From the NCBI GenBank assembly GCA_020632795.1, contig JACKEV010000023.1, positions 5,775-69,774 on the forward strand: 64,000 bases of DNA, given 5' to 3'. Within the stretch, counting starts at the first letter, position 1; the number at the start of each line of letters is the position of its first letter. Under the pieces are notes generated by a model that ran no database searches, was not told the origin of the DNA, and saw only the letters and a list, made by a program, of their open reading frames with translations. Source of the stretch: Alphaproteobacteria bacterium (lineage in GTDB: Bacteria > Myxococcota_A > UBA796 > CAJQPC01). The translations under genes were made by a program, and so were the position numbers. Shown one piece after another: positions 1-64,000 of the stretch.

Positions 1-677
1 GCCTCCTCCAGCAGGACCAGCTCGGCGCCGACCTCGACCAGCCAGGCCGTGGCGCGCTGCTCGTCCAGCGCCGCATGGGGCAGCCAGGCGACCCGGACCC
101 CTTGCTCCTCGGCGAGGCGCCAGGCTGCGGCCAGGACCTCGTCCCGCGGACCCGCCTCGACGGGACACTCGGGGTTGAGGCGGGCGCGCAGGTCGTCGGC
201 CTCCGCGAAGGCTACAGACCGGGGAGCCCGCGGCGGCAGGCGAACCGGGCCGATCATCCCCGGGGGCAGCGGCGGGTCCGGCCGGGCGTCGAAGTCGAGC
301 TGCTCGTCGACCCACGAGACGAGGTCCGGCGCCAGCTCGTACAGCTCGGCGACGTCGTCCCGGTGGACCCAGAGGGCCAGCCCGAGCCGGCGGGTGCGCA
401 GCCAGTCCCGGCGGCGGTTGAGGCCGCGCAGGACCTCGCGGCGCGCATCCGCGGTCAGGAGGGGCAGGCCGGAGGCGAAGGCGTTGGCGCCGGGAGGGAG
501 GTCGAAGGGGTCCTCGTCCGCGAGGAGATCGACGAGCTGAGGGTCGCCCCGCGACAGGCCCAGCAGGAGTTGGCCGCTGACGGCGAGCCGGCGGCTGTGC
601 GCCAGGAGGATCGTGGGCAGGCCGGTCCGTGGAGCTGCGTCAGCGAAGCTCTCGGGGTGTCCCACCAGGAACCCCAT
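1..677 (-). CDS. hypothetical protein (partial; 3' end runs off the left edge of the window)
   Basis: Absent from the ORF track because no stop lies in the window. ATG at 677..675 overlaps the TGA of the upstream ATPase gene (ATGA). I checked every codon of this frame down to position 3 and found no stop. Third codon positions are almost all G/C. Begins MGFLVGHPESFADAAPRTGLPTILLAHSRR. No family recognised. Confidence 0.5.
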   Translation of the reverse strand, partial: MGFLVGHPESFADAAPRTGLPTILLAHSRRLAVSGQLLLGLSRGDPQLVDLLADEDPFDLPPGANAFASGLPLLTADARREVLRGLNRRRDWLRTRRLGLALWVHRDDVAELYELAPDLVSWVDEQLDFDARPDPPLPPGMIGPVRLPPRAPRSVAFAEADDLRARLNPECPVEAGPRDEVLAAAWRLAEEQGVRVAWLPHAALDEQRATAWLVEVGAELVLLEE

Positions 678-1957
678 CACCAGCCCCGGTCAGGATACCG
701 GTGCCGCAGGAAGCGCAGCACCAGCGGGGTTGGCCGGTACCACGGGAAGCCGTTCGCGTAGCAGTGCGCGAGGTTGCCGAACAGGAGCGCCTCGCCCTCG
801 GGGCCGCCGGGCGCATCCCGGGTCTCCCAGCAGCGCAGCAGCGGCTCGTGGTGCTCGGGGCGGAGCCGCTCCAGGGTGCGGCGCTCCTGCGCCGAGATGG
901 CGTAGGACACCTCCTCGGCGGTGAGCGCCTCGCGCTCGGGGTGACGGACCACGCCGCGACGAACGGCGGCCTCCACTATGCGGATCAGGCTGCGGGTGAT
1001 GCCGCCGCTGGCCGCGATCAGCTCGTCCGCGATGCCTCCCGGCGTCAGGCCACCCTCGAAGACCTGCTCGGGCGTGAGGCCGGCGGCGTGGACGCGGCGG
1101 CGCAGCACCTCCCGCATCGACACGAGGCCTTCTGGGTTCTCGGCGCCGTCCGGCTCCGGCTGGAACACGCAGAAGTTCCCCAGCACCAGGAGCTGGAACC
1201 AGGCGTCGCTCGCCTGCCCCATCAGGCCGTGCCGAAGGGCGATGGGCGCGGCGTAGATCACGGAGGCTTCGGCGAGGGCCAGGATGCCGGAGCCGAACAC
1301 CTCCTCGATGCGGTCGGGCTCGTCCAGCTTGTCCAGCCCGTCGACGAACAGGGTGATCGGCGCGCCCCCGCGGGATCGTCGGCCGAGGGTGAGGCAGCGG
1401 TTCACCGTCCCCGCGAGCCGGAGGACCGCCGGATCGTTGACCTCCAGAGCGCGACCGTGGCCGGGCAGGGCGAGAGGGGGAGCCTCCGAAGGGGGCATCT
1501 CGCCGATGATCTGCGGCCGCAGATCCCGGACGAGCGCGTCGACCTGAACCCGGGTGGAGGTGGCGTCGATGATGTCCTCGTAGGCGTATGCCAGGTCCTC
1601 GCGCTCCCGGGGCGCATCCAGCCCCTTGGCGGCGGCGAGGTGCAACCCCATGACGCCGATGAGGAACAGCACCTGCGGCGCGGAGAGCGCCTGGGGGACA
1701 CACTGGTCCTCGAGGCGAAGCAGGGCGACCACCGCGTCGTGATCCAGCGCCCCCGCGCGGCTGGCCAGCCGCCGCAGCTCGGTGCTCTTCCCGCTGCCCG
1801 TCGCCCCGCAGAGCAGGCCGTGCACGACCCCACCCAACCCCAGCGCCTCGTCGAACTCGTCGTCAGTGTTGTCGTGGCGGGGGACGTAGAGCGCCACCTC
1901 AGCGGGACGCTTGTGATCCAGCCAGGGCAGAAGCTCCAGCGCCCGCGCTCTCAGCAT
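677..1957 (-). CDS. P-loop NTPase (AAA/STAND-like ATP-binding protein)
   Basis: 426-aa ORF. Walker A is GATGSGKST and a Walker-B-like LFVDGLDKLDE follows. It lies 15 nt downstream of the FHA-like gene and is start/stop coupled to the next gene. Confidence 0.75.
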   Translation of the reverse strand: MLRARALELLPWLDHKRPAEVALYVPRHDNTDDEFDEALGLGGVVHGLLCGATGSGKSTELRRLASRAGALDHDAVVALLRLEDQCVPQALSAPQVLFLIGVMGLHLAAAKGLDAPREREDLAYAYEDIIDATSTRVQVDALVRDLRPQIIGEMPPSEAPPLALPGHGRALEVNDPAVLRLAGTVNRCLTLGRRSRGGAPITLFVDGLDKLDEPDRIEEVFGSGILALAEASVIYAAPIALRHGLMGQASDAWFQLLVLGNFCVFQPEPDGAENPEGLVSMREVLRRRVHAAGLTPEQVFEGGLTPGGIADELIAASGGITRSLIRIVEAAVRRGVVRHPEREALTAEEVSYAISAQERRTLERLRPEHHEPLLRCWETRDAPGGPEGEALLFGNLAHCYANGFPWYRPTPLVLRFLRHRYPDRGW

Positions 1958-1974
1958 CGCGCCACCTCAGAGGC

Positions 1975-4900
1975 CTACGACCCCTCCGTGAACCGGAACA
2001 GCGACTTCTCGATGAGCACGTAGTCGCCGGGCAGCAGGACCACGGGGCGGCCGTCCTCGGGCACGGTCTGGAAGGGGCCGTCGTCGCCCTGGCGCACGAA
2101 GAAGGGCAGGAAGCTGCCGTCGGCCTGGCGATAGCTGCGGATGTAGTTGGTCAGGGTCAGCTCGCCGCCCTGGTAGGTGCCCTCGCAGCGGATCGGGCCC
2201 AGGCGGACCTTGCGCTTGGCCTTGAGGGGGAACCCGATGGTGAACAGCGCCTGGGACATGCGGTCGCTGTGGTCGATGGCCAGGAGCTGGGCGCGGGGAT
2301 CCGGCAGGGTGACGCTGGGGTCCAGGCGCAGGACGATGGAGAAGTCCTCGTCGCCGTCGGCGTCGCGGCGGATGATCTCGAACTCGACCTTGTCGATGTC
2401 GAGGGTGTTGCGCTTGTCCTCACCCTCGACCCGCATGCGGGCCTCGTCCGGGTCCAGGAGCTGGGCCTTGCCCCGGTTGTTCCGCACCTTGAGCCGGAAG
2501 TACTCCGTGGCGTGGAAGAGCTGGTGAGGCTCGGCGCGGGACTCGGGGATGATGACCGCGCACTCGTTGTAGTTGCCGACGGTGGCCTCGCCGGAGATCG
2601 CCCAGCCGAGCTGCAGCAGGCGCGCGGGGCGGGCCAGCTCGAGCTGCCAGCGCTGTTCGTGCACCACCGCGATGATGTCGTCCTCTTCGTCGTCGAAGGG
2701 GTCTTCGGTGGGCGGCGCGTTGGCCGGCGTGGGCGGGGTCGAATCCCGGGCCACCGGCTCGTGGGCGGGCTCGACCGCCTTGAGGGGCGAGATCGGGGAG
2801 ATCGGGGGCGTGGGGTCGGGCTTGCGGCGCGGGGCGGCTGCGCCGCGCTGGGGCGCGGGGACCTTGGGGAGGCCGCCCAGGATGGAGTCGAAGCCGGGGC
2901 GCCCGATCTTGGGGGGCGCGGGCGGCGGCCCCCGCTCCCCCAGCCCGGCGGCCGGGGGTGGCTCGTCGTCGTCCACGAAGGGCTTGCGGCCGCGCGCCTC
3001 CAGGGCCGCGTCCAGGGTGCTCTGTCGCGGGTCCGGCGGTGCGGGCGGCTCGTCGTCATCGGGGGGCACGGTGGCCGGCGAGGCGCCGAGGGGGTCGTCG
3101 TCGGTGCGGGCCAGCGGGGTGCCCATGACCCGACCCAGGCGCTCCCGGGGGCCCAGCGGGCGCTGCGGCGGGGTGTCCTCGTCGAAGTCGGAGTCCAGGG
3201 CCCGGGCCAGGCTGTCGGCGGTGAGCTTGCGCGCGGCGGGCGTGGGCTCCGGCTGCGGGGTGGCCTGGCGGTCCTCCGCGGTGGGGGGCGGAGCCAGGGA
3301 GGCCGTGCCGAAGGCGCCCGGCGGCGGGAAGCCCACCTGGAAGAGGCAGTTGCCGGCCAGCAGGTCGTCGCCGTGCTGCAGCTCGATCCGGGCCGCACCG
3401 GCCTGCTTGGTGGGGTAGAGGGGCAGCAGCTCGTCGCCCCGGCGCACGTAGGTGAAGCAGTGCCGGGCGATGGAGTTGACGGCCGGGGTGTCCCCGCGCA
3501 GGTCGACCTCGGTGTGCTCGGAGGCGACCATGATGGAGTCGGTGTAGAACCGGCTCTTGGGGATCTCGCCGGAGCGGGCCCGGATGGTGGTGCCGTGGGC
3601 CGCCGCGTCCAGCCACACGATGTTCTCGTTGTGGGGCTCGTCGGGGAGCTGCACCTTGCAGCGGCGGTCCCGGCCGATGCGGTAGCGCCCCCCGAACACC
3701 ATGTGGGTGGAGGACGCCGGGCGCAGGATCTCGCCCAGGTAGGGCCAGCCGTCCATGCGGATCCGGGAGAGGTCGTTGTACTCCAGCGCGTGGGGGCCGA
3801 TCTTGAGCAGGGTGCGGTCGTAGAGGGACAGCGGGGTGTTGAGGTCGACCATGAAGCCGTTGACGGTGACCTCGGGCTTGTGCACCACCAGCTTCACCGC
3901 GTCGCCCCGCACCTGGAAGGTGGCGGCCGGGTCGTTGGCGTGGGTGCTGACCGTGCCGTTGCTGGCGACGTAGACGTCATAGCCCTGCATGAACTTCCGG
4001 AAGTGCACCTTCTGGAGCAGCGCGCCGCGCTCCTTGAGGGTGAAGATGCGCTCCTGGACGGTGTCGGGCACGATGGTCTTCTGCCCGAACATCGAGGCGG
4101 TGGACGGCCGGCTGGAGAGGCGGTCGGGGGGACCCGGGCGGGCCGGGGGCCGGGTCGGGGGGTCCAGCTCGAGGTCCGGGATGTCGGTCTCGGCGGGCTC
4201 CAGCGGAAGTGGGGCCAGGCGGCGGGGCTCGTCCGGCGGGGCGGAGTGGGCCTCGCTGACCACCGAGTCCATCAGGGCCATCACGATGTAGGCGACGACC
4301 GAGCCCCCGACCTCGGAGATGGTGAGGACCGACACGCCCTCGTTCTCGTCCGAGCTGACCTCGTAGCGGTCCTGCAGGTCGGGGTTGATGATGTGGACGA
4401 TGTTGCCGTCCAGGAACTGCTGGACGCGGTAGAGCGCCGGCTCGCTGAGGGCGGGGTGGGAGAAGTTGTCCAGCCAGTGGTCGCCGATGGTGAACTGGAC
4501 CTGGTCGGAGTACAGGCGCCCGACCTCGCGGTAGCCGTCCCAGACGCCCGGGACGTTGAGGTGGATCGCGATCACCGGCCGGGAGCCGGGCAGCGGGCCG
4601 GTGTAGAGGTTCGGCGGCAGCCCGGTGACGAACTCGCCCTTGATGAGGCCCAGGGAGACGCCGCCCATCTCGGGCCCGCCGTCCTGGATGATGCGGAACC
4701 GGGCGCCCCGCGAGCTGAACAGGAGCTGGTAGCCCTCCTCGCGGCAGAAGTTCTCGACCTCGGCGGTCAGGATGCGGGCGGCGGTGTCCTTCCAGGGCTC
4801 GGCGACCTGGTTGAAGGTGCGGCGGTAGTCGGCCTCGTTGATGACGACGAGGATGTCGGTGAAGTCGGCCTGGCCGGCCTCCTTCTGGGTGAGCAGGTGC

Positions 4901-5112
4901 TCGCGCAGGCCCGACCGGCGGCGCGCCCCGGTCTGCGAGGACCACAGCAGGAAGGGGTCCTCGATGATGTCGTCGCCGGACTCATGGCGCCGCAGCCGGC
5001 TGTTGAAGTAGGCGTCCCTCGGATCCAGAGACAGCTCATCGGCGTCACCGGAGAGGCCCTTGGCCGGGCCGGCGTTGAAGAGTCTCGAGATCCAGTCGGA
5101 GAATTGCGCCAT
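1975..5112 (-). CDS. large multi-domain protein with FHA-like modules and Pro-rich linkers
   Basis: 1045-aa ORF with strong GC3 bias. FHA-like stretches include YRIGRDRRCKVQLPDE...VASEHTEVDL and a C-terminal ...LLPGDYVLIEKSLFRF. Long P/A/R-rich low-complexity linkers lie in the middle. Confidence 0.7.
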   Translation of the reverse strand: MAQFSDWISRLFNAGPAKGLSGDADELSLDPRDAYFNSRLRRHESGDDIIEDPFLLWSSQTGARRRSGLREHLLTQKEAGQADFTDILVVINEADYRRTFNQVAEPWKDTAARILTAEVENFCREEGYQLLFSSRGARFRIIQDGGPEMGGVSLGLIKGEFVTGLPPNLYTGPLPGSRPVIAIHLNVPGVWDGYREVGRLYSDQVQFTIGDHWLDNFSHPALSEPALYRVQQFLDGNIVHIINPDLQDRYEVSSDENEGVSVLTISEVGGSVVAYIVMALMDSVVSEAHSAPPDEPRRLAPLPLEPAETDIPDLELDPPTRPPARPGPPDRLSSRPSTASMFGQKTIVPDTVQERIFTLKERGALLQKVHFRKFMQGYDVYVASNGTVSTHANDPAATFQVRGDAVKLVVHKPEVTVNGFMVDLNTPLSLYDRTLLKIGPHALEYNDLSRIRMDGWPYLGEILRPASSTHMVFGGRYRIGRDRRCKVQLPDEPHNENIVWLDAAAHGTTIRARSGEIPKSRFYTDSIMVASEHTEVDLRGDTPAVNSIARHCFTYVRRGDELLPLYPTKQAGAARIELQHGDDLLAGNCLFQVGFPPPGAFGTASLAPPPTAEDRQATPQPEPTPAARKLTADSLARALDSDFDEDTPPQRPLGPRERLGRVMGTPLARTDDDPLGASPATVPPDDDEPPAPPDPRQSTLDAALEARGRKPFVDDDEPPPAAGLGERGPPPAPPKIGRPGFDSILGGLPKVPAPQRGAAAPRRKPDPTPPISPISPLKAVEPAHEPVARDSTPPTPANAPPTEDPFDDEEDDIIAVVHEQRWQLELARPARLLQLGWAISGEATVGNYNECAVIIPESRAEPHQLFHATEYFRLKVRNNRGKAQLLDPDEARMRVEGEDKRNTLDIDKVEFEIIRRDADGDEDFSIVLRLDPSVTLPDPRAQLLAIDHSDRMSQALFTIGFPLKAKRKVRLGPIRCEGTYQGGELTLTNYIRSYRQADGSFLPFFVRQGDDGPFQTVPEDGRPVVLLPGDYVLIEKSLFRFTEGS

Positions 5113-5291
5113 GCGGGATGCCTGTGGTCCGGGATCACCTGAGCGAGGCGACCCGGTCGATGTGTAGCCTATTCAAAGCGATTGCCCGGGTAAAGCGGGC
5201 GCCAATGTATCGCCCTGCGGCCATCCCGGCCCGCTCGCTTGATCGGGGTCCTCACACGAGGTACGTCCCTCTGTCTCATGGAGGACCGAAC

Positions 5292-6506
5292 ATGGCAAGC
5301 ATCCGCCCGTTCCACGGCGTCCGCCCTCGCTCGGAGCTGGCCGCCAGCGTGGTGTCTCCGCCCTACGATGTCCTCTCGGAACCGGAAGCCCGGGCGATCG
5401 TCGCGCGCGATCCGCTGTCGTTCCTGAAGGTCACCCGCCCCGAGGTCAACCTCCCCCCCGGAGCGGACGCCCACGGCGCAGACGCCTACGCGGCGGCCCG
5501 GGACGCGCTGGTCCGGATGATGGAGGACGGCACCCTGGTCCAGGATGCTGGTCCCTGCTTCTACCTCTACGGGCAGCGCATGGGCGACCACGCCCAGGTG
5601 GGCCTGATGGCGCTGTGCTCGGTGGACGAGTACGACCGGGGCCTCATCAAGAAGCACGAGCACACCCGCCCCGACAAGGAGCAGGACCGCGTCGACCACA
5701 TCACCGGCGTGAACGCCCAGACGGGGCTGGTGTTCCTGGCCTACCGGCAGGATCCGGCGATCGCCCGGCTGATCGACGCCGCGCGCGCGGCCGATCCGCT
5801 GTACCGGGTCACCACCGACGACGCGGTGGTCCACACCCTCTGGCGGATCGACGATCCGGCGCAGGTCGCGGCCCTGGAGCGCGCCTTCGCCACCCTGCCG
5901 GCCCTCTACGTCGCCGACGGGCACCACCGCTCGGCGGCGGCCAGCCGGGTCTCGGCCGCGCGCGGGGGCCAGGGTGAGGCGGCCTGGTTCCTGGCCGGGC
6001 TCTTCCCCGACGACCAGCTCCAGGTGCTGGCCTACAACCGCCTGGTGAACGACCTCCACGGCCACACCCCCGAGGCCCTCAAGGCCGCGATCGCGCAGCA
6101 CTTCACCCTCACGCCGGCCGACGACCCGGCGCCCCCGCGGCGGGGCAGCTTCACGATGTACCTGGGGGGCGCGTGGTGGCGCATGGACCCCCGGCCCGGG
6201 GTGGTCGACCCCTCCGACCCGGTGGCCTCGCTGGACGTCGCCGTGCTCCAGGACCGCGTTTTGGGGCCGCTGCTGGGCATCCACGACCCCCGGCGCGACG
6301 CGCGGATCTCCTTCGTCGGGGGCATCCGGGGCCACGGCTTCCTGTCCGACGCGGTGGACCGGGGCGAGGCGGCGGTGGCGTTCGCGCTGTTCCCCACCGG
6401 GCTCGCCCAGCTCTTCGACGTCGCGGACGCGGGGCAGGTGATGCCGCCCAAGTCCACCTGGTTCGAGCCCAAGCTGCGCGGCGGCGTGCTGATCCACCTC
6501 CTGTAG
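5292..6506 (+). CDS. DUF1015 family protein
   Basis: The track ORF 5118..6506 is trimmed to ATG 5292, which is preceded by GGAGGA. Sequence MASIRPFHGVRP...VSPPYDVLSEPEAR...HEHTRPDKEQDRVDHI matches the conserved DUF1015 N-terminal and HE.T...DR motifs. Confidence 0.8.
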   Translation: MASIRPFHGVRPRSELAASVVSPPYDVLSEPEARAIVARDPLSFLKVTRPEVNLPPGADAHGADAYAAARDALVRMMEDGTLVQDAGPCFYLYGQRMGDHAQVGLMALCSVDEYDRGLIKKHEHTRPDKEQDRVDHITGVNAQTGLVFLAYRQDPAIARLIDAARAADPLYRVTTDDAVVHTLWRIDDPAQVAALERAFATLPALYVADGHHRSAAASRVSAARGGQGEAAWFLAGLFPDDQLQVLAYNRLVNDLHGHTPEALKAAIAQHFTLTPADDPAPPRRGSFTMYLGGAWWRMDPRPGVVDPSDPVASLDVAVLQDRVLGPLLGIHDPRRDARISFVGGIRGHGFLSDAVDRGEAAVAFALFPTGLAQLFDVADAGQVMPPKSTWFEPKLRGGVLIHLL

Positions 6507-6507
6507 C

Positions 6508-7929
6508 TCAGGGCCACCGCCGCAGGGCCGCCTCCGCCGCGAAGAACCCGCACATCCCGTGCACCCCGCCGCCGGGGGGCGTGGACGCCGAGCACAGGAA
6601 CAGCCGGGGGTTCGGGGTGCTGTACGGCACCCGGCGGGCCACCGGCCGGGTGAAGAGCTGCGTGATGTCCGGGGCCCCCCCGTTGACGTCGCCGCCGATG
6701 TAGTTGGCGTTGTACGCCTCGAAGCCCTCGGTGTTCGTCGCGGCCCGGGCCAGGACGCAGTCCCGGAAGCCGGGGGCGTAGCGCTCGACCTGGGCCTCGA
6801 TGACCGCGGCGCGGTCCAGGGTGGAGCCGTTGGGGACGTGGCAGTAGGCCCAGCCGGTGTGCCGGCCGGCGGGGGCGCGGGTGTCGTCGAACAGGGACTG
6901 CTGGGCGAGCAGCACGAAGGGGCGCTCGACGTGCTCGCCGCGCCAGGCCTCCCGCTCGCCGACGGCCAGCTCGTCCAGGGTGCCGCCCAGGTGGACGGTG
7001 CCCGCGCGGGCGACCTGGGGGTCCCGCCAGGGGATGGGCTCGGCGAGCGCCCAGTCCACCTTGAACACCCCGGGGCCGTGGCGGAAGCGGCGGACGCGGC
7101 GCGCGTAGCCGTCGGGCAGGGCGTCCCCGGCGATCGCCAGCATGGCCCGGGGGGCGGTGTCGAAGAGCACGGGGCCCCGGGTGGGCAGGGCGTCGAGGCG
7201 CTCCACCCGGTGCCCGGTGACGATCTCGCCGCCGAGGGACCGCAGCAGCGAGGCCAGGGCGTCGCTCAGGGCCTGGGCCCCGCCGCGGGGCATGGGCCAG
7301 CCCACCGCGTGCCCGGCGACGCCCAGCATCAGCCCGATGGCCGACGAGAAGGGCTTCTCCAGGGGCAGGATGGCGTGGGCGGCGAGCCCCGCCAGCAGGG
7401 CGCGGGCCCGGGGCTCCCGGAACAGGGCCTTCGCCAGCCAGGTCGCCGGCCACATCGCCCGGGCACCGAAGCGGGCGAGCAGCAGGGGGCTTCGGGGCAG
7501 GCCCAGGGGGGCCATGCCGTCGGCAAAGAGGGCCTCCCAGCGGCGCACCATCGGGTCCATCAGCCAGCGGTAGCCGCGCCCGTCGCGCCCCAGGGCCTCG
7601 GCGGTGGCCGCCACCGAGCGCTCCATCAGGACCGCCGGACCGTCGTCGAAGGGGTGGGCCAGCGGGGCGTCGGGGTGGACCCAGCGCAGGCCGTGCGCCT
7701 CCAGGGGGAGGGTGCGCAGGAAGGGGGAGCCGATGGCCATCGGGTGGATGGCCGAGCAGACGTCGTGGTGAAAGCCCTCCAGGGTCAGGGCCGAGGTGCG
7801 GGCGCCGCCGCCGACGGTGTCCCGGGTCTCGTAGACCCGCACGGAGCGCCCGGCCCGGGCGAGGCGGATCGCCGCGCAGAGGCCGTTGGGGCCGCTGCCG
7901 ATGACGACGGCGTCGACGGCCTCGCTCAC
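6508..7929 (-). CDS. NAD(P)/FAD-dependent oxidoreductase (phytoene desaturase / CrtI-like family)
   Basis: The track ORF 6508..8784 is trimmed to GTG 7929. The N-terminal dinucleotide fold is VVIGSGPNGLCAAIRLARAGRSVRVYETRDTVGGGART. The GTG overlaps the stop of the upstream radical SAM gene (GTGA). Confidence 0.8.
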   Translation of the reverse strand: MSEAVDAVVIGSGPNGLCAAIRLARAGRSVRVYETRDTVGGGARTSALTLEGFHHDVCSAIHPMAIGSPFLRTLPLEAHGLRWVHPDAPLAHPFDDGPAVLMERSVAATAEALGRDGRGYRWLMDPMVRRWEALFADGMAPLGLPRSPLLLARFGARAMWPATWLAKALFREPRARALLAGLAAHAILPLEKPFSSAIGLMLGVAGHAVGWPMPRGGAQALSDALASLLRSLGGEIVTGHRVERLDALPTRGPVLFDTAPRAMLAIAGDALPDGYARRVRRFRHGPGVFKVDWALAEPIPWRDPQVARAGTVHLGGTLDELAVGEREAWRGEHVERPFVLLAQQSLFDDTRAPAGRHTGWAYCHVPNGSTLDRAAVIEAQVERYAPGFRDCVLARAATNTEGFEAYNANYIGGDVNGGAPDITQLFTRPVARRVPYSTPNPRLFLCSASTPPGGGVHGMCGFFAAEAALRRWP

Positions 7930-9407
7930 GCCGCCCGCTCCAGCCGCTTCACCGCCTCGGTCGCGCCCTCCCGGAAGGCCCGCCGGTAGTCCGCGAAGCG
8001 CCCGCCCGCGCGCACCGCCGCGAGCACCGCCTCGCCGGCCTCGGGGCCGCCCTGGGCCAGCACCGCCTCCACCCAGGCCCAGCGGGCCGAGGTCGCGCGG
8101 ATGTCCACCCGGCCGCGCTCCTTGCGCAGGGCCTGCTGGAGGCGCTTGAGCCGGGCCTCCACCACGGCCTTGCCCGCGAAGCCCGCCCCGTCCAGCGGGG
8201 TGTTCACCTTGGGCACGAAGGGCGCGATGCCCAGGGCGACGGGGTGGATGGCGGCCAGCTCGCGGGTGAACCGGGCCAGCTCGTCGACGTCGGCGTCGGT
8301 CTCGCCGGGCACGCCCAGCATCATGTAGACCTTGAGCAGCCGATAACGGTGCTCGGCGGCCAGCTTCGCGCAGTCCAGGAGGTGCTGCTCGGTGGTGCCC
8401 TTGGCGATGGTGCGGCGCAGGCGCTGGGAGGCCGCGTCGCTGGCCACGGTCAGGGTGCTGTAGCCCCCCTCGCGCAGAAGCCGCGCGATCTGCGGCTTTC
8501 GGGCCACCCGGTCCGCCCGGAGCGAGCTGATGCCCACCCCCTTGCCCGCCGTGACCAGGGCCTCCAGAAGCTCGGGCAGCCGGGGGTGGTCGCTGATCGC
8601 GGCCCCCACCAGGCCCACCCGGGGGGCGTGCTCGGGCACCAGGGACAGCACCCGCTCCGGGGTGACCAGGCGCATGCCGCCGTTCGTGGAGCGCCGCATC
8701 ACGCAGAAGGTGCACTGGCGGTGGCAGCCCCGCTCCCCCTCCAGCAGGAACATGTTCGACAGCTCGGTGTCCGGGGTGACCCACCGGGAGCGCGCCGGCA
8801 GCAGGGTGTCGGTGGCCTTGGCGATCGGGGGCAGGCGCGCGCCGTCCCGCTCGGGCAGGTACGCCCCCGGCAGCGCCGCGCAGGCGTCCAGCCAGCCGGG
8901 CCCGCCCAGGGCGGCCTCCATCGCCGGGCCCACGGTCTCCTCGGCCTCCCCGAGCAGGAGCAGGTCCGCGAAGGGCGCCGCCGGCCGGGGGTTGGAGAAG
9001 GTCAGCGGCCCGCCCACGATCACCCGGGGGTGCTCGGGCCCCCGCGCGGCCCGCAGAGGGGGGATCCCGGCCAGCTCCAGCGCGGTGATGAGCCCGGCCA
9101 GCTCCAGCTCATAGGCCAGCGAGACCCCCACCACCGGGAAGCCGGACACCGGGCTCTGCGTCTCGACGGTCAAGAGCGGCGTGCGGCTCCTGCGCCAGGC
9201 GTCGACGTCGTCGGGCAAAAAGGCCCGCTCCACCGCGAAGCCCTGGTCCGCCAGCACCCCGCAGATCCATTGGTAGCCCAACGACGACATGCCCACCCGG
9301 TAGGGGCTCGGGTAGAGCATCACCACCCGCCTCGGACCGGGGGTGAACGCGGGGCCGCGCTCCAGGTCCAGCCGGTCGCGCAGCGCTTGGATGTGTGCCC
9401 AGGACAT
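7926..9407 (-). CDS. B12-binding-domain radical SAM protein
   Basis: 493-aa ORF with a CX3CX2C cluster motif (CHRQCTFC). The N-terminal part resembles a cobalamin-binding fold (VVMLYPSPYRVGMSSLGYQWI). Confidence 0.8.
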   Translation of the reverse strand: MSWAHIQALRDRLDLERGPAFTPGPRRVVMLYPSPYRVGMSSLGYQWICGVLADQGFAVERAFLPDDVDAWRRSRTPLLTVETQSPVSGFPVVGVSLAYELELAGLITALELAGIPPLRAARGPEHPRVIVGGPLTFSNPRPAAPFADLLLLGEAEETVGPAMEAALGGPGWLDACAALPGAYLPERDGARLPPIAKATDTLLPARSRWVTPDTELSNMFLLEGERGCHRQCTFCVMRRSTNGGMRLVTPERVLSLVPEHAPRVGLVGAAISDHPRLPELLEALVTAGKGVGISSLRADRVARKPQIARLLREGGYSTLTVASDAASQRLRRTIAKGTTEQHLLDCAKLAAEHRYRLLKVYMMLGVPGETDADVDELARFTRELAAIHPVALGIAPFVPKVNTPLDGAGFAGKAVVEARLKRLQQALRKERGRVDIRATSARWAWVEAVLAQGGPEAGEAVLAAVRAGGRFADYRRAFREGATEAVKRLERAA

Positions 9408-9466
9408 GCGAGGTGGCGCCGAAGGGAATACGATCCCGGTGGTTCGGTTTCAGGGTACCGCTACAT

Positions 9467-10207
9467 ATGCTGATCTCGACGATCCTGCTGTCCCTGGGCG
9501 TCGCCCAGGCCGCCGACACCACCCAGGTCCGCTACACGCTGGCGGTCGACGGCGAGCCCGTGGGCTTCCGCGAGCTGGAGGTCAAGTACCTGCTCTCCGA
9601 GGCCGGGGATGAGGTCCGCATCCTCGAGTCCTGGACCGAGCTGACGGTCACCGTCGCCGGGACCCCGTTCAGCTACCAGCAGCGCCTGGCCGGGCGCGGC
9701 GGGGACGGCGGCTTCGCCAGCGTGGTCAACGAGAACGGCGTCAACCGCGAGATCCAGGCGGTCCACACCCCCGGCGGCTGGATCGTCACGGTGGCCGAGG
9801 GCGGGCAGGCCAAGGTCTACAACATGGCCCCCACCGACTTCGACCTGACCTCGCTGCTGCTGGTCGACCCGGGCGCGACCCGGGGCCTGGACGGGCGCAG
9901 CCAGCTCCAGGTGCTCACCGCCGAGACCGGTCAGGTCATCGGGGGGACGCTGGCGACCCGGGGCGAGGTCCTGGTGCCCGTCGGCGACCGCACCCTCAAG
10001 GGCACGGAGTACATCTGGTCCCTGCCCGAGGGCGAGGTCCGCATGGCCTGGGGCGAGAAGGGCCACCTGCTGCGCTACACCATGCGCGTCGCGGGCCGCA
10101 ACGTCACCGCGACCCTCGACGCCCCGCCCCCCGAGCGCTCCTGGGGCTCGGCCATGGAGACCCCGCTGATCCCCACGGCGCCGACCTTGAAGGAGGACGA
10201 GCTGTAA
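9467..10207 (+). CDS. secreted hypothetical protein
   Basis: The track ORF 9395..10207 is trimmed to ATG 9467, giving the signal peptide MLISTILLSLGVAQAAD. No family recognised. Confidence 0.6.
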   Translation: MLISTILLSLGVAQAADTTQVRYTLAVDGEPVGFRELEVKYLLSEAGDEVRILESWTELTVTVAGTPFSYQQRLAGRGGDGGFASVVNENGVNREIQAVHTPGGWIVTVAEGGQAKVYNMAPTDFDLTSLLLVDPGATRGLDGRSQLQVLTAETGQVIGGTLATRGEVLVPVGDRTLKGTEYIWSLPEGEVRMAWGEKGHLLRYTMRVAGRNVTATLDAPPPERSWGSAMETPLIPTAPTLKEDEL

Positions 10208-10259
10208 GGAGGGCGCGCGCGGCGGGGCTTCAGCGAAGCGGTCCGCGAGGGGTGCCCCC

Positions 10260-11597
10260 TCACCGCCCGATCGACCCGTCCTTCGCCACCTTCACCCCGG
10301 TCTCCGGGAAGTCCTCCGCCGAGAGCTGCCGGATGAGGTCGATGGCCTGGCCCTCGGGGTCCGGCGCGGGCACGCCCTCGCCCTCCTGGAGGGTGGGCAG
10401 GATGCGGCCCCCGGCGAAGCGGCCCCGGGCGTCCAGGGTCACGTCCAGGATGAGCCCCACGCCCAGGTAGCCGGACAGGTTGAACCGGCCGTAGGTCGCG
10501 AAGTTGCCCAGGGAGTAGGCGATGAGGCGGTCCTTGTACAGCTCCATCGCCCGGGGGACGTGGGGGCCGTGGCCGATGACCAGGTCCGCGCCCGCGTCGA
10601 CCACCGCGTGGGTGAAGACCCTCAAGTCCCCTCGGTTCTCGCCGTAGAAGCGCTCCCCGCCGTGGGGGACGTGCAGGGCCTTGGCGCCCTCGGCCCCGCC
10701 GTGGAAGGAGACGATGACGAGGTCGTGGTCCGCGTCCACGGCCTGCACCAGGGCCACGGCGGTCTCGGTGTCGTTGAGGTTGTGGCAGCTGTCGGAGGTG
10801 TGGAAGCCGATGAGGCCGATCTTGAGGCCGTTGTGCTCCACGGTGGCGATGGTGCCCGGCCGGCCGCTGTAGTGGATGCCCAGGGCGTCGAGGGTGGCCT
10901 CGGTCTCCATCCGGCAGGTGTCGCCGAAGTCGCTGGCGTGGTTGTTGGCGGTGGAGGCCAGGTCCACCCCGACGTCGGCGAGGTATCGGCCGTAGCGGGT
11001 GGGGGAGCGGAAGGCGTAGCAGTTCTCGCCCTCGCCGCACTTGTCGGTGAACCCGCCGTCGCAGAGGGGGCCCTCCAGGTTCACGAAGGTGAGGTCAGCG
11101 TCCCGGAGCAGGGGCCCGACCGCGTCGAGCAGGCCCGCGCCGTCGTTCGGGGGCAGGTTGCCGGCGGGGAAGTCGGTGCCGAGCATGACGTCGCCCGCCG
11201 CGCGCAGGCGCACGGTGGCGCCCTCGGGGGGCGGGGTGCGCACGGTGTCGGGGGCGCCCTGGGCCGCGGCGGCGACCATGCGCTGGACCTCCAGGTTGCC
11301 CCGGGCGGTGCCGATGTGCCGGTCGACCTGGGGGTGGTCGGGCTCCAGGGCCTTGACCTTGTCCCAGGCCTGGACCACCCCGGCCCAGTCGGACTTGAGC
11401 CAGCGGGCCCAGCCCAGCTCCCACCAGCAGTCGGCGCGCGCGGGGTCGGCGGCGGTGCATGCCTCCAGAGCTGCGATGGCGGCGTCGGCGTCCTTCTGCT
11501 GAAGCGCGGCGACGCCAGCGGCGTAGTGCGCCTCGGCGGACTCCTGGGCGAGGGCGGGCGGTGCGAGCAGCAGGGCGAGGGGCAGGGCGCGCATCAC
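10260..11597 (-). CDS. CapA/PGA_cap family metallophosphatase with N-terminal TPR-like region
   Basis: 445-aa ORF with a signal peptide. CapA-type motifs are RLRAAGDVMLGTD, DLTFVNLEGPL, ASTANNHASDFG, VSFHGG and HGPHVPR. Confidence 0.8.
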   Translation of the reverse strand: MMRALPLALLLAPPALAQESAEAHYAAGVAALQQKDADAAIAALEACTAADPARADCWWELGWARWLKSDWAGVVQAWDKVKALEPDHPQVDRHIGTARGNLEVQRMVAAAAQGAPDTVRTPPPEGATVRLRAAGDVMLGTDFPAGNLPPNDGAGLLDAVGPLLRDADLTFVNLEGPLCDGGFTDKCGEGENCYAFRSPTRYGRYLADVGVDLASTANNHASDFGDTCRMETEATLDALGIHYSGRPGTIATVEHNGLKIGLIGFHTSDSCHNLNDTETAVALVQAVDADHDLVIVSFHGGAEGAKALHVPHGGERFYGENRGDLRVFTHAVVDAGADLVIGHGPHVPRAMELYKDRLIAYSLGNFATYGRFNLSGYLGVGLILDVTLDARGRFAGGRILPTLQEGEGVPAPDPEGQAIDLIRQLSAEDFPETGVKVAKDGSIGR

Positions 11598-11689
11598 GGC
11601 TCCGTTCTGGGGCGACCCCCGCGATAACCGGTTTCTTCCCTGGCGGGGGCCGCGATCCGCCGCGTAGGGTGGCGCAGGAGGAGGCGGCC

Positions 11690-11845
11690 GTGCTCCAGCC
11701 AGGGATGGGCCTCATCGTGGCGGCGTGCGCCGGGCTGGCGCTGGGCTGCGGCCAGCGCCACACCAGGCCCGACGACGACACCACCCTGACCCCCCGGGGC
11801 CACGGCTGCGTCGAGGTCACCGAGCAGACCGGCGAACGGGGCTGA
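11690..11845 (+). CDS. small putative lipoprotein (51 aa)
   Basis: GTG 11690 lies 5 nt after AGGAGGAGG, with an in-frame ATG at 11705. Sequence ...MGLIVAACAGLALGCGQRH... is a signal plus lipobox-like LGC. Its last 40 nt are duplicated at 13069..13108. Short, so uncertain. Confidence 0.4.
   Translation: MLQPGMGLIVAACAGLALGCGQRHTRPDDDTTLTPRGHGCVEVTEQTGERG
11806..11845 (+). repeat. left copy of a 40-bp imperfect direct repeat flanking the AT-richer insert
   Basis: ctgcgtcgaggtcaccgagcagaccggcgaacggggctga versus 13069..13108 ctgcgtcgaggtcaccgagctggccggcgaacggggctga. That is 38/40 identical by eye. Confidence 0.85.
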
Positions 11846-11861
11846 GCCTGTTCTGAGACCG

Positions 11862-12668
11862 TCAGACGGAGATTTGTTGAATTTGCCGAACGCCCGGACT
11901 TGGGGGGGAAGGAGGCCGGTCGACCCGGTGGCCACAGTTCGGACACCAGAGGGGGTCCTTCAGGACCTTCTCTTCTGGAATGTCGGCTGAGAAGTGTGAC
12001 TCGCAGCTCGGGCAGTGATCCCGGATGGAATGCACGACCGACTTCTCCACCTCGGCAGAGTACCGAACGACCTGATCCCGACCCTTGCGCTTCGCGTAGT
12101 TGACCGCTTCCTCGAGCAAGATGCGAATTCGACGAGCTGTCGGCGTGTCAGGGGCATCGTCCCCGACCGCCCACCCGATGCTGACCGTGCAACGCATCGT
12201 CTCCCGCATACCCGAGACCCGGATCTCGACCCGCTTGATGGACTCCCTGAAGTGCTCCAGGCTTCCATGGATGTCGGCGAAAATGGTCTCGGGCTCATCC
12301 TCCTCGATGTCACCCAAGAAGAAGAACTCATCTCCGTGGGCACGGAACGCCACGACGAGCCGGCCGGCAAAGTAGTCCCGCGCGGCGATCTCCATGTGGG
12401 TCGCGACCTTCTGCAGTAGCTTGTCGGCGTTCTGATAACCAAAGGCGTCGTTCAACCTCTTGAACCGATCAATCTCGACGAAACCTACCCAGAACCGGCG
12501 GCTCTGCTGGACATACCGCTCGACCGCTTCGGCGAGGCGTTCACTGAGCGCGAGGTCGTTCGGAAGACCTGTGAGCTGATCTCGAAGCTGCTCAATGCGG
12601 ACAGCTTCTTTCATCAGGTGCTGGACCGTCTCCAGCGCCTCTTGAATCTTCTCACCAGATGCTTTCAT
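11862..12668 (-). CDS. divergent GGDEF-family nucleotide cyclase (HGDEF) with N-terminal coiled coil and C-terminal zinc ribbon
   Basis: 268-aa ORF. GGDEF-domain landmarks are DQLTGLPN, IDRFKRLNDAFGYQNADKLL, RAHGDEFFFL (12324..12338), SIGWAV and NYAKRKGRDQVV. The C-terminus has HCPSC...x21...WCPNCGH (about 11865..12017). No RxxD I-site is seen upstream of the active-site motif. Confidence 0.75.
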   Translation of the reverse strand: MKASGEKIQEALETVQHLMKEAVRIEQLRDQLTGLPNDLALSERLAEAVERYVQQSRRFWVGFVEIDRFKRLNDAFGYQNADKLLQKVATHMEIAARDYFAGRLVVAFRAHGDEFFFLGDIEEDEPETIFADIHGSLEHFRESIKRVEIRVSGMRETMRCTVSIGWAVGDDAPDTPTARRIRILLEEAVNYAKRKGRDQVVRYSAEVEKSVVHSIRDHCPSCESHFSADIPEEKVLKDPLWCPNCGHRVDRPPSPPSPGVRQIQQISV

Positions 12669-13045
12669 GCGATACTTAAAGGTCGTGTAGCCCCTGAAAG
12701 CAGTCTTTGCACCAGATCTTCGAGCGTCTTGTCGGCGTAGGGCTTGGTATCAGGGTCGAAGTCGGCTCGGAAGTTCTGGAGCCCCTTGGCCGGGTTGTCG
12801 ATGGTGACGAACCACACCGGGGTCTTCGCACCCAGCCTCCCCAGTTCGGCGGACACCAACTCCAAGCCTTGCTCACGCAGGCGCAGCTTGAGCTGTCTGT
12901 GGAAGCGATCCCGTTGCTCCTTTGCGGTGACCACGGACGCTCCAAGGACACCCAAACCCAGCAGGCCCGCCGCGATCAAGAGGCTGTTTGTGTCGTCGTT
13001 CGCTGCCATCTTCTTCAGGATAGGCGACCCCCCCAACGCTGACAA
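12665..13045 (-). CDS. small single-pass membrane protein
   Basis: 126-aa ORF with an alternative ATG at 13009. One hydrophobic helix (LLIAAGLLGLGVLGASVV) is followed by a soluble tail of about 85 aa. Its stop overlaps the start of the GGDEF-like gene by 4 nt. Confidence 0.55.
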   Translation of the reverse strand: MSALGGSPILKKMAANDDTNSLLIAAGLLGLGVLGASVVTAKEQRDRFHRQLKLRLREQGLELVSAELGRLGAKTPVWFVTIDNPAKGLQNFRADFDPDTKPYADKTLEDLVQRLLSGATRPLSIA

Positions 13046-13068
13046 GCCACGCTGTGCCGATTCTGCTC

Positions 13069-13108
13069 CTGCGTCGAGGTCACCGAGCTGGCCGGCGAAC
13101 GGGGCTGA
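13069..13108 (+). repeat. right copy of the 40-bp imperfect direct repeat
   Basis: See 11806..11845. It reads in frame as CVEVTELAGERG-stop, a duplicate of the 3' end of the small lipoprotein ORF. Confidence 0.85.
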
Positions 13109-13193
13109 TCTCCAGCCCTTGACCGGTTAAGAGAGTCGGTCTCCCCGGGCTGCAGACCGCGCGGCCCGCTGATCCCCTCGGAGCCCTGCGCCC

Positions 13194-15701
13194 ATGTCCG
13201 ACCCGACCATCGCCGCGAGCCTGATCCCGATCAACATCGAAGACGAGATGCGGACGTCCTACCTGGACTATTCCATGTCCGTCATCATCGGCCGCGCCCT
13301 GCCAGACGTGCGCGACGGCCTCAAGCCGGTCCACCGCCGCATCCTCTACGCGATGTACGACGAGGGCCTGCTCGCCAGCCGCAAGTACAGCAAGTGCGCG
13401 GGCGTGGTCGGCGAGGTGCTCAAGAAGTACCACCCCCACGGCGACAGCGCGGTCTACGACGCCCTGGTCCGCATGGCCCAGCCCTGGAACATGCGGTACC
13501 CGCTGGTCGACGGCCAGGGCAACTTCGGCTCCCCCGACGGCGACTCCGCAGCGGCCTACCGCTACACCGAGTCCCGCATGATGAAGCTCGCGCAGGAGCT
13601 GCTCGCGGACATCGAGAAGGAGACCGTCAACTTCACCCCCAACTTCGACGGCGTACACCTTGAGCCCGAGGTGCTGCCCGCCCGCTTCCCCAACCTGCTG
13701 GTCAACGGCTCCGAGGGCATCGCGGTGGGCATGGCCACCAAGATCCCACCCCACAACCTCGCCGAGGTCATCAACGCCACCGTCGCCCTGATCGACGACC
13801 CCGAGCTGACCAGCGAGCAGCTCATGGCCGAGCACGTCCCGGGGCCCGACTTCCCCACCGGGGCGCTCATCTACGGCCGCGCCGGCATCCACGACGCCTA
13901 CACCACCGGCCGGGGCCGGGTCATCATCCGCGCCCGCACCCACTTCGAGGACATCAGCGCCGAGCGCCAGGCCATCATCATCGACGAGCTGCCCTTCCAG
14001 GTGGGCGCCAACCGCATCATGGAGCAGATCGCCGGCCTGGTGCGGGACAAGCGCATCGAGGGCATCGCCGCGATCCGCGACGAGTCCGACCGCACCGGCC
14101 GCCGGGTGGTCATCGAGCTCAAGCGCGACGCCTACGGCGAGGTCGTGCTCAACAAGCTGTTCAAGCACACCGACCTCCAGGCCACCTTCGGCGTGATCCT
14201 GCTGGCCATCGTCAACGGCCAGCCCCAGGTGCTGACCCTGCGCGAGATGCTCGCCCAGTACATCTCCCACCGCCGCGACGTCATCACCCGGCGCTGCCGC
14301 TACGAGCTGCGCAAGGCCCGCGAGCGCGCGCACCTGGTGGAGGGCTTCCTCAAGGCCCTCGACCTCATCGACGAGATCATCGCCCTCATCCGCGCCTCCC
14401 GCACCACCGACGAGGCCCGCGAGGGCCTGATCTCCCGGTTCGAGTTCTCCGAGATCCAGGCCCGCGCCATCCTGGAGATGCAGCTCCGCCGCCTCACCGG
14501 CCTGGAGCGCGAGAAGCTGGAGGAGGAGTACGCCGAGCTGCTCGCCACCATCGAGCGCCTGGAGGCCATCCTGGCCTCGGACGCGCTCCTGATGCAGGTG
14601 GTCAAGGACGAGCTGATCGAGGTGCGCGACGCCTTCACCGACCCCCGGCGCACCGAGATCGTCGACGCGGTGGGCGAGCTGAACATCCTCGACCTCATCG
14701 CCGAGGAGGAGCAGGTCGTGACCATGTCGGTCAACGGCTACATCAAGCGCTCCTCCCTCGACCTCTACCAGGAGCAGCGCCGCGGCGGCATGGGCCGCAA
14801 GGGCATGCGCACCCGCGACGAGGACTCGGTGCGCGAGATCTTCATCGCGAACACCCACAGCTTCCTGCTGGTCTTCACCACCCAGGGCCTGGTCTACCGC
14901 CTGCCCGTCTACGCCATCCCCGAGGCCGGCCGCGACGCCAAGGGCAAGCCCATCGTCAACCTCGTCCAGCTCGAGCCCGACGAGGAGGTCGCCGCCGTCC
15001 TGAGCATCCGCGAGTTCGGCGAGGAGGACGACCTGCTGTTCTGCTCCCGGCGGGGCCTGGTCAAGCGCACCCCCCTGTCCGACTACAAGAACCTCCGCAA
15101 CGTGGGCCTGCGCGCCTACGACTGCGCCGAGGACGACTCCCTGTTCACCGTGGTGCTGCGCGGCGACGAAGAGGAGGTCATGATCGCCACCCGCGACGGC
15201 ATGTCCATCCGCTTCCCCGTCGAGGAGGTGCGCCACATGGGCCGCGTCGCCCGGGGCGTGAAGGGCATCCAGCTCCAGGACGACGATGAGATCGTCTCGA
15301 CGGAGGTCATCGCCAACGACCCCTCCCTCGAGGTGCTCGCGGTCACCGAGAACGGCTACGGCAAGCGCACCGCGCTGGACGAGTACCGGGTCCAGGGTCG
15401 GGGCGGCCAGGGCATCATCAACATCAAGACCGACGAGCGCAACGGCCACGTCGCCGGCACCCTGCAGGTCCACGACGACGACAAGGTCATGCTGATCACC
15501 GACACCGGCCGGGTCATCAAGATCGCGGTGGCCGAGATCCGCTCCCAGGGCCGGAACACCATGGGCGTCACCCTGATGCGCGTCGGCGACGACGAGCGCA
15601 TCGTCTCGGTCACCCGGGTGGTCGAGGAGGACGAGGACGACGAGGACGACGAGGTCGTCGGGCATGACGACGCCTTCGAGGACGGCGACGGCGAGGAGTA
15701 G
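13194..15701 (+). CDS. gyrA: DNA gyrase subunit A
   Basis: 835-aa ORF. Canonical GyrA motifs are [54 protein letters not shown] and the active-site AAYRYTE. C-terminal beta-pinwheel repeats and an acidic tail are present. Confidence 0.97.
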
Positions 15702-15779
15702 GGGCGCGCGCCGGGTGGGCGCCGGTGACCGCTTCGGGTTATCCTCCGGGGGTACCTGGGTAGCATCACGCGAGGAATC

Positions 15780-16577
15780 GTGCGCTCGGCCATCGCGCTC
15801 CTTGGCCTGCGGTCCATCGTGGCCGCTACGCTCACCCTGATCGGCGTCCCCACCCTGGTGGCGCTGGGCGTCCTCGGCCCCTGGAGCCCCTGGGCCCTGG
15901 AGCGCGCCGACCGCACGGCCCGCAGCGGCGCGGTGGATGAGGCCCTGGTCGCCTACCAGCAGATCGCCCGCTACAGCCCCTGGGACGCCGATTGCGCCGA
16001 CGCCCTGCTGCGCGCGGCGGTGCTCGCCGAGGCCGACAACCGCCCCCAGCGGGCCAACGCCCTGCTGCGCCGCTTCCAGGAGCGCTGGCCCGACCACCCC
16101 CGCGCCGCCGAGGCCATGGCCCGCCGGGGCCGCGTGGTCGCCACCGCCCTACGGGACCCCACCCGGGGCGCGCGCCTGCTGCGTGACGCTGCCGACCTTG
16201 ACCCGCACCACCCCGACGTCGTCGCCTGGCGCCTGGAGGCCGCGCTGCACGCCGAGGCGGCGGGCGCTGAGCGCCTCGCCTGGCTCGATCTGGAGCAGAT
16301 CGCCCGCGAGCACCCCGACGACGCCCCCCGCGCCTGGCTGGCCATGGCCCGCATGCGCCTGGCCGGCGGGGACCCCTCGGGCGCCCAGGTCCTCTACCAG
16401 CGGGTGCTGGACACGGGCACGGTGACCGAAGCCGACGAGACCCTCGCCCGGCTGGGCCTGTCCATCTGCCTGGAGGACCTCGGCGACGCTGAGGGCGCTG
16501 CGGCGGTGGCCGAGGCGGGCGCTTTGGACGTACGAAGAGATCGCGTGTTGCACCGCCACGAGGCCCGAAGCCGATGA
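15780..16577 (+). CDS. TPR-like repeat protein with N-terminal membrane anchor
   Basis: 265-aa ORF (GTG start). It has a hydrophobic N-terminus followed by Ala/Leu-rich helical repeats. Confidence 0.55.
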   Translation: MRSAIALLGLRSIVAATLTLIGVPTLVALGVLGPWSPWALERADRTARSGAVDEALVAYQQIARYSPWDADCADALLRAAVLAEADNRPQRANALLRRFQERWPDHPRAAEAMARRGRVVATALRDPTRGARLLRDAADLDPHHPDVVAWRLEAALHAEAAGAERLAWLDLEQIAREHPDDAPRAWLAMARMRLAGGDPSGAQVLYQRVLDTGTVTEADETLARLGLSICLEDLGDAEGAAAVAEAGALDVRRDRVLHRHEARSR

Positions 16578-17167
16578 GCCTGATCCTTGCCTTTGTCCTC
16601 GCGTGCACAGGCAAGGATGACTCCCCGGGCGTCTCTTTCCCCGATGACACCGACGTCACGGACGACACGGGCGAGATCGACCCGGACGCGGCGGTGCGGG
16701 CCATCGACCCCTCCACCCTGCCCGCCGGGGCCAACCCCTGCGACACGCCCCGCCTGGTGCGGGTGACCTGGGTGGTGGACGGCGACACCGCGGACGTGGT
16801 CCCCGACGGCGGCGGCCCCGAGGAGCGCCTGCGCTTCATCGGCCTCAACGCCCCCGAGCTGGCCTACGGCGGCAACGAGGGCGACTGCTACGGCGAGGAG
16901 GCCAGCCTCTTCGTGCGCGAGCTGATCAAGGACCGCCTGATCTGGTTGACCTTCGACGGCAACTGCACCGACCGCTACGACCGCACCCTCGCCTACCTGC
17001 ACCTCGACGCGCGGGAGGAGGGCTTCGTCAACCGCTACATCGTGCGCAGCGGCTACGCCTTCGCCTACCCCTTCGACGAGACGGACACCTTCGAGGCCGA
17101 GTTCGACGCCGACGAGACCTTCGCGCGGGAGGCCGGCCTGGCCATGTGGGGCGCCTGCGACCTCTGA
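16574..17167 (+). CDS. thermonuclease (SNase)-like lipoprotein
   Basis: Lipobox LAFVLAC. SNase-like core is VVDGDTADV...RLRFIGLNAPE...CYGEEA...DRYDRTLAYLHL. It has a 4-nt overlap with the upstream gene. Confidence 0.75.
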   Translation: MSLILAFVLACTGKDDSPGVSFPDDTDVTDDTGEIDPDAAVRAIDPSTLPAGANPCDTPRLVRVTWVVDGDTADVVPDGGGPEERLRFIGLNAPELAYGGNEGDCYGEEASLFVRELIKDRLIWLTFDGNCTDRYDRTLAYLHLDAREEGFVNRYIVRSGYAFAYPFDETDTFEAEFDADETFAREAGLAMWGACDL

Positions 17168-17177
17168 GCCCGGCGGC

Positions 17178-19607
17178 CTAAGGCTTGGGCGGGGTCAGCA
17201 CCAGGGCGCTGCGGGCGAAGCGCTCGACCTGCTCGTTGGTGTAGTAGAGGTCGTTGCGGTCGCCCCGCGCCCAGGTCCGGAGCTGGTCCTGGTAGTGGCG
17301 GCTGGCGGGCTGCCCGGAGTTGCCGGGGGGCAGCACATAGGTCGACGCGCTGAGGTCCGACAGGGGCATGATGAGCCGGAACGACGAGATGTGGTCGGTC
17401 TGCCAGCCCTCGACCCAGCTCGACCCCCCGACGGCGACGGTGTTGTCGGAGCCCGCGCCAGCCACGGTGCCCGCGTTGAGCATGGAGAGCTGGGAGACCT
17501 CAGCGGCGAAGGGGTGGTCGAACGCGACCGCGTGCACGTCACCCCACTCCCACAAGCTGGTGTCCTCGCCGTAGGTGGCCACCAGGCTGTCCCAGGTGTT
17601 GAGGAGCGCCTTGCGGATGGCCATGTCGGGGTCTTCGGTGAACCGCTCCAGCCCGCCGTCGACGTCCAGCACGGTCTGCCCGGCGGGCGCGACGGCCAGG
17701 TACATCTCGACGCCGTCCTCGCCCAGCTCGTCGGTGAGGAGCTGCCGGATGAGCTGCTCCTGGAACTCCCCCCAGATCAGGGGCGCGATGGACTCGGCGT
17801 CGGTCTGGTAGTCCCAGTCCGCCAGGGTGTCGCGCACCCACTTCGCCCCGACGCTGTTGGGGTCGGAGACGTTGATGAGGCGGGCCAGGTTGGCCTTGGC
17901 CTGGGGGTCGTGGCGGTCGAGCTGGATCTCCGCGATGGTGTCGACGGTGTGGGTCGGGGTCTCGGACAGCAGGGCCTCGATGCGGTGCTGGCGCCAGGGC
18001 AGCTCGTACTGGGCGGCCATGACCGCCCCCAGGGGGGAGGGCGCGCCGTCGATCACCGGCAGGCTGTTGGCGGACGCGATGAAGCCGGCCTCGGGGGCCT
18101 GGATCCGGACGCGCTCGGCGGCGAAGCCGGTCCAGCCCGGGGCCACCAGCTCGACCGGCGGCGGCGGGGGGGGCTCCTCCGCGGCGGGCTTCTTCTTCTT
18201 GCTGCCCTTGGGCTCCTCCTCGGGGACGGGCGCGGGCCGCGCGTCCGAGGCGATGTAGGGCACCCGGCCGGTGTGGCCCTCGCGCACGGGGTGCTGGCCG
18301 GTGATGGTCCAGCCGAAGTCGCCGGTGGTGTCGGCCAGAAGGAGGTTCAGGGAGACGATCATCGAGGTGTCGGAGAGGGGCAGGGCCTCCTCCACCGAGC
18401 CGGCGCGGGCCAGGGCGCGCAGCACGTCCGCGCTGCGGTCGACGGTCTCCATGGCATGCCAGCGCAGCACCAGCAGGTGCTTGCCATCCAGCTCGGTGAG
18501 GACCGGCCCGAGCTTCGTCCAGTTCACGGTCTCGGTGCGGCTGCCCTCGTCCTTGACCTCGACGGTGACGCTGCGGGCCTCCAGGGTCTCGTCGACCCCG
18601 TTGAGCCGGTAGCCCTGCTCGCCGACCCGCTCGACCACCGCGAGGTCCATGTAGTCGGCGCCCACGTTGGTGACGCCCCAGGCCAGGCTGTCGTTGTGCC
18701 CCGCCACCACCCCGGGCAGGCCGGGCACGGTGAAGCCGGCGGCGTGCACGCCCCCGCCCGAGACGTCCGCCACGTACCACGGGCTGGGCACCAGCAGGTG
18801 GAGGTGCACGTCGTTGGCCAGGATGGGCTTGCCGTCGGCGCTGCGCTCGGGGCCGACGACCCAGGCGTTGGAGGCCTGGGGGCTGTGGTAGATGGTGAGG
18901 GTCTCGAAGAACGCCTTGGCGGGGCCGGTCAGCTCGCCGGCCTGGGTGGTGCGCAGCCGGCCCCAGTCGGCCTCCACAGGGGTGGCCTGGGGGTGGGGGC
19001 CGAACAGGGCGTCGACGTCGGCGCGGTCCAGGCGATCGCGCAGCTGGTAGGCGACCAGCTCCTGGGGGGCGTTGGTCGAGAGGGTCAACGAGAACAGGTA
19101 GATGGACGCCATCGTGTCGAGGGGGGTCCACTCGGTCCAGCGGTCCTGCTTGAGCAGGCGGTGCTCGATGGAGAGGCCCTTGAGGCTGTCGGCGCCGGCG
19201 TTGACCCCGGCGGTGTAGGCCGCGATGACGAACCGGGTCTCCGGCTCCAGGGCCTTGAGGGACGCCTCGGCCTGCGCGCGCAGCCCCAGGCCCGCCATGA
19301 AGGTGTCCAGGTCGGCGGTCTTGGGGCCGATGTAGGCGGACAGCTCGCCGTAGGCCAGGCGCCGGGTGGCGTCGAGCTGGAAGAGGCGGTCCTGGGCGTG
19401 GGCGTAGCCCAGGGCGAAGGCGGCGTCGGCCTCGGAGGCCGCGCGGATGTGGGGCACGCCGCGCTCGTCCCGGTGGACGACGACCTCGCCGGCCAGGCCT
19501 TCGGCCTCGGCTTCGCCAGCGAGCTGGGGGAGGCTGCGGCCCTGGGTCATCAGGGTGGTGAGCGCGCAGCCGGACAGGACCAGGGACAGGAGGATGGCGG
19601 TTCTCAT
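17178..19607 (-). CDS. penicillin acylase family (Ntn-hydrolase) lipoprotein
   Basis: The track ORF is trimmed to ATG 19607 (MRTAILLSLVLSGCA). The Ntn autoprocessing site is ...SNAWVVGPERSADGKPILANDVHL. Confidence 0.85.
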   Translation of the reverse strand: MRTAILLSLVLSGCALTTLMTQGRSLPQLAGEAEAEGLAGEVVVHRDERGVPHIRAASEADAAFALGYAHAQDRLFQLDATRRLAYGELSAYIGPKTADLDTFMAGLGLRAQAEASLKALEPETRFVIAAYTAGVNAGADSLKGLSIEHRLLKQDRWTEWTPLDTMASIYLFSLTLSTNAPQELVAYQLRDRLDRADVDALFGPHPQATPVEADWGRLRTTQAGELTGPAKAFFETLTIYHSPQASNAWVVGPERSADGKPILANDVHLHLLVPSPWYVADVSGGGVHAAGFTVPGLPGVVAGHNDSLAWGVTNVGADYMDLAVVERVGEQGYRLNGVDETLEARSVTVEVKDEGSRTETVNWTKLGPVLTELDGKHLLVLRWHAMETVDRSADVLRALARAGSVEEALPLSDTSMIVSLNLLLADTTGDFGWTITGQHPVREGHTGRVPYIASDARPAPVPEEEPKGSKKKKPAAEEPPPPPPVELVAPGWTGFAAERVRIQAPEAGFIASANSLPVIDGAPSPLGAVMAAQYELPWRQHRIEALLSETPTHTVDTIAEIQLDRHDPQAKANLARLINVSDPNSVGAKWVRDTLADWDYQTDAESIAPLIWGEFQEQLIRQLLTDELGEDGVEMYLAVAPAGQTVLDVDGGLERFTEDPDMAIRKALLNTWDSLVATYGEDTSLWEWGDVHAVAFDHPFAAEVSQLSMLNAGTVAGAGSDNTVAVGGSSWVEGWQTDHISSFRLIMPLSDLSASTYVLPPGNSGQPASRHYQDQLRTWARGDRNDLYYTNEQVERFARSALVLTPPKP

Positions 19608-19684
19608 GCGCGGCAGATTAACGCGGATCGGCCCGCCCTCGCCCGTGGTCATGTAGGATCCCCCCTTGGCCCTGGAGGTCCGTC

Positions 19685-21550
19685 GTGCGTGCGCTGAAGA
19701 TCGCCCTGGATGGAGTGACGCGGGGGGTCCTGTCTGCGCTGGCCATGTGCATCTCTGAGGCCGGGGGCATGATCTTCATCTGGAACGTCTCCCGGGGGTT
19801 CCCGCTCTCGATGGAGGCCTACCGGTGGGGCAGTGCCCAGGAGGTGGTGCTGGGGGCGATCCTGGGGCTTGTGTTGTCCCCTGCCCTCTTGGCGCCGCGG
19901 GGGCGTGCGCTGCACGCGCTCGGGCTGATCGTCGTCTGGGTGGGCCTGGCTTGGGTGTTCCCGCCCGTCGAGAGCAGCATGGTCTTGAGCCTCGCCCCCG
20001 CGGTCGGCGGCAGCATGCTGTACCTGGGGGGGCTCGGGCTCGCGACGCGCTGGCCTCGAGCCTCGGTCGGGCTCGGGGCGACCACTCTGGCGCTGGTGCT
20101 GACCCTGCCCGAGTTCTTCCTGGGCGGCGCGCGCTCGGTGGAGGCCACCCGGCCCGATGCTGTGGCCGAGGGCCCCGACGTGGTGCTGGTCGTGATGGAC
20201 ACCGTCCGGGCCTCCAGCGTGTCGGCGTACGGCTACCCGGTCGAGACCACGCCCCACTTCGATCGGCTGGCGGCCGAGGGGGCCTTGTTCAAGCGGGCGG
20301 TGGCCCCGTCCACCTGGTCGCTGCCCTCGCATGCCTCCTTCTTCACCGGCCACTTCACCTCGGCGCACGGCGGCCACTCGGAGACCGGCACCCTGGACGA
20401 GGCCCTGCCCACCCTCGCCGATGTGTTCGCCGAGGCCGGCTACGAGACCGCGCTGTTCAGCGCGAACCCCCACCTCTCCGACGCCTTCGGGCTCGCCCGG
20501 GGCTACCGCTTCGAGGACCAGGCCTGGCGGGGGGACAGGACCATCGCCCATGTGTTCACGGCCCACCGGCTCCTCGCGGTGATGGGGTACGGGGAGGACG
20601 ACAAGGGCGGGGGCCGGGTCGCGGGCAACTTCGAGCGCTGGGTGGCCAGGCGCCCGGCCGACGCGCCGCCGGCCTTCGTCACCCTCAACTTCCTGGAGGC
20701 CCACGCCCCCTACGAGAAGGTCCCCGAGCCCTTCCTGTCCCGGTTCACCGACCGGCCCCACGCCGAGCTGGCGGACGTCAGCAACCTGGCGATGGCCGAC
20801 ATCTTCAACGCCAGCCTCACCCCGGAGGACGTCGAGCGGATGCGCGTGCCGATGGGTGAGATGTACCACGCCAGCGTGGCCTACACCGACCACCTGCTCT
20901 CCCGGGTCGTCGACGCCCTGCGGGCCCGGGGCTCCCTCGACGACACCGTGCTCATCGTGTTGGCGGACCACGGCGAGCTGTTGGGCGAGCACAACCGCTT
21001 CGGCCACGGCCGCCCCCTCTACGAGCCCGATCTGTGGGTCCCCCTGATGATCCGCTACCCGGCCGCGGTGCCCGCCGGGGTCGCGGTGGACCAGCCGGTG
21101 TCGACGGTGGGGGTGATGGCGACCGCGCTGGCGCTGGCCGGGCTGGACGCCCCGCCGGTGCAGGTGGGCTCGCTGCTCCCCGCGCTCCGGGGGGAGCCCG
21201 CCGGCCAGCCGCTCATCGTGGAGCGCTACCGGATGGAGCGCGGCGCCCCCACGCAGGACCCGATGTCGATGCCCGACCAGCGCTATCGGGTCTACTACAG
21301 CGGGCCCTGGAAGCTGGTGACGTGGACCGGCGGCCCGCCGATGCTCTTCGACCTCGCGGCGGACCCCACCGAGGACCACGACCTCGCCGACCAGGACCCC
21401 GCGCAGCGCGCCGCCCTTGAGGCCGAGCTGGACGGCTGGGCGACGCGCCTGGGCCTGCCGCCCCTGGACGCGGCGGCCGTGGAGGGCGAGGGCCCGAAGA
21501 TGGATGAGGAGACGCGGGATCGGCTGGAGGCGTTGGGGTACGTCGAGTGA
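19685..21550 (+). CDS. membrane-anchored sulfatase-family protein
   Basis: 621-aa ORF. Several N-terminal TM helices precede the sulfatase-fold motifs VVLVVMDTVRASS, PSTWSLPSHASFFTG, LADHGELLGEH and GHG. Confidence 0.8.
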   Translation: MRALKIALDGVTRGVLSALAMCISEAGGMIFIWNVSRGFPLSMEAYRWGSAQEVVLGAILGLVLSPALLAPRGRALHALGLIVVWVGLAWVFPPVESSMVLSLAPAVGGSMLYLGGLGLATRWPRASVGLGATTLALVLTLPEFFLGGARSVEATRPDAVAEGPDVVLVVMDTVRASSVSAYGYPVETTPHFDRLAAEGALFKRAVAPSTWSLPSHASFFTGHFTSAHGGHSETGTLDEALPTLADVFAEAGYETALFSANPHLSDAFGLARGYRFEDQAWRGDRTIAHVFTAHRLLAVMGYGEDDKGGGRVAGNFERWVARRPADAPPAFVTLNFLEAHAPYEKVPEPFLSRFTDRPHAELADVSNLAMADIFNASLTPEDVERMRVPMGEMYHASVAYTDHLLSRVVDALRARGSLDDTVLIVLADHGELLGEHNRFGHGRPLYEPDLWVPLMIRYPAAVPAGVAVDQPVSTVGVMATALALAGLDAPPVQVGSLLPALRGEPAGQPLIVERYRMERGAPTQDPMSMPDQRYRVYYSGPWKLVTWTGGPPMLFDLAADPTEDHDLADQDPAQRAALEAELDGWATRLGLPPLDAAAVEGEGPKMDEETRDRLEALGYVE

Positions 21551-21933
21551 CGCCTCCCCATGACGACACCCCCGCTCGCCGCGTCGCCGCCGTCGCCGGC
21601 CCGACCCTGCTCGCGGTGACCAGCTCCGAGACCCTGAACCTCGGCATCTGGGCCCAGGGTCAGCCGACGCTGACCTACCTCAACGGCATGCTGCTCTTCG
21701 TCGCGGGCCTGATCGTCCTGCGCACCTGGCACCGGTGGACCCGGACCTGGGCGGTGGCCGTCACGATCACCGGCTGGCTGGCGCTGCTCGCCGGGCTGGC
21801 GCGCATGTTCTTCCCCGCCGCGCCCCAAGGGGGCGAGAACGCCGCCACCTACGCGTTCATCGGGCTCCTGTTCTCCCTGGGGCTGTGGCTGACGGTCCAC
21901 GGGTACCGGCGGGGTGACGCGGAGGGGGCGTAG
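21547..21933 (+). CDS. small integral membrane protein
   Basis: 128-aa ORF overlapping the sulfatase stop by 4 nt. It has 3-4 hydrophobic helices. Confidence 0.5.
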   Translation: MTPPHDDTPARRVAAVAGPTLLAVTSSETLNLGIWAQGQPTLTYLNGMLLFVAGLIVLRTWHRWTRTWAVAVTITGWLALLAGLARMFFPAAPQGGENAATYAFIGLLFSLGLWLTVHGYRRGDAEGA

Positions 21934-21965
21934 GCTATCCTGGTCGCCTCAAGCCCAGGGCCCGC

Positions 21966-24011
21966 GTGCGCCTGCTCACCCTCGTCCCGCCCTACCGCCA
22001 CCGCCACTGCCCCCCGGCCGGGGCCGCTGCCCTGCTCGGCCAGGCCCGGATCGATGGACACGCGGATCTCGAGCTGCTGGACCTGAGGCCGCTGACCCCT
22101 GACGTGCTGGCGCCCACCTTCAACCCCGTGGGGACGTTCGGGGAGTCCTTCGTGATGGACATCCCGGACCTGCCGCTGGCGCTGGGCGTCCTGGCGGCCT
22201 TCAGGGACGGTGGCCCGCTGGCTGAGGGTACGCCCGAGCCGCTGTTCGAGCGCTACGCCCTGGAGCGGGGCATCCACCCCCGCTGGCTGCGCGGCTGGCT
22301 GGCTGACATGGAGGCGTTCCTGGAGGACGTCTGGCGTGGCCTGCCCGCGCTGAGCCTGGTCGGGCTGTCCGTCTGGTCCTCCAACCTCACGACGAGCCTG
22401 ATGGCGGCCGCGATGCTCAAGCGCCGACCGGCGCCGCCGCTCATCGTGGCCGGCGGCCCCCAGGTCTCGGAGAGCCGGGCGTCGGCGCTGCTGGGCCTGC
22501 GGGCGGGGCTGTTCGACGCGGTCGTCGTGGGGGAAGGAGAGCGGGCCTTCTGCGAGATCCTGCGGCGCCATCGGGCCGGGGAAGCCCTGGAGGGCATCCC
22601 CGGCGTGCGCACCGCAGCGTGTCCGGCGCTGCCCGAGGCGAGCGCGCCCCTCATCAAGCTCGCCGAGGTGGCCCTCCCCGACTTCTCTCGCATGGACCTG
22701 GCCGCCTACCGCGCGCCTTCGGGCCAGCTTCGCCTGCCCTACCAGCTCTCTCGGGGGTGCACGGACCGCTGCACCTTCTGCAGCGAGTGGGTGTTCTGGC
22801 AGCGCTTCCGACCCGCCTCGGTGGAGCGGAGCCTCGTCCAGTTGGAGGTGCTGAGCGCGCGCTGGGGCGTGCGGGCCTTCCACTTCACCGACTCCCTGCT
22901 CAACGGGCACCCCAGGCAGCTGCGCGCCTTCGCCGAGGGTCTGCTGGAGCGGGATCTGCAGCTGGACTGGGGGGGCTTCATGCGGGCGCAGATGGACCCG
23001 GAGACCGCGAGGCTGCTGCGGGCGGCGGGCTGCAGCTACGCCTACATCGGCGTCGAGTCCCTCTCCGATGAGACCCTGGCAGCCATGAACAAGCGCCGCA
23101 CCCGGGCTCAGAACCTGGAGGCCATCGACGCGCTGCTGGAGGCGGGGATCGCCGTCTCGGTGGGGGTGATCCCCGGCTTCCCTGGCGACACCCGGGCGCG
23201 GTTCCTGGCGACGGCCCGGGAGCTGGCCGCCCTGGCCGAGGCCTGGCCGGGCCGGTTCAGCTTCAACGTGGAGCCCTTCGTGGTCTCGCCGGCCCAGCCC
23301 CTGGCCCGGGACCTCGACGCGGTGGGCCTGCGCCCGGTGCCCTGGCCTCCCGAGATCCTGGACATCACGCCGGAGCTCGCCGACCTCCTGGAGGGCGTGG
23401 CCTGCGCCGTGGAGGGCGCCAACCAGGGCGCCGAGCGCGCCGGACAGCTCCAGGTGCTGGAGGTGCTCACCGACGCGACGCGAGGCGCGGCCGCCTCCCA
23501 CCGCCCGGAGGACCTGCCCGAGGATCGGGCTCGCTTCCTCAGCGCCGGGTCCCTGCGCCTTGCGCTGGTCAAGCAGCGGGGTCGCCTGGTCGGCGCGCTG
23601 CTCCGCCCCGAGGAGGAGGCGCGGCTTCGAGCGCTGGTGCAGGAGGGTCGCCCGGGCGCCCCGCTGGGTCAGCATCCCGGCTTCGCGTCGACCTGGAGGG
23701 TCCTGCTGGAGCAGCAGGCCTGGCGTCCCGGGCGTCGGGCCTGGCCCGCGCGGCAGGTCGAGCGCGTGGAGGACCGCCACCGCTTGTGGGTGCCTGACCA
23801 CGTCGTCGGCCGGGTCGAGCGCGGGCGGCTCGTGCTCGCCCACCTGCTGAATGGCCGCAGCGCGTCGCTCCCCGCCGCGCTCGCCACGCCGCTGGCTGCG
23901 CTGTCCGAGGCGGCCGGGGCGGCGCCGGCCCTGCGCGGCTGGCTGCCCCAGAGGGAGCTGGACGACCTCCACCGCCAGGGCTTCCTGCAGGTGCTGCCCC
24001 CCAGCGCTTGA
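21966..24011 (+). CDS. B12-binding-domain radical SAM protein
   Basis: 681-aa ORF (GTG start). It has a CX3CX2C motif (CTDRCTFC) after an N-terminal Rossmann-like region. It is convergent with the GNAT gene, 3 nt apart. Confidence 0.8.
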   Translation: MRLLTLVPPYRHRHCPPAGAAALLGQARIDGHADLELLDLRPLTPDVLAPTFNPVGTFGESFVMDIPDLPLALGVLAAFRDGGPLAEGTPEPLFERYALERGIHPRWLRGWLADMEAFLEDVWRGLPALSLVGLSVWSSNLTTSLMAAAMLKRRPAPPLIVAGGPQVSESRASALLGLRAGLFDAVVVGEGERAFCEILRRHRAGEALEGIPGVRTAACPALPEASAPLIKLAEVALPDFSRMDLAAYRAPSGQLRLPYQLSRGCTDRCTFCSEWVFWQRFRPASVERSLVQLEVLSARWGVRAFHFTDSLLNGHPRQLRAFAEGLLERDLQLDWGGFMRAQMDPETARLLRAAGCSYAYIGVESLSDETLAAMNKRRTRAQNLEAIDALLEAGIAVSVGVIPGFPGDTRARFLATARELAALAEAWPGRFSFNVEPFVVSPAQPLARDLDAVGLRPVPWPPEILDITPELADLLEGVACAVEGANQGAERAGQLQVLEVLTDATRGAAASHRPEDLPEDRARFLSAGSLRLALVKQRGRLVGALLRPEEEARLRALVQEGRPGAPLGQHPGFASTWRVLLEQQAWRPGRRAWPARQVERVEDRHRLWVPDHVVGRVERGRLVLAHLLNGRSASLPAALATPLAALSEAAGAAPALRGWLPQRELDDLHRQGFLQVLPPSA

Positions 24012-24014
24012 GGT

Positions 24015-24932
24015 TCAGCGTCGGCCCGCCAGCGCAGCCCGCACCGCGACCCAGGGGGCCCGGTAGCGGTACGTCCGGGCGACGAGGGTGAAGCCGAGGC
24101 GCGCGTAGAGGCGGCGGGCCCCGGCGTTCACGCTGCTGACCTGGAGACGGGCGGCGTGTCCCCGGTCCAGGATCTGCCGCAGCACCGCGTCTCCCAGCGC
24201 TTGCCCCACCCCCTTGCCCTGCGCGGCGGGGTCCACGACGATGCTCTCGATCCACGTCGCGCCGCGGTCGGCCTCCAGGTGGGCGTAGCCGACCAGCGCG
24301 CCGTCCAGCCGAGCCACCCACAGCTCGGCGTCCACGAGCAGCTCGGCCATGCCGGGCGCGGTGAAGGGGACGAAGGAGATGTCCTCGGCGTAGGCCAGGT
24401 TGTGGAGCGCAGCGACCGCGTCGGCCACGGCGGACGGCTCAGCCACAGGCTCGACGCGGAGGCCCTCCACGACCCTCGATCGCCGGGCGGGGGCCTCCTC
24501 GCATCGCATCTCCAGCTCCTCCTCCACCACCGCGAAGCCCAACGCCTCCACGAAGCGGCGACCGGTCGCCCACGCCTCGGGGCAGAGGGTCTGCAGGGTG
24601 ACCGCCTCGAGCGCCTGGTCCAGCTCGGTGATCGCCCACAGGAGCCGACCGCCGACGCCCTCCCGGCGGCGGGTGAGGTCGACCAGGACGCGAAAGTGAC
24701 GCAGCGGGGTCCCCTCCGGGCTGCGCAGGGAGGAGGTCGCCAGGCCGATCAGGCGGCCGTCCTCCTCGGCCACGCGGAACCCGACGCCTCCTTGGTTGAC
24801 CTCAAACCCCAGGAAGCGCTCCCACGCGGCGGCGCTGAGCGGTCCGCCGGTGCCGTCGGCGGCCAGGCGGTCGTAGAGGTCGACCACCGCGGGGGTGTCC
24901 TCGGCGCGGAGGGCGCGGATCAATACAGCCAC
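24015..24932 (-). CDS. two-domain GNAT N-acetyltransferase
   Basis: The track ORF is trimmed to GTG 24932 (TTG 24923 also possible). Two GNAT cores are present, including the acetyl-CoA loop VDPAAQGKGVGQALGDAVL and an earlier RRREGVGGRLL. Confidence 0.7.
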   Translation of the reverse strand: MAVLIRALRAEDTPAVVDLYDRLAADGTGGPLSAAAWERFLGFEVNQGGVGFRVAEEDGRLIGLATSSLRSPEGTPLRHFRVLVDLTRRREGVGGRLLWAITELDQALEAVTLQTLCPEAWATGRRFVEALGFAVVEEELEMRCEEAPARRSRVVEGLRVEPVAEPSAVADAVAALHNLAYAEDISFVPFTAPGMAELLVDAELWVARLDGALVGYAHLEADRGATWIESIVVDPAAQGKGVGQALGDAVLRQILDRGHAARLQVSSVNAGARRLYARLGFTLVARTYRYRAPWVAVRAALAGRR

Positions 24933-25675
24933 TGCACGACTCCCTGCCGCGAGCGGCGACGGTTCGGTGTGATCGAGTGGTAGGCCGGGCCGCGCTGGAA
25001 GTCGAGCAGCACCAGGCGATTCGCCTGGGGCACGACCTGGGCGAGCAGGCGCGCGCGAGCGGGCCGCACCCCCACGGGCGCGGCCACCTCGACCTCCAGC
25101 GTGGTGGCTTCCTCCAGGAAGCCCAGCGGCCGGCCGACGAAGGCATCCCACCGGAGCAGGCCGGCGGGCGCGGGGTCGAGCGTCTCCACCTCCCAGAGCT
25201 GGAGGAGCCCCCCGTCCGCCGCCCGCCAGTCCGGGGTGAGGTAGAGCAGCGCCGCGGCGGACTTGCAGGCCTCCGGATCCCGGTCGGTGTGCGGCCAGAA
25301 ACCCAGCGAATCCGGGGGATGACGCCGGGCCTTCACCACCGTGCGCCCGGGCTGGCGCAGCGTGATGTCCAGGGCCCGAGCCACCCAGTCGTGCCAGGCC
25401 GGGGACGTCCAGAGCTCGTGGCCCGGTGACGCCGGGTCGCCGTCCAGGCGCATGGCCAGCGCGTCGTAGTTGAGGTCGGGGGAGTCGGGGACCAGGGGCA
25501 GGGTCGCCCAGGCCGCCTGCAGCGCCTCCAGCGCCTCGGGCCGCAGCAGGTCGTCCACCACCAGGTAGCGCTCGAAGGGGCGGGCGCGGGCCTGCTCCTG
25601 AAGAGCCCGGGGATCGAGCAACTCGGGCCGCAGCCAGGCCTGGAGCACATCAGCGCTCGGCCCCGCGGACCTCAT
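24920..25675 (-). CDS. 2OG-Fe(II) oxygenase-like protein (paralog 2)
   Basis: The track ORF is trimmed to ATG 25675 (ATGA overlap with the upstream stop). Candidate facial triad is WPHTD ... AYHSI, with a downstream Arg. It is clearly paralogous to 25672..26391. Confidence 0.6.
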   Translation of the reverse strand: MRSAGPSADVLQAWLRPELLDPRALQEQARARPFERYLVVDDLLRPEALEALQAAWATLPLVPDSPDLNYDALAMRLDGDPASPGHELWTSPAWHDWVARALDITLRQPGRTVVKARRHPPDSLGFWPHTDRDPEACKSAAALLYLTPDWRAADGGLLQLWEVETLDPAPAGLLRWDAFVGRPLGFLEEATTLEVEVAAPVGVRPARARLLAQVVPQANRLVLLDFQRGPAYHSITPNRRRSRQGVVQWLY

Positions 25676-26391
25676 GCCACCCACTGCAGCACCGCGCGGC
25701 GCGCCCGGCCGTGGCTCGGGGTCACCGAGTGGACCGCCTGCTGCGGGTGGAGGCCGATGAGCACCGCCCGGTTGCGCTCCGGGACGACCTGATCGAGCAG
25801 GCGCAGGCGCGTGACCGGCAGGTTCCAGGGCCCCCCCAGCTCCAGCACCAGCTCCCGGCGCTCCTCCAGGAAGCCGAGGTGCTCGCGCTCGCGGTCCGCC
25901 CAGCGCATGGGCTCGTCCCCGGGGCGGGTGGGGAGCGCCTGCCAACGCTGGAGGAGCCCCCCGTCCGCCGCCCGCCAGCCCGGGTCGAGGTAGAGCAGCA
26001 CGGCCAGGCGACGGGGGATGCCGGGCAGATCGTCGACGTGGGGCCAGAAGCCGCGCGCGTCGGGCGGGTGGATCCGAGCGGCGACGGTGAGGGCGCAGAC
26101 CTCAGGCTCCGGCTCGTCCAGCGCGCGGTGCAGCCAACGCATCCAGGCGGGGGCGTAGAACAGCTCGGCCAGCGCGTCGTCCGGGGCCACCCGGCTGGAG
26201 GTGGAGTCGTAGGGCAGACCCTCGTTGTCGGGCGCGAAGCGGCGCCGGGCGAAGTCCGCGTCGATGCGCGCGAGGGCCTCCTCTCGCAGGAGCCCGTCCA
26301 CGACCAGCCAGCGGCCGTGGGCGCAGGCTCGGGCGTCCTCGGCCAGGCGCGAGGGGTCCAGCCAACGTGGGGACAGCCAGCGCTCCAGCAC
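25672..26391 (-). CDS. 2OG-Fe(II) oxygenase-like protein (paralog 1)
   Basis: 239-aa ORF. It has WPHVD ... AVHSV ... R plus LLYLDPGWRAADGGLLQRW, matching LLYLTPDWRAADGGLLQLW in the paralog. Confidence 0.6.
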   Translation of the reverse strand: MLERWLSPRWLDPSRLAEDARACAHGRWLVVDGLLREEALARIDADFARRRFAPDNEGLPYDSTSSRVAPDDALAELFYAPAWMRWLHRALDEPEPEVCALTVAARIHPPDARGFWPHVDDLPGIPRRLAVLLYLDPGWRAADGGLLQRWQALPTRPGDEPMRWADREREHLGFLEERRELVLELGGPWNLPVTRLRLLDQVVPERNRAVLIGLHPQQAVHSVTPSHGRARRAVLQWVA

Positions 26392-26393
26392 CG

Positions 26394-27347
26394 TCAGATC
26401 CCAAGCGGCGGCCGCTGATCGGGGCCGTCGGCGTCCATGTCGTCCCAGTAGTCCTCCAGGGCGAGCTGGTAGGCGTAGAGGTCAGCGCTCACCGTGGGCT
26501 GGTCGGGGTCCAGCAGCGCCTGAAGGCGGCGGGCGTTGCGCCCCGCGCGGCTGCCCTCCGCCCGCGCCGCGCTGTGGGCGATCGCCTCGCGGAGCAGCGC
26601 GTCGCCGCGCAGCAGATCCAGGGCGTACCGGTTGCCGTCGAGGCTTCGGCGCAGCCAGCTCGGGGGACGCTCTCCCTTGAGGATGACGACGCTGTAGGGG
26701 AAGGACACATGCAGCAGGGGGCGGAGCCCGGCGCCGTGGAAGAAGCGGCTGGCCGCCCGCGCCGGGCCCTGGGCGTGGTGGAAGAAGTCGTCCAGGATGA
26801 GCAGCCCCCCCTCGACCAGCCTCGGCCAGAGGGCCTCCAGGCACTGCAGCACCGAGCGGTACAGGTCGGCGTCCACATGCACCAGCGCCAACGGTCCCTT
26901 GGGGAGGGTGGACAGGGTGCGCTCGAAGAAGCCAGGGACCGGCCGCACCACCGCGTCGAGGCCCTGCTCCGCCAGCAAGGCCCGGAAGCGCTCGAGCAGC
27001 GCCTCCCGGCCCGGTCGGGTCCGGTAGTCGCCTTCGCGGAAGTAGGGGTTGTCGACGGCGTCATCCGGCGGGGGGAGGCCTTCGAAGCTGTCCAGGGCGT
27101 ACACCCGTCGACCCGCCGCGCGGGCGAAGTCCCCGAAGAAGACGCTGGTGCCGCCCCGCCCCACGCCGCACTCCACGAGGTCTCCCTCCAACTGTGGCAG
27201 GCGCTCGGCGAGGAGGTGGCCGTACGCCCAGTGCCCCCAGGGCCAGGGCGGCTTGAGGCAGTGGCGCTCCAGCGCGACGATGCGAGCGCCCAGCGGCCCG
27301 GCGTCCGCGAACCAGCGGGCGTCGAACAGGTCGAAGGGGAAGCTCAT
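26394..27347 (-). CDS. TylF/MycF-type class I SAM-dependent methyltransferase
   Basis: 317-aa ORF. Motifs are GDLVECGVGRGGTSVFF, YALDSFEGLP and VHVDADLYRSVLQCLEALWPRLVEGGLLILDDF. Confidence 0.8.
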   Translation of the reverse strand: MSFPFDLFDARWFADAGPLGARIVALERHCLKPPWPWGHWAYGHLLAERLPQLEGDLVECGVGRGGTSVFFGDFARAAGRRVYALDSFEGLPPPDDAVDNPYFREGDYRTRPGREALLERFRALLAEQGLDAVVRPVPGFFERTLSTLPKGPLALVHVDADLYRSVLQCLEALWPRLVEGGLLILDDFFHHAQGPARAASRFFHGAGLRPLLHVSFPYSVVILKGERPPSWLRRSLDGNRYALDLLRGDALLREAIAHSAARAEGSRAGRNARRLQALLDPDQPTVSADLYAYQLALEDYWDDMDADGPDQRPPLGI

Positions 27348-28207
27348 CCGGCCCCCTCGAGCTGGCGCTGCAGGGCCGCGAGCAGGCGGACGAGCCCGAA
27401 GACCACCACCTGACCGCTGCGGAGGGTGATCGGGTCCAGGTCCACGTCGTACTCAGTCCAGTCGGCCCCGACCAGGGGGAGGTCCAGGCGCCGTACGGTC
27501 TCCAGCACCCGGTCGAGGTCTCCCAGGGTCAGGCCCTCGGGCAGAGGGTGACGCACCGCAGGCAGCACGCTGGGGTCGAAGGCGTCGCTGTCCACGGTCA
27601 GGTAGACGGGCACGCCCGGCGCCAGGGCCTCGGCCAACCCCGCCACCGTGCTGCGCACCACCCCTGGCGTGGGCTCGGGGCGCAGGCTGCTGTAGCCCCG
27701 CACGCCCACCTGCACCACGCGCTCCACCTCGGGGCAGCGGGCCAGGAAGGAGACGAAGTTGGAGTGGGTGGGCAGGCTGTCGGGCCGCAGCGGCGCCAGG
27801 TCGTGGTGGGCGTCGAGCTGCAGCACCTGCAGGCCACCGATCGCCCGGGCCACCCCGCGGGCCAGGGGCAGGGAGACCGCATGGTCCCCCCCCAGCCCCA
27901 GCACCACCTTGCCCTGGCGGGCCAACGTCACCGCCGTGGCCTCCACCAGATCGAAGAAGTCCCGGTGTGGCCAGCTCGCCCGATGCACCAGGTCCCCGAG
28001 GTCGCTCAGCCGCAGGGAGGAGAGGACCAGCGCGTCCGTGGCGTAGTCGAGGATGCCCTCAGAGAGGCGCTCGCTGGCGGTCAGCCCCCGCAGGGTCGAG
28101 GGGGCGTGCAGGACGCCGCCGCCCCGGGCCGCGCCGTGGGCGAAGGCCACCCCCAGCGCCACCACCTGGCCCTCGTCCCCGGAGGGGGCCCCGAAGAGCG
28201 TGCTCAT
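27344..28207 (-). CDS. arginase/agmatinase/formiminoglutamase-family (ureohydrolase) protein
   Basis: 287-aa ORF. Mn-ligand motifs are GGDHAVSLP, LQLDAHHDL and LTVDSDAFDPSVLPAV. ATGA overlaps occur at both ends. Confidence 0.8.
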   Translation of the reverse strand: MSTLFGAPSGDEGQVVALGVAFAHGAARGGGVLHAPSTLRGLTASERLSEGILDYATDALVLSSLRLSDLGDLVHRASWPHRDFFDLVEATAVTLARQGKVVLGLGGDHAVSLPLARGVARAIGGLQVLQLDAHHDLAPLRPDSLPTHSNFVSFLARCPEVERVVQVGVRGYSSLRPEPTPGVVRSTVAGLAEALAPGVPVYLTVDSDAFDPSVLPAVRHPLPEGLTLGDLDRVLETVRRLDLPLVGADWTEYDVDLDPITLRSGQVVVFGLVRLLAALQRQLEGAG

Positions 28208-28878
28208 GGCTCCAGCCCATCCAGGTCGAGCAGCCCCTCCGCCAGCAGGCGTTCGCGGGCGTCCGGGCGGCGGTCGGTGAAGACCTCCCTGTCGCGGGTG
28301 AGCCCTCGGCAGGGGCTCGGGTGCCCGGGGCGCACGGACCAGAAGAAGCCGCTCTGCAGCGCGTCCCAGGCCGGGTCGAGGGCCGTGACCTTGCGCTGGT
28401 CCAGGCAGGCGGCGAAGTCCAGGTAGAGGTCGTCTCGCAGCCCCTCGTCCGCGCCCGGTCGCCGCAGGCCGAAGGCATCCCGGGCCCAGAAGAAGAAGCG
28501 GCTGTAGCCCTCGTAGGCCCGCCCCACCCCCACCGGGTCGGGCAAGGAGAAGCGCGGTTCGAAGAAGGCGTCCGAGGAGAGGAACGCGGACAGCCAGCGC
28601 TGGCCCAGGGCCTCGCGGGCGTCCCGGGCCCCCAGGTGCCGCAGGGTCGCGGCGAAGACCATCTCCAGATCCTGGGCGGCCAGCAGCCGCCGACCATGCA
28701 TCTCCGCGCGGTGGCCCTCCGAGAGAGGGTCGGGCAGGCAGGCGGACCAGTGTGACGGTACCCGCCAGAGGGCGAGGACCGCCTCGGGGTCCTCCGCGAA
28801 GGCCTGGGCGGTGCGCTCGCAGTAGAGCAGCTTGAGGTGCAGCCGCTGCACCCGCACCAGCTCCAGGGAGCCGCTCAC
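28204..28878 (-). CDS. hypothetical protein, positional equivalent of the MbnC/TglI/DUF2063-type partner of DUF692 enzymes
   Basis: The track ORF 28204..29043 is trimmed to GTG 28878, which overlaps the DUF692 stop (GTGA). I could not recognise the family from sequence. The call rests on position and coupling only. Confidence 0.45.
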   Translation of the reverse strand: MSGSLELVRVQRLHLKLLYCERTAQAFAEDPEAVLALWRVPSHWSACLPDPLSEGHRAEMHGRRLLAAQDLEMVFAATLRHLGARDAREALGQRWLSAFLSSDAFFEPRFSLPDPVGVGRAYEGYSRFFFWARDAFGLRRPGADEGLRDDLYLDFAACLDQRKVTALDPAWDALQSGFFWSVRPGHPSPCRGLTRDREVFTDRRPDARERLLAEGLLDLDGLEP

Positions 28879-29684
28879 GACACCACGCGGCGGAGCTGCT
28901 CCAGGGTGCGGACGAGGTCCGTCTCCGGCGCGGCGTCCGAGTGCTCGAAGGTCACCGCCCGGAGCGCGGGCAGCTCCCGCACCAGGGTGGCGGTCAGCGT
29001 CAGGATCTCCTCCTCCGGGACCCGGTCGTGGCTGTCGTGCCACCAGCGTCCGCTCTGCCCGGCCCGGATGCCGGCGACGTGAAGCTCCACGATCCGCTCG
29101 GCGGGCAGGGCGTCCAGGCCGAAGTCGGCGGCTCGACCGAGGTTCCGGTTCGACGCCGTCCAGTGGGCGACGTCGAGGATGATCAGCGTGTCTCCGGCCT
29201 CAGCGACCCGGGCGAGGAAGCGCAGCTCGCTGTCCAGCGCTCCGACGTGCTGGTAGACCGGGGCCAGCTCCAGGGCGACCGGGCGACCGTAGAAGGCCTG
29301 CAGGGCGCGGGCGTTTCGGGCGGCCACCTCCACGAAGGCTTCGCAGAGGATCGGCGTCACGATGTAGCCCAGCCGGCCCTCCGCCCCGGGCCCGGCCCAG
29401 CAGAGGTGCTCGCCCACCCAGGGGCTGTCCCAGGCGTCCGCAGCCTCGCGCACCTGCTCGGCCAGGCGCAGGTTGACCCCCTGGGGGCTGGCGATGGGGT
29501 TGATGGGGCAGTGTACGAGCACGGGCACGCCCTCCCCCACCCGGGGAGGGTGCCCCGGGGTGATGGGGAAGTTCGCCTCGACGTAGTCGATGAGCCCCGC
29601 CGTGGCCGCCCGGGCCAGACGCTCATCCTGGTTGGGGTAGTCCCAGCGGGCGCCGAGGGTCGGGCGCCCGGTCGGCAAGCTCAC
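28875..29684 (-). CDS. DUF692 (UPF0276; MbnB/TglH/ChrH-like) TIM-barrel non-haem iron enzyme
   Basis: 269-aa ORF (GTG start). DUF692 landmarks are IDYVEANF, VLVHCP, SPWVGEHLCW, VALELAPVY, LILDVAHW and IVELHVAG. Confidence 0.8.
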   Translation of the reverse strand: MSLPTGRPTLGARWDYPNQDERLARAATAGLIDYVEANFPITPGHPPRVGEGVPVLVHCPINPIASPQGVNLRLAEQVREAADAWDSPWVGEHLCWAGPGAEGRLGYIVTPILCEAFVEVAARNARALQAFYGRPVALELAPVYQHVGALDSELRFLARVAEAGDTLIILDVAHWTASNRNLGRAADFGLDALPAERIVELHVAGIRAGQSGRWWHDSHDRVPEEEILTLTATLVRELPALRAVTFEHSDAAPETDLVRTLEQLRRVVS

Positions 29685-30040
29685 GCGCCGTCCCGATCCG
29701 GGCCGGAGTCCTCGTCGTCGGCGGCCTCCACCGCGCGGGGCCCGACGTCTTCACGGGGCCGCAGAGCAGCGACCGCGCGGGGCCCGACGTCCTCACGGGG
29801 CCGCAGGGCAGCGACCGCGCGGGGCCCGACGTCCTCACGGGGCCGCAGAGCCTCCACCGCGCGGGGCCCGACGTCCTCACGGGGGCGCAGAGCCTCCACC
29901 GCGCGGGGCCCGACGTCCTCACGGGGGCGCAGGGCCTCCACCACGCGGGGCCCGACGTCCTCACGGGGGCGCAGGGCCTCCACCGTGCGAGGACCCACAT
30001 CCCGACCCTTCTTCCGGCCGCCATCACCGCTGGAACTCAT
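29681..30040 (-). CDS. 119-aa cysteine-free repeat peptide (about 7 x 14 aa, consensus REDVGPRAVEALRP); candidate RiPP precursor
   Basis: ATG 30040 lies 5 nt after a perfect AGGAGG. The TGA overlaps the GTG of the DUF692 gene (GTGA). The repeat unit is 42 bp (3n). Within the repeat, GC by codon position follows the pattern expected for real coding frames in GC-rich genomes (pos1 high, pos2 lowest, pos3 high). An in-frame ATG at 30067 is an alternative start. Confidence 0.6.
   Translation of the reverse strand: MSSSGDGGRKKGRDVGPRTVEALRPREDVGPRVVEALRPREDVGPRAVEALRPREDVGPRAVEALRPREDVGPRAVAALRPREDVGPRAVAALRPREDVGPRAVEAADDEDSGPDRDGA
29726..30019. repeat. tandem 42-bp repeat: 6 near-perfect copies plus 1 degenerate copy
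   Basis: Units begin at 29726, 29768, 29810, 29852, 29894, 29936 and 29978 (degenerate). The plus-strand consensus is ctccaccgcgcggggcccgacgtcctcacggggScgcagRgc. Confidence 0.95.
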
Positions 30041-30045
30041 GGACA

Positions 30046-30051
30046 CCTCCT
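30046..30051 (-). promoter_or_regulatory. Shine-Dalgarno (AGGAGG) for the repeat-peptide ORF
   Basis: The plus strand reads cctcct at 30046..30051. A 5-nt spacer separates it from ATG 30040. Confidence 0.6.
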
Positions 30052-30096
30052 GGCGGGATGCTACCATCCTCTCCGGTATGGTTCGGGGCTCCGTGC

Positions 30097-31137
30097 ATGC
30101 GCCAGATCATCCGGAGGGATACCCCCAACGTCGCACGGAGCCCGATCCAACACAGCCGACTGCGGGCTGAGGTGTTCAGGATATCGGTGAAGTCACGCCG
30201 CTCCATCGCCGTCGTCGCCCTGCTCGTCCTCGCCGCCGTCAACGCGGTGGCGTACGCCCACGCCCGCGCCATGCTGACCTGGGCCCCCGACGGCGCGCGC
30301 ACCCCGCCCCCCGAGCAGCTCTCCACCGCCGGGCGCCTGCGCACCCTGCTGCTCGGCGTGCGCATCCCCCGCCCCCGCCCCACCCGCACGCCGGACACGC
30401 TGGGTCTGCCCTTCGAGGCCCACACCCTGACCCCCCCGGGCGAGCCCGCCCTGTCCCTGTGGGAGGTCCCCGTCGAGGACCCCCGGGGCACGGTGGTCCT
30501 CATCCACGGCTACACCGCCGCGAAGGACCAGCTCCTGGAGCTGGCGCCGCCCCTACGGGAGATGGGCTGGCGGGTGGTGCTCGTCGACCTGCGGGGCTCC
30601 GGGGACAGCGGCGGCACCGGCACCACCATCGGGGTCACCGAGGCGCGGGACGTCGCGGCGGTCGCGGCCTGGGCCCCGCGGCCGGTGGTGCTCTATGGCT
30701 TCTCGATGGGCGCCGCCGCCGCCCTGCGCGCGGTCGCCGCCGAGGGCGCCACCCCGGACGGCCTCATCCTGGAGGCGGTCTTCGACCGGCTGCGCACCAC
30801 CGTGGGCAACCGCTTCCGCTCGATGGGCCTGCCCGCCCGCCCCGGCGCCGATCTGCTTTTGTTCTGGGGCGGCATCATCTCGGGCTTCGACCCCGCCGGA
30901 CACGCCCCCGTGAGCTACGCCACCCGGGTGCGCGCGCCGACGCTGGTGCTGCACGGGACCGAGGACCCCCGCGCCCACCTGGCCGAGGGCCGGGCGGTGT
31001 ACGACGCGCTGGCAGGCCCGTCCCGCTGGGTGGCGTTCGAAGGCCTGGGGCACGAGCTCTCCGCGGTCGCCCAGCCCGCGCGGTGGGGGGGCGCGGTGGG
31101 GGCCTTCCTGGAGGCGCGGGCGCCGCAGGGCCAATAA
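30097..31137 (+). CDS. membrane-anchored alpha/beta-hydrolase (serine hydrolase)
   Basis: The track ORF 30058..31137 has its start uncertain (ATG 30097 or GTG 30187). An N-terminal TM helix is IAVVALLVLAAVNAVAYA. Other features are HGYTAAKD, the nucleophile elbow GFSMGAA and a C-terminal GLGHE. It is divergent from the repeat-peptide operon. Confidence 0.7.
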   Translation: MRQIIRRDTPNVARSPIQHSRLRAEVFRISVKSRRSIAVVALLVLAAVNAVAYAHARAMLTWAPDGARTPPPEQLSTAGRLRTLLLGVRIPRPRPTRTPDTLGLPFEAHTLTPPGEPALSLWEVPVEDPRGTVVLIHGYTAAKDQLLELAPPLREMGWRVVLVDLRGSGDSGGTGTTIGVTEARDVAAVAAWAPRPVVLYGFSMGAAAALRAVAAEGATPDGLILEAVFDRLRTTVGNRFRSMGLPARPGADLLLFWGGIISGFDPAGHAPVSYATRVRAPTLVLHGTEDPRAHLAEGRAVYDALAGPSRWVAFEGLGHELSAVAQPARWGGAVGAFLEARAPQGQ

Positions 31138-31224
31138 CGAACAGCGTTCGCTTTTGCGTCATCGCCGCGGTCAGGCCCGCCGCACCCTCGCAGGTGTACG
31201 ATCGCCCTCTTCCCTGGAGATCGC

Positions 31225-31875
31225 ATGAAGCGCCTGCTCTTCCTCGCTCTGTTTTCGTGGCTCCTGACCGCCGCGTCGCCGGCCCACGCGTCAGAGACCC
31301 CGTTGCCGATGCCGGTCGCGAAGACCTCGCCGGAGGCCGGCCAGCTCCGCACCCTGCAGGCGGTATGGGCGGGGGGCTTCGCGGGCAGCGTGTTCGCGCC
31401 GGTCCCTCTGCTGGGCGGCGCGTTCATGTCCCTGGTCACGTTCGAGGAGCGCCCGGTCCGCATCGGCCTGACGATGACGGAGGCCTTCATGGTGCTCGGG
31501 CCACCGGCGATGCTGCTGCCCACCCTCAAGGCGCGACAGATCCGCATCGAGCAGGGCTACCGGGTGGGCCCGGTGCCGGCGATCATCAGCGGTGGCCTGT
31601 GGGGGGTCTCCGTGCTGTCCCTGGCCACCGCCGAGGTGAGCTTTCGCAGCATCGGTCGCGCCGACGACATCGACACCCAGTTCGGGCTGGCCTTCCTGGG
31701 CACCCTGGCGGTGCCGGTCTCGGTGGCCGCCTACGTCGGCTCGGTGGTCAGCGGCACCATCTTCGGGGTGAAGACCTACAACCGCCCCAACCCGGACCGC
31801 CGACGGGCCTCGGTGGGCCTGGTCCCGGTGCTGAGCCGGGAGCGGCCCGGGGCGGCCCTGGTGGTGGTGTTCTGA
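31225..31875 (+). CDS. integral membrane protein (hypothetical)
   Basis: 216-aa ORF with a signal peptide and several hydrophobic segments. Confidence 0.55.
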   Translation: MKRLLFLALFSWLLTAASPAHASETPLPMPVAKTSPEAGQLRTLQAVWAGGFAGSVFAPVPLLGGAFMSLVTFEERPVRIGLTMTEAFMVLGPPAMLLPTLKARQIRIEQGYRVGPVPAIISGGLWGVSVLSLATAEVSFRSIGRADDIDTQFGLAFLGTLAVPVSVAAYVGSVVSGTIFGVKTYNRPNPDRRRASVGLVPVLSRERPGAALVVVF

Positions 31876-31882
31876 CCCGCCG

Positions 31883-32554
31883 TCAGATCTCCGAGAGCAC
31901 CCGCTCCTTGGTGGCGTCGTACTCGGACTGCTCGATCAGCCCCTCGTCCAGCAGCGCCTTGAGGCGGCGCAGGCGGGCGACCGGGTCCTCGGGGGGCGCA
32001 GGCGCGGCCGCGGGGGCCTCGGCCTTCTGCTCGGCGGCGGCGGCCTCGGCCATGCCCCGGGCCTCGGCGCTGCGCATCTTCTCCGGTCGGAAGTCCTTCT
32101 TCGCGCGCGCGACGGTCTCCTTGTAGACCTGCTTCATGCGCTCCCGGGACAGCTCGCGGCCCTGGAAGTGTTCGCGGGCCACGGTACCGATCGCGATGGT
32201 GGAGGCATACATCAACGGCGCCCCCAGGAGCCCCCCGAGGCCGGGCAGCAGCACCTTGGCGGCGGTGGTCGCGAGCTGACTGGCCCCCAGGGAGAGCCCC
32301 ACGGTCGCCCCGATGCGCAGCAGCAGCTCGGTGGCGTTGTCCCGGGTGACCTCCTCGCCGTAGATCTGGCCGATGCCCATGACCATGCCGACGTGGATGG
32401 GCATGACGCCGATCACCTCGCTGCCGGGCAGGGGCAGCAGGGTCAGCGCGGCGACCGCGTAGCCACACTTCTCGGCGAGGGCCTGGGCGGCGGCCTCGCG
32501 CTCGGACTCGGGGACGTGCTGGCCGACGATCTCTTCGAAGATCTGTTGGAACAT
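31883..32554 (-). CDS. membrane-associated protein with C-terminal SHOCT-like motif
   Basis: 223-aa ORF. A Gly/Ala-rich hydrophobic core is followed by the C-terminal RLRRLKALLDEGLIEQSEYDATKERVL, typical of the SHOCT short C-terminal domain. Confidence 0.55.
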   Translation of the reverse strand: MFQQIFEEIVGQHVPESEREAAAQALAEKCGYAVAALTLLPLPGSEVIGVMPIHVGMVMGIGQIYGEEVTRDNATELLLRIGATVGLSLGASQLATTAAKVLLPGLGGLLGAPLMYASTIAIGTVAREHFQGRELSRERMKQVYKETVARAKKDFRPEKMRSAEARGMAEAAAAEQKAEAPAAAPAPPEDPVARLRRLKALLDEGLIEQSEYDATKERVLSEI

Positions 32555-32586
32555 GGGGTTCTCCCTGGACGTGGAGGGATCCTAAC

Positions 32587-34089
32587 TCAACCCTTGATCA
32601 CCGGGATCGTCTCCTGCCCGTCGAACTGCACGTCGAGCACGTCGAGCAGCGCCCCGAACACCGGCTCCTCGGCCGGGGGCAGGCGCGCGTCGGAGAACAG
32701 CGGGTCCTCGCCAGGGCCCAGCTCGGAGAAGGGGGTCGGCGCGCCGGTGTCGGGGTCGAAGCCGCAGATGAAGCCGTTGTTCGGGTCGGGCTCGCCCAGG
32801 GACTGGTTGCCCGCCAGCATCGGGCTGACCGCCAGCAGGCCGTTGTTGAGGTGGTGCCCGGTGCCGAAGCGGCCCCCGGTGTCCCACTTGTCCCGCCCGA
32901 ACTCGGTCGCGAAGACGATCATCGTGCGGTCCCACAGGGTCTGGCCGGTGGGCTGGCCGTCCGGGTCCAGGTGCTCGCTGGCCTCCAGGAGCCGGATCAG
33001 GCGATCGGTGGTGTCCAGCACCCGATCCCAGTGGGTGGCCTGGGCGCTCTTGTGGTCGTTGTGGGACTGGTCGAAGGCCAGGAAGCCGTCGGTGCCGGGC
33101 TCCACCAGGGTCATCGCGGCGCTGGACTGCGTCTTGATGAGCAGGTAGGCCAGCGCGGCCTGGGCCTGGAGCCGGTCCCGGGCGATGCCCGAGGTGTTCG
33201 CCGGGAAGGAGTCGGGCAGGGCGCTGCGGACGCGGTCGACCTCCTCGCTGGGCTCGATGCCCCACTCCGAGAGGGGCAGGGCCTCGCCCAGGTCAGGCAC
33301 GAAGAGCAGGCGGCGGATGAGGTCGTCGACCTCAAGCTGCGGATCGACGGTCTGCCGACTCCACAGGAGATCCCGGCGGATGCGGCTGTTGGCGAAGGTG
33401 CGTCCGAAGGGGGAGAGGTCCTCCAGGGTGCCGTCCCGCAGGGCCCGGGTGCGGGCCATCATCGCGGTGCGCACGTCGGGGTCCTGGGCGGGGGTGTCGC
33501 CCAGGGGCAGCACGCCGGCCTCGCCGTGGGTGGAGAAGGCGAAGGTCACCGGGTTGGTGACGATCTCGGCGCGGTAGCGCGGGTCGAGGGCGGGGTCGAC
33601 GCCGGGCACGGTGAACCCGCCCCGGCCCATGTTGACGTTGGGCAGGGGCATGCCCGCCCCGTAGACCGCCGCGACCGACTCGGCGAGGGTGCGCCCGTTG
33701 AACACGTCGCGGCCGTTGATGGCGCGGGCCTGGGCGACCCAGTGGTTCACCGAGGAGGACTGGGTGCCCATCACCACGGTCTGGTCGGCGTAGCGCTCCA
33801 GGAAGGCCTTGGGCGTGGAGCGGTCCACGCAGCGGATGTTGCTGCCCGAGGGGTGAACGGTGTCGTAGCCGATGACCGTGCCCCGGTTGGGGTCGCTGAC
33901 CACCTCGTTCTGGTTCAGGGGCATGAAGCAGTCGAGCATCGACGCGCCGCCGAAGCAGCCCAGGATGACGAGGTACCGGGGCCCGTCGTCGTCGGCGCGG
34001 GCGGCGCGCCAGAGCGCCCGGCCGCCCACGGCTCCGGTCGCCCCCGCAGCGAGCGCGCCCTTCAGCAGAGATCGGCGGGTCCACGACAT
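32587..34089 (-). CDS. DUF1501 family protein (Tat-signal, sulfatase-like fold)
   Basis: The track ORF is trimmed to ATG 34089. The twin-arginine leader is MSWTRRSLLKGALAAGATGA. Also present are LVILGCFGGASMLD and TEFGRD...G..HH. Confidence 0.8.
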   Translation of the reverse strand: MSWTRRSLLKGALAAGATGAVGGRALWRAARADDDGPRYLVILGCFGGASMLDCFMPLNQNEVVSDPNRGTVIGYDTVHPSGSNIRCVDRSTPKAFLERYADQTVVMGTQSSSVNHWVAQARAINGRDVFNGRTLAESVAAVYGAGMPLPNVNMGRGGFTVPGVDPALDPRYRAEIVTNPVTFAFSTHGEAGVLPLGDTPAQDPDVRTAMMARTRALRDGTLEDLSPFGRTFANSRIRRDLLWSRQTVDPQLEVDDLIRRLLFVPDLGEALPLSEWGIEPSEEVDRVRSALPDSFPANTSGIARDRLQAQAALAYLLIKTQSSAAMTLVEPGTDGFLAFDQSHNDHKSAQATHWDRVLDTTDRLIRLLEASEHLDPDGQPTGQTLWDRTMIVFATEFGRDKWDTGGRFGTGHHLNNGLLAVSPMLAGNQSLGEPDPNNGFICGFDPDTGAPTPFSELGPGEDPLFSDARLPPAEEPVFGALLDVLDVQFDGQETIPVIKG

Positions 34090-34706
34090 CAGTACAGCAG
34101 AGCCTCCGTGCTGGTGCCCAGGGCGAAGCAGGACATCAGGGCCCACTCGGCGTTGCCGCCGCCGTCCTCGACCACCCCGGCGTGCAGGCCCACCAGGGCG
34201 TCGCGCTCCTCGGGCTCGGGGTCGCGGCCGAGCATGCGGCGGTAGAGGGTGGCGGCCTGGGCTTCGGCCTGGGCGACCTCCAGGGTGTCGCCGTCCAGCG
34301 GGATCTCCGCGAAGACCACGGGGGCCTCGGCGGCGCGGTCCAGCGCCAGGCGGTTCCAGCAGGCCTGGAGCACCATGCGCTCAATGGCCAGCCCGGTGGT
34401 GACCGAGAGCGCGTCGACCGGCTCGAAGATGCCGTTGGCGATGGACACCCCGCCCAGGGGCACGGCGTGCAGGTCCGCGCAGTCGTAGAGCCCGGTCTCC
34501 CGGCAGATCTGGTCCTCGGTCAGGGAGAGCGCGCCCTGGAGGTCCAGGGAGACCTGCCGCCAGCGCTTGAGGCGCAGGTCCGCGCGCACGGAGGGCTCCG
34601 CGCCGGTCCAGTCCGGCCCGTCGTCGACCACCTCGGGAGGGTCGCTGTCGGCGGGGGGCGTCTCGCAGGCCCCGAGCAGCAGCACGGCCAGCAGCAGGCG
34701 GCTCAT
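34089..34706 (-). CDS. lipoprotein (hypothetical)
   Basis: The track ORF 34089..35738 is trimmed to ATG 34706 (ATGA overlap with the upstream stop). The lipobox is LLLGAC. 205 aa. Confidence 0.55.
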   Translation of the reverse strand: MSRLLLAVLLLGACETPPADSDPPEVVDDGPDWTGAEPSVRADLRLKRWRQVSLDLQGALSLTEDQICRETGLYDCADLHAVPLGGVSIANGIFEPVDALSVTTGLAIERMVLQACWNRLALDRAAEAPVVFAEIPLDGDTLEVAQAEAQAATLYRRMLGRDPEPEERDALVGLHAGVVEDGGGNAEWALMSCFALGTSTEALLY

Positions 34707-36064
34707 GGGGTCCCGTAGGCGTCGAGGGTGATGAAGAGGCCGAGCATGGACTCGACGTTGCGGCCGTTGTCCCGGAAGTCGGTCCACAGGGCGTCGAACT
34801 CGCCCTGCTCGCAGGAGTAGGGGTCGCGGCGCATCAGGTAGCGCCAGAACAGCCCCGTGATGTTGCGGGAGAAGTCGTCGGAGGCCACCGCCGCCTGCAC
34901 CCAGTCCTCGGGGCCGTCGATGGGCGCGCCGAAGATCCAGCCCTCGGTGGTGGGCAGGATGTCGGCGGCGCGATCGTCCAGGTAGATCGCGGTGGTGTCG
35001 CCCTCCAGGTCGATGCCGTTGTACCGGGCCCAGGGGTAGCTCAGAGCGTCGAGGGTGGTGTGGCAGCCCGCGCAGCCCTCCTGCCAGACGCCCCGGTCGT
35101 CGACGTCGCGGGGGGCGTCCCAGCTGTAGAGGCCGTCCAGCTCGTCGATGGAGTAGAGGCCCTCGGAGCGGGCGATGTCCAGGCCCAGGAGCTGGCGGTA
35201 CCAGTGGGCGGCCAGGGTGCGGGGCACGGCCGAGAACATGACGTTCATGGCCAGGGAGTAGCGGGTGGTGATCAGCCCGTAGCGGTCCTCGGCGGCGAGG
35301 GGCTGGGCGTAGGTCTCCAGGCTGTCCCGGGGCTCGTCGATGGCGACGAGCACGCCGCTGCCGGAGGGCTCCTCGACCACCAGGTAGTCCGCGAGCATCA
35401 GGTCGGCGGCGTCGCGGTCGCCGCTCAGGGCGTAGGACCACAGGCGCAGGTCCCACTCCCAGTTGCCGAGGATGTTGACGTCGGTGGCCGGGCCGATGGG
35501 GCGCACCGCGCGCACACCCATCTCGCGCAGCACGTCGCGCCAGTAGGGGGACTGGAGGCAGAGGCCCAGGACCTCCTGCAGGGCGGCGTCGGGGTCGGTG
35601 GCCTCGGCGAAGGCGGCGCGCTCGTCGTAGCGGGGGCTGCGCCCGCAGAAGTCGAGCATCACCCGGCGGAAGGCGAAGTCGTGGTCGTAGGCGCCGACGC
35701 TGTAGTGCTTGTTGTCGAAGGTGGTCTGGGTGCTGCACTCGGGCTCGATCGTGCTGTCGAAGCCCGGCCAGGAGCCGGCGTCCAGCTCGTCGACGTTGCT
35801 CACGCCGTCGCCGTCGGCGTCGTCGAAGGCGATGGCCTCCAGGGCGGCGGGCAGGGCGAGGGCGAAGTCATCCCCCTCCAGGGCGTCGGCGAGGGCGGCG
35901 CCGTAGGGGTTGTGGGCCGGCGGGCCGCTCTCGGCGTGGCACATCGTGCAGGACACGGTGGACGAGACGCAGAACGGGGTGTCCGCGTAGGTCTCGCAGA
36001 ACAGCGCGGGGGCCTCGGGCCGGGCCCAGGCGCTCGCCGACAGGACCAGCAGCAGCGCGCTCAC
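34703..36064 (-). CDS. secreted protein with two CxxCH haem-c motifs (PSCyt/DUF1588-DUF1592-like) and a thrombospondin-type Asp-rich repeat
   Basis: The track ORF is trimmed to GTG 36064 (GTGA overlap). It has a signal peptide, CTMCH near the N-terminus and CAGCH later, plus DDADGDGVSNVDELDAG. It is a typical partner of DUF1501 genes. Confidence 0.6.
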   Translation of the reverse strand: MSALLLVLSASAWARPEAPALFCETYADTPFCVSSTVSCTMCHAESGPPAHNPYGAALADALEGDDFALALPAALEAIAFDDADGDGVSNVDELDAGSWPGFDSTIEPECSTQTTFDNKHYSVGAYDHDFAFRRVMLDFCGRSPRYDERAAFAEATDPDAALQEVLGLCLQSPYWRDVLREMGVRAVRPIGPATDVNILGNWEWDLRLWSYALSGDRDAADLMLADYLVVEEPSGSGVLVAIDEPRDSLETYAQPLAAEDRYGLITTRYSLAMNVMFSAVPRTLAAHWYRQLLGLDIARSEGLYSIDELDGLYSWDAPRDVDDRGVWQEGCAGCHTTLDALSYPWARYNGIDLEGDTTAIYLDDRAADILPTTEGWIFGAPIDGPEDWVQAAVASDDFSRNITGLFWRYLMRRDPYSCEQGEFDALWTDFRDNGRNVESMLGLFITLDAYGTP

Positions 36065-36777
36065 CCGTAGCTGGCCCCCTCCGGCGCGCAGAGGCCGGTG
36101 AAGCCGAGGTCGAAGCAGGTCTGGCCGATCGGGCAGGTGCTGTCGTCGGGCACGCAGAGCAGCGCGCAGCTCGGGTGGTCCAGGCCGACGTCGTAGCAGA
36201 TCGTGGTCACCCCGGAGGTGCCGGCGGGCGGGGGCGGGCAGGAGCCGTCGTCGCACCAGGGCAGGCAGGCGCCCTCGTCGATGCCCAGGTAGTCGCCGCC
36301 GAAGCAGGAGGACGCCTCGGGGCAGTCGGTGCCGTCGACGTTGGGGTGGGAGCAGGTCCCGTAGAAGCCCGCGGAGCCGTAGGGCTCGCCCGCGCAGAGG
36401 GAGAGGCCGTCCTCGGGGGGCTCGGGCATGCAGTCGAGGGCCTCGGGGCAGGAGTCCGGCTCGCCGCAGGCCCGCGCGCAGCGGCCGTTGGTCATGCACT
36501 GCGTCTCGAAGGGCAACGCACCGTCGAGGTCGCAGGCCGGGTCGGCGGGCTCCAGCGGGTCGCAGGGCGGGGCGCAGTACAGGCCGCCGAAGCCGGGGAC
36601 CGTGGTGCAGGCCGCACCCGCGTCGCACTCGGCGTCGCTCACGCAGGGGACGTAGGCCGACCCCATCCATGGGAGGTAGCCGTCGTCCGCGGGGGCGGTG
36701 TCGACGACCGGGTCGGGGTCGGGGTCGGGCTCGCTGGCGGGGGTGCAGGCGAGGACGAGGGCGAGGAGGGGCAGCAT
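36061..36777 (-). CDS. cysteine-rich secreted lipoprotein
   Basis: 238-aa ORF. The lipobox is LVLAC. Many spaced Cys residues occur (CVSDAECDAGAAC, CAPPC, CARAC, ...). Confidence 0.6.
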   Translation of the reverse strand: MLPLLALVLACTPASEPDPDPDPVVDTAPADDGYLPWMGSAYVPCVSDAECDAGAACTTVPGFGGLYCAPPCDPLEPADPACDLDGALPFETQCMTNGRCARACGEPDSCPEALDCMPEPPEDGLSLCAGEPYGSAGFYGTCSHPNVDGTDCPEASSCFGGDYLGIDEGACLPWCDDGSCPPPPAGTSGVTTICYDVGLDHPSCALLCVPDDSTCPIGQTCFDLGFTGLCAPEGASYG

Positions 36778-36899
36778 GAGGGGGCATTCTACCCGAAGGT
36801 CGATGGTGTCGAGGTCTTGGATGGGGTGATGGGGGTCAGGAAGATGTCATCGGTGTCTTGGGAGCGCGGTCGGCTCGATCTTCTCGATCCTGGAGGCGT

Positions 36900-37075
36900 C
36901 GTCGGGAGGGCGTCGGCGCTGGTGCTCGGTGCTGGTGCTCGGTGGACGCTCGACGCGCGGGACGTCGGCGGGCGGGCGTCGGCGCTGGTGCTCGGTGGGC
37001 GCTCGGGACGTCGGCGGCGGGCGGGCGTCGGCGCTGGTGCTCGGTGGACGCTCGACGCTCGGAACGGCGTCGTCA
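36900..37075. repeat. degenerate tandem repeats in a long intergenic spacer
   Basis: The core gggcgtcggcgctggtgctcggtg recurs at 36908, 36974 and 37023. gggacgtcggcgg..gggcggg and ctcggtggacgctcgacgc each occur twice. Confidence 0.8.
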
Positions 37076-37299
37076 CCCGAAGCACCGCCCCTGCGCCCTG
37101 GACGGCTCCGTGGGGCTCCACCCGGGGACCGTTCGTCGGTCCCCGTCCGGGGGACCTCCTCTCTCGTCTTCGCATCGGCCTTCGTTCGTCCGAGAACTCC
37201 CGGCCTCGCTCAGGCGTCCCCGGATGGAGCCCCACTGCGCCTGCGGGCTTCGGGGCTGTTCGCGACCTCGGAGCGTAGTCCCCGGAGGCTCCTGGCGCG

Positions 37300-37480
37300 A
37301 GGCGGCGGAGGTGGCAACGGTGGCAACGGCGGCACAGGGGGAGGCGGGCGGCACGGGCGGGGCAGGTGGCGCTGGTGGCACGGGCGGCACGGGCGGGAGG
37401 CGGCACGGGCGGCACGGGCGGGGCGGGCGGCACAGGCGGCACGGGCGGGGCGGACGGCACGGGCAGCGCAGGCGACGCTC
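37300..37480. repeat. GGC-rich short-period repeat (ggcacgggc / ggcggcacg units)
   Basis: About 15 iterations of 9-nt-like units, with occasional 1-nt slips that break every reading frame. Confidence 0.75.
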
Positions 37481-37579
37481 GCGGCGCTCGTAGCTGGTGG
37501 TGGTGGGCGCTGAAGGGCGCGGGGCACGGCTGGCGCCTGTTCGTGCTACGGTCGTCGGGCTTCCAGGACGTCGAAGCCG

Positions 37580-38551
37580 ATGCGCCGCATCCTCCGCAAC
37601 CTCGCCTTTGCCCTGCTCACCACGGTGCTCTTCTTCGGGCTGACCGAGGGGGTGCTGCGCTTGGCGTTCCCGATCGCGCGCACGGCCAGCCTGCCCGACG
37701 GCATGATCCGGGACCACCTGCGGGCCACCGCGTTCCGCTACGACCCGGACCTGTACTGGACCTGGAAGGATCTGCCCGAGCCCGGCCAGCCGCCGCGCGG
37801 GGAGATGCAGATCAATGCCTACGGCTTCCGGCGGGTGAAGCCCATGACCGTGGCGAAGCCGTCGGGGACCTGGCGGGTGTTCACGTTCGGGGACAGCCAG
37901 ACCCTGGGCGCGGGCGTGGGCCCCGAGGAGACGTACTCGGCGTTCGCCGAGCAGGCCCTGGGGGAGGACTGGGAGGTCATCAACGCGGGGATCTCGGGCT
38001 ACCGGACGTTGAACGTCTACCGGCTGCTGCGGCTGCACGTCGAGCAGTTCCAGCCCGACGTCCTGGTCGTCGACTGCATGCCCTTCGACAGCCCCCGCGA
38101 CGACGGGCCGCTGGTGGGGCGCTCCCGGGGGCGCGTGTTCGACCGGATCCGGGGCTTCTTCTTCGAGAGCCACATCTACTACACGCTGCGGCTGCTGACC
38201 GGCAAGCTGCGCCCCGACCGCGCCCGCTGGCTGGACCAGGCCGACCCGGGCATGACCCGCAGCCGCGAGGGCCTGGGCAACCACGACCTCATCGCGGAGT
38301 GGGCCGACGCGCGCGGGGTGAAGACGGTGTTCATGACCTACGCGGTGTCCACGGAGGGCTGGGGCTACGGCTGCCACACCCGGGACGGCGAGCTGCCCGA
38401 GGGCTACCCACTGTTCGACGCCTGCGCGGTGGTGGCCGAGTCCGGGCAGCCCGCCCAGACCCTCTTCCAGGACCGCAACCACCTGACCGTGGCGGGCAAC
38501 CAACTGGTGGGCGGAGCGCTGGCGGACCTGCTGCGGGGCCTCCGCCCTTGA
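37580..38551 (+). CDS. SGNH/GDSL-family hydrolase with N-terminal membrane anchor
   Basis: 323-aa ORF. Block I is VFTFGDSQTLG. The N-terminal TM helix is LAFALLTTVLFFGL. DRNHLT lies near the C-terminus. Confidence 0.7.
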   Translation: MRRILRNLAFALLTTVLFFGLTEGVLRLAFPIARTASLPDGMIRDHLRATAFRYDPDLYWTWKDLPEPGQPPRGEMQINAYGFRRVKPMTVAKPSGTWRVFTFGDSQTLGAGVGPEETYSAFAEQALGEDWEVINAGISGYRTLNVYRLLRLHVEQFQPDVLVVDCMPFDSPRDDGPLVGRSRGRVFDRIRGFFFESHIYYTLRLLTGKLRPDRARWLDQADPGMTRSREGLGNHDLIAEWADARGVKTVFMTYAVSTEGWGYGCHTRDGELPEGYPLFDACAVVAESGQPAQTLFQDRNHLTVAGNQLVGGALADLLRGLRP

Positions 38552-38582
38552 CGATCGCCGCCGCGGTGCCCACACCAGGGGC

Positions 38583-39224
38583 ATGATCCGCGACGACTTC
38601 GTGCTCCGCCTCATCCGACAGGCCGCCCGCTCGGTCGCCCGCGCCCTGGGGCTCGCCCGCCAGCAGGAGCAGCCCGAGGCCTTCGCCACCCTGGAGGACG
38701 CCGCCCGGGGGCAGGTGGGCCTGGCCCTGAGCGTGGCGGACGTGCTGCCCGCGGATCAGGTGCTCGCCCTGCTGAGCGGCACCGAGGGCCTGGACGTGGG
38801 CCGGGCGGCGGCGTTCGCGGCCCTGCTCGGCGCGCGCGCGACCATCGCGCAGGACCAGGGTGACCTGGAGCGCTTCCGGATCTCCGGCGTGCGGGCCCTG
38901 GAGCTGTGGGCCGGCGCGGTGGAGGCCGGCCTGCCCACCGACGACACCGACGTAGGCGCGCGCATGGACGCGCTGGCGCAGGCGTTGGGTCCGGCGCAGC
39001 TCGCGCCCCAGGTGCTGGCCGCGCTGGCCACCTACGCGGCGCGCCAGGGTCGGCTCGCCGACGCCGAGGACTGGCTGGGCGTGATGCTGGATCGCTGCCA
39101 GCCCGGCGCGGTCGAGCAGGCCCGCGCCTTCTATGGCCGGCTCCTGTCCCGCCCCGAGGCCGAGTTGGAGGCCGGCGGGCTGACCCGCGACGAGGTTCGA
39201 CAGGGGCTCGCGTCGCTGACGTAG
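38583..39224 (+). CDS. hypothetical helical protein
   Basis: 213-aa ORF with good GC3 bias. No motif recognised. Confidence 0.5.
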   Translation: MIRDDFVLRLIRQAARSVARALGLARQQEQPEAFATLEDAARGQVGLALSVADVLPADQVLALLSGTEGLDVGRAAAFAALLGARATIAQDQGDLERFRISGVRALELWAGAVEAGLPTDDTDVGARMDALAQALGPAQLAPQVLAALATYAARQGRLADAEDWLGVMLDRCQPGAVEQARAFYGRLLSRPEAELEAGGLTRDEVRQGLASLT

Positions 39225-39234
39225 ACTGCCCCGC

Positions 39235-40560
39235 ATGGCCGACACCCGCGTCCGCGACGCCGCCGCGATCGGCGCCCTGCTCTTCGGGGCGCACCTGCTG
39301 CGCTTCGCGGACACGATGTACGCGGCGGACGACGCCTGGATCGTCTTCCGGGTCGCCCGCAACTGGCTGGCCACCGGGGTCCCCGCCTTCGACCTGACCC
39401 GCCCCGTCGTGGAGGGGGCCACCAGCCCGATGTGGACCGTGCTGTCCGCCGCCTTCGGTGAAGACCCCATCGGTCCGGCCCGCGTCCTCGGGGGTCTGTT
39501 CGGGATCCTGGCGGTGTTCCTGGCCGCGCGGGCCGCCGGATCGGTGCGGGGTGCGGCCGGGGTGGGCCTGGCCCTGGCGGCTTGCGGGGGGTTGGCCTTC
39601 CACGCGGTCAACGGCCTGGAGACGGGTCTGTGGGTGATGCTGGTGGTGATCGCCGCGCTGGGGCACCGGTCGGCGCTCTTCCTGCTCCCCTGGTGTCGCC
39701 CCGAGGGGGTGCTGGTGGGCCTGATCGCCGCGCGGGACCGGCGGGGGCTGGCGCTGCTCGCGCTGGGCGCGGTGACGGTGGGGGCGTGGCGGTGGTTCCA
39801 CTTCGGGGCGCTCGTCCCGAACACCTTCCTGGCCAAGCCCCCGGCTCCGGCGCAGGGCCTGGCGTATGTCGGGGCCTGGGTCGTGGCGCTGGGGGGCGCG
39901 CCGGTGCTGGCGCTGTTCACCCGCCGGTGGCGGTGGATCGCGCTCATCGGGGTGACGGCGGCGGGGGTGGCGTGGTCGGGCGGGGACTGGATGCCGGGGC
40001 AGCGGCGGCTGGCGGAGGCGAGCGTGCTGGTGGCGCTCGCGCTGGGGTCCTCCTTCCGAAAGCCCGGCGTCATCGGCCTCGTCGCGATGATCCTCGGCGG
40101 CCTGACGGCGGCCTGGCGGGGCATGGATCACGCGGCGTACTACCACGGGGAGCTGGCGGCGGTGGGGGCCCTGGCCGCACAGACCACGGCGATCACCCGC
40201 ATCGCGGCGTTCGACATCGGCCGGCTGGGCTGGGTGTTCCCCGGCTCCATCTACGATCTGGCCGGCCTGACCGACGCCCGCCTGGCGAGGCGCCCCGGGG
40301 CCCACGGCCAGAAGGGCTGGGACAGCCCGTACTTCGACCGCCAGTCCCCGGAGCTGGTCCTGCTGACCGGCGCGGGGGACCCGGCGCATCCGGTCTTCAT
40401 CAACGCCGAGCAGGCCGCCTGGGACGCCCTCAACGGGCGCGGGGACTACGAGCTGCTGGGGCCGGTGGCGGTGGGGCGGGATCATCTGTTTGTGCTGGTT
40501 CGGGAGGACGTGGTGCTGCCGCCGGAGGTCTGGGCGGGGTGGGAGGAGCGGGTGCGGTGA
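39235..40560 (+). CDS. polytopic membrane protein (tentatively GT-C glycosyltransferase-like)
   Basis: 441-aa ORF with about 10 hydrophobic helices. An early extracytoplasmic-loop motif AADDAWI resembles GT-C catalytic loops. The family call is tentative. Confidence 0.55.
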   Translation: MADTRVRDAAAIGALLFGAHLLRFADTMYAADDAWIVFRVARNWLATGVPAFDLTRPVVEGATSPMWTVLSAAFGEDPIGPARVLGGLFGILAVFLAARAAGSVRGAAGVGLALAACGGLAFHAVNGLETGLWVMLVVIAALGHRSALFLLPWCRPEGVLVGLIAARDRRGLALLALGAVTVGAWRWFHFGALVPNTFLAKPPAPAQGLAYVGAWVVALGGAPVLALFTRRWRWIALIGVTAAGVAWSGGDWMPGQRRLAEASVLVALALGSSFRKPGVIGLVAMILGGLTAAWRGMDHAAYYHGELAAVGALAAQTTAITRIAAFDIGRLGWVFPGSIYDLAGLTDARLARRPGAHGQKGWDSPYFDRQSPELVLLTGAGDPAHPVFINAEQAAWDALNGRGDYELLGPVAVGRDHLFVLVREDVVLPPEVWAGWEERVR

Positions 40561-40563
40561 GGG

Positions 40564-41259
40564 TCACGCCTCTTCGTCGTCGTCCTCGTCTTCCTCATAG
40601 GGACTGTACAGCTCGCAGGCGCGGGCCATGAGCCCGCGGTCGAGCATGTCCTCGATGGCGCGGACCATGAGGGGCTCCACGACCCGCTCCACGAGGATCG
40701 AGTCGATCGTCCAGTGGTAGAGGCCGCCGTCGCGCTCACCGGTGTGTTTGTCCTTGTCCATGATCCACTGGATGTTGCGGAGCGTGAAGAAGGTGGGGAT
40801 GTAGCGCTCGCCGGTCTCCAGGGTGATGTCCACGTCCAGGTTGACGTCGTCGGGATCCCATGGACGGTACGCGATGATTTTGCAGGTGTAGGCGGGGCGC
40901 TGGGCGAGCGGTGAGGACTCCGGGATCGCGTCCATGCGCTCAAAGGGTCCCTCCAGACAGCTCGTACACAGCATGTGCCACACCGCTCGGCGGATCCGAT
41001 CCCGGGTCAGGCGCTCCAGGAAGACCATGCGCGGCGCCCAGAAGTAGCGCCCCCCGAGGCAGTCCCCGGTCTCCCGGTCCCGCTCGGTCTGTTGGCGGAC
41101 GTGCTCCAGGGTGAGGAAGGTCGCGGCGTAACGGGGGCCGCCGGCGAGCTGGACCTCCACGGGGATGCGACCTGCGACCTCGTCCCAGGGGATGTCGGGG
41201 AGGTGGAGGGTGTAGTCGGGCGCGCCCACCCCCGCGTGGGGGAATGAATCATTGTCCAT
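40564..41259 (-). CDS. immunity-like protein with an internal tandem duplication (2 x about 100 aa) and acidic tail
   Basis: 231-aa ORF. Half 1 is ...VEVQLAGGPRYAATFLTLEHVRQQTERDRETGDCLGGRYFWAPRMVFLERL. Half 2 is ...DVDITLETGERYIPTFFTLRNIQWIMDKDKHTGERDGGLYHWTIDSILVERV. Confidence 0.55.
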   Translation of the reverse strand: MDNDSFPHAGVGAPDYTLHLPDIPWDEVAGRIPVEVQLAGGPRYAATFLTLEHVRQQTERDRETGDCLGGRYFWAPRMVFLERLTRDRIRRAVWHMLCTSCLEGPFERMDAIPESSPLAQRPAYTCKIIAYRPWDPDDVNLDVDITLETGERYIPTFFTLRNIQWIMDKDKHTGERDGGLYHWTIDSILVERVVEPLMVRAIEDMLDRGLMARACELYSPYEEDEDDDEEA

Positions 41260-41400
41260 GATGTCTCTCCTCAGGAACGAATCCTCTCATGTCTGTTGTC
41301 GTGTTCAGGCCGATGGCCGCCCCTCCCAGGATCTCCGTGTCCCCACCGAACGACGCCATCCTCTGGCGGGCGGCCTGCTCGGAGCGGTGAACGCACGCGA

Positions 41401-41967
41401 TCAGATCGAGGTCCATCGGTCGTCTCCATCCTGTCCGTTGCTCAGCTCCCGAATCCAGAACGCCGCCACCTCCCGCCCCTCGGGCCCCGGCCGGGCCAGG
41501 ACGTGCTCCCGCAGCGCCGCACGAATCCGCTCCGCCAGCTCTGGCGCCAACGACCCGCAGAGCCCCAACAGGTCGATGCTGATGAGCCGCGCCGTCGGAT
41601 CCCCTCCAGCGAGGTGGCTCATGTAGAGCGGGTAGCCCCGCACGATCTCCTGCTCCACCGCGGCGACCAGGGCGTGGTAGCCAGCCGGTGGATCCAGCGG
41701 CGCCTCGTCCGCCGAGGTCATCTGCTGGAGCAGCTCCAGCAGGAAGGGCACGCCCCGCCGAGCGCAGCGGGCGAGGCCCAGCACCCCTGCCGCCGCCATC
41801 GGCCGTGCGATGGGCTGCAGCACGCCCTCCACGATGGCCTTGTTCTCCAGCCGCCAGTAGACCGGGTCCAGCGCACTGTGCTGAGGCGCGCGGCAGAGCA
41901 GCTCGAGGTCGGCGAGGGTGGCCTCGTCGGGGTGGTGGGGGTCGGGTGGTGGTCCAGAGGGCGGCAT
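41401..41967 (-). CDS. helical-repeat immunity-like protein (family H, copy 2)
   Basis: 188-aa ORF. It shares VRGYPLYMSHLAGGDPTARLISIDLLGLCGSLAPELAERIRAALREHVL with 44988..45542. Confidence 0.6.
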   Translation of the reverse strand: MPPSGPPPDPHHPDEATLADLELLCRAPQHSALDPVYWRLENKAIVEGVLQPIARPMAAAGVLGLARCARRGVPFLLELLQQMTSADEAPLDPPAGYHALVAAVEQEIVRGYPLYMSHLAGGDPTARLISIDLLGLCGSLAPELAERIRAALREHVLARPGPEGREVAAFWIRELSNGQDGDDRWTSI

Positions 41968-42062
41968 CGTGGGTATATGTTTGGAATTTGTGGAGGTTCA
42001 GGGGTGCCTTCCAGGAACGGTTGGCGTGCGCGGTGGAGGGCATGTCCCGACTCACTTCCGGC

Positions 42063-42758
42063 TCAGGGTGTCGTCGAAGGCCCATACGGAAAAGGCCCGC
42101 TCCCCGCAGGAAATCGCACCAGATGGTCGAAGTACCCCTCACGACGCAGCCCCTCCACAGCGCGCTCCATCTGCTCGGGCGTCACCCGCTCCACGATGAT
42201 GAGCGCAGGGTCCGCGAGGTGCTCCGGTCCGTACTCATCGGCCGATCCGATGTCACAAGAGACGCCGACGGGATCGTAGAAGTAGAGGGGGATGAAGGAG
42301 CCATCGGGGAACTCGGCCTGGGCCCAGGCGCAGTAGCTCCGGGCTTCAGACTCGTAGGCCTCCCGCTCTCCGAAGCCCTCGTCAAAGACGAGCCTCGGCC
42401 CGGTGTCGGCCGACCGGTCGCCTGCGGTTTCGCCGGGCCCTCCAGGAGGAGGCCTCGCCACGACCTCATCGAAGAAGTGCTCCCTGTACATGCCCTCCAC
42501 CGCGCGCGCCATCCGCTCCCGGGTCACGCGAGGGAGGACGACGAGACCGGGGACAGCGAGCCAGGTCTGCCCCCTCTCTGAGCGGGCCTGCATCTCCTGC
42601 TCCAGGCGGACGAGGTCGTAGAAGACGAGCGGGACGAAGGAGCCGTCGGGGAACTCGGCCTGGGCGAGGTCGCAGAAGCCTCGGGTCTCGCACTCGTGGG
42701 CATCTCTCTCTCCAAAGGGGGTGGTGAAGACGAGCCTGGGTTGTGGGGTCGTGGGCAT
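42063..42758 (-). CDS. immunity-like protein with two tandem family-B domains
   Basis: The track ORF is trimmed to ATG 42758. The two halves begin PRLVFTTPFGERDAHECETRGFCDLAQAEFPDGSFVPLVFYD and PRLVFDEGFGEREAYESEARSYCAWAQAEFPDGSFIPLYFYD. Confidence 0.65.
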   Translation of the reverse strand: MPTTPQPRLVFTTPFGERDAHECETRGFCDLAQAEFPDGSFVPLVFYDLVRLEQEMQARSERGQTWLAVPGLVVLPRVTRERMARAVEGMYREHFFDEVVARPPPGGPGETAGDRSADTGPRLVFDEGFGEREAYESEARSYCAWAQAEFPDGSFIPLYFYDPVGVSCDIGSADEYGPEHLADPALIIVERVTPEQMERAVEGLRREGYFDHLVRFPAGSGPFPYGPSTTP

Positions 42759-42901
42759 GGTGTCGTCCTGGTATTGGATTGTGGTGAAATGGTTGAACGT
42801 GGCCTGGCAAAGTTCAAGGCCGGGCTGCGGGCGCAGGTGTTCTGGTGACGATGGGTTCGTCCGTCGTGGTTCCTGGTCGTCGTCCTGTGTGGGGACGACT
42901 C

Positions 42902-43312
42902 CTAGGTCGGGTGCCCGATGGTCAGGCTTCGAGCGGTGAGGTCCAACCGGATGGTCTTGAACTCGCCTGAGTCGGTCCACTCGGTGGTCGTGAGCCCGAA
43001 GCTCACCGTGAAGCCAACCGCGGCAGGAGAGACCTCCATATCCTCGATTCGGACCTCTCCACCGACAAACGGGATCTGACAGTACAGATGCTCGATCCCG
43101 TCGAAGCGGATCCACCCCGAGCTGACGTCATGGGTGACCAGCCCGCTGAAGACATCGTCGACATGGAGCTCGACCCGTCGACGGGCGTAGTCCTGGATCA
43201 ACCGCTCGATCAGAGCGTCGTGGAAGCCACCGTACTCGGCGAGCAGCCGGATCGCCGCGTGGTGGTCGGATGCAAGGCGAAGGGTCGGGTTGGTGGTGTG
43301 GTCAGGGGGCAT
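42902..43312 (-). CDS. small hypothetical (immunity-like) protein
   Basis: The track ORF 42902..43351 is trimmed to ATG 43312. No paralog exists in the window. Confidence 0.45.
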   Translation of the reverse strand: MPPDHTTNPTLRLASDHHAAIRLLAEYGGFHDALIERLIQDYARRRVELHVDDVFSGLVTHDVSSGWIRFDGIEHLYCQIPFVGGEVRIEDMEVSPAAVGFTVSFGLTTTEWTDSGEFKTIRLDLTARSLTIGHPT

Positions 43313-43469
43313 AGACTTCTCTCGTGTCGACCTGGTCGAACAGGGAGGCACCTGGGGTGTCTCGGAGTTGGTGGGGTCGGGTGGCCTCCCCCCTTGGTTG
43401 TGAATCTGTTGGTCATGATCGTCTTCTGTCGCGGAACAGTGTTCCGCTCACCCGCAGTTCGCGGAGCGC

Positions 43470-43835
43470 TCACGGAACGTCGACCAATCTCGGATCCACC
43501 AGATCGGACATGGCGACGCCCTGGGACTTGATGAAGTCCTCGGCCTCCTCGGCCGTGCGAAACCGAAAGACGTCGAGTCGACGATAGTCGTCACCAATCT
43601 CATAGATCCCCGACTCGTGGACCTCGCGGTCGAGTTCGATGATGTGGACGCAATACGGAGTGGTCAGATTGCTGGCCTCGTACTTGTATGCGCTGTGTTC
43701 GGGACAGTCGTGCAGCACTTCCAGGATTCGCATGTTTGGAATGAGTTTCTCTGCGATCAACCAGCCGAGGTACTTCTTGGAGTTGGTGGGGATTCGGATG
43801 GCCCCGCCCCAGTCGGAGAGGAATCGACGTCGCAT
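43470..43835 (-). CDS. family-A immunity-like protein, copy 1 (121 aa)
   Basis: MRRRFLSDWGGAIRIPTNSKKYLGWLIAEKL... It is collinear with the copies at 43914..44279 and 47651..48016. Confidence 0.7.
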   Translation of the reverse strand: MRRRFLSDWGGAIRIPTNSKKYLGWLIAEKLIPNMRILEVLHDCPEHSAYKYEASNLTTPYCVHIIELDREVHESGIYEIGDDYRRLDVFRFRTAEEAEDFIKSQGVAMSDLVDPRLVDVP

Positions 43836-43913
43836 GTCTGGAGCTCCATCGAGAGGGTTGAATGGGTCGGTCCAATTCTTCCAGGATGTTCATACCCGCT
43901 GTGGGTCGAGGGA

Positions 43914-44279
43914 CTACGGAACGTCGACCACTCTGGGATCGACCAGATCGGACATGGCGACGCCCTGGGCCGTGATGAAGTCCTCGGCCTCCTCGGCCGT
44001 ACGAAACCGAAAGACGTCGAGTCGGCGATAGTCGTCACCGGTTTCATAGACCCCCGACTCGTGGACCTCGCGGTCGAGTTCGATGATGCGGACGCGATAC
44101 GGGGTGGTCAGTTTGCTGGTCTCAGCTTTGTAGGCGCGATGCTCGGGGCAGTCGTGCAGTACTTCCAGGGTTCGCATGTTTGGAACCAGTTTCTCTGCGA
44201 TCAGCCAGCCGAGGTACTTCTCGGAGTTGGTGGGGATTCGGATGGCCCCGCCCCAGTCGGAGAGGAATCGACGTCGCAT
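43914..44279 (-). CDS. family-A immunity-like protein, copy 2 (121 aa)
   Basis: The track ORF is trimmed to ATG 44279, giving the same 121-aa length and the same 5' leader as copy 1. Confidence 0.7.
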   Translation of the reverse strand: MRRRFLSDWGGAIRIPTNSEKYLGWLIAEKLVPNMRTLEVLHDCPEHRAYKAETSKLTTPYRVRIIELDREVHESGVYETGDDYRRLDVFRFRTAEEAEDFITAQGVAMSDLVDPRVVDVP

Positions 44280-44370
44280 CTCTGAAGCTCCATCGAGAGG
44301 GTTGAAGGGTGCTGTCCAATTGGACGTGCGGCAGGTGGTCGCGAAGGTGGGTCGTCTCCCTGTGGCCCGA

Positions 44371-44802
44371 CTACGCTTTCTCACCGCTCTTGGAGTTCAT
44401 GCAGGCTCTGAGGTGGGTAGCCGCAGGTTCAAAGGCGTTGTCGATGAGCGCTTGGGCTGACTCGATCCAGGCGTCGACGGAAGCCAGGTCGACGTCGTCG
44501 TTCTGCCATGTGTAAGGCTTCACCTCCATCAGGGTTCCACCGGTTCCTGTGCAGAGGTCTGCGTTGAGAGAGTGGTTGTGGCCATCTGTCCAGATGCTCA
44601 CACACAAAACCAACAACTCGTCACCATCAGAGTGATCTTCACAGACACTGATGTATGCGTAGAGAGGATATGCTCGCATGCCGTTCTCGGAGTTGACCAC
44701 GAGGAGCCTCGGAAACGCGCCAACAAGATGATGTTCGAGCGCTTCTATGGGTTCTTTCAATGCGACCAGCAGTCGCTGTGAGATCGATTCTATGAAGTTC
44801 AT
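44371..44802 (-). CDS. small hypothetical (immunity-like) protein
   Basis: 143-aa ORF with AT-richer codon usage. No paralog exists in the window. Confidence 0.5.
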   Translation of the reverse strand: MNFIESISQRLLVALKEPIEALEHHLVGAFPRLLVVNSENGMRAYPLYAYISVCEDHSDGDELLVLCVSIWTDGHNHSLNADLCTGTGGTLMEVKPYTWQNDDVDLASVDAWIESAQALIDNAFEPAATHLRACMNSKSGEKA

Positions 44803-44987
44803 CTGGATCTCGTTTCCTGGCCAATGCTGGTGTCCTGGACCATCTTGCGCTGGTTTGCCTGTATGCTATCAGCGTTGCATCTGAGCCACACGGGGCTGAA
44901 GACTGAACGATCAGGTTTGACAAATCAAACGCCCACAAGGCCTTGGGTACTCCCTTGAACGTAGGAGTTTACGGAACTCGAATTCCC

Positions 44988-45542
44988 TCAAACGCCCTCG
45001 GTGTTCTGAAGAGATTCAAGATCTTCCAGCCATACTGAGACCAACTTCTTCGAAAACGGATCTTGACTGAGAACTATATGCCTTCGCAGTGCAAAGCAAA
45101 TCCTATGGGCCAGGGACAAATCCAGATAGCCACACAAGCCCAGGAGATCGATGCATGTTCTTTGGGAGTCCAGATCGCCCTTATCGAGGTAGTACATATA
45201 GAAAGGATATCCCCGCGCCACCTCCCCTCGAACGCGCTGAACCAACTCCAGATACTCTGGAGTGACATCGGGGTCGTCATCCTGCACTGCCGTGATTTCA
45301 AAGAGCAGATCGAGCAACTTAGGCAGCCCTGTCTCAGCAACGTCCACCAAGTTCAAGATGCCAACGATCGCAACAGGAACGGCGACAGCCTGCAACTCTC
45401 CGTCTGGTATCGCCAGCTTCTCCAGGAACCTGTACGAGTCCTCCACTCTCTGAGCATCAAGAGAACTACACAGTTCGTTGATCATGACCTCGATGCTGTT
45501 GTTTCCATATTGGCTCCAATCCACGAATCGATGATCTGGCAT
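44988..45542 (-). CDS. helical-repeat immunity-like protein (family H, copy 1)
   Basis: The track ORF 44988..45983 is trimmed to ATG 45542, 6 nt after AGGAGG (plus-strand cctcct at 45549..45554). It carries ARGYPFYMYYLDKGDLDSQRTCIDLLGLCGYLDLSLAHRICFALRRHIVL. Confidence 0.65.
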   Translation of the reverse strand: MPDHRFVDWSQYGNNSIEVMINELCSSLDAQRVEDSYRFLEKLAIPDGELQAVAVPVAIVGILNLVDVAETGLPKLLDLLFEITAVQDDDPDVTPEYLELVQRVRGEVARGYPFYMYYLDKGDLDSQRTCIDLLGLCGYLDLSLAHRICFALRRHIVLSQDPFSKKLVSVWLEDLESLQNTEGV

Positions 45543-45606
45543 GGTGAACCTCCTATCTATTGGGCCTGTACGGGGCGACAGGTGGTTTCGGTGATATGCA
45601 CAGGAT

Positions 45607-46068
45607 TTATTCGGTTCCGATGAACTCTCCCAACCTGCCCAGCACAAGAGCGGAGATGGCCTCCTCAATGCTCCGCCCGATGAGAAAGGCCTCATCCATC
45701 GCAGAGAGCACACGACCATCCTCTGCGATGAGCAGGAAGGCTTCTCCGGCCTCCGCTTCTCCGATGGGACACAGGCGTGTCCCCAGCGCTCTCTCAAACT
45801 CGGCAAATCTGTCCGATTCGCCCACCGCGACAGTGGGATCGAAACAGAAGCTCCGTCGAGCGACAGTCTCGCCTGGCCCATCCTGTTCAAAGGAAAGGCC
45901 TCCGAACTCAAGCAGCACCGTGCGGGCGTTGGCGTGGAGCGAAAACTCGCCAGCGGAGAAGTACTCTCGTTCCCATTGATCAACCAGTTCCTTGGCAGAG
46001 CGACCGGGTGTCCAACCGGCCTGGAGGAGGGTGGTGAGGATGGAGGTTGTCGAAGACGCTGGTTTCAT
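45607..46068 (-). CDS. SUKH-3-like immunity protein (copy a)
   Basis: Start is ATG 46068 or 46098. Sequence LLQAGW...VLLEFGGLSFEQD...FCFDPTVA...LCPIGEAE..EAFLLIAEDGRVL fits my recollection of the SUKH-3 pattern. Confidence 0.65.
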   Translation of the reverse strand: MKPASSTTSILTTLLQAGWTPGRSAKELVDQWEREYFSAGEFSLHANARTVLLEFGGLSFEQDGPGETVARRSFCFDPTVAVGESDRFAEFERALGTRLCPIGEAEAGEAFLLIAEDGRVLSAMDEAFLIGRSIEEAISALVLGRLGEFIGTE

Positions 46069-46134
46069 CAGGTTGGTTTCCTTTCCTGAGCCGGTCAAGT
46101 GTTCAAATCGTCCGGTAGCAGGAGCTCACTTCCG

Positions 46135-46500
46135 TCAGTCATCTGAGGGAATGCTGGCGATGGTGTTGCGCTGATCAAGCCGGCTTCCTGGTGGCAGTCG
46201 CACAAGGTTGTCGAAGAACCTCTCCCGATGCACCCCCTCCAAGGCGCGCTCCATGTACTCCTGAGTCACCCTCTTGACGACGATGAGTCCGGGATTCCCA
46301 AGGAACTTTCTTCCTCCTTCCGAGAGGAGCCTGACATCCTCTTTGAGTCGGACAGGATCATAGAAGACGAGAGGGATGAATGACCCATCCGAATACTCGG
46401 CACGGGCACGGTCGCAATAGCCCTTGGACTCGGACTCACGGGCATCCTGTTCCCCGTACGAAGGGGCAAAAACGAGCTTGGGTGGTTGCTTGTCGGTCAT
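46135..46500 (-). CDS. family-B immunity-like protein (single domain)
   Basis: 121-aa ORF: PKLVFAPSYGEQDARESESKGYCDRARAEYSDGSFIPLVFYDPVRL...GLIVVKRVTQEYMERALEG. Confidence 0.65.
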   Translation of the reverse strand: MTDKQPPKLVFAPSYGEQDARESESKGYCDRARAEYSDGSFIPLVFYDPVRLKEDVRLLSEGGRKFLGNPGLIVVKRVTQEYMERALEGVHRERFFDNLVRLPPGSRLDQRNTIASIPSDD

Positions 46501-46524
46501 GGTTCACGCTCCGTGTCTGATCGT

Positions 46525-46857
46525 TCAGAATCTAGGGTCCTTGGTGCCTGAGGGAAGTCGAACAAATCGATCAAAGAACCCTTCTTTGTGTAGCTCTGCG
46601 ACAGCGGTCTCCATCTGCTCCAGGGTCACATTCTCTACCACGATCAGCCCAGGTTCGGCGATGTATGGCCTTCCCCACCGTGCTTCTTCTTGAAGATCTT
46701 GTGCGATCCTTGTAGTGGTGTAGAATGTCAGCGGAATGCAGGATCCATCGGAATACTGGGCTCGCGCATCTCCCAAGAATCCCTTGGACTCTGCCTCGAA
46801 AGCATCCCTTTCACCAAAGGGCAACTCAAACATTAGTTTTGGTGGAGCAGTCTTCAT
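46525..46857 (-). CDS. family-B immunity-like protein (single domain)
   Basis: The track ORF 46525..47028 has start 46857 chosen by analogy with 46135..46500 (MKTAPPKLMFELPFGERDAFEAESKG...). The longer start at 47028 cannot be excluded. Confidence 0.55.
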   Translation of the reverse strand: MKTAPPKLMFELPFGERDAFEAESKGFLGDARAQYSDGSCIPLTFYTTTRIAQDLQEEARWGRPYIAEPGLIVVENVTLEQMETAVAELHKEGFFDRFVRLPSGTKDPRF

Positions 46858-47066
46858 CTGTTGCTCGCCTCCAGATAGCTTGACTTGACCAAGCAGCTCA
46901 TTGTATTCATCCAACGTCATCGATCTGTCCAGCATGATCTCAAGATGGGCGAGTCGATCACCACGTTGTTCTACCCTCAGTCCTTCGGGGATACACTCCA
47001 CGAGGTATGCTCCACCGAACTCTTTCACGTTGTCGAGACGCTACTGTTGACGAGATACATGGTCTC

Positions 47067-47552
47067 CTACGCAGGTGCCTGTTCGGTTCTGATGAACTCC
47101 CCCAGCCTGCCCAGTACCAGAGCAGATATGGCCTCCTCAATGCTCCACCCGATGAGAAAGGCATCATCCATCGCAGAGAGCACACGACCATCCTCTGCGA
47201 TAAGCAGGAAGGCTTCACTGGCCTCCGCTTCTCCGATGGGACACAGGTGCGTCCCCAGCGCTCTCTCAAACTCGGCGAACCTGTCGGATTCACCTGCCGC
47301 GACGGTCGGGTCGAAGCAGAAGCTCCGTCGAGCGACGGTCTCACCAGGCCCGTCCTGTTCGAAGGACAGGCCTCCGAACTCGAGCAGGACGGCGCGGGCG
47401 GTGGCGTGGAGCGAAAACTCGCCAGCGGAGAAGAACTCCCGTTCCCATTGATCAACCAGTTCCTTGGCAGAGCGACCGGGTATCCAACCGGCCTGGCGGA
47501 GGGTGGTGAGGATGGGGGTTGTCGAAGACTTGATGTTCATACCGTTGGTCAT
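47067..47552 (-). CDS. SUKH-3-like immunity protein (copy b)
   Basis: About nine-tenths identical to copy a at protein and DNA level by eye. An alternative ATG lies at 47540. Confidence 0.65.
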   Translation of the reverse strand: MTNGMNIKSSTTPILTTLRQAGWIPGRSAKELVDQWEREFFSAGEFSLHATARAVLLEFGGLSFEQDGPGETVARRSFCFDPTVAAGESDRFAEFERALGTHLCPIGEAEASEAFLLIAEDGRVLSAMDDAFLIGWSIEEAISALVLGRLGEFIRTEQAPA

Positions 47553-47650
47553 CCAGAACCTGCTGTCGGACAGGTCATGGGAATTCCCTCAATACTGTTC
47601 TGCCACATGTGGTGTGGATAAGATGTCCATACCCGCTGTCGGCAGAAGAA

Positions 47651-48016
47651 CTATGGGACGTCGACCTCTCTTGGATGGACCAAGTCGGACATAGCGATAC
47701 CCTGAGACTTGATGAAATCTTCGGCCTCCTCGGCCGTTCGGAAACAGAATACATCGAGGCGACGATAGTCGTCTCCGGTCTCATAGGCCCCCGACTCATG
47801 AACCTTTCGGTCGAGTTCGATGATAGAAACGCTATATGGCGTGGCCAGCTTTCTTGACTCGGATTTGTACGCAGGATGATCCGGGCAATCGTGTAGAACC
47901 TCCAATATTCGGATATTGGGGGAGAGTTTTTCAGCTATCAACCATCCCAAGTATTGCTCGGAATCCGTTGGAATTCGAATTGCTCCACCCCACTCGGTAC
48001 GGCTTAGGTGTTTCAT
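47651..48016 (-). CDS. family-A immunity-like protein, copy 3; presumed cognate immunity of the Rhs C-terminal toxin
   Basis: The track ORF starts at TTG 48031. I prefer ATG 48016, which begins 2 nt after the Rhs TGA, is preceded by GGAG, and gives 121 aa like copies 1 and 2. Confidence 0.7.
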   Translation of the reverse strand: MKHLSRTEWGGAIRIPTDSEQYLGWLIAEKLSPNIRILEVLHDCPDHPAYKSESRKLATPYSVSIIELDRKVHESGAYETGDDYRRLDVFCFRTAEEAEDFIKSQGIAMSDLVHPREVDVP

Positions 48017-48017
48017 C

Positions 48018-51000
48018 TCATTCTCCGTCAAAGAAGATTCGAATTACTCTTCTCTGGTCGTCGTGAATCTGAAGATGGGGACGACCTCCATGCTCTACGT
48101 CCTCCATGTCCCAATGGTAGGTGCATTTCTTGGAATCGAACGCTTTTCTCACTTTCTTTCCTGTCATGCCCGTTGTGTTTCTATAGCCATTTCCATGATA
48201 GAATCTGAGAAATAGTTCACCAGCTTGATCTCGATTGTCCACGGTTACGTTGATACTCTTTGTCGTGCTGTTTTCGATCTTCTTGGCCGCATCCCGGACC
48301 TTCTTCGACGACCAGGGAATGGTCGCTGCTTCGGCGAGGCGCGTCAAGTCAACGCGAGACCCTAACGTCTCGACAACTTCTATCGCCCCCTTCTCGGCCT
48401 TCTGGGCGAGCCGACTCTCCCCACCTGGGCCCGGCATGTAGTAGTCACCAACGGCCACCCCGATGATTCCTACCACAGCCCCGTACTGCGCGATGCTTGC
48501 GCTGTGGCCATCCGCCCGCGCATACGCCTCGACCCCCCAATCGCGGGTAGCCGCGACGGCACTGGACTCCTTGAGGATGCCCTCCAGGGGTCCCCTGGCC
48601 CAAGGGTGCCCGGTGATATCTGCCGTAGTGGGCAGCGACTCCAGACCATCCGCCAGATAGGACGCCCCTCCCGCGGCGGCCCCCCAGGCCCCCGCCTCAA
48701 GGTCCTCCAGCGCGGATCGCCCGAAGTGCCGAAGCCGCCCTGCGAACGCCGACCCCTGGCAACCCCAGACGCTCGACCCCTCGACGCGCCGGAACACGTT
48801 CGACAGAACCTCCCGCAGGCCCCTTCGACCGGTGACAACCAGCTCGTACTCCGGTACCAGACCGCTCTTGGTCTTCTGGAAGGACCCGGGGCCACGACCA
48901 CCCCACAGCCGCTTGAAGAACGCCAGGATCCCCTTCTCCGGCTCCACCTCCGCCTCGGCGCCGCCGTCATCACGTCCCCTGCGCCGCTTCGGAGAGAGGT
49001 TGAGCACCCCGCCCTGACCCCAGGGCGAGCTCGACCCGCAAGACGTCGGATCCGCCCGACAGGGATCCTGCACCCCCAGCCCGCCGAGCGAGCCGCTCTG
49101 CAGGGACCCCCACCCGCCAGCGCTGCCGGTGATCGGCTGCGCGGTGAAGCCGATGGGATCGACGTACCCGAGGGGGTCGTTCTCCGCGTAGCGCGCCCGG
49201 TGGAGGCCTCCGGCGAGGCCCAGCGGGTCGGGGCGGTCGAACACGCCCGAGGCGGGCAGCAGGGCGCGGTTGCGGGCGAGCATGAGGCCGCCGTCGGGCA
49301 GGCGCTCGAGGCCCGCGTAGACGTAGCGCTCGTCCAGGGTGGTGGGAGCCTGCGCGCGCTCCCCGAAGGCCCCGGCGTAGGGCAGGGTCTCGCCGCCGAG
49401 CTGGAGCAGGCTGCCGCGCGGATCGGTCAGGGCGCGGGTCACGCCCTCCTCACCTCGGAGCTGGCCCAGCCACACCCCCTCGAACACCAGGTTCGTGATG
49501 TCCTCGGTCGCGGTCTGCACCTCCAGGGGCAACGCCCCCTCCAGGCCCCAGGTGGTCCAGCGCTCGCCCTCGGGCTCCACGGCCAGCACGGGCCAGCCCG
49601 CCGGATCCCGCACAAACGTGGTGATCGCGCCCTCGGGGGTCTCGCGCTCGGCCAGCCCGCCCGCCGGGTCCCGGAAGAGCAGCGCACCCGTGGGGTCGAC
49701 CTCCAAGGCATCCCAGGGGTCGCGGTCCGCGGTCACGCCGTCGAAGTCCGCCGGCAACGCGCCCGACCAGCCCAGGGTGGAGAGCACGTCCGTGCCGTCG
49801 TCGACCGCCTCGCGCCGACCACCCTCGTCATAGGTGAAGCCGCGCACCTCGATCTCGCCCTCGCTGGGGGTGAAGACCTGCTCCACCAACCAGCCGGGCT
49901 CCTGCCAGGCGTAGTCGGCCGTCCAGTCGCTGTCGGGGCCGATGAACTGCTCCCAGGCCAGGCGACCGCGATCGTCCCAGACGCCCTCCCAGGAGGCACC
50001 ACCCTGCCAGGCCCGCTGCGTGGGCCGCCCCAGATCATCCCAGCCCAGGGTCAGACCGTGGCCGTCGACCTCCAGCGCGGTGGGGCGCAGCGCGCCGTCC
50101 CGCTGGAGCACCTCGACCAGCACGTCGCCGCCAGGGCCGCGCATGCGCTCAGCCAGGCGGTCGTTGCCCGACCAGCCGTAGTCCAGGCTCAGGGTGCGGC
50201 CGGAGGGCAGGCCCAGCTCCTCCAAGGCGCCGTCGGCGGTCCAGGCCCAGGTGGTGACCTGGGTGAGGCCGTCCACCCACAGGCTGCGCGCCACCGGGCG
50301 GCCCGCCGCGTCCCAGGTCCAGGCCTCGGACGACTCGGTCACCCCGCTCCAGTCCCGCACGACGTCGGCGGGCAGATCCCGGGCGTCCAGGCCCTCGTAG
50401 CGGGTCTCCAGGATGGAGGCGCCGTCGTCCACGAGCACGGAGGTGACCCGGCCCAGGGCGTCCCGACCGTAGGTGGTGCTGCGCACGCTGCCGTCCACGC
50501 CGACCTCCTGGGAGAGGTCGAGCTCGCCGTAGCCGTCGTAGCGCCAGGTCCGCTGGCGCACGCCGCCGTCCCAGGTCTCGGTGTCGAGCCGCCCGTCCAC
50601 CCAGGTGTACGCGGTCTGCTCGCCGCCCACGCCCACAGAGGCCAGGCGCCCGGCGTCGGTCCAGCCATAGTCAACGACGTAGTCTGCCGGGCCGGGCACC
50701 CCGAAGTCGTACCGCGACGGCGTGACGCCACCGGAGAAGGGCGCCTCGAACCAACCCCACTCGGTGAGGGGGCGGCCGGTGGTGGGGTCGTGGAGCCACA
50801 CGGTCATGGCCAGGGGGACCCCCGCGGGGTCACGGACCTCGACCGCCCAGCGCTGCCCGGCGTCGATGTGATGCCGCTCCACCACGCCGGTGGGGTCCTC
50901 GACGCCGACCACGCGGCCCGCGCCGTCCAGCCACTGGCGCCACACCGCGCCCTCGCCGTCGGTCTCGGTGACCCGGAGCAGAGCGCTATGGCCGTCCCAG

Positions 51001-54000
51001 CTCATGTTCGTCGCGTAGGACCAGGACCGGGGCCCCTCGCCAGCGAGATCCTGGGCGACCACCCGCCCCAGGGAATCGTATCGGGTGCGCGAGACCGCGC
51101 CCGCCGGGTCCTGGTGGAAGCGGGCCTGGCCCAGGGCGTCATAGAACCAACGCTCAGTGGTGGCGTCGGGGTGCTCGACCTCGCGCAGCCAGCCGAGATC
51201 GTGCCAGGTGTACCGGGTGATCAGGCTGCCGCTGTCCACCGGACCGAGGGTGCGGGAGGTCAGGCGGTCCACGTCGGCCCAGGCCCACGTCTGCCAGCGC
51301 AGGGGCGCGGACTCGGGGCCCTCCTCCACCCGGACGGGGCGGCTGAGGTCGTCGTACTCGGTGCGGCGCTCGGCGACGCCCTGCCACTCCCGGATCGGGC
51401 GGCCCAGCACGTCGTACTCGGCCTCGTAGCGCAGCGCGCCGCCAGCGATCAGCTCCTCCAGGAAGCCGCCGGGGGCGTAGCCGAAGGTGGTCTCCACCCC
51501 GTCGGCATCGACGTGCCAGTCGACGTCCCCCAGCCCGGTGTAGGCCCAGGTGTCCAGCGGGTCGACGCAGGCGCCGGACCAGCCGTCGGGGTGACAGGTG
51601 GCGACGGGCTGGCCGAACACGTCACGCTCGATGTACAGGCTCTGGCCGGCGGGCAGGTCCACCCGGTCCACCCCGGCCGGACCCCACACGGTGGCGGTCT
51701 CGCCGTCGAGGTCGAGCAGGGAGATGCTGCGGCCCAGGCCGTCGAAGGTCTCGGTGGTCACCGCGCCCTGGAGGTCGGTGGAGACCACATGCGCGGGCAG
51801 GCTGGACTGCCGATCGTGCCAGGTGTTGGTCACCACGGTCTGCCCGTCCACGGTCTGGTCGAGCAGGCGGCCGGCGGCGTCGAAGCGCGACACGGTGCTG
51901 AGGCCCCCCGGGTCGGTGACCGTGTGCTCGCGCCGGGAGAGGTCGTAGCGGTGAACCCACACGAAGCTGCACGCGGCGTCCAGGGGGACATCCCCGGTCG
52001 CGTGCTCGCAGGCGTCGTCGCCAGGGGTGACCGAGGGGTCGCCCAGGCGCTCCACCGTCTCGACCCGGTGCAGGCTGTCGTAGCCGGTGAGGGTCATCAC
52101 GCCGGTGGCGTCGCGCCGGACCTCCACCCGGCCCAGGGCGTCCCGGGTCTCGCTGACCCGAAGGATCCCGGCCCGGGAGACCTCGGTGGAGAGGCTGTCC
52201 CAGGTGGTCACGGTGTCCACCCCCATCGGGTCGGTGACCGAGGCCACGCCTGGACGGCGTACGGTCGTGGTCAGCCCGTGGCCGCCCGCCGGGGAGGGCG
52301 CCAGCGCGGCGACCTCGCGGCCCAGGGCGTCCCAGGTGAAGCCGGTGATCGCCGGGTCCTCCCAGCCGTCGAGGTGGGGCTCCACGGCGTAGCCGAGCGC
52401 GCCGTCGTCGGTCCACAGGAGCGCCTCCACCCGGATGGGCTGCGCGGCGTCACAGGACCAGTCGCCCCAGGGCCAGGGGTGACCCTCGCCCTCGGTGCAC
52501 ACCGTGGAGAGGGTGGGGCGGCCGAAGCCGTCGGTCTCGACCGCCTCCAGCCGGCCGTCGTTGCGCAGGGTGAGCTGGCGCAGGCTGCCCCAGGAGGCCT
52601 CCCAGGGGGGCAGCTCCTGGGGGGCGTAGGCCCGCTCGGTCACGATGAGGTCCGCGTCGCCCGCGTCGTCGGCGTCAGGGTCCACCGTCTCGGTGATCAC
52701 GCGGTGCAGGTCGTCGAAGGTGCGGGTGATGAGGGAGCCCTGCCAGCGCTCCTCCTCGACCCGGCACAGAGCGTCCAGGGTGAGGCTGCGGACCCGGCCG
52801 ACCCCGTCGACCTGCTCGACGGCGACGCCGCACAGAGGGTCGACGGTGACTGTCTCCACCGCGCCGTCGGGGCGGGTGACGGCCTGGGCCTGCCCGGTGA
52901 ACGGGCCGGTGGCGGTGTAGTCGAGCTGCAGCTCCACGAAGTCGGTGCCGTCGCCCCACTGGCGGACGCGCTCGGGCAGGCCGAAGCCCTGCGCGTGCAG
53001 GTCGAGGCGCTCGACCCGGGCCAGGGTGGGGCCGCCACCGGGGCCGGTGGTCTCGACCTCCAGCAGCGCGGCGCCCCACGCGGCCGTGTCGAAGGGGTAC
53101 CAGGAGAAGTGCTGCTCCAGGTCGTCGTCGCTGCGGCCGATCTCGCGGTGGTGCTCCGCTGAAGCGAGCCGCTGATCGGCGTCGTAGCGCCAGGTGGTCG
53201 CGGTGACGCGCAGCTCGGTGGGCCAGGCCCCCGAGGGCTCGGGGGCGTCGGGCAGGCCGGGCAGGTCGCTGTCCCACGGGTGCTCGGTGACCACGGCCCG
53301 GTCCCCGAAGGGGTCCTCCGGCGTGGGCAGGTCGGAGAAGTCGAGGGCCGCAGGGTCCCCGAGCCGGCCGCCCAGGTCGACGGAGGCGGCGGGCTCCAGG
53401 CCGCGGACCGCCTCGGCGACCGTGCGGAGGTCAGCGGCGTCTGTCCAGGGGAGGTGGCCCAGGCGCGCGCTGACGGCGGCGGCAGAGAGGGACCCTGCGC
53501 CCTCGGCGGAGGCGCAGGTGGTGATGAGATCCTCGATCGTGACGCTCTGGGCGCCGCCGACCCCGTGCCCCAGCTCGACCTCGCAGCGGCGGGCCAGGGG
53601 GTTGAAGTAAGGGGCCAGGGCGTCGACGTACCAGGGCCCGGCGCCGTCGGAGCGACCGTACAGGTTCACGGTCGCGGCGGCGAGGGTGCCGTCGGCCCGC
53701 AGGCGGGCGCCGTACGCCCAGGCCCCCGGGGAGACCACCGAGAGGTCGAAGGCGTGCAGGTCTGCGCCGTCGCGGCGGCGGGCCTCGACCAGGCCGAAGC
53801 CCCGGAAGCGCTGCCCGTCGTGGAAGCCGTGGCGGTAGCGGTAAGTGACCAGCCCCTGCTCGCCCTCCTGAGCGCGCAGGACCTCCAGGTTGACCGACAG
53901 CTCGGGGTTCTCGGAGGGGTAGGAGGCCGAGAACCCCCAGTCCAGCGCGGTCGTGCCGCCCCAGGGCCCCGTCATCGCGATCACGCGGCCCTGGGCGGTG

Positions 54001-56351
54001 TCCCGCTGCGCGGGGCGGAAGGTGACCTGGAAGATGGCCCCGTCCAGCGAGGGGGAGGTCTGTGTGGGATCCGCCGGGATCAGCGCGGCGACGAGCTGGT
54101 CGGGGAAGCCGTCGCCGTCGAAGTCCGCGATCGCCGCGCGGGAGCGCCAGGGGTAGTCGGACCCGAGCGCAGAGATGCCCAGGGAGAAGTCCGCCGGGGC
54201 GTCCGCGACCAGGCCGAAGCCCTCGACCAGCCCCCGGTCGTAGGCCCCGCCCAGGACCGCGAGGCCGTCGGCGTCGAGCCCAGCGAGCTGGAGCAGCTCG
54301 GGCGCCCCGGAGCGGTCCACGTCGAGCGCGGTGAAGGCGTCCAGGGTGAAGCGGTCGTCGAGCCGGGGCCAGAGGGCGGCGTCCTCGACGTCGGTGTCGA
54401 AGGGCAGGCCCGCGGACAGCCCGGAGTCGTGGAAGCCGCCACGGCCGTCCCCGTAGAAGATACGGGAGAAGGCCGAGGCCGGATCGGGCTCGTCGTCGTC
54501 GGACCAGCAGGCGTAAACCGCCAGCGCGAGGTCGGTGACGCCGTCGCCGTTGAGGTCGGCCAGGCGGCTGTTGGCGGCCCGCCAGGCCTCGCCGGTGGCG
54601 GCCAGGGACGGGGGCGCGGGGTTGGGGAAGCCCGCCGCGCAGGTGGAGGCCGCCGCCCAGCCCTCGGGCTCGACCGCGGACTCCAGGGGCCAGGCCAGGG
54701 GCTCCTCGACGTCAAACCACTGTGTGGGATCGCCGGTGTTGCGGCGCCAGGTGGACAGGGTGACCGTGCCCTGGGCGTCCTCCCAGGCGGGGGTCACGAG
54801 GTCGGGCAGGCCGTCGCCGTTGAGGTCGGCGAGCTGGCCACGGCGCAGCTCCGAGGCGCTCAGGGAGAGCACGTCCTCGCCGATGGTGCGGGTCCAGGGA
54901 TCGGTGTCCAGGCGACGGGCCGCGTCGGCCTCGGTGACGAGCAGGTCGGTCCAGCCGTCCCGGTCCAGGTCGCCCATGGCGTAGGCGGGCACCCCGGGCT
55001 CGCTGGAGAGCCAGGCGTTGAGCCGAGCGGTCCAGGCGGCGTCCTCGACCAGGTTGAAGGTGTGGGTGGCCCAGGTGGTGGCGGGGTTCGGGTCCTGGTT
55101 GAGCCAGGCGATGGCCTCGGAGTTGCAGACCTGGACCGTGCCCAGGTCGGCCCAGGCCTCGTCCGGGTCGGGGTCGGAGTTGCCGGCGTAGGTGTCGCAG
55201 GCGGTGACGAGGACCACGAGGTCGGGCAGCCCGTCGCCGTTGAGGTTGACCGCGTGCATGCGCCAGGCGATGTCCTGGTCGGCCTCGAGGTCGACGAGCA
55301 TGGGCAGCTCGAGCTGCGTGGTGACGCCGCTGGTCTGATCGGCCCAGGCGTCGGCCTGATCCGCCGTGGTCATGCAGCGCAGCACCACGTGATCGCCGCC
55401 GTAGCGGCCCCCCGAGGCTTCGCGCACGATCCGCTGGAGGGTGAGCTGGAAGGGGGCGGGGTCGGCGGAGACCGGCTGGCCGTCGCAGTCCACCGCGTCG
55501 GCGGCGGAGGGGTAGTCGGCCTGATCGGCGTAGCCCAGGCTGACCCGGCTGTAGCGCTGCTTGGCGTGACGGGCCTCGACGGCCACGATGCGCCGGCTGT
55601 TCACGCCGAGCACGCCGGTGCTGGCGTCCAGGCGGGGGTCGGGGCGCAGCTCGGCCTCGAAGACCACCTCGCCCGCCTGACCGTACTCGATGCGCTCGGG
55701 GCGGGGCAGGCCCCGCGCGGTGTCCAGCAGGGGGCTGCCGGAGAGGTCGCGGTCGATGGTCCAGGTCCACCGGATGGGCTCGCCCGCCGGCCCCTGCACC
55801 TCGGTGAGATACCAGAGCGCGGTGTCCCCGGCGGTGGCGGGGTCGTCGATGACCCCCCAGGTGGCGTCGCCGCCGCCGTACACCCGCCGCCAGCCGTCCC
55901 GGCGCCACAGCCAGGTGTTGTCCTGGTCCTGCCAGGTGAGGCAGCTCCCGTCCCAGACCTCGGGCTCCCAGCAGCCGGTGTCGGTGTTGTAGAGGAGGTC
56001 GACGCCGTCGAGGCGCCAGACATCCGTGGTGCGGGGCGGGCCGGGGGCGAAGGCGGGCACCCCGCCGGTCGCGCTGCGCCGCTCGACGCGGGAGGGGCCG
56101 CTGAGGCCCCAGCCGAAGCCCAGCCAGCCGTCGCGGTAGGCGGGGTCGTGCACCAGGGCGAGGTCGGGGACCACTCCTGCGGGTGCGGGGGCCAGGTCCA
56201 GGGGGACCCGGTCGACCCAGGCGCCGCGCGCGAGGCCGGGGGCGAGGGGCTCGACGGCCGCCGGGGGCGGGTCGAGCGGGGGTTGGGGGTCGATGGGGGT
56301 GGCGGCGGAGGCCGTCAGCAGGGCGGCGAGGGTCGCGAAGGCGATGGACAT
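48018..56351 (-). CDS. secreted SpvB/TcB-like - FG-GAP/VCBS - Rhs/YD-repeat polymorphic toxin (2777 aa)
   Basis: The track ORF is trimmed to ATG 56351 (signal peptide MSIAFATLAALLTASAA). The SpvB-type N-terminus is GWLGFGWGLSGPSRVERRSATGGVP. FG-GAP-like DLNGDGLPDLV repeats and dozens of YD-type repeats (YDALGR, YDSLHR, FDGLGR...) follow. The core-terminating motif is NDPLGYVDPIGF at 49146..49178. A 375-aa C-terminal extension follows. Confidence 0.9.
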   Translation of the reverse strand: MSIAFATLAALLTASAATPIDPQPPLDPPPAAVEPLAPGLARGAWVDRVPLDLAPAPAGVVPDLALVHDPAYRDGWLGFGWGLSGPSRVERRSATGGVPAFAPGPPRTTDVWRLDGVDLLYNTDTGCWEPEVWDGSCLTWQDQDNTWLWRRDGWRRVYGGGDATWGVIDDPATAGDTALWYLTEVQGPAGEPIRWTWTIDRDLSGSPLLDTARGLPRPERIEYGQAGEVVFEAELRPDPRLDASTGVLGVNSRRIVAVEARHAKQRYSRVSLGYADQADYPSAADAVDCDGQPVSADPAPFQLTLQRIVREASGGRYGGDHVVLRCMTTADQADAWADQTSGVTTQLELPMLVDLEADQDIAWRMHAVNLNGDGLPDLVVLVTACDTYAGNSDPDPDEAWADLGTVQVCNSEAIAWLNQDPNPATTWATHTFNLVEDAAWTARLNAWLSSEPGVPAYAMGDLDRDGWTDLLVTEADAARRLDTDPWTRTIGEDVLSLSASELRRGQLADLNGDGLPDLVTPAWEDAQGTVTLSTWRRNTGDPTQWFDVEEPLAWPLESAVEPEGWAAASTCAAGFPNPAPPSLAATGEAWRAANSRLADLNGDGVTDLALAVYACWSDDDEPDPASAFSRIFYGDGRGGFHDSGLSAGLPFDTDVEDAALWPRLDDRFTLDAFTALDVDRSGAPELLQLAGLDADGLAVLGGAYDRGLVEGFGLVADAPADFSLGISALGSDYPWRSRAAIADFDGDGFPDQLVAALIPADPTQTSPSLDGAIFQVTFRPAQRDTAQGRVIAMTGPWGGTTALDWGFSASYPSENPELSVNLEVLRAQEGEQGLVTYRYRHGFHDGQRFRGFGLVEARRRDGADLHAFDLSVVSPGAWAYGARLRADGTLAAATVNLYGRSDGAGPWYVDALAPYFNPLARRCEVELGHGVGGAQSVTIEDLITTCASAEGAGSLSAAAVSARLGHLPWTDAADLRTVAEAVRGLEPAASVDLGGRLGDPAALDFSDLPTPEDPFGDRAVVTEHPWDSDLPGLPDAPEPSGAWPTELRVTATTWRYDADQRLASAEHHREIGRSDDDLEQHFSWYPFDTAAWGAALLEVETTGPGGGPTLARVERLDLHAQGFGLPERVRQWGDGTDFVELQLDYTATGPFTGQAQAVTRPDGAVETVTVDPLCGVAVEQVDGVGRVRSLTLDALCRVEEERWQGSLITRTFDDLHRVITETVDPDADDAGDADLIVTERAYAPQELPPWEASWGSLRQLTLRNDGRLEAVETDGFGRPTLSTVCTEGEGHPWPWGDWSCDAAQPIRVEALLWTDDGALGYAVEPHLDGWEDPAITGFTWDALGREVAALAPSPAGGHGLTTTVRRPGVASVTDPMGVDTVTTWDSLSTEVSRAGILRVSETRDALGRVEVRRDATGVMTLTGYDSLHRVETVERLGDPSVTPGDDACEHATGDVPLDAACSFVWVHRYDLSRREHTVTDPGGLSTVSRFDAAGRLLDQTVDGQTVVTNTWHDRQSSLPAHVVSTDLQGAVTTETFDGLGRSISLLDLDGETATVWGPAGVDRVDLPAGQSLYIERDVFGQPVATCHPDGWSGACVDPLDTWAYTGLGDVDWHVDADGVETTFGYAPGGFLEELIAGGALRYEAEYDVLGRPIREWQGVAERRTEYDDLSRPVRVEEGPESAPLRWQTWAWADVDRLTSRTLGPVDSGSLITRYTWHDLGWLREVEHPDATTERWFYDALGQARFHQDPAGAVSRTRYDSLGRVVAQDLAGEGPRSWSYATNMSWDGHSALLRVTETDGEGAVWRQWLDGAGRVVGVEDPTGVVERHHIDAGQRWAVEVRDPAGVPLAMTVWLHDPTTGRPLTEWGWFEAPFSGGVTPSRYDFGVPGPADYVVDYGWTDAGRLASVGVGGEQTAYTWVDGRLDTETWDGGVRQRTWRYDGYGELDLSQEVGVDGSVRSTTYGRDALGRVTSVLVDDGASILETRYEGLDARDLPADVVRDWSGVTESSEAWTWDAAGRPVARSLWVDGLTQVTTWAWTADGALEELGLPSGRTLSLDYGWSGNDRLAERMRGPGGDVLVEVLQRDGALRPTALEVDGHGLTLGWDDLGRPTQRAWQGGASWEGVWDDRGRLAWEQFIGPDSDWTADYAWQEPGWLVEQVFTPSEGEIEVRGFTYDEGGRREAVDDGTDVLSTLGWSGALPADFDGVTADRDPWDALEVDPTGALLFRDPAGGLAERETPEGAITTFVRDPAGWPVLAVEPEGERWTTWGLEGALPLEVQTATEDITNLVFEGVWLGQLRGEEGVTRALTDPRGSLLQLGGETLPYAGAFGERAQAPTTLDERYVYAGLERLPDGGLMLARNRALLPASGVFDRPDPLGLAGGLHRARYAENDPLGYVDPIGFTAQPITGSAGGWGSLQSGSLGGLGVQDPCRADPTSCGSSSPWGQGGVLNLSPKRRRGRDDGGAEAEVEPEKGILAFFKRLWGGRGPGSFQKTKSGLVPEYELVVTGRRGLREVLSNVFRRVEGSSVWGCQGSAFAGRLRHFGRSALEDLEAGAWGAAAGGASYLADGLESLPTTADITGHPWARGPLEGILKESSAVAATRDWGVEAYARADGHSASIAQYGAVVGIIGVAVGDYYMPGPGGESRLAQKAEKGAIEVVETLGSRVDLTRLAEAATIPWSSKKVRDAAKKIENSTTKSINVTVDNRDQAGELFLRFYHGNGYRNTTGMTGKKVRKAFDSKKCTYHWDMEDVEHGGRPHLQIHDDQRRVIRIFFDGE

Positions 56352-56450
56352 GGGGTCTCCCGTGTCGAGGTCACGGGGCCCCTCCAAGCAAGGCTCATGC
56401 CATCACCTGATGTTCAAGGTTCCAAGAAGGTTCTTCCTGAAATCGACCGA

Positions 56451-58280
56451 TCAGGGTGACCGAATTTCGTCACCCCCCTCCCCGGGCGCCGACACCCAGC
56501 CCAGCGCCCGCAGCTCGTCCACCGCCAGCCGGGCCACCAGGCGGTGCCCCGCGTCGGAGAGGTGAACCCGGTCCACGAACAGGCCCGGCCCGCCCTCGTC
56601 CAGGGCCCGGGCGGTGTCCAGGAAGGCCACGCCCTCGGTGTCCTCGGCGACCGCGCGCATGACGGCGTAGTGGGCCTCCAGGGCGGGCGCCCGGGGCCGC
56701 ACCGCCCCCTCGCTCATCAGCAGCACCCGGGCGCCCAGGTCCTGGGCCAGGGCCGCGAGGGTGCGCAGGTTGTGGTCCATCTCTGCGGTGGTGACCGCAG
56801 GCACGTCGCTGCGGGCCCGCGCCGGGGTCAGCACGCTCACGAGGCCCTGGTAGAGCACCATCCGGCGCAGCGGCCCGGCCACGGCCTCGCCCCGGCTGCG
56901 GGCCCTCCAGCTCTGGTAGAGGCGCTCGTAGGTGTCGGGCGGGCCGTCCCCGCTGTCGTTGCAGCTCACGTAGAGGGTGACGAGGTCCGGCGCCAGCTCG
57001 GCCAGCCGGGCGCGGGCGTACTCGCGGATGTGGAAGGTGGTCCAGCCGCCGACGCCCTGGTTGACGACCTCGACGCCAGGGCCCAGCAGCTCGTCCATGC
57101 GGGCGGGGTAGAACTCGTCGAGGCTGCTGTTGTGGCTGGCGCCCCCGGTGGAGGAGCCGCCGAAGGCCACCAGCCGGACCGGCGCCTGCCGGGGCCCGAA
57201 CGCGACGGGGTAGCCCGCCGAGGGGTAGGCGGTGTGCTTGCCCCGGGCCAGGCCGAGGAAGTCGTGCACCGGGCTGGAGGAGCTGCGGTCCCGGTCCGCG
57301 GCCTCGTCGACCCAGGACCAGCCGTAGGCCACCGACCAGCCCACCCCGGTCAGGGTGTGGCGGGCGCCCAGCTCCAGGCCGGCCACACCCACGGCGAAGG
57401 CCGCGAGAGAGATGAGGTTGAACCTTCGTAGCCGCGCGGCGTTCACGTTGGCCCACAGGACCACCCCCAGGGCCGCGCCGCTCAGGCCGAAGCCTGCCAG
57501 GGCCAGGGGCTTCGTCGCCCCCAGGGCCGCGCTGAGCAGGGCCGCGCCCCCCGCGAGCGCGGCGACGGCCCGGACGGGGGTGGCGCGCATCCGCATGCCC
57601 GCCTCGACCAGCAGCTTGAGGCCGACCGCGGGCCCCACCGCCGCCGCCACCGCCAGCCAGGGGGTGTCCAGGGCCGGCATGCGCAGGGCCTCCGCGACCA
57701 TCGCCGGGTCCGCCCGGCGCAGCGCGACCCCCAGCAACGCGGGCGTCCAGGTCAGCAGGATCACGGAGTTCCGACGCCCGGTCCACCGCTCGACGCCCGC
57801 CAGGGTGAGGACCGCCAGCGCCCCGACGAGCCCGGCCCCCAGGCGCACCGGCGGCGGCAGTGGGCTGGGGGCGGCGCCGGCCTCGGTCGCCAGGGTGTGC
57901 ACGTTCACCCGACGCACCCCGGCGACCAGGGCGGGTCCGGCCTGGGGCAGGGCGGCGGCGCAGCGCAGGTCCCCGGCGGCGAAGCCCTCGGAGGTCCGCT
58001 CGATCTCCAGGCGGTAGCGCGCCCCGGTCCAGGCCGCCAGCGCGCCCTCGCACCGCGCCCCGTCCACCTCGGGGCGGCGCCCCTCCAGGCGCAGCAGGCG
58101 CAGGGTCGGCCCCTCGGCCCCCGCCGGAGAGACCATCAGCTCGCCGCCCTCGCTGGCCTCGACCTCAAGGATGAGGCGCGCGGCGGCGGCGTCGGCCTGG
58201 AGGCCCTGGCGGTGGTGCAGGCTCCACGCGCCGGGGTCCGGAGGCAGGGTCCCGGTGGCGTCGGGGGCGTAGAAGGCCAT
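56451..58280 (-). CDS. polytopic membrane protein with C-terminal SGNH/GDSL hydrolase domain
   Basis: 609-aa ORF. Central TM helices are followed by VRLVAFGGSSTGG...VVNQGVGGWT...YVSCNDSG...DRVHLSDAGH (SGNH blocks I-III and V). Confidence 0.7.
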   Translation of the reverse strand: MAFYAPDATGTLPPDPGAWSLHHRQGLQADAAAARLILEVEASEGGELMVSPAGAEGPTLRLLRLEGRRPEVDGARCEGALAAWTGARYRLEIERTSEGFAAGDLRCAAALPQAGPALVAGVRRVNVHTLATEAGAAPSPLPPPVRLGAGLVGALAVLTLAGVERWTGRRNSVILLTWTPALLGVALRRADPAMVAEALRMPALDTPWLAVAAAVGPAVGLKLLVEAGMRMRATPVRAVAALAGGAALLSAALGATKPLALAGFGLSGAALGVVLWANVNAARLRRFNLISLAAFAVGVAGLELGARHTLTGVGWSVAYGWSWVDEAADRDRSSSSPVHDFLGLARGKHTAYPSAGYPVAFGPRQAPVRLVAFGGSSTGGASHNSSLDEFYPARMDELLGPGVEVVNQGVGGWTTFHIREYARARLAELAPDLVTLYVSCNDSGDGPPDTYERLYQSWRARSRGEAVAGPLRRMVLYQGLVSVLTPARARSDVPAVTTAEMDHNLRTLAALAQDLGARVLLMSEGAVRPRAPALEAHYAVMRAVAEDTEGVAFLDTARALDEGGPGLFVDRVHLSDAGHRLVARLAVDELRALGWVSAPGEGGDEIRSP

Positions 58281-58423
58281 CTGGGGACCGATCCGGCGCC
58301 AGCCCTCCGGGGCGGAGGCCGAGAAGGCCAGCCCGTAGCCCCGGGCCCACAGCCCGCCGAGGCCCCAGCCCAGCGCGGCGAGGGCGGCCCAGGGGAGCCA
58401 GCGGGCGAGCGGACCGAGGGCCC

Positions 58424-60448
58424 TCAGATCCCCGGCCCCAGGACCACATAGACGGCGCCGGCCTCGTCGCCGCCGTCGTCATCGCCGATCGCGCCGATGA
58501 GCAGGTCCATCGCGCCGTCGCCGTCGAGGTCTCCGGGGGCCCCGAGCGTTGCCCCGGCGGAGTCGTCGGCGGACTCCCCGGTCAGGATGGAGTCGGCCTC
58601 AGTCACGTCAACGGTTCCGGAGACCGGACCCAGGAAGAGGTATGCCCGCCCGGTGCTGCTGCTGCCCGGCGCGCCGATCATCAGGTCCGCGTTGCCGTCC
58701 ACGTCGACGTCCCCCGGGCCGACCACCGCCGTGCCGGCGAGGTCGTCGCGCCGCTCCCCGTCGAACTTCGCGTCCGCGTTGTTCAGGAAGATCGTGCCGC
58801 TGGAGCCCCCCAGCACCAGATAGACCGCGCCGTTGTTGCCGTTGCCCACCCGAGGGGCGCCCACCAGCACGTCGTCGAGGCCGTCGCCGTCGGTGTCCCC
58901 GAGGCCGGCCACCGACCAGCCCGCGTAGTCGTCGCCGTTCTGGCCCAGCAGGAGCGCCTGGGCGTCGGAGATGCTGAAGCTCGCGCTGAGCGGCCCCGCG
59001 ATGACCGCGGCCGCCCCGGAGCGGTTCGCCCCACCGAAAGCCTGGTACGCCCCGACGATGAGGTCGGGGGTGCCGTCGCCGTTGAAGTCGCCAGCGCGGT
59101 CCAGAGCCCAGCCGGCGAGCTGGTTCGAGGTCGCCCCGGTCATCTTGATGTCGGCGTCGCGGACGTTCACCTCGCCGCTCTGCGGCCCCGAGAACACGTA
59201 GACCGCCCCGGCGTCCGAGCCGTTGTCGTCGTTGCCCGGCGCCCCCAGCACCAGGTCCGCGAGGCCGTCGCCGGTGAGGTCGTCCACCCCGACCACCGCC
59301 CGGCCGAGCTGGTCCCCCGCCGCCCAGCCGGTCAGCTTCGCGGCGGTCGAACTGGAGAGGCTCAGGTCCCCGCGCGTGGTCCCGGAGACGAGGTAGACGG
59401 CGCCTGCGCCGTCGGCGACGGTGCTCTCGCCGGGGGCGCCGACGAGGAAGGCCGGGGCGCCGTCCCCGAGCACGTCGGGGGCCCCGGACACCGCCGCGCC
59501 GGCCTCGTCGTCGCTGGCCTCACCCAGCATGCGCGCCGCCGCGTCGCTCAGGTCTCCGGTGGCCCGGCCGTCGAGCACCAGGTAGGCCGCGCCGGTTCGC
59601 AGGCCCGCACCGTCGTGCCCGGCGGCGCCGATGAGCATGTCGTCGAGGCCGTCGCCGTCCGCGTCCCCCGCGCCGGCCATCGCGCCGCCAGCCTCATGGT
59701 CCCGGCGCTCGCCGAGCCGCTTGGCGTTGGCGTCCGACAGGTCGATCGCCGCCTGGAGCACGCACTGCGCCCGCGCGTCGGCCTCGGAGCCGTCGCAGTC
59801 GTTGACCACGCCGTCGTTGCAGACCTCGGCGGCGCCGGGGTGCTGCAGGTCGTAGGCGTCGTTGCAGTCGGTGTCGTCGGCGGTGTAGCCGGAGGGCGCC
59901 GCGCAGGCGCGGGCGACGTTCTCGGGGTCGCCGAAGCCGTCGCCGTCGAGGTCGGCGTACCAGTCCTGGGCGTCGGTGGCGTCGGCGCCGTCGGGGGTGC
60001 CGTCGCAGTCGTTGTCGACGCCGTCGCAGATCTCCTCGGCGTCGGGGTTCACCGCCTCGGCGGTGTCGTCGCAGTCGTCGGCGTTGCCCACGTAGCCGCT
60101 GGCCCCGCAGCCCTCGATGCTGCTGTCCGGGTCGCCGAAGCCGTCGCCGTCCGCGTCGGCGTACTGGGTGCCGGTGACCCCGTCGTCCACCTCCCCGTTG
60201 CAGTCGTTGTCCGCCTGGTCGCAGGCCTCGGCGGCGCCGGGGTAGGTGGTCGGGTCGGCGTCGTCACAGTCCCCGGTCTCCGCGACGTAGCCCTCGGGCT
60301 GGGCGCAGGCGGTGCTGGTGACGTCCTCGGAGCCGACGCCGTCGCCGTCGCCGTCCTCGAACCAGATGACGTTGCAGCCGGTGTCGTCGCTGTTGTCCTT
60401 GCAGCCGAGCAGAGGCAGCAGCAGCGCGAGCGTCGTGAGGGTGCGCAT
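58424..60448 (-). CDS. lipoprotein with MopE-type Cys/Asp metal-binding motifs and FG-GAP (integrin-alpha-like) repeats
   Basis: The track ORF is trimmed to ATG 60448 (LLLPLLGC lipobox). Three C..DCDD.D....PGA.E.CD..DNDC.G repeats are followed by repeated GD.DGDG..D...GAP units. Confidence 0.8.
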   Translation of the reverse strand: MRTLTTLALLLPLLGCKDNSDDTGCNVIWFEDGDGDGVGSEDVTSTACAQPEGYVAETGDCDDADPTTYPGAAEACDQADNDCNGEVDDGVTGTQYADADGDGFGDPDSSIEGCGASGYVGNADDCDDTAEAVNPDAEEICDGVDNDCDGTPDGADATDAQDWYADLDGDGFGDPENVARACAAPSGYTADDTDCNDAYDLQHPGAAEVCNDGVVNDCDGSEADARAQCVLQAAIDLSDANAKRLGERRDHEAGGAMAGAGDADGDGLDDMLIGAAGHDGAGLRTGAAYLVLDGRATGDLSDAAARMLGEASDDEAGAAVSGAPDVLGDGAPAFLVGAPGESTVADGAGAVYLVSGTTRGDLSLSSSTAAKLTGWAAGDQLGRAVVGVDDLTGDGLADLVLGAPGNDDNGSDAGAVYVFSGPQSGEVNVRDADIKMTGATSNQLAGWALDRAGDFNGDGTPDLIVGAYQAFGGANRSGAAAVIAGPLSASFSISDAQALLLGQNGDDYAGWSVAGLGDTDGDGLDDVLVGAPRVGNGNNGAVYLVLGGSSGTIFLNNADAKFDGERRDDLAGTAVVGPGDVDVDGNADLMIGAPGSSSTGRAYLFLGPVSGTVDVTEADSILTGESADDSAGATLGAPGDLDGDGAMDLLIGAIGDDDGGDEAGAVYVVLGPGI

Positions 60449-60504
60449 GCAGATCTCCATCCTGGCGGGCATGTGTGAGGATAGCACCCCGACGGCGCGC
60501 GCGG

Positions 60505-61053
60505 TCAGGGGCGTTTCGCGGGCCCCGCGTCCGGGCTGTCGTGGAAGCGGGCGCCTTCGGGCGCAGGGGCCCGCAGGCTGCGCACATGGGCGTAGACCGC
60601 CTTGAGCTGGGCCTCGCTCAGGTCCACCCCCGCGCCCTGGCCCTCGCCGTAGCCCTGCATGGCCGTGCCGGTGAAGCCGGCGCGGATGATCTCCAGGCGC
60701 CCCGCGTCCGAGAAGAAGCGCGCCTTGCCCGGGTGGGAGAGGTCGGAGGGGTGGGGCACCAGCGACGATGCGTCCGGCCCGCCCCGCCCGGTCTCGCCGT
60801 GGCAGCGCAGGCAGTGCGCCCGGTAGAGGGCCTCCCCCTGCGCGAGGTCCGCCTCGTCCAGGCCGGGGACCGGGGCGGCGTAGGCGTCCCCCAGGCGCTC
60901 CTGGAGGGTCTGCAGCATGGCCATGCGCAGGGCGCGGTGCTCGCCCATGGGCAGGCCGCTGGGGCCCGGGGCCTTGGGGGCCTCCTCGGTCGTGGGCGCG
61001 GGCGGCGCCGGGGCCTCTCCGCCGCAGGCCAGGGCCAGCAGCAGCAGGATCAT
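60505..61053 (-). CDS. c-type cytochrome lipoprotein
   Basis: The track ORF is trimmed to ATG 61053 (ATGA overlap). The lipobox is LLALAC and the single haem motif is CLRCHG. Confidence 0.7.
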
Positions 61054-62024
61054 CCGGCGTTGGGGTCGTTCTGGAGCACCGCCTCGATGCGGGCCATGAC
61101 CTCGTCGGTGAGCCGGGGCAGCACCGCCAGGGCCTTCATGTTCTCGTGGACCTGCTCGGGGCGGCTGGCCCCGGTGATGACGGTGCTCACGCCGGGGTAC
61201 TTCGCCGCCCAGGCCAGGGCGAGCTGGGCCATCGTGCAGCCCAGGTCCCCGGCGATGGGGGTGAGCTGGCGCACCTTCTCGACGCGCTCGGGGGTGATGA
61301 CCATGTCCTTGAGCCAGGACAGGTTGGGCAGGGCGATGCGGGAGCCCTCGGGCACGCCGTCGTTGTACTTGCCGGTCAGGAGCCCGGAGGACAGGGGGCT
61401 CCAGATGGTCGTGCCCAGGCCGATCTCGTCGTACAGCGGGGCCAGCTCGCGCTCCACCCGGTCGCGGTGGAACATGTGGTACTGGGGCTGCTCGCAGGTG
61501 GGCGGGGTGAGGTTGTAGCGCCGGGCGGTCTCGTATGCCTCGCGGACCTGGGCGGCCGACCACTCGCTGGTGCCCCAGTACAGCACCTTGCCCTGCTGGA
61601 TCAGCGTGTCCATCGCCCGCACGGTCTCCTCCACCGGCGTGGAGGGGTCGGGGCGGTGGCAGAAGTAGAGGTCGAGGTAGTCCACCTGCAGGCGCTGGAG
61701 GGCGGCGTGGCAGGCCTCGGTGACGTGCTTGCGGTTCAGGCCGGTGTCGTTGGGGCCCTCGCCGCCCCAGAACACCTTGCTGGAGATGATGAGGCTCTCG
61801 CGGCGCAGCTCCTTGAGCACGTCGCCCACGACCCGCTCGGCCTCGCCGCCGGCGTAGGCCTCGGCGTTGTCGAAGAAGTTGACCCCGTGCTCATAGGCCG
61901 CCAGCAGGCACTTGCGGGCGCGCTTCCTGCCGACCTGACCCCCGAAGGTCACCCAGGAGCCGATGGAGAAGCGGGACACCTTGAGGCCGGAGCCCCCGAG
62001 ACGGTTGTAGATCATGTCGCTCAT
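61050..62024 (-). CDS. aldo/keto reductase (Kv-beta-like subfamily)
   Basis: The track ORF is trimmed to ATG 62024 (ATGA overlap). Motifs are [28 protein letters not shown] and [12 protein letters not shown]. Confidence 0.9.
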
Positions 62025-62656
62025 CGGACGGAGATCTCCTCGAAGCGGATGACGACGCCGCCGTCGCCGATCGCCACGTGACGGGTGGACAGGTTCAGCG
62101 CGCCGAAGCGCTGGTGGCCGGCCCAGGTGAAGGCGCCCTGGCGCCCGGACTGGAGGGTGAAGGCCCACTGGGTGGGCAGGCCGTCGGGGCCGATGGTGAA
62201 GGTATAGGTGTCGCCGGGGGTCAGGCCCACCCCCTCGAAGCTCAGCACCAGCCGCCCCTCGGTGTCCAGGGAGCGCCGGACCCCCGGGTCGAGCACCTTG
62301 CAGGGGGCGAGCAGCCAGTAGCTGTCGTTGATGAACGCGCCGTGGGCTTGCTCGACGTCCTCGGGCGCGGCGCCCTCGGCCCCGGTGGGCGGGTCCAGCT
62401 TGACCAGGGTGGTCTCGAAGCCCTCCCACGACGAGGTGACCGTGCCGCCCTGGGGCGACCAGACGTGGCGTCGCCGGGCCTTCTCCTCGCCGTCCTTCTC
62501 CACGACGAAGGTGAAGGCGATCTCCTGCTGGGCGTAGACCGGGCCGCAGGCCTCGGCCATGCGCGCGGCCACGTCATCGGCGTCCGGCCTGGCGGGTTCC
62601 AGAGGGATGACGTCGGCAGCGGCGACGCCGAGGAGGACCAGGGTGAGGCTTCGCAT
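62021..62656 (-). CDS. secreted hypothetical protein
   Basis: 211-aa ORF with a signal peptide ([14 protein letters not shown]). No family recognised. Confidence 0.55.
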
Positions 62657-62801
62657 GAGGCATGCTTAGCACGACCCCCGCCTGGAGAGCACCCTGGACC
62701 CGCTGACCGAGCTGTTCCGCAGCGCCCGCTACGAGGCCCTGCTGGAGACCACCCGCGACGACCCCGCCCCGGAGGTCCGGGCGCTGCGGGCCCGCGCCCT
62801 G

Positions 62802-63581
62802 GTGCGCCTGGGTCGCGCCGAGGAGGCCGTGGACGAGGCCCGAGGTGGCGCGGGGGCGCTCGGCGCCCTGGCCCTGGGCGAGGCGCTGCTCGCCGCCGGG
62901 GACCTCGCCGAGGCCCGCGCCCTGCTGCTTGAGGCCACCGCTCCCCAGCTCCTGCGGCTGCGGGCCGAGGTGCTGTCCACCGCCGGGGAGCCCGAGCAGG
63001 CCCTGGGCCTGGCCACCCGGGCCCTCGCCGCGCTGACCGAGCCTCTGGAGCGCGCCGAGGCCGAGGCCACCCTGGCCGCCTGCCTGCACCGGGCCGCCGC
63101 CTGGCCCGCCGCCCTGCACCACTGGGAGGCCGCCCGGGTGGGCCTCATCGCCGAGCTGGGCCCCGATCACCCCGACGTCGCCGCCATCCTGGACGGCCTC
63201 GGCCTCACGATGCGCCGCCTGGGCCGCTATCGGGAGTCCCTCGAGCTGCACCAGGCCGCCCTGCCCCTGCACCAGCGGGCCTTCGGCGCCTGGCACCCCG
63301 GGGTCGCCGGCAACCTGCACGCCCAGGCCCAGACCCTGCGTCGGCTGGGGGACTTCGAGGAGGCCCGGGACGCCCTGGCCGAGGCCTGGCAGGTCTCGGT
63401 GCGGGTCCAGGGGGAGCACCACCCCGACACGCTGACGACGGCATTTGAGCTGGGCCGGCTGGAGGTCGACTGCGGTCAGGTGGAGGAGGGGTTCGGGCGG
63501 ATGGGGGCGGCCTACGAGGCGCTGCGGGTGAGGTTGGGGCCGCAGCACCCGACGGTGGTGGCGATGGAGGGGTGGTTGTGA
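62802..63581 (+). CDS. TPR (TPR_10/12-like) repeat protein
   Basis: 259-aa ORF (GTG start). An in-frame TAG lies at 62667, with no ATG/GTG/TTG between it and 62802. It contains repeated HPD[VT]...L..LG......G.YEE/S.L-type units. Confidence 0.65.
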   Translation: MRLGRAEEAVDEARGGAGALGALALGEALLAAGDLAEARALLLEATAPQLLRLRAEVLSTAGEPEQALGLATRALAALTEPLERAEAEATLAACLHRAAAWPAALHHWEAARVGLIAELGPDHPDVAAILDGLGLTMRRLGRYRESLELHQAALPLHQRAFGAWHPGVAGNLHAQAQTLRRLGDFEEARDALAEAWQVSVRVQGEHHPDTLTTAFELGRLEVDCGQVEEGFGRMGAAYEALRVRLGPQHPTVVAMEGWL

Positions 63582-63588
63582 GGGGCCG

Positions 63589-64000
63589 TCAGCCCACGGC
63601 TCCGAGGAGATGCGCCGCAAAGGACCGGAACAGCGCCCGGGGGGCGGTCGCCTCGGACATCGTCCAGTAGGCGCCATTGTCGCCGTCGGACTGGGACGAC
63701 ATCATCAGCCCGACGCCGTTGTACAGCCGCTCGCTCATCAGCCGCTCGGCCATGATGCGATATCGGTCGGCGTAGGTGGCGCCCGTGAACACCGGGTCGT
63801 GCCCGAGCGCCCCGGCCGCGATGGACACCGGCTCCTTCGATGACCGTGGCGTGTCCTCCAGGAGCAGGAGGTAGCCCAGGAACGGCGGCCGTGGATCCTC
63901 CACGATGTCCAGCGGCTCACCCTCGGTGGTCTCGCCGTCGGGCCTCGCCACCGGCTCGACCAGCCCGTGGCGCCGCGCGGTCCAGAAGTCGTGGCCCAGG
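63589..64000 (-). CDS. hypothetical protein (partial; 5' end beyond the right edge)
   Basis: The track ORF 63589..63951 starts at an internal GTG. The same frame stays open to position 64000. No family recognised. Confidence 0.45.
   Translation of the reverse strand, partial: LGHDFWTARRHGLVEPVARPDGETTEGEPLDIVEDPRPPFLGYLLLLEDTPRSSKEPVSIAAGALGHDPVFTGATYADRYRIMAERLMSERLYNGVGLMMSSQSDGDNGAYWTMSEATAPRALFRSFAAHLLGAVG

Follow-up and report, generated by a model that had tools for sequence, protein, structure and literature searches.

Phage 21 and e14, two prophages of E. coli, insert into the protein-coding gene icd and carry a replacement for its 3′ end. Mobile insertion cassettes and MITEs are non-autonomous units that are mobilised by the transposases of insertion sequences (IS), can hold passenger genes between direct repeats and are defined by terminal inverted repeats. 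CIMEs (cis-mobilizable elements) are the decay products of ICEs and IMEs and share att sites with an integrase-bearing element, as described for the tandem accretion of streptococcal ICEs and IMEs (PMC5704250). As to gene content, the closest described pair is Panoptes, in which the mCpol cyclase OptS is combined with the membrane effector OptE (PMC12657218).

Here we describe a 1.2-kb insert upstream of gyrA in a genome of the Myxococcota that resembles each of these systems in part. Integrase-less units that lie between duplicated gene ends are usually written off as decayed islands. The recurring footprint of one two-gene unit, together with further inserts in the same genome, points instead to a general and poorly understood route by which small gene packages enter large genomes.

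A repeat-bounded insert between CapA and gyrA

The window is the whole 64-kb stretch of DNA that was analysed, and the insert occupies positions 11846–13068 of it (Table 1). Two direct copies of a 40-bp sequence flank the insert and agree at 38 of the 40 positions, just where the initial annotation had placed them, with both mismatches in the centre (CAGAC in one copy, CTGGC in the other). That the left copy is the end of a small putative lipoprotein ORF, and that the right copy retains the reading frame and stop codon of this ORF end, was likewise confirmed. A scan of the 10.36-Mb genome with the 40-mer, allowing up to 4 mismatches, returned these two sites only, so the repeat is no common motif of the genome. 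The central 36-mer of the repeat had no exact match in collections of genomes and metagenomes, which therefore yielded neither an empty site nor a donor.

The 1,223 bp between the repeats have a GC content of 0.60 vs 0.72. Sliding windows range from 0.57 to 0.63 in the insert vs 0.67 to 0.78 in the flanks, and GC3 is 0.74 and 0.73 in the two insert genes vs 0.98 in CapA, 0.99 in gyrA and 0.94 in the small ORF. Windowed GC and GC3 thus agree with the earlier observation that the insert is poorer in GC than its CapA and gyrA flanks. Also as first described, the insert holds just two overlapping genes and no integrase, transposase or tRNA. Both genes lie on the minus strand and overlap by 4 bp (ATGA). 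Non-coding DNA within the repeats amounts to 16 + 59 bp, in which we found no remnants of genes or pseudogenes.

Table 1. Features of the insert and its flanks (positions in the window)
Feature	Position	Strand	Description
CapA-like gene	10260..11597	-	Left host flank; TPR and PGA_cap domain (PF09587, E 6e-42); same strand as the cassette
Small putative lipoprotein ORF, 51 aa	11690..11845	+	GTG start 5 nt after AGGAGG
Left repeat copy	11806..11845	+	Last 12 codons plus stop of the small ORF; end coincides with its TGA
Spacer, left repeat to cyclase stop codon	11846..11861	.	16 bp; no terminator-like hairpin
Cyclase gene, 268 aa	11862..12668	-	Long N-terminal helix, GGDEF domain with HGDEF motif, C-terminal CxxC...CxxC zinc ribbon
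Partner gene, 114 aa	12665..13009	-	Small domain of three strands and a helix, plus a single transmembrane helix; immediately precedes the cyclase gene in homologous loci
Predicted sigma-70-like cassette promoter	13017..13045	-	TTGTCA-17 nt-TATCCT; ends 7 nt before the ATG
Inner insert end, promoter to right repeat	13046..13068	.	23 bp; no inverted repeat with the opposite insert end
Right repeat copy	13069..13108	+	Displaced, untranslated duplicate of the ORF end; in-frame stop 27 bp upstream
Conserved gyrA-upstream motif	13118..13142	+	CCGGTTA[A/G]GA...CGG; four genomes of the same family also have it ahead of gyrA
gyrA	13194..15701	+	Right host flank; DNA 81-86% identical to that of the closest genomes in the family

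In genomes of the same family, CapA and gyrA are divergent and adjacent, 57 to ~370 bp apart, and the cassette is absent, as is the small ORF. The conserved motif upstream of gyrA marks native DNA directly after the right repeat. Composition and this comparison across genera together support the view that the 11846–13068 segment is a horizontally acquired insertion. The small ORF matches the host in codon composition and is preceded by a ribosome-binding site; a search of 154 genomes of the order gave no homologues of it, only marginal signal-peptide-like matches, and we therefore treat it as a putative gene. No empty site was seen, and the small ORF is lineage-specific, as is the entire 1.6-kb CapA–gyrA intergenic region, which could also mean that the gene pair is an old resident of this region and the repeat the product of a local duplication or of chance. 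We consider this very improbable. None of 100 shuffles of the 64-kb stretch yielded two matches to the 40-mer, the repeat brackets exactly the foreign, GC-poor segment, and the pattern recurs at homologous cassettes (see below). Moreover, the GC3 of the gene pair (0.74, vs 0.98 in the genome) is incompatible with long residence.

Genes and promoter of the cassette

The downstream gene of the pair encodes a GGDEF protein that is recognised by PF00990 (E 2e-21; 76.7 bits vs a Pfam gathering threshold of 23.8) and by TIGR00254 (71.4 bits vs a cut-off of 37.4), and its AF2 model has a pLDDT of 92.5. The active-site motif, GG[D/E]EF in the canonical form, reads HGDEF here. In a family alignment of 30 homologues, its G112, D113, E114 and F115 are invariant and at least 90% of the sequences have H111; D67, K70, N73 and K193 are also invariant, and R197 is conserved in at least 90%. 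By analogy with PleD, these conserved residues may bind metal, base and phosphate. The RxxD inhibitory site is absent from the cyclase.

The partner encoded upstream is a small membrane protein (AF2 pLDDT 81) that most likely starts at the ATG at 13009, as in its homologues, rather than at a TTG at 13045. Fold searches of the PDB and the ESM Atlas with the model gave no informative match. A word-based protein search returned the query alone, and the partner family was therefore assembled from loci. By tblastn, 10 of 11 homologous loci have the partner immediately upstream of the cyclase, and most of 25 inspected loci have a partner-like ORF in this place. The combination of an HGDEF cyclase bearing a zinc ribbon with a small membrane protein is a conserved, uncharacterised pairing and a candidate for a new nucleotide-signalling module on mobile DNA.

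The predicted promoter ahead of the partner gene is the only sigma-70-like site between 11600 and 13300. Its distance of 7 nt from the ATG predicts a leaderless or near-leaderless mRNA. Most homologous loci have the same promoter and start-codon layout upstream of the partner gene, indicating that the cassette is independent of its insertion context. Most likely, the two proteins of the cargo form a cyclic-dinucleotide synthase pair that is associated with the membrane and expressed constitutively. The pair may act as a module for defence or host manipulation; the PADLOC defence models gave a weak match to the zinc ribbon and nothing else.

Homologous cassettes and the route of insertion

The cyclase family is patchy, with members in 3 of the 400 other genomes surveyed from the phylum. 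No member was found on plasmids, phages or IMG/VR viral contigs, so no transfer vehicle is known. Across 22 cassette loci the genomic contexts are unrelated to one another; neighbours at different loci include an excisionase with an integrase, a type I restriction subunit with Fic and AAA_15, two tandem integrases, and a DDE transposase. The GC content of the cassette is 0.54–0.69 in any host and falls below that of the flanks in 17 of the 22 loci.

Direct repeats specific to the locus bracket the cassette tightly in 4–5 of the 22 loci, about 17 being without a flanking repeat. Beyond the gyrA-upstream locus, the repeats measure 168 bp (95% identity) at L032, 38 bp (95%) at L106 and 131 bp (68%) at L060, with a weaker pair of 37 bp (76%) at L014; such repeats occur in 2 of 3000 random 1150-bp windows of the source genome. 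All five are unrelated in sequence. Their lack of a common att core speaks against a single dedicated site-specific recombinase. Three loci, the gyrA-upstream one, L032 and L014, have as their repeat the 3′ end of a gene that is convergent with the cyclase; the repeat ends 0–3 nt from the stop codon of that gene. At L060 the repeats come from the middle of two paralogue-like ORFs and include no gene end. The targets are diverse ends of protein genes, with no recombinase family linked to them. An attempt to compare L032 with an empty site was uninformative, as its relatives have just an upstream surE-like gene in common with it. The initial annotation had proposed site-specific insertion into the 3′ end of a gene. 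The insertion is borne out by these data; site-specificity is not, since the repeats differ between loci and the 40-mer is found in no other element.

A gene pair with a like footprint at unrelated sites in Myxococcota appears to move as a cassette without a recombinase of its own. Our preferred reading, to which we assign a probability of roughly 0.55, is that 11846–13068 is a self-contained, recombinase-less mobile cassette that arrived by horizontal transfer and integrated at the end of a gene, with the 40-bp repeat as its scar. Its parts would be a promoter, a membrane-protein gene with a leaderless mRNA and, coupled to this gene in translation, the gene for the GGDEF/zinc-ribbon cyclase. 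It would have entered the CapA–gyrA intergenic region immediately 3′ of the stop codon of the small ORF, one repeat copy now completing the ORF and the other being a displaced, decaying copy beyond the cassette. Most likely, the cassette would have been present as a circle bearing a copy of the ORF end and would have joined the chromosome by a single crossover. This crossover could be either of the att type, catalysed by a tyrosine recombinase encoded elsewhere, or a RecA-mediated event of the Campbell type, and recombination between the two repeats could release the cassette once more in circular form. The source genome has 11 tyrosine-recombinase genes (PF00589), none of them on the cassette contig, whose products could act on the cassette in trans. 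It is odd, on the other hand, that a mobile cassette should bear the end of an orphan ORF without homologues.

The initial annotation had left open whether the insert is a decayed or minimal island or was mobilised in trans. The lack of an integrase, transposase or tRNA, together with the bracketing of the same two-gene unit by different repeats elsewhere, makes movement in trans the better option. Decay would mean that the insert is a CIME, an integrase-bearing element having entered at the ORF end and deletions having left the gene pair and both att sites. Retention of att sites in the absence of integration and transfer genes matches the definition of a CIME (PMC5704250), and homologous cassettes adjoin an excisionase and an integrase at L014 and two tandem integrases in G009, a genome of the same family. 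In both cases, however, the integrases are located beyond the segment that the repeats enclose or the cassette occupies. The short non-coding stretches within the repeats of the focal insert are free of pseudogene remnants, and no element bearing the 40-mer was found in the genome or the collections. Furthermore, because tight bracketing of the two-gene unit recurs in independent lineages with different repeats, equally precise decay would have been needed several times. We therefore regard decay from a larger element as unlikely.

The repeats might instead be long target-site duplications of variable length. An enzyme acting in trans, or repair, would introduce breaks staggered by 40–170 bp near a gene end, followed by ligation of the cassette and fill-in. 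The variation in repeat length (37, 38, 40, 131 and 168 bp) and the unrelated repeat sequences are consistent with such a process, and insertion sequences of the IS1634/IS1549 group generate variable duplications of up to hundreds of base pairs. At least three further GC-poor, recombinase-free inserts in the source genome are also in line with it, each having near-perfect 36–84-bp repeats within ~60 bp of a stop codon. On the other side, the nine insert boundaries show no terminal inverted repeats or conserved ends, with the best inverted-repeat score at chance level, and no transposase is associated with the cassettes. The position of the repeat end, at most 3 nt from the stop codon in three loci, fits a replacement gene end borne by the cassette, although selection against gene disruption could also give this pattern. 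Taken together, we judge long target-site duplication to be improbable as the source of the repeats.

Among other repeat pairs in the source genome, those at L189 and L191 were rejected as insertion scars, being paralogous or tandem genes, and the pair at L187 is ambiguous as its repeat joins two TPR paralogues.

A broader and more speculative proposal, which we hold to be doubtful, is that a class of recombinase-free cassettes made up of a promoter and genes inserts at, and duplicates, gene ends in Myxococcota by an undescribed mechanism, with the present cargo being a new cyclic-dinucleotide defence pair analogous but unrelated to Panoptes. One candidate for such a mechanism would be the capture of a short copy of the target-gene end followed by a host-mediated single crossover; another would be a trans-acting enzyme that makes insertions staggered by 40–170 bp near stop codons.

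Comparison with known systems

The likeness to phage 21 and e14 lies in the arrangement of the target, whose last codons are duplicated so that the gene stays intact and the displaced copy stands at the far end of the insert. Those prophages span tens of kilobases and encode their own integrase, whereas the focal insert measures 1.2 kb and encodes none. With mobile insertion cassettes and MITEs the cassette shares its nature as a non-autonomous unit with passenger genes between direct repeats. We nonetheless dropped an IS-derived identity of this kind because of the missing terminal inverted repeats at the nine insert ends; the duplications are also far longer and more variable than is typical of these elements.

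Like a CIME, the focal insert is devoid of genes for integration and transfer and would have to rely on functions provided in trans. It differs from one in having neither remnants nor a partner element with the same repeat, and its two-gene unit recurs with unrelated repeats at unrelated sites.

The resemblance to Panoptes concerns the cargo only. Both are two-gene operons in which a membrane protein accompanies a small nucleotide cyclase of the palm-domain type, with constitutive expression (predicted here) and defence or mobile contexts. Neither PADLOC nor Pfam gave an mCpol or S-2TM-beta match in the cargo. The focal cyclase is instead a Pfam GGDEF protein with guanine-type residues and a zinc ribbon, and the gene order is reversed. 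As modelled, the focal partner has one transmembrane helix and a three-strand-and-helix domain in place of the S-2TM-beta fold.

A foreign insert between direct repeats

The DNA enclosed by the two copies of a 40-bp direct repeat between CapA and gyrA is foreign. Sliding-window GC is 0.57–0.63 within the insert versus 0.67–0.78 in both flanks (genome average, 0.719), and third-position GC is 0.74 in the cyclase gene and 0.73 in its partner as against 0.98 in CapA, 0.99 in gyrA, and a host-like 0.94 in the small putative lipoprotein ORF; in both profiles the dip is confined to the insert. Recomputing the repeat gave the same 38 of 40 identical positions as the initial annotation, with both mismatches central (CAGAC versus CTGGC). 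We also saw the reading frames it had described: the left copy is the final 12 codons plus TGA of the small ORF, and the right copy retains the same frame and stop. An in-frame stop lies 27 bp upstream of the right copy, which is thus outside any long ORF. Two matches of the 40-mer occurred in 0 of 100 dinucleotide-preserving shuffles of the window, and the whole 10.36-Mb assembly holds only these two sites at up to four mismatches. Because, in addition, exact matches to the central 36-mer are absent from the species-representative genome collection and the metagenome collection, the repeat is not a dispersed genomic motif. A good ribosome-binding site precedes the small ORF, for which 154 genomes of the order yielded no credible homologue.

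CapA and gyrA are divergent neighbours in several same-family genomes from other genera. In four of these, neither the cassette nor a recognisable small ORF is present between the two genes, which are 57 bp apart in G008 and roughly 290–370 bp apart in G005, G017, and G021. A motif found upstream of gyrA in same-family genomes, GGTTAGGA...CCGGG, is also present in the window directly past the right repeat, indicating that native DNA resumes there. This motif, of the CCGG-TTAGGAAG-CCGG type, is kept across genera of the family 40–75 bp 5' of the start codon (window and loci L007, L008, L009, and L012) and is a possible stem-loop or promoter element.

Coordinates of the insert, its surroundings, and related loci (window positions unless a locus is named)
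Feature	Position	Strand	Description
Small ORF	11690–11845	plus	51 aa
Left repeat copy	11806–11845		40 bp
Insert	11846–13068		1,223 bp
Cyclase gene	12668–11862	minus	268 aa; 4-bp overlap with partner gene
Partner gene	13009–12665	minus	114 aa; single N-terminal transmembrane helix
Promoter	13045–13017	minus	sigma-70-like, TTGTCA-17 nt-TATCCT; sequence scan
Right repeat copy	13069–13108		40 bp
gyrA-upstream motif	13118–13142		
L032 repeat			168 bp; 95% identity; E 4e-64
L032 palindrome	L032:4475–4488		TAGCTAGCTAGCTA
L106 repeat			38 bp, reaching contig end; 95% identity; E 2e-12
L060 repeat			131 bp; 68% identity; E 2e-14
L014 repeat			37 bp; 76% identity; E 0.003 (marginal)
Tandem integrases, G009	L024:5855–8420 (contig C166)		455 and 368 aa
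Regulator/kinase/TPR triads	L192:7456–10249; L193:1221–3965		
Other G000 insert	L190:2065–4773 (contig C5, 360564–363272)		2.6 kb; repeat 51 bp, 50/51
Other G000 insert	L188:2055–3335 (contig C49, 839854–841134)		perfect 37-bp repeats
Other G000 insert	L186:2036–2829 (contig C48, 620335–621148)		repeats 64–84 bp, near-perfect, 730 bp apart

The cyclase and its membrane partner

Between the repeats we found the two overlapping genes described previously, both on the minus strand. The sigma-70-like site is the only one in 11600–13300 (shuffle mean, 0.1) and ends 7 nt before ATG 13009, so that a leaderless or near-leaderless transcript is predicted. The ORF-finder start of the partner gene, TTG 13045, is probably not the true start, since homologues begin at the Met equivalent to that ATG (MAxxDD...). 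Judged from sequence, the cyclase and the small membrane protein would be co-translated, from a promoter that looks constitutive. Spacers of only 16 bp (cyclase stop to left repeat) and 23 bp (promoter to right repeat) separate this unit from the repeats. No terminator-like hairpin was found 3' of the cyclase gene, and cassette transcription would therefore run antisense over the small ORF (minus strand, 11846–11597) and on towards, perhaps into, CapA, which lies downstream on the same strand.

The cyclase matches Pfam GGDEF (E 2e-21; 76.7 bits, cut-off 23.8) and TIGR00254, carries the active-site motif HGDEF, and ends in a CxxC...CxxC zinc ribbon; its AlphaFold model is confident (pLDDT 92.5). 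In an alignment of 30 homologues, D67, K70, N73, G112, D113, E114, F115, and K193 are invariant, as are three of the four zinc-ribbon cysteines (C219, C222, and C245), and H111 and R197 are conserved in at least 90%. The residues expected of a working GGDEF enzyme are kept except for the first glycine, and the RxxD inhibitory site is absent from the sequence. The two-gene architecture of cyclase and membrane effector resembles that of Panoptes (PMC12657218), but the cassette has neither the mCpol domain nor the S-2TM-beta partner, and the PADLOC models gave no match for it as Panoptes. We rejected this identity because the defining features of the family are missing. A role in defence is plausible for the cargo; so is one in which mobile DNA would manipulate the host's c-di-GMP signalling.

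Recurrence of the cassette and of its repeats

The cyclase and partner genes are a conserved and apparently mobile unit. There are hundreds of cyclase homologues (250–270 aa, identity at most 52%), nearly all from Myxococcota metagenomes. A sample of 400 other genomes from across the phylum contained the gene in just 3 cases, and searches of plasmids, phages, and viral contigs yielded no member of the family. By tblastn the partner gene is directly 5' of the cyclase in 10 of 11 homologous loci, and most of 25 loci examined have a partner-like ORF there, usually overlapping or a few bases apart. The partner family has one invariant Arg and one invariant Trp, and its predicted fold runs from a long helix through three strands to a second helix (model pLDDT 81). 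The promoter layout also recurs in most loci examined, with a TAnnnT box 5–9 nt before the partner start and, 17 nt upstream of that box, a TTGnnn box. Cassette GC is 0.54–0.69 regardless of host, and at 17 of 22 loci the flanks are more GC-rich.

The neighbourhoods are mutually unrelated: an excisionase and an integrase at L014; a type I restriction subunit, Fic, and an AAA_15 ATPase at L017; Ser/Thr kinases at L015 and L192–L194; and a DDE transposase at L193. On two unrelated contigs a triad of HTH_31/HTH_3 regulator, Ser/Thr kinase, and TPR protein, which may be another small mobile module, lies within a few kb of the cassette. In G009, a genome of the same family, the cassette adjoins a CapA homologue on one side and has two tandem tyrosine integrases 1 kb off on the other. 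These integrase genes have a common 95-nt repeat (74% identity) and sit at the 3' end of a gene for a 305-aa lipoprotein, together with a possible excisionase-like ORF, in what looks like an integration hotspot with accretion.

Flank comparison across 22 distinct cassette loci, the window among them, revealed tight direct-repeat bracketing at four further loci (L032, L106, L060, and L014), with repeat sequences unrelated between loci and located 7–430 bp from the cyclase stop and 59–265 bp from the partner start. Flanking repeats of at least 30 bp and at least 90% identity occur at 3 of 22 loci (2 of 21 without the window); in the control, such repeats flanked 2 of 3000 random 1150-bp windows of the source genome (G000) within 400 bp. 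The window, L032, and L014 have a common geometry, in which a gene converging on the cyclase has the repeat as its 3' end; the repeat ends 0–3 nt from that gene's stop, and its displaced copy is beyond the partner's promoter. The displaced copy in L032 carries a frameshift and is thus decaying; a palindrome adjoining its inner end places stops in all frames of both strands between cassette and gene fragment. The exceptions are L060, whose repeats fall mid-gene in two paralogue-like ORFs on the cassette strand, and L106, where a divergent gene has the left copy in its upstream region and the contig end truncates the right copy.

Mode of insertion and known footprints

G000 contains 62 isolated repeat pairs (30–250 bp long, 0.5–7 kb apart), about 10 of which enclose GC-poor DNA. 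The GC-poor insert at L190 has no recombinase, and its products are an unknown protein of 445 aa and one of PP-binding (carrier-protein-like) type. Its repeat duplicates the end of a gene for a PEP-utilising enzyme; that gene is interrupted 5 codons before the native stop, the insert supplying an immediate TGA. At L188 a lone DUF1016/YhcG PDDEXK-nuclease gene sits between repeats that begin 3 bp past the stop of a DUF2306 gene, with the right end holding two more degenerate repeat-core copies arranged in tandem (contig positions 840938 and 841053). The L186 insert (GC 0.60 versus 0.73) has repeats starting at the stop of a 176-aa ORF. An inverted repeat common to both ends is absent from the window insert and from eight other repeat-bounded inserts, which rules out a MITE-like or MIC-like element.

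The existence of the repeat-bounded insert, and its insertion, are solid. The initial annotation had proposed site-specific insertion at a gene 3' end without an integrase or transposase, and indeed the cassette encodes neither. The foreign insert and the match of repeat to ORF end stand, but the site-specificity gains no support: the repeats have no core common to the loci and no other element in the genome or the collections searched carries the 40-mer, so that a dedicated recombinase with a fixed target is unsupported. Its option of a large island since decayed is disfavoured, as the repeats enclose almost only the functional unit and the identical precise outcome would be needed several times over.

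Because three loci have the repeat ending at a stop codon, and because the ORF is left intact, we suggest that the cassette brought a replacement gene end. Such an end, with an intact gene, is a known outcome for elements that integrate into protein genes. This pattern leads us to favour a model in which a circular form of the cassette, bearing a copy of the target gene end, would have entered the chromosome by a single crossover. The catalyst would be RecA or one of the genome's recombinases; G000 has 11 tyrosine-recombinase genes, none on this contig. The main weakness of the crossover model is that it leaves without explanation how the cassette acquires the end of an orphan ORF. Staggered breaks producing a long, variable target duplication are the chief alternative, which would fit the varying repeat lengths.

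Classically, such a footprint is left when an element integrates into the end of a gene and brings a replacement for it. CIMEs are units that retain att sites without a recombinase (PMC5704250). Here, unlike in CIMEs, the bare cassette itself appears to be what recurs; its repeats differ from target to target, and it has no partner element.

Follow-up and report, generated by a model that had tools for sequence, protein, structure and literature searches.

A candidate RiPP-type gene cluster combining an MNIO (DUF692) enzyme with a Cys-free repeat peptide

What might be made by an operon in which a small repetitive peptide without Cys precedes an MNIO (DUF692) gene and a row of tailoring genes, and is the peptide itself the substrate? 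This question is raised by the window, the 64,000-nucleotide stretch of contig JACKEV010000023.1 analysed here. Eight intact minus-strand ORFs, A to H, lie between 24015 and 30040 (Table 1), and the boundaries and junctions listed in the initial annotation were recovered exactly when read from the sequence, with 4-nt start/stop overlaps at five of the junctions (A/B, B/C, C/D, D/E and F/G), 2 nt between E and F, and G and H overlapping by 13 nt. The same ORF boundaries were returned by an independent gene caller for two metagenome contigs with identical genes, and Pfam agrees with the family assignments that had been proposed (MbnB_TglH_ChrH, Arginase, TylF, 2OG-FeII_Oxy_3/4 and GNAT). GC3 is 0.92–0.94 in the seven enzyme genes, and no promoter or terminator was detected by simple scans.

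Table 1. Features of the cluster and its flanks in the window.
Feature	Position	Strand	Remarks
A: precursor peptide gene, 119 aa	29681–30040	-	ATG start
B: MNIO (DUF692) enzyme, 269 aa	28875–29684	-	GTG start; Pfam PF05114 (MbnB_TglH_ChrH), 101 bits
C: MNIO partner protein, 224 aa	28204–28878	-	GTG start; directly after MNIO gene
D: arginase/agmatinase-family ureohydrolase, 287 aa	27344–28207	-	ATG start; Pfam Arginase, 130 bits
E: TylF/MycF/NovP-type SAM-dependent O-methyltransferase, 317 aa	26394–27347	-	ATG start; Pfam TylF, 98 bits
F: 2OG/Fe(II) oxygenase, 'F' type, 239 aa	25672–26391	-	GTG start; Pfam 2OG-FeII_Oxy_3/4
G: 2OG/Fe(II) oxygenase, 'G' type, 251 aa	24920–25675	-	ATG start; Pfam 2OG-FeII_Oxy_3/4
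H: double-GNAT N-acetyltransferase, 305 aa	24015–24932	-	GTG start; Acetyltransf_1/7/10, two stretches
B12-binding radical SAM enzyme (B12-rSAM), 681 aa	21966–24011	+	Pfam Radical_SAM and B12-binding
Alpha/beta-hydrolase (S33/S9-like), divergent	30058–31137	+	Pfam Hydrolase_4, Abhydrolase_1, Peptidase_S9
Shine-Dalgarno AGGAGG	30046–30051	-	5 nt upstream of precursor ATG
42-nt tandem repeat array within precursor gene	29724–29989	-	Tandem Repeats Finder

The flanking genes differ in their relation to the operon. By comparison of neighbourhoods, the B12-rSAM gene belongs to the cluster as a ninth gene, because orthologues 49–58% identical adjoin the same genes in seven other loci (L026, L028, L029, L030, L031, L032 and L033). 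It converges on the operon, with its stop codon 3 nt from that of gene H, and the convergent layout is also found in L033. The eight-ORF operon described initially therefore stands, while the size given for the unit does not, as it comprises at least nine genes. Cluster membership of the divergent alpha/beta-hydrolase is doubtful: a search of the other loci at E ≤ 1e-6 gave no orthologue next to the cluster, and the alpha/beta-hydrolases near the cluster in L002 and L030 are unrelated.

The precursor gene opens the operon behind a consensus ribosome-binding site and overlaps the MNIO start codon, and its product is free of Cys, as had been noted. After a short N-terminal region (22 aa, with one degenerate unit) come six full 14-residue units, not seven, with the consensus [E/A]-A-L-RPREDVG-P-R-[V/A]-V, followed by an acidic tail; the array has a period of 42 and 6.3 copies with 93% matches and no indels. 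Twelve related loci were found in Myxococcota, Bradyrhizobium and metagenomes, and precursor, MNIO, partner and arginase-family enzyme occur together in all of them (12/12), a recurrence of gene set and peptide motif that far exceeds chance. It had been considered that homologous loci might lack the small ORF or carry it frame-broken; in all of them its reading frame is intact and the motif is shared, and in each repeat-type locus the ORF immediately precedes the MNIO gene. Judged from its codons, the heptapeptide R-P-R-E-D-[V/T]-G, present in 2–13 copies per precursor, is under purifying selection, because 48 different DNA versions in the 12 loci, with 2–5 synonymous codons per position, encode it without exception.

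The constant part of the cluster also includes oxygenase G and the double GNAT, which are present in every locus whose contig reaches far enough, while the TylF methyltransferase, the second 2OG oxygenase, a JmjC hydroxylase and the B12-rSAM are optional; the JmjC enzyme is found in some related loci and is absent from the window. No protease or exporter is conserved among the repeat-type loci. More distant relatives (L011, L035 and L036) have ordinary leader-plus-core precursors with C-terminal xDVGH endings, and in two single-core relatives the precursor ORF lies just downstream of the partner gene. MFS genes adjoin the single-core relatives L011 and L036, which would point to a small exported product. 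A sister clade (L004–6 and L034) carries GDWG/GDWA repeats, an Arg-free core and no arginase. Across all clades, Asp is the sole core residue in common, and MNIO and partner are the sole enzymes in common.

The gene B product was found to match MNIO models, in agreement with its initial assignment to DUF692. Among NCBIfam models it scores highest with ApyH (115 bits, cut-off 400), ahead of BufB (75) and HvfB (58). The AF2 model (pLDDT 94.6) has TglH and MbnB as top Foldseek matches (TM 0.75–0.83), and the His/Asp/Glu positions are invariant in 34 relatives; the candidate metal-ligand set is complete. The partner gene directly follows the MNIO gene in every case. Its product has no match to any Pfam or NCBIfam model and, on these searches, belongs to no described family; its AF2 model (pLDDT 93) has MbnC (7dz9_C) as the best PDB match, a weak one that is not significant alone (E 0.23, TM 0.40/0.47).

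Among the tailoring enzymes, the arginase-family protein D has agmatinases as its nearest PDB sequences and is closer to them than to any named peptide arginase, none of which is among its PDB sequence matches at E ≤ 1e-5. Every locus whose core contains Arg carries its gene. The GGDH, DAHHD and DSDAFDP metal motifs are intact in the translation; these, the lack of the gene in the Arg-free clade and an arginase–TylF fusion in L026 were counted for conversion of Arg to ornithine, and enzyme D is regarded as a putative peptide arginase. The PDB matches of enzyme E are the O-methyltransferases NovP and MycF. Oxygenases F and G match 2OG-FeII_Oxy_3/4 at 27–32 bits, at or barely over the Pfam cut-off, and the PDB relatives of both are very weak. 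An HVD...H triad is readable in the translation of F, which occurs, intact or decayed, only where Pro follows the core (7/7 Pro8-type loci vs 0/3 Gly8-type loci). The sole PDB sequence matches of G are HIF prolyl hydroxylases, which are weak, and its orthologues are 42–58% identical in all sufficiently long loci. The double GNAT aligns weakly, end to end, with a two-domain MshD model. The B12-rSAM scores best among NCBIfam models with rSAM_ocin_1, a RiPP C-methyltransferase (111 bits, below cut-off), and ApyD is among its weaker matches.

Taken as a whole, the repeat protein is probably chemically modified by the iron enzyme, helped by as many as seven further enzymes. We lean, by a little, towards a RiPP-type biosynthetic cluster in which the repeat peptide would be the substrate and its units leader-independent cores, modified stepwise and then released. 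Each R-P-R-E-D-V-G unit might be recognised directly by the enzymes, without a conserved leader. MNIO and partner would first bind the unit and oxidise Asp, at the minimum by beta-hydroxylation, and a further four-electron oxidation as in ApyH could follow, given the complete metal-ligand set. That Asp may be the MNIO target is suggested by its being the sole shared core residue where MNIO and partner are the sole shared enzymes. PesHI and PflD are known to hydroxylate Asp, PesHI within a P-R-x-D motif (PMC13060819, PMC12636437). The nearest curated model, ApyH, likewise acts on Asp, at the C-terminus (PMC12452194 Table 1); against an ApyH-like reading, the window MNIO falls well short of the cut-off of that model, and the Asp in the repeat units is internal.

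The same clade comparison suggests that the arginase-family enzyme would make ornithine and that the oxygenases would hydroxylate Pro or Orn. In the second step, one or both conserved Arg residues might be turned into ornithine, for which PbsE and OspR are precedents (PMC12257519). Oxygenase G could then hydroxylate the Pro of R-P, or an Orn; optional oxygenase F would act on the Pro following the core in the same loci, and the optional JmjC enzyme might hydroxylate Orn, as the JmjC enzyme BpmG does (PMC12257519). Subsequently, the double GNAT may acetylate an amine, most plausibly the Orn delta-amine, and the TylF enzyme may O-methylate one of the newly made hydroxyls, while the B12-rSAM could C-methylate an unactivated carbon or form a cross-link. 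Finally, unlinked proteases might free several copies of a small modified peptide. These residue assignments we infer from co-occurrence in some dozen loci that are related by phylogeny.

It is possible, though rather unlikely, that nothing is excised and that the repeat polypeptide, multiply modified, is itself the end product (a 'RiPP-protein'). Its many modified acidic or hydroxylated units would then act jointly, for instance in polyvalent metal binding or in association with the surface or the nucleoid. The missing conserved protease and transporter in repeat-type clusters would fit this, as would the precursor N-terminal regions, which are unrelated between loci and look module-like (Lys/Ala-rich and histone-tail-like in L002, L003 and L031; in L030, some 250 aa that include a hydrophobic segment) and might be functional anchors rather than leaders. 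Moreover, large repeat proteins such as the EGKCG oxazolins have been proposed as MNIO substrates (PMC12452194), and metal binding is common among MNIO products (PMC11626156, PMC12452194). However, short precursors of the classical leader-core kind, and MFS exporters, are found in distant relatives, the linkers between cores are poorly conserved, and the variation in copy number, even between two Bradyrhizobium strains (9 vs 13), suits a dosage-type multi-core precursor.

Improbable, but chemically specific, is that the MNIO or one oxygenase breaks the backbone by oxidation at the invariant Val-Gly rather than simply decorating Asp: hydroxylation of the Gly alpha-carbon and N-C-alpha cleavage would give units with a C-terminal amide and need no dedicated protease, none being conserved. 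In all clades the hydrophobic residue is followed almost without exception by Gly (or Ala), and many precursors end one or two residues past the latter (DVGG, DVGR, DVGH or DWA), yet this conservation may reflect flexibility or recognition only. The MNIO MovX is listed as breaking an N-C-alpha bond to leave a C-terminal amide (PMC12452194 Table 1), but its substrate is a C-terminal Asn, not Gly, and the nearest curated model here is ApyH and not of MovX type. Action on a small guanidino or amino compound, with the repeat ORF a repetitive-DNA by-product, regulatory element or unrelated protein, is strongly disfavoured: the ureohydrolase does resemble agmatinases, and small molecules are common substrates of TylF, GNAT and 2OG enzymes, but the ORF keeps its frame, place, consensus ribosome-binding site and overlap with the MNIO start, synonymous codon changes leave the residues of its core unaltered in different phyla and at different GC contents, and the characterised MNIOs in the literature all act on ribosomal peptides (PMC12452194, PMC13174530).

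The stepwise RiPP-type pathway can be set beside known systems. No characterised pathway in the literature searched matches the cluster and no published description of an RPRED[V/T]G-repeat MNIO family was found there, so the proposal of an undescribed RiPP pathway gains support from the literature as well as from the MNIO match and the conserved ORF. The view that the tailoring set is unmatched among DUF692 pathways cannot be kept, as precedents exist in biphenomycin (PMC12257519) and some nitrilobacillin-type clusters (PMC13060819), which are, together with aminopyruvatide, the closest characterised systems. The biphenomycin pathway combines an MNIO (PbsC), an RRE partner (PbsD), a peptide arginase (PbsE), an ornithine hydroxylase (PbsQ/BpmG) and a B12-rSAM (PbsB) in pbs/bpm (PMC12257519). 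By description, the window family likewise brings MNIO and partner, arginase, Fe/2OG-type hydroxylases (cupin or JmjC in biphenomycin) and B12-rSAM to one peptide, and in both an arginase occurs only with Arg-containing cores (PMC12257519). In contrast, biphenomycin has a single aromatic core, FHAFRF, in which the MNIO hydroxylates Phe, a conserved leader and a TldD-type protease, whereas the window core is without aromatic residues and its family has repeated cores, unrelated N-termini and no conserved protease; the double GNAT, TylF and prolyl-hydroxylase-like oxygenases are additions.

In nitrilobacillin biosynthesis (PesHI/PesO), the MNIO beta-hydroxylates Asp and a 2OG enzyme hydroxylates Pro in a P-R-x-D motif, comparable to P-R-E-D in the window, and some orthologous clusters have an arginase in place of the Pro hydroxylase (PMC13060819). 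It differs in its single C-terminal R(V/T)DN core, its asparagine-synthetase-like nitrile synthetase, which has no counterpart in the window cluster, and its HExxH-type rather than prolyl-hydroxylase-like Pro hydroxylase; PesH is also reported without the third-iron motif, whereas all candidate ligand positions are conserved in the window MNIO. Aminopyruvatide ApyHI shares the best-scoring curated model, the inferred substrate residue and a B12-rSAM (ApyD there), but the window Asp is repeated, and the window cluster has neither P450 nor YLY motif. Peptide arginases (OspR of landornamide, PbsE) are likewise ureohydrolase-fold enzymes in RiPP clusters with Arg-containing cores, while for the agmatinase-like window enzyme peptidyl-Arg activity is putative.

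The oxazolin/Buf_EGKCG systems (HvfABC type) also repeat a short motif many times in tandem, and every copy is a presumed target of MNIO and partner (PMC12452194); their repeats are Cys-based and yield thiooxazole or oxazolone-thioamide, and they have Sec signal peptides and DUF2063 partners but no arginase, GNAT, methyltransferase or rSAM. Repeat precursors of MNIOs being already known in this Cys-based form, the novelty is the Cys-free repeat. The cluster offers a good lead towards a ribosomal natural-product family that would be new, because by sequence comparison it is real, conserved and so far uncharacterised, and its repeat protein is probably modified by the enzymes encoded with it.

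The cluster was confirmed on the minus strand of the window as eight intact ORFs (A-H), and the gene junctions listed in the initial annotation were recovered from the sequence, namely five 4-nt start/stop overlaps, one of which joins the DUF692 (MNIO) gene B to the partner gene C, a 2-nt gap between the TylF methyltransferase gene and oxygenase gene F, and a 13-nt overlap between oxygenase gene G and the double GNAT gene. The strong ribosome-binding site proposed for the first cistron, which encodes the repeat precursor, was also found, with AGGAGG at 30046-30051 and a 5-nt spacer before the ATG at 30040. GC3 values of the seven enzyme genes (0.92-0.94) are those expected for real genes at the 74% GC of this genome. 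Identical genes occur on two metagenome contigs, where a separate gene-calling method placed the ORF boundaries at the same points. A GC content of about 74%, together with the closest relatives, suggests that the window is of Myxococcota origin. Promoter and terminator scans of 23500-30600 yielded nothing useful on the operon strand, and no Rfam family was matched in the whole window.

The reading of these genes as a RiPP-type operon was real and correctly interpreted, while its extent was revised, as the cluster is larger than eight genes and includes the convergent B12-binding radical SAM (rSAM) gene as a ninth member. The best NCBIfam model of the rSAM protein is the RiPP C-methyltransferase subfamily rSAM_ocin_1, with ApyD among the weaker matches, and its PDB relatives are TokK and OxsB. 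Orthologues that are 49-58% identical adjoin the same cluster in seven other loci (L026/27, L028, L029, L030, L031, L032 and L033) in four orientations, and the gene is therefore regarded as part of the system. In the uncultured Myxococcales contig L033, the genes stand in the order A-B-C-D-E-F-G-H, with a JmjC gene between H and the convergent rSAM gene, an arrangement that the window shares without the JmjC gene. The flanking penicillin amidase, sulfatase, DUF697 and other window genes are not common to the other loci. Further away, the 2789-aa ORF resembles a polymorphic toxin, and immunity or orphan cassettes appear to be arrayed beside it; downstream of the ORF on the same strand, the stretch 42000-48000 has 55% GC, compared with ~73% for the window, and carries small ORFs without Pfam matches.

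Positions of features in the window and in related loci
Feature	Sequence	Position (nt)	Strand	Remarks
GyrA-like ORF	window	13194-15701	+	judged from N-terminal sequence only; ordinary chromosomal neighbour
Penicillin amidase	window	17178-19652	-	Pfam; ordinary chromosomal neighbour
Sulfatase	window	19685-21550	+	Pfam; ordinary chromosomal neighbour
B12-binding radical SAM enzyme	window	21966-24011	+	convergent; stop codon 3 nt from GNAT stop
Tandem repeat in precursor gene	window	29724-29989	-	period 42 nt, 6.3 copies, 93% matches
SUKH-3 immunity protein	window	47067-47552	same as 2789-aa ORF	in 55% GC stretch
2789-aa ORF	window	48018-56387	-	RHS, FG-GAP and TcdB mid/N repeats
Bradyrhizobium precursors	L023; L024	9271-9900; 2290-2814		13 units in one strain, 9 in the other
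Arginase-TylF fusion	L026	5609-7453		one 614-aa protein

The DUF692 identity of the window MNIO was borne out by its match to PF05114 (101 bits, cut-off 25). Its best curated model is the ApyH equivalog NF050151; the 115 bits scored lie far below the cut-off of 400, and the enzyme is thus ApyH-like without being an equivalog. The AF2 model (pLDDT 94.6) has a TIM-barrel fold, and its nine best Foldseek matches are TglH, MbnB and one DUF692 structure, with TM scores of 0.75-0.83. About 95 relatives with 45-73% identity were collected. Across 34 relatives, no substitution is seen at H58, H93, E139, D171, H174, H202, D217, H219 or E247. These nine positions presumably agree with the iron ligands of MbnB in order and spacing, and the enzyme is predicted to modify the peptide encoded next to it in a reaction that needs iron and O2.

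The assignment of gene C as an MNIO partner held as regards position, since it adjoins the MNIO gene on the downstream side in all of the ~30 related loci and is co-inherited with it, while as regards profile it matched neither DUF2063 nor any other described partner. No Pfam or NCBIfam family was matched by the partner, no PDB sequence was retrieved with a 14-sequence profile, and no relative was found on viral contigs. Its AF2 model (pLDDT 93) has MbnC (7dz9_C) as its best PDB match, which is weak (E 0.23, TM 0.40/0.47), and TglI was not retrieved.

Genome, metagenome and assembly look-ups produced 12 loci with the full theme, comprising uncultured Myxococcales contigs (L001, L033), Archangium violaceum Cb vi76 (L002), a Myxococcota MAG (L003), two Bradyrhizobium strains (L023/24) and seven further contigs (L025-L032). 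The enzyme set recurs together with the repeat peptide in other genomes: all 12 loci carry the precursor, MNIO, partner and arginase genes, with the small ORF in frame and directly upstream of the MNIO gene in every one, and oxygenase G and the double GNAT occur in every locus of sufficient length. The remaining members are optional, with TylF carried by all loci reaching that far except Bradyrhizobium, the rSAM gene by the window and the seven loci mentioned, and a JmjC/Cupin_8 protein by eight loci and not by the window. The cluster adjoins Tn7-like TniQ/TniB genes in L025 (1-8700) and, in L028 (1-5200 and 15900-17300), forms part of an element that also encodes an integrase, a DUF927 primase-like protein and a large terminase, contexts which suggest horizontal transfer on mobile elements. 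An anti-phage role, raised by these contexts, was rejected, as the only PADLOC matches were to generic 2OG and rSAM models. In L003, a GC3 >= 0.80 filter is passed by the flanking ORFs but not by the cluster ORFs (9700-16500), as would fit a recent arrival of the cluster in that genome. In Bradyrhizobium (L023), IS110, Mutator and IS21 transposases lie on the flanks of the cluster, which lacks TylF and has a frameshifted F-type oxygenase.

Three more remote loci retain the MNIO-partner pair beside ordinary single-core precursors, which end in ...SDRPDRDVGH in L011 (MFS transporter, arginase and 2OG oxygenase nearby), ...MGPRQDVGH in L035 (2OG oxygenase, JmjC protein and a protein with a GNAT-like motif) and ...RRRTRGDVGH in L036 (arginase and MFS transporter). 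In a Polyangiaceae sister clade, whose MNIO is 53-55% identical, GGGDW-repeat precursors end in DWA, and neither Arg nor arginase is present. In addition, MNIO-partner pairs 47-51% identical to those of the window lie beside asd, leuB and leuD in Alphaproteobacteria MAGs (L007-L018, ~7700-11500), together with a divergent TPR protein of ~700 aa and without arginase; no recognisable precursor was found with these pairs, the sole conserved upstream small ORF being the antisense of the TPR gene.

The precursors of the 12 loci contain the core R-P-R-E-D-[V/T]-G in 2 to 13 copies, with Gly or Pro as the next residue. That of the window has six full 14-residue units and one degenerate unit and terminates in ...DRDGA, its conserved Asp residues being all internal, and none of the repeat units with the RPREDVG core, in the window or in the related precursors, contains an aromatic residue. 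The unit is encoded by 48 different DNA sequences in the 12 loci, in all of which the seven residues are fixed apart from Val/Thr, with 2-5 synonymous codons per position, and the precursor ORF is therefore judged to be translated and under strong purifying selection, while flanking and linker positions vary freely. With the precursor conserved in this way and placed beside the same enzymes, a small-molecule pathway unrelated to the repeat ORF is strongly disfavoured. The N-terminal regions of the precursors are unrelated between loci (22 aa long in the window, ~50 aa in L033 and ~250 aa in L030), and those of L002, L003 and L031 are rich in Lys, Ala and Pro, e.g., KKPAAKKPAAKKPAA, and resemble bacterial histone-like tails. 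In many precursors, the last core is only one or two residues from the end. Only five called precursors were found among 5.8 billion predicted proteins, with the precursor missing from the called genes of a Bradyrhizobium record, and just two loci were found on JGI metagenome contigs; the family is therefore rare, mostly unannotated and largely invisible to protein-based mining. A search with the precursor against 1.84 billion representatives gave 59 matches, only three of which have the motif, and the remainder were rejected as unrelated repeat proteins.

The Pfam assignments of the arginase, TylF, two 2OG and GNAT proteins were upheld. The ureohydrolase (Pfam Arginase, 130 bits) contains the metal motifs GGDH, DAHHD and DSDAFDP in its translation, and its closest sequences are agmatinases. 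Its gene tracks Arg, being present in every Arg-core locus that is long enough and absent from the GDW clade, with a putative activity on peptidyl-Arg. TylF (98 bits) has NovP and MycF-type O-methyltransferases as nearest solved relatives, and its fusion to the arginase in L026 suggests that both enzymes act together or consecutively. The GNAT protein has two GNAT stretches, with polyamine and N-terminal acetyltransferases as nearest solved relatives. Oxygenases F and G match 2OG-FeII_Oxy_3/4 at threshold (27-32 bits), and the nearest solved relatives of G are, very weakly, HIF prolyl hydroxylases. Oxygenase F occurs only where Pro comes after the core and is intact in the window, L003, L028, L030 and L033; it is frameshifted in L023, internally deleted in L029 and absent from three Gly-type loci. 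This distribution suggests that F targets the Pro after the core and G the universal Pro, a pattern that common ancestry could also give. The L029 remnant (8002-8454, 150 aa, between TylF and oxygenase G) keeps both termini and has lost the catalytic core.

What all clades have in common is, among enzymes, the MNIO and partner alone and, among core residues, Asp alone, which is followed by V, T or W and then G or A. Three characterized MNIOs act on Asp, ApyHI at a C-terminal Asp and PesHI and PflD by beta-hydroxylation, PesHI within P-R-x-D (PMC12452194, PMC13060819, PMC12636437, PMC13174530). Asp is therefore most probably the MNIO target. In the pathway proposed, a multi-core precursor would be made by the ribosome, and the MNIO and partner would recognize the unit itself and oxidize Asp; Orn might subsequently be produced by the arginase, Pro or Orn hydroxylated by the oxygenases, an amine acetylated by the GNAT and a new hydroxyl methylated by TylF, after which the rSAM enzyme might C-methylate or cross-link and host proteases might release the units. 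The genes, their families and folds, their co-occurrence and the selection on the core were established by the analysis, whereas each chemical step, the sequence of steps and the release are inferred. We also tentatively put forward a possible new RiPP class, in which leaderless heptapeptide units are recognized directly by an MNIO and a new type of partner and undescribed MNIO chemistry takes place on an internal Asp-Val-Gly. Together with conversion of Arg to Orn and with hydroxylation, acetylation and methylation steps, this would give a small peptide with a high content of Orn, hydroxy-Asp and hydroxy-Pro in many copies, and the whole cassette would move between phyla on mobile elements.

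As in RiPP systems, a short precursor gene stands beside modifying enzymes in the 12 related and three distant single-core loci; a conserved leader for recognition by an RRE, a dedicated protease or an exporter was not found in the repeat-type loci, and MFS genes occur only beside the single-core relatives. An alpha/beta-hydrolase beside the precursor was considered as a protease and was not counted as a member, because it shows no orthology between loci. The product might instead be the intact modified repeat protein, though this seems less likely to us. It is less likely still that an oxidative cut at Val-Gly, a position occupied by comparable residues in all clades, frees the units in amidated form with no protease needed.

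Few current sources of new peptide chemistry are as productive as the MNIO enzymes. Approximately 13,800 MNIO sequences are known, with the reaction known for only a small fraction (PMC13174530). The present family adds a core with neither Cys nor aromatic residues, which shows absolute conservation in Myxococcota, Bradyrhizobium and metagenomes, as well as a partner protein outside all described families, and up to nine enzymes may act on its seven residues. Because natural precursors range from one core to 13, how these enzymes find a substrate that has no leader can be tested directly, and, with cultured carriers available in Archangium violaceum Cb vi76 and one Bradyrhizobium, the product can be looked for. 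If the proposed class of small modified peptides is true, the Orn, hydroxy-Asp and hydroxy-Pro ligand set of the product would resemble those of siderophores.

The closest characterized architecture is that of the biphenomycin pathway, with an MNIO, partner, arginase, Orn hydroxylase and B12-rSAM enzyme (PMC12257519), and in biphenomycin-type clusters the arginase likewise tracks the core Arg (PMC12257519), as in the window family. However, the motifs of that type, FHAFRF, FHTFMF or YHxYxY, are missing from the window precursor, which has the core RPREDVG instead. The next closest systems are nitrilobacillin, with a P-R-x-D core and hydroxylation of Asp and Pro (PMC13060819), and aminopyruvatide, whose MNIO (ApyH) is the nearest curated model. 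Known repeat precursors of MNIOs are Cys-based (PMC12452194), whereas those of the window family are Cys-free. The family does not match the precursor motifs that define these systems, and its MNIO scores far below the ApyH cut-off, which places the family outside the known systems. A full-text literature search returned no description of the RPREDVG family, and Archangium violaceum, arginase and TylF are unmentioned in the supplementary files of the MNIO landscape paper; the earlier suggestion of an undescribed RiPP pathway therefore stands, as no characterized pathway in the literature searched matches. Judged by its genes, the RPREDVG family appears to work like the biphenomycin, nitrilobacillin and aminopyruvatide systems while being a member of none, and the cluster is, rather than a categorically new system, an uncharacterized variant of the MNIO-type RiPP theme, with a core that is well defined and can be tested, and a good lead for genome mining.

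Follow-up and report, generated by a model that had tools for sequence, protein, structure and literature searches.

A cysteine-free peptide of tandem 14-residue units as the probable multi-core precursor of a rare MNIO-dependent RiPP pathway

An open reading frame on the minus strand at 29681–30040 of the window (the whole 64,000-nucleotide stretch of DNA analysed here) very probably encodes the multi-core precursor of a rare MNIO-dependent RiPP pathway that occurs in several bacterial phyla. A preliminary description of the same DNA had proposed a Cys-free, multi-core substrate for a DUF692 enzyme, and comparison across 15 related loci now argues for that proposal. The conserved cluster comprises the precursor, the MNIO and its partner, an arginase-family enzyme, a TylF-like methyltransferase, two prolyl-4-hydroxylase-like 2OG oxygenases, a double GNAT and a B12-radical SAM enzyme.

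Results

The precursor gene (29681..30040, minus strand) encodes 119 residues, and its assignment draws on the translation, protein-level homologs (P0001–P0005), the precursors at related loci and a test of frame. The peptide begins with MSSSGDGGRKKG, continues through seven units with (L)RPREDVGP cores and closes with the acidic tail AADDEDSGPDRDGA; unit 1 is degenerate (RDVGPRTVEALRP, 13 residues), and the last unit merges into the tail. Its translation is exactly the peptide quoted earlier, a Cys-free chain of about seven tandem 14-residue units. The gene lies on the minus strand, and the statements made about the sequence at that stage otherwise all check out. The translated peptide also contains no Phe, Tyr, Trp or His, and its hydrophilic N-terminus carries no signal peptide. 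The conserved Asp is internal here, unlike in ApyA.

The DNA underneath is a tandem array of a 42-bp unit (29724..29989, strand-independent), with 6.3 copies, 93% matches, no indels and a score of 427 in TRF, as expected of the frame-preserving repeat reported before. Allowing at most one mismatch, a 21-nt core, CGTGAGGACGTCGGGCCCCGC, occurs six times, each copy exactly 42 nt from the next; 100 shuffles that preserved dinucleotide composition yielded no match to it. The 14-residue periodicity stands; the phase first chosen for it (REDVGPR to ALRP) is arbitrary: comparison between loci defines a conserved block, (L/M)RPREDVG(G/P), and a variable spacer of 4–6 residues. In the window, each 14-residue unit holds one R-P-R-E-D-V-G-(G/P) core and, after it, a partly conserved spacer, R-x-x-(E/D/A)-x-L.

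Direct reading of the sequence places a Shine-Dalgarno AGGAGG (30046..30051, minus strand) 5 nt 5′ of the ATG at 30040, and the TGA stop (29683–29681) overlaps the GTG start of the MNIO gene at 29684; both features had been recognised in the preliminary description. An alternative in-frame ATG at 30067 would add nine residues and has no properly spaced ribosome-binding site. Going upstream from the ATG at 30040, the reading frame meets a stop after 22 codons, which keeps the N-terminal region short whichever start is used. No rRNA, tRNA or other Rfam match was found within the window. A 409-aa plus-strand ORF (28941–30170) was rejected as an antisense artefact of high GC, since it runs antisense to the conserved MNIO gene.

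A second frame of the same repeats also yields a repetitive peptide, as had been pointed out: the +1 ORF (29623–30027) gives WRPCAPVRTSGPAR-like units with one Cys each, which would make it a classical MNIO Cys substrate. That frame is open in the window, has a third-position GC of 0.93, and offers the residue that many MNIOs modify. Composition was dropped as a test of frame because codon-position GC (0.93/0.59/0.82 in the REDVGPR frame versus 0.59/0.83/0.93 in the Cys frame) is ambiguous by itself. The three arguments originally raised against the Cys frame (second-position composition, no ribosome-binding site, entry into the MNIO gene by about 61 nt) are weak to moderate; the preference they served is upheld by the related loci. 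The REDVGPR frame is open in 10 of 10 tested loci, whereas the +1 frame is interrupted by stop codons in five of them (L001, L002, L122, L147 and L148), keeps no conserved peptide sequence across loci and contains no Cys in Bradyrhizobium.

The pattern of substitution points the same way. Between-locus differences within the RxRxDVG codons number 281, 79 and 1524 at codon positions 1, 2 and 3, the synonymous bias that the preliminary description had named as support for the REDVGPR frame, and the window's own variable repeat sites are mostly synonymous (GCC/GCT, CGC/CGG, GTG/GTC, GAG/GAA). Unit spacings span 12–15 residues and always whole codons; no indel departs from a multiple of three. By these comparisons the RxRxDVG motif is under purifying selection across phyla and the REDVGPR frame is the coding one, with translation predicted from the ATG at 30040. 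Translation of the +1 frame is vanishingly improbable, and is already refuted as far as comparative data can refute it.

Related precursor genes were found at 15 loci (16 with the window), drawn from metagenomes, Archangium violaceum, Bradyrhizobium and Myxococcota MAGs. Each lies directly 5′ of a gene for an MNIO 57–73% identical to that of the window, and all 15 keep the R-P-R-E-D-V-G-(G/P) peptide motif though their DNA has diverged, which is how the suggested comparison of repeat number and sequence in relatives turned out. An RxRxDVG precursor stands immediately 5′ of the MNIO gene in every locus with an MNIO of at least 57% identity and available upstream sequence (the window, L001, L002, L004, L124, L125, L017, L122, L166, L167, L169 and L171; L168 and L170 duplicate L167 and L169 and are left out of the count). 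The co-oriented precursor–MNIO–partner order of the window is repeated in 11 other loci.

Such genes are poorly represented among called proteins. A phmmer search of the peptide against 1.84 billion representative proteins returned 59 matches, of which three are true relatives and 56 are unrelated low-complexity repeat proteins. The Bradyrhizobium precursor gene is unannotated. A scan of the genome collection with a two-unit degenerate DNA pattern recovered L017 and L122 as the only real ones among the matches listed, most of the others listed being chance hits in GC-rich genomes.

The short N-terminal region noted at the outset is real in the window and particular to this lineage; the relatives carry leaders of 25–80 residues whose sequences are unrelated between lineages. 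The leader of the closest relatives (L125 type) is missing here, so the window precursor could be in decay, even though every enzyme gene is intact. We weighed whether the repeat is a functional gene at all, rather than a tandem repeat that encodes nothing, an artefact of assembly or what is left of a decayed precursor without its leader. The peptide is absent from the called proteins of a 5.8-billion-protein collection, and two short-read assemblies of the same sequence (L162, L163) break inside the repeat. Set against this are an intact ORF with a strong ribosome-binding site and a stop/start overlap with the next gene, a motif held by purifying selection across phyla, and downstream enzyme genes that are all intact and retain their catalytic motifs. 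Leaders, moreover, are non-conserved family-wide, so that losing one need not inactivate the gene. We consider a non-functional repeat very unlikely, and continue with the ORF as a working precursor gene.

The MNIO gene (28875..29684, minus strand; 269 aa from a GTG start) belongs to DUF692 (PF05114, MbnB/TglH/ChrH; E = 8.5e-29). The enzyme is 62–70% identical across phyla, with many His, Asp and Glu columns invariant, and its nearest relative shares 73% identity. The best NCBIfam model is ApyH (NF050151), at 115.4 bits against a cutoff of 400 bits; the BufB model scores 75 bits against a cutoff of 310 bits. Because the score falls far below the ApyH cutoff, ApyH chemistry cannot simply be transferred to this enzyme.

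The partner gene (28204..28878, minus strand; 224 aa) overlaps the MNIO stop through GTGA and always follows the MNIO. Its product has only 14 relatives in 5.8 billion proteins, no Pfam match even at E-values up to 10, no RRE or DUF2063 signature by sequence, and nothing meaningful in a profile search against the PDB. An AF2 model (pLDDT 93.3) has as its top Foldseek match MbnC (7dz9_C), a weak one (E = 0.23, probability 0.85, TM 0.40/0.47).

The precursor heads a tightly packed run of eight genes that extends through the double GNAT, with most start and stop codons overlapping and the conserved B12-radical SAM gene at its far end. The arginase-family ureohydrolase (27344..28207, minus strand; 287 aa; PF00491, E = 1.4e-37) is agmatinase-like, its closest solved relatives being agmatinases (PDB 1wog, E = 1.8e-19). 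No known peptide arginase is as close to it. It has the ureohydrolase fold and the intact binuclear Mn motifs (GGDHA, DAHHD and DSDAFDP) expected of a peptide arginase of the OspR/PbsE type. The TylF-family SAM methyltransferase (26394..27347, minus strand; 317 aa; PF05711, E = 5.5e-28) matches O-methyltransferases in the PDB (5i10/4cdz, NovP and MycF), and the arginase and methyltransferase genes are fused in L169/L170.

Two paralogous 2OG-Fe(II) oxygenases follow. Oxygenase a (25672..26391, minus strand; 239 aa; PF13640/PF13661) is prolyl-4-hydroxylase-like, carries an HVD...H triad and is 57% identical to its L125 ortholog. Oxygenase b (24920..25675, minus strand; about 251 aa, identified by Pfam with start refinement) carries an HTD...H triad, and its ATG at 25675 overlaps the stop of oxygenase a. 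The double-GNAT acetyltransferase (24015..24932, minus strand; about 305 aa), assigned by Pfam and an MshD-like two-domain NCBIfam match, has a refined GTG start at 24932 that leaves a 13-nt overlap with oxygenase b, the same as in L125. Convergent with the end of the operon is the B12-binding radical SAM gene (21966..24011, plus strand; 681 aa; Pfam), whose NCBIfam scores (111 bits for TIGR03975, the RiPP radical SAM C-methyltransferase; 70 bits for ApyD) are both under cutoff. Its product is 58% identical over its full length to the L125 neighbour, and thus orthologous, and the gene is also adjacent in L166, L169/L170 and L171.

Neighbouring functions vary around this core. A JmjC hydroxylase is present in L001, L017, L125, L166, L167 and L171 and absent from the window, and no asparagine-synthetase-like gene was detected among the cluster genes scanned with Pfam. 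The divergent gene at 30187..31137 (plus strand) encodes a membrane-anchored alpha/beta hydrolase (Pfam Hydrolase_4/Abhydrolase_1). It was rejected as a conserved maturation protease, and its membership of the cluster is doubtful, because the hydrolases near the cluster (window, L122, L166 and L164/165) are not orthologous. Across the loci compared, the cluster shows no conserved protease or exporter.

A sister family (L127, L164 and L165) allows the residues of the core to be divided among the enzymes. Its members have only the MNIO (about 53% identity) and the partner in common with the window family. They lack the arginase, methyltransferase and 2OG genes, and their cores are Arg-free repeats of the GGDWGG type (GGGDWGGGDDW). 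Hence D-(V/W)-G-G goes together with the MNIO and its partner, and R-P-R-E with the remaining enzymes; the arginase-family gene in particular is found alongside cores that contain Arg and is missing from the family whose cores have none. This distribution points to D-x-G-G as the MNIO site. In distant low-GC relatives the precursor has one core, which ends ERERKDVGH or FRDRRDVGH. Marine MNIO–partner relatives at 47–53% identity (L128–L143) have no DxGG-type precursor nearby, and one such pair (L139) sits beside housekeeping genes, so these loci supply no third substrate type.

Published enzymes provide precedents for such assignments. In clusters that also encode a Pro hydroxylase or an arginase, PesHI installs a beta-hydroxyl on an internal Asp (PMC13060819), ApyHI oxidises a C-terminal Asp (PMC11117315), and PbsE is a peptide arginase within an MNIO cluster (PMC12257519).

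Discussion

We propose a pathway in which the MNIO–partner pair would work along the array iteratively. Since leaders show no relationship from one lineage to another and the window has almost none, recognition by the pair probably lies in the repeat unit itself. In each unit the MNIO would most likely oxidise the invariant Asp or the D-V-G-G segment. The arginase-family enzyme may convert one or both invariant Arg residues to ornithine, the 2OG oxygenases (with JmjC where present) may hydroxylate Pro or other side chains, the TylF-like and B12-radical SAM enzymes may add methyl groups, and the GNAT may acetylate an amine. Putative peptidases would then free up to 6–7 copies of a short, heavily modified peptide; with no protease or exporter conserved in the cluster, release as separate units is an assumption.

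The same gene and frame could instead yield an uncut product, one multiply modified repeat polypeptide with, for example, a metal-binding or storage role. The missing protease and exporter suit this reading, and repeat-motif MNIO substrates that act as whole proteins have been described (Buf_EGKCG/oxazolin, PMC12452194). In addition, the beta-hydroxy-Asp and ornithine derivatives that may form here would, as we see it, be typical metal ligands. Yet the precursor has no signal peptide, which oxazolin and bufferin precursors do have. The number of motif copies ranges from 1 to 12–13 between precursors, and many precursors stop exactly after ...REDVGG, as suits a unit product; across the family the chain terminates in G, H, R, PS or an extended tail. 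There are also single-core relatives (L147 and L148). On our analysis an uncut polypeptide is unlikely, and we retain the multi-core precursor.

On sequence grounds we rate the system as a new family within a known kind of RiPP, set apart from Apy by model score and description and from Pes and Pbs by their descriptions. Like Apy (ApyA/ApyHI/ApyD/ApyS, PMC11117315), the window has an MNIO whose best model is ApyH, a separate partner, a B12-radical SAM enzyme and a SAM methyltransferase, and the residue modified in Apy, Asp, is invariant in the window family. Unlike Apy, its MNIO stays below the ApyH equivalog cutoff, no precursor of the family ends in Asp, the conserved Cys motif (CBX2-3G) and the P450 are lacking, the window's precursor carries several cores, and an arginase, 2OG oxygenases and a GNAT are encoded in addition.

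Nitrilobacillin (PesA/PesHI, PMC13060819) resembles the window cores in its residue set of P, R and D: the Pes MNIO and partner beta-hydroxylate the internal Asp of an R(V/T)DN motif, and the Pro beside it is the substrate of a 2OG hydroxylase, whose place an arginase takes in some clusters. Pes differs, in a comparison made by description rather than with the PesH sequence, through its single C-terminal core ending in DN, and it alone has an asparagine-synthetase-like nitrile synthetase and a second MNIO-like protein; no window-family precursor has a C-terminal R(V/T)DN motif. The biphenomycin-like Pbs system (PMC12257519) shares an MNIO and partner (PbsCD, acting with the precursor PbsA), an arginase converting Arg to Orn (PbsE), a hydroxylase (a cupin) and a B12-radical SAM enzyme. 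Its core is the aromatic FHAFRF, subject to ortho-Tyr formation and a biaryl crosslink, whereas window-family cores have no aromatic residue and the window peptide contains no FHAFRF, FHTFMF or YHxYxY motif. PbsE contains TPRs, and Pbs lacks a methyltransferase, a GNAT and repeats.

Buf_EGKCG/oxazolin substrates (PMC12452194) likewise repeat a short motif many times in tandem, which implies that they are processed iteratively; they differ in being Cys-based (oxazolone/thioamide), in their Sec signal peptides and DUF2063 partners, and in not being cleaved into units. The hallmarks of bufferins, oxazolins and methanobactins (core Cys, a DUF2063 partner and, in bufferins and oxazolins, a Sec signal peptide) are absent from the window's precursor and partner.

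Multi-core genes with short recognition or spacer sequences and strain-variable copy number occur in cyanobactins, microviridins, thiovarsolins and fungal dikaritins, which use other maturation enzymes and dedicated proteases or recognition sequences; none of these classes is known to involve an MNIO. A Cys-free MNIO substrate is itself no longer unusual, with ApyHI, MovX, PbsCD, PesHI and StdDE all published; MovX reportedly acts on Asn, StdDE on homocitrulline and PbsCD on Phe. Among the papers searched, none mentions an RPREDVG-type motif or this combination of enzymes.

MNIOs continue to reveal peptide chemistry without precedent; to our knowledge, each subfamily characterised to date has yielded a new reaction. 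A Cys-free repetitive precursor such as this one is almost never annotated by gene callers, and the set of tailoring enzymes is unusually rich for this MNIO subfamily. Unrelated leaders joined to conserved cores make a clean system for studying leaderless substrate recognition by an MNIO–partner pair. Two cultured organisms, Archangium violaceum Cb vi76 and Bradyrhizobium, carry the cluster, and because the comparative argument assigns residues to enzymes, the chemistry is directly testable. A bolder version of the proposal, speculative and rather unlikely in our own estimate, is a leader-independent, iterative RiPP in which an ApyH-related MNIO and six or seven tailoring metallo- and SAM enzymes modify every unit to give a siderophore- or metallophore-like product. 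In this version the MNIO could perform novel chemistry at D-V-G-G on an internal Asp, or even cut the backbone there and so free the units; scission would account for the lack of a conserved protease. If true, the family would make peptides bearing ornithine-derived, beta-hydroxy-Asp, hydroxy-Pro, methyl and acetyl groups, with up to 13 copies from a single translation.

A minus-strand repeat precursor ahead of an MNIO gene

The repeat peptide is encoded on the minus strand at 29681-30040. Its translation, MSSSGDGGRKKG followed by RDVGPRTVEALRP, five REDVGPR(A/V)V(E/A)ALRP units and REDVGPRAVEAADDEDSGPDRDGA, agrees exactly with the peptide given in the preliminary description. The array located by Tandem Repeats Finder spans 29724-29989 and holds 6.3 copies of a 42-bp unit (93% matches and no indels; score 427), the same unit length as first described. 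A 21-nt repeat core recurs every 42 nt exactly, six times in all, compared with zero occurrences in 100 shuffles. The AGGAGG reported 5 nt upstream of the ATG is present, with the ATG at 30040, as is the reported overlap of the precursor stop with the DUF692 start: the TGA overlaps the GTG of a PF05114 gene (28875-29684, minus) encoding the iron enzyme MNIO. With an in-frame stop 22 codons before the ATG, no choice of start gives a long N-terminal region. A 409-aa plus-strand ORF (28941-30170) also covers the precursor together with part of the MNIO gene. Being antisense to conserved genes, this ORF was rejected as a high-GC artefact.

A protein search returned five peptides of metagenomic origin in which LRPREDVG(G/P) blocks recur, with variable spacers of 4-6 residues in between. 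Tracing from these peptides and from relatives of the adjacent MNIO and partner genes yielded 15 further precursor genes: on metagenomic contigs L001, L002, L004, L124, L125, L147, L148, L166, L169 and L171, as protein records only (P0002, P0003), and in genomes L017 (a Myxococcota MAG), L122 (Archangium violaceum Cb vi76) and L167 (Bradyrhizobium, GCA_054823685.1). The family is rare. Among 1.84 billion representative proteins the precursor has three true relatives, the 56 other matches being unrelated repeat proteins, and the partner has just 14 relatives in a search of 5.8 billion proteins. The window's own peptide is absent as a called protein from the protein collection searched. Two contigs carrying the exact window MNIO protein (L162 and L163; Logan SRR12358676 and SRR15882951) stop inside the 42-bp repeat, indicating that the precursor gene is lost from short-read assembly.

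Family MNIOs are 57-73% identical to that of the window and occur in at least Myxococcota and Alphaproteobacteria, as well as in unassigned metagenomic lineages of 59-72% GC. In the Bradyrhizobium locus, the MNIO and a JmjC gene enclose an unannotated precursor ORF of 12-13 tandem RPREDVGPRAPIE units (L167:9271-9900). IS110, MULE and IS21 transposase genes flank this cluster, which seemingly lacks an intact TylF gene, and the L001 cluster (L001:1-8964) adjoins the Tn7-like transposition genes TniQ and TniB. These flanking genes fit a horizontal spread of the cluster. Two low-GC relatives (0.31-0.37; L147:240-387 and L148:296-458), with MNIOs 38-40% identical, encode single-core precursors ending in ERERKDVGH and FRDRRDVGH, which reduces the family invariant to R-x-R-x-D-V-G. 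Both have the leader motif L-x-E-K-L-x-x-L-G-I, which is similar to LEAALLAAGI, the leader of the L125 type.

Related loci identify the translated frame

The preliminary description had also raised a +1 frame (29623-30027) with one Cys per unit, and translation of that frame does give Cys-containing units. Base composition leaves the choice unsettled (GC by codon position 1/2/3: 0.93/0.59/0.82 for REDVGPR, 0.59/0.83/0.93 for the Cys reading), and it is the comparison with relatives that settles it. None of ten loci compared (the window, L001, L002, L004, L124, L125, L017, L122, L147 and L148) has a stop codon in the REDVGPR frame, and five of them (L001, L002, L122, L147 and L148) have stops in the +1 frame. 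The +1 frame of Bradyrhizobium is free of stops but contains zero Cys. Between-locus nucleotide differences in the seven R-x-R-x-D-V-G codons number 281/79/1524 at codon positions 1/2/3 in the same ten loci, a pattern that fits the REDVGPR frame and favours no other.

Within the window, sites that vary between units are mainly synonymous in the REDVGPR frame (GCC/GCT, CGC/CGG, GTG/GTC, GAG/GAA), with V/A and E/A the sole replacements, and these changes scramble the Cys-frame peptide. Family precursors hold from 1 to 12-13 copies, and unit spacing is 12, 13, 14 or 15 residues, whole codons throughout; a search of the relatives for indels not divisible by three found none. The Cys frame was rejected on its stop codons, the missing Cys in Bradyrhizobium and the third-position bias. 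Comparison of relatives shows that REDVGPR is the coding frame of the putative precursor, which upholds and sharpens the original reading.

A conserved tailoring cluster follows the precursor

The genes 3′ of the precursor lie on the same strand, most with overlapping start and stop codons. After the MNIO (MbnB/TglH/ChrH, formerly DUF692) come a 224-aa partner with neither a Pfam nor a PDB sequence match (28204-28878), an arginase-family ureohydrolase with intact Mn motifs (27344-28207), a TylF-family methyltransferase (26394-27347), two prolyl-4-hydroxylase-like 2OG oxygenases (25672-26391 and 24920-25675) and a double GNAT (24015-24932). A convergent plus-strand B12-binding radical SAM gene (21966-24011) is counted with the cluster because an L125 gene at the equivalent relative position matches it along the full length with 58% identity, and because such a gene also adjoins the cluster in L166, L169/L170 and L171. 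All of the longer related loci contain the same gene set. Six of them (L001, L017, L125, L166, L167 and L171) carry an extra JmjC/cupin hydroxylase, for which the window has no counterpart. Sequence comparison across loci shows a conserved association of the predicted precursor with the MNIO and partner, and a conserved tailoring set. In L169 and L170 a single 614-aa product combines the arginase-family domain with the TylF-methyltransferase domain (L169:5609-7453, L170:6363-8207), which suggests that the two enzymes may act on one common intermediate in coupled steps.

No protease or exporter is conserved in the cluster across the loci compared, and the divergent alpha/beta hydrolase (30187-31137) is not orthologous to hydrolases near other cluster copies. 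Just past the radical SAM gene are two genes that lack counterparts around the cluster elsewhere: a minus-strand member of the penicillin-amidase family (17178-19652, E 2.8e-163) and a plus-strand sulfatase gene (19685-21550). Elsewhere the window holds a 444-bp tandem duplication (43472-44321; 1.9 copies, 91% matches, TRF score 1446) and GC-rich tandem repeats of periods 9, 27, 36 and 49 bp within long ORFs lacking a Pfam match (36926-37474).

Among curated models, the window MNIO best matches ApyH of the aminopyruvatide pathway, scoring 115 bits where the cutoff is 400; the radical SAM protein matches a RiPP C-methyltransferase model and ApyD, both below cutoff. The partner's AlphaFold model is confident (pLDDT 93.3). 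Its best fold match, to the methanobactin MNIO partner MbnC, is weak (E 0.23, TM 0.40/0.47), consistent with an MbnC-like MNIO partner but not proof of one.

A sister family points to a likely MNIO target

A sister family in Polyangiaceae MAGs, comprising L127 (770-2504), L164 (9007-12089) and L165 (8974-12083), shares just the MNIO (about 53% identity) and partner (36-46%). Its genes run precursor, MNIO, partner, a 279-aa protein without a Pfam match and a single GNAT; these three loci have no arginase, methyltransferase or 2OG oxygenase genes. The precursor has an LDVDQLENVSGG-type leader and repeat cores GGGDWGGGDDWGGGGDW (GGGDWGGGDDW repeats). Since D-(V/W)-G-G is the element common to main and sister cores, the core Asp or this segment is the most likely site of MNIO action; the R-P-R-E part, we infer, goes with the arginase, oxygenases and methyltransferase. 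Near marine MNIO and partner pairs that are 47-52% identical (L139:9893-11480, also L128, L132, L135 and L140), no precursor could be recognised. The L139 pair adjoins apparent housekeeping genes on the opposite strand.

The N-terminal regions of the precursors are unrelated between lineages: MILNFHGPTTVNIY... and (V)DIKRLEAALLAAGIPV... types, Lys/Ala-rich ones in Myxococcota, still others in L169 and in L171, and hardly any in the window. As the repeat unit is the sole element common to all precursors, it is probably this unit that the enzymes recognise, and they would process the array iteratively. The units may then be cut apart into single peptides or stay joined in one multiply modified chain.

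Relation to known MNIO pathways

Precedents come from known MNIO systems. ApyHI turns a C-terminal Asp into aminopyruvic acid (PMC11117315). Beta-hydroxylation of an internal Asp is carried out by PesHI, which is accompanied by a Pro hydroxylase or sometimes by an arginase instead (PMC13060819), and PbsE converts Arg to ornithine within an MNIO cluster (PMC12257519). The present cluster lacks the defining features of each class, and membership was ruled out. Unlike aminopyruvatides, it has no C-terminal Asp and no Cys motif, and its MNIO falls below the ApyH cutoff; unlike biphenomycin-like products, its core has no aromatic residues; unlike nitrilobacillin, it has no R(V/T)DN terminus and no nitrile synthetase; and unlike the bufferin/oxazolin/methanobactin classes, it has no Cys, no signal peptide and no DUF2063 partner.

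An MNIO substrate without Cys is in itself no longer surprising. What is new is the putative repeat-built, leader-variable RPREDVG(G/P) precursor family, the predicted sister family with GGDW repeats and the particular enzyme combination of the cluster; the literature searched contains no mention of the motif or of this combination. The cluster is predicted to work like an MNIO-type RiPP pathway, and the RPREDVG(G/P) system represents a putative new family of such pathways. Cultured carriers exist, and the product chemistry is open to direct testing. The relevance of the family lies more in natural-product enzymology than in genome biology in general.
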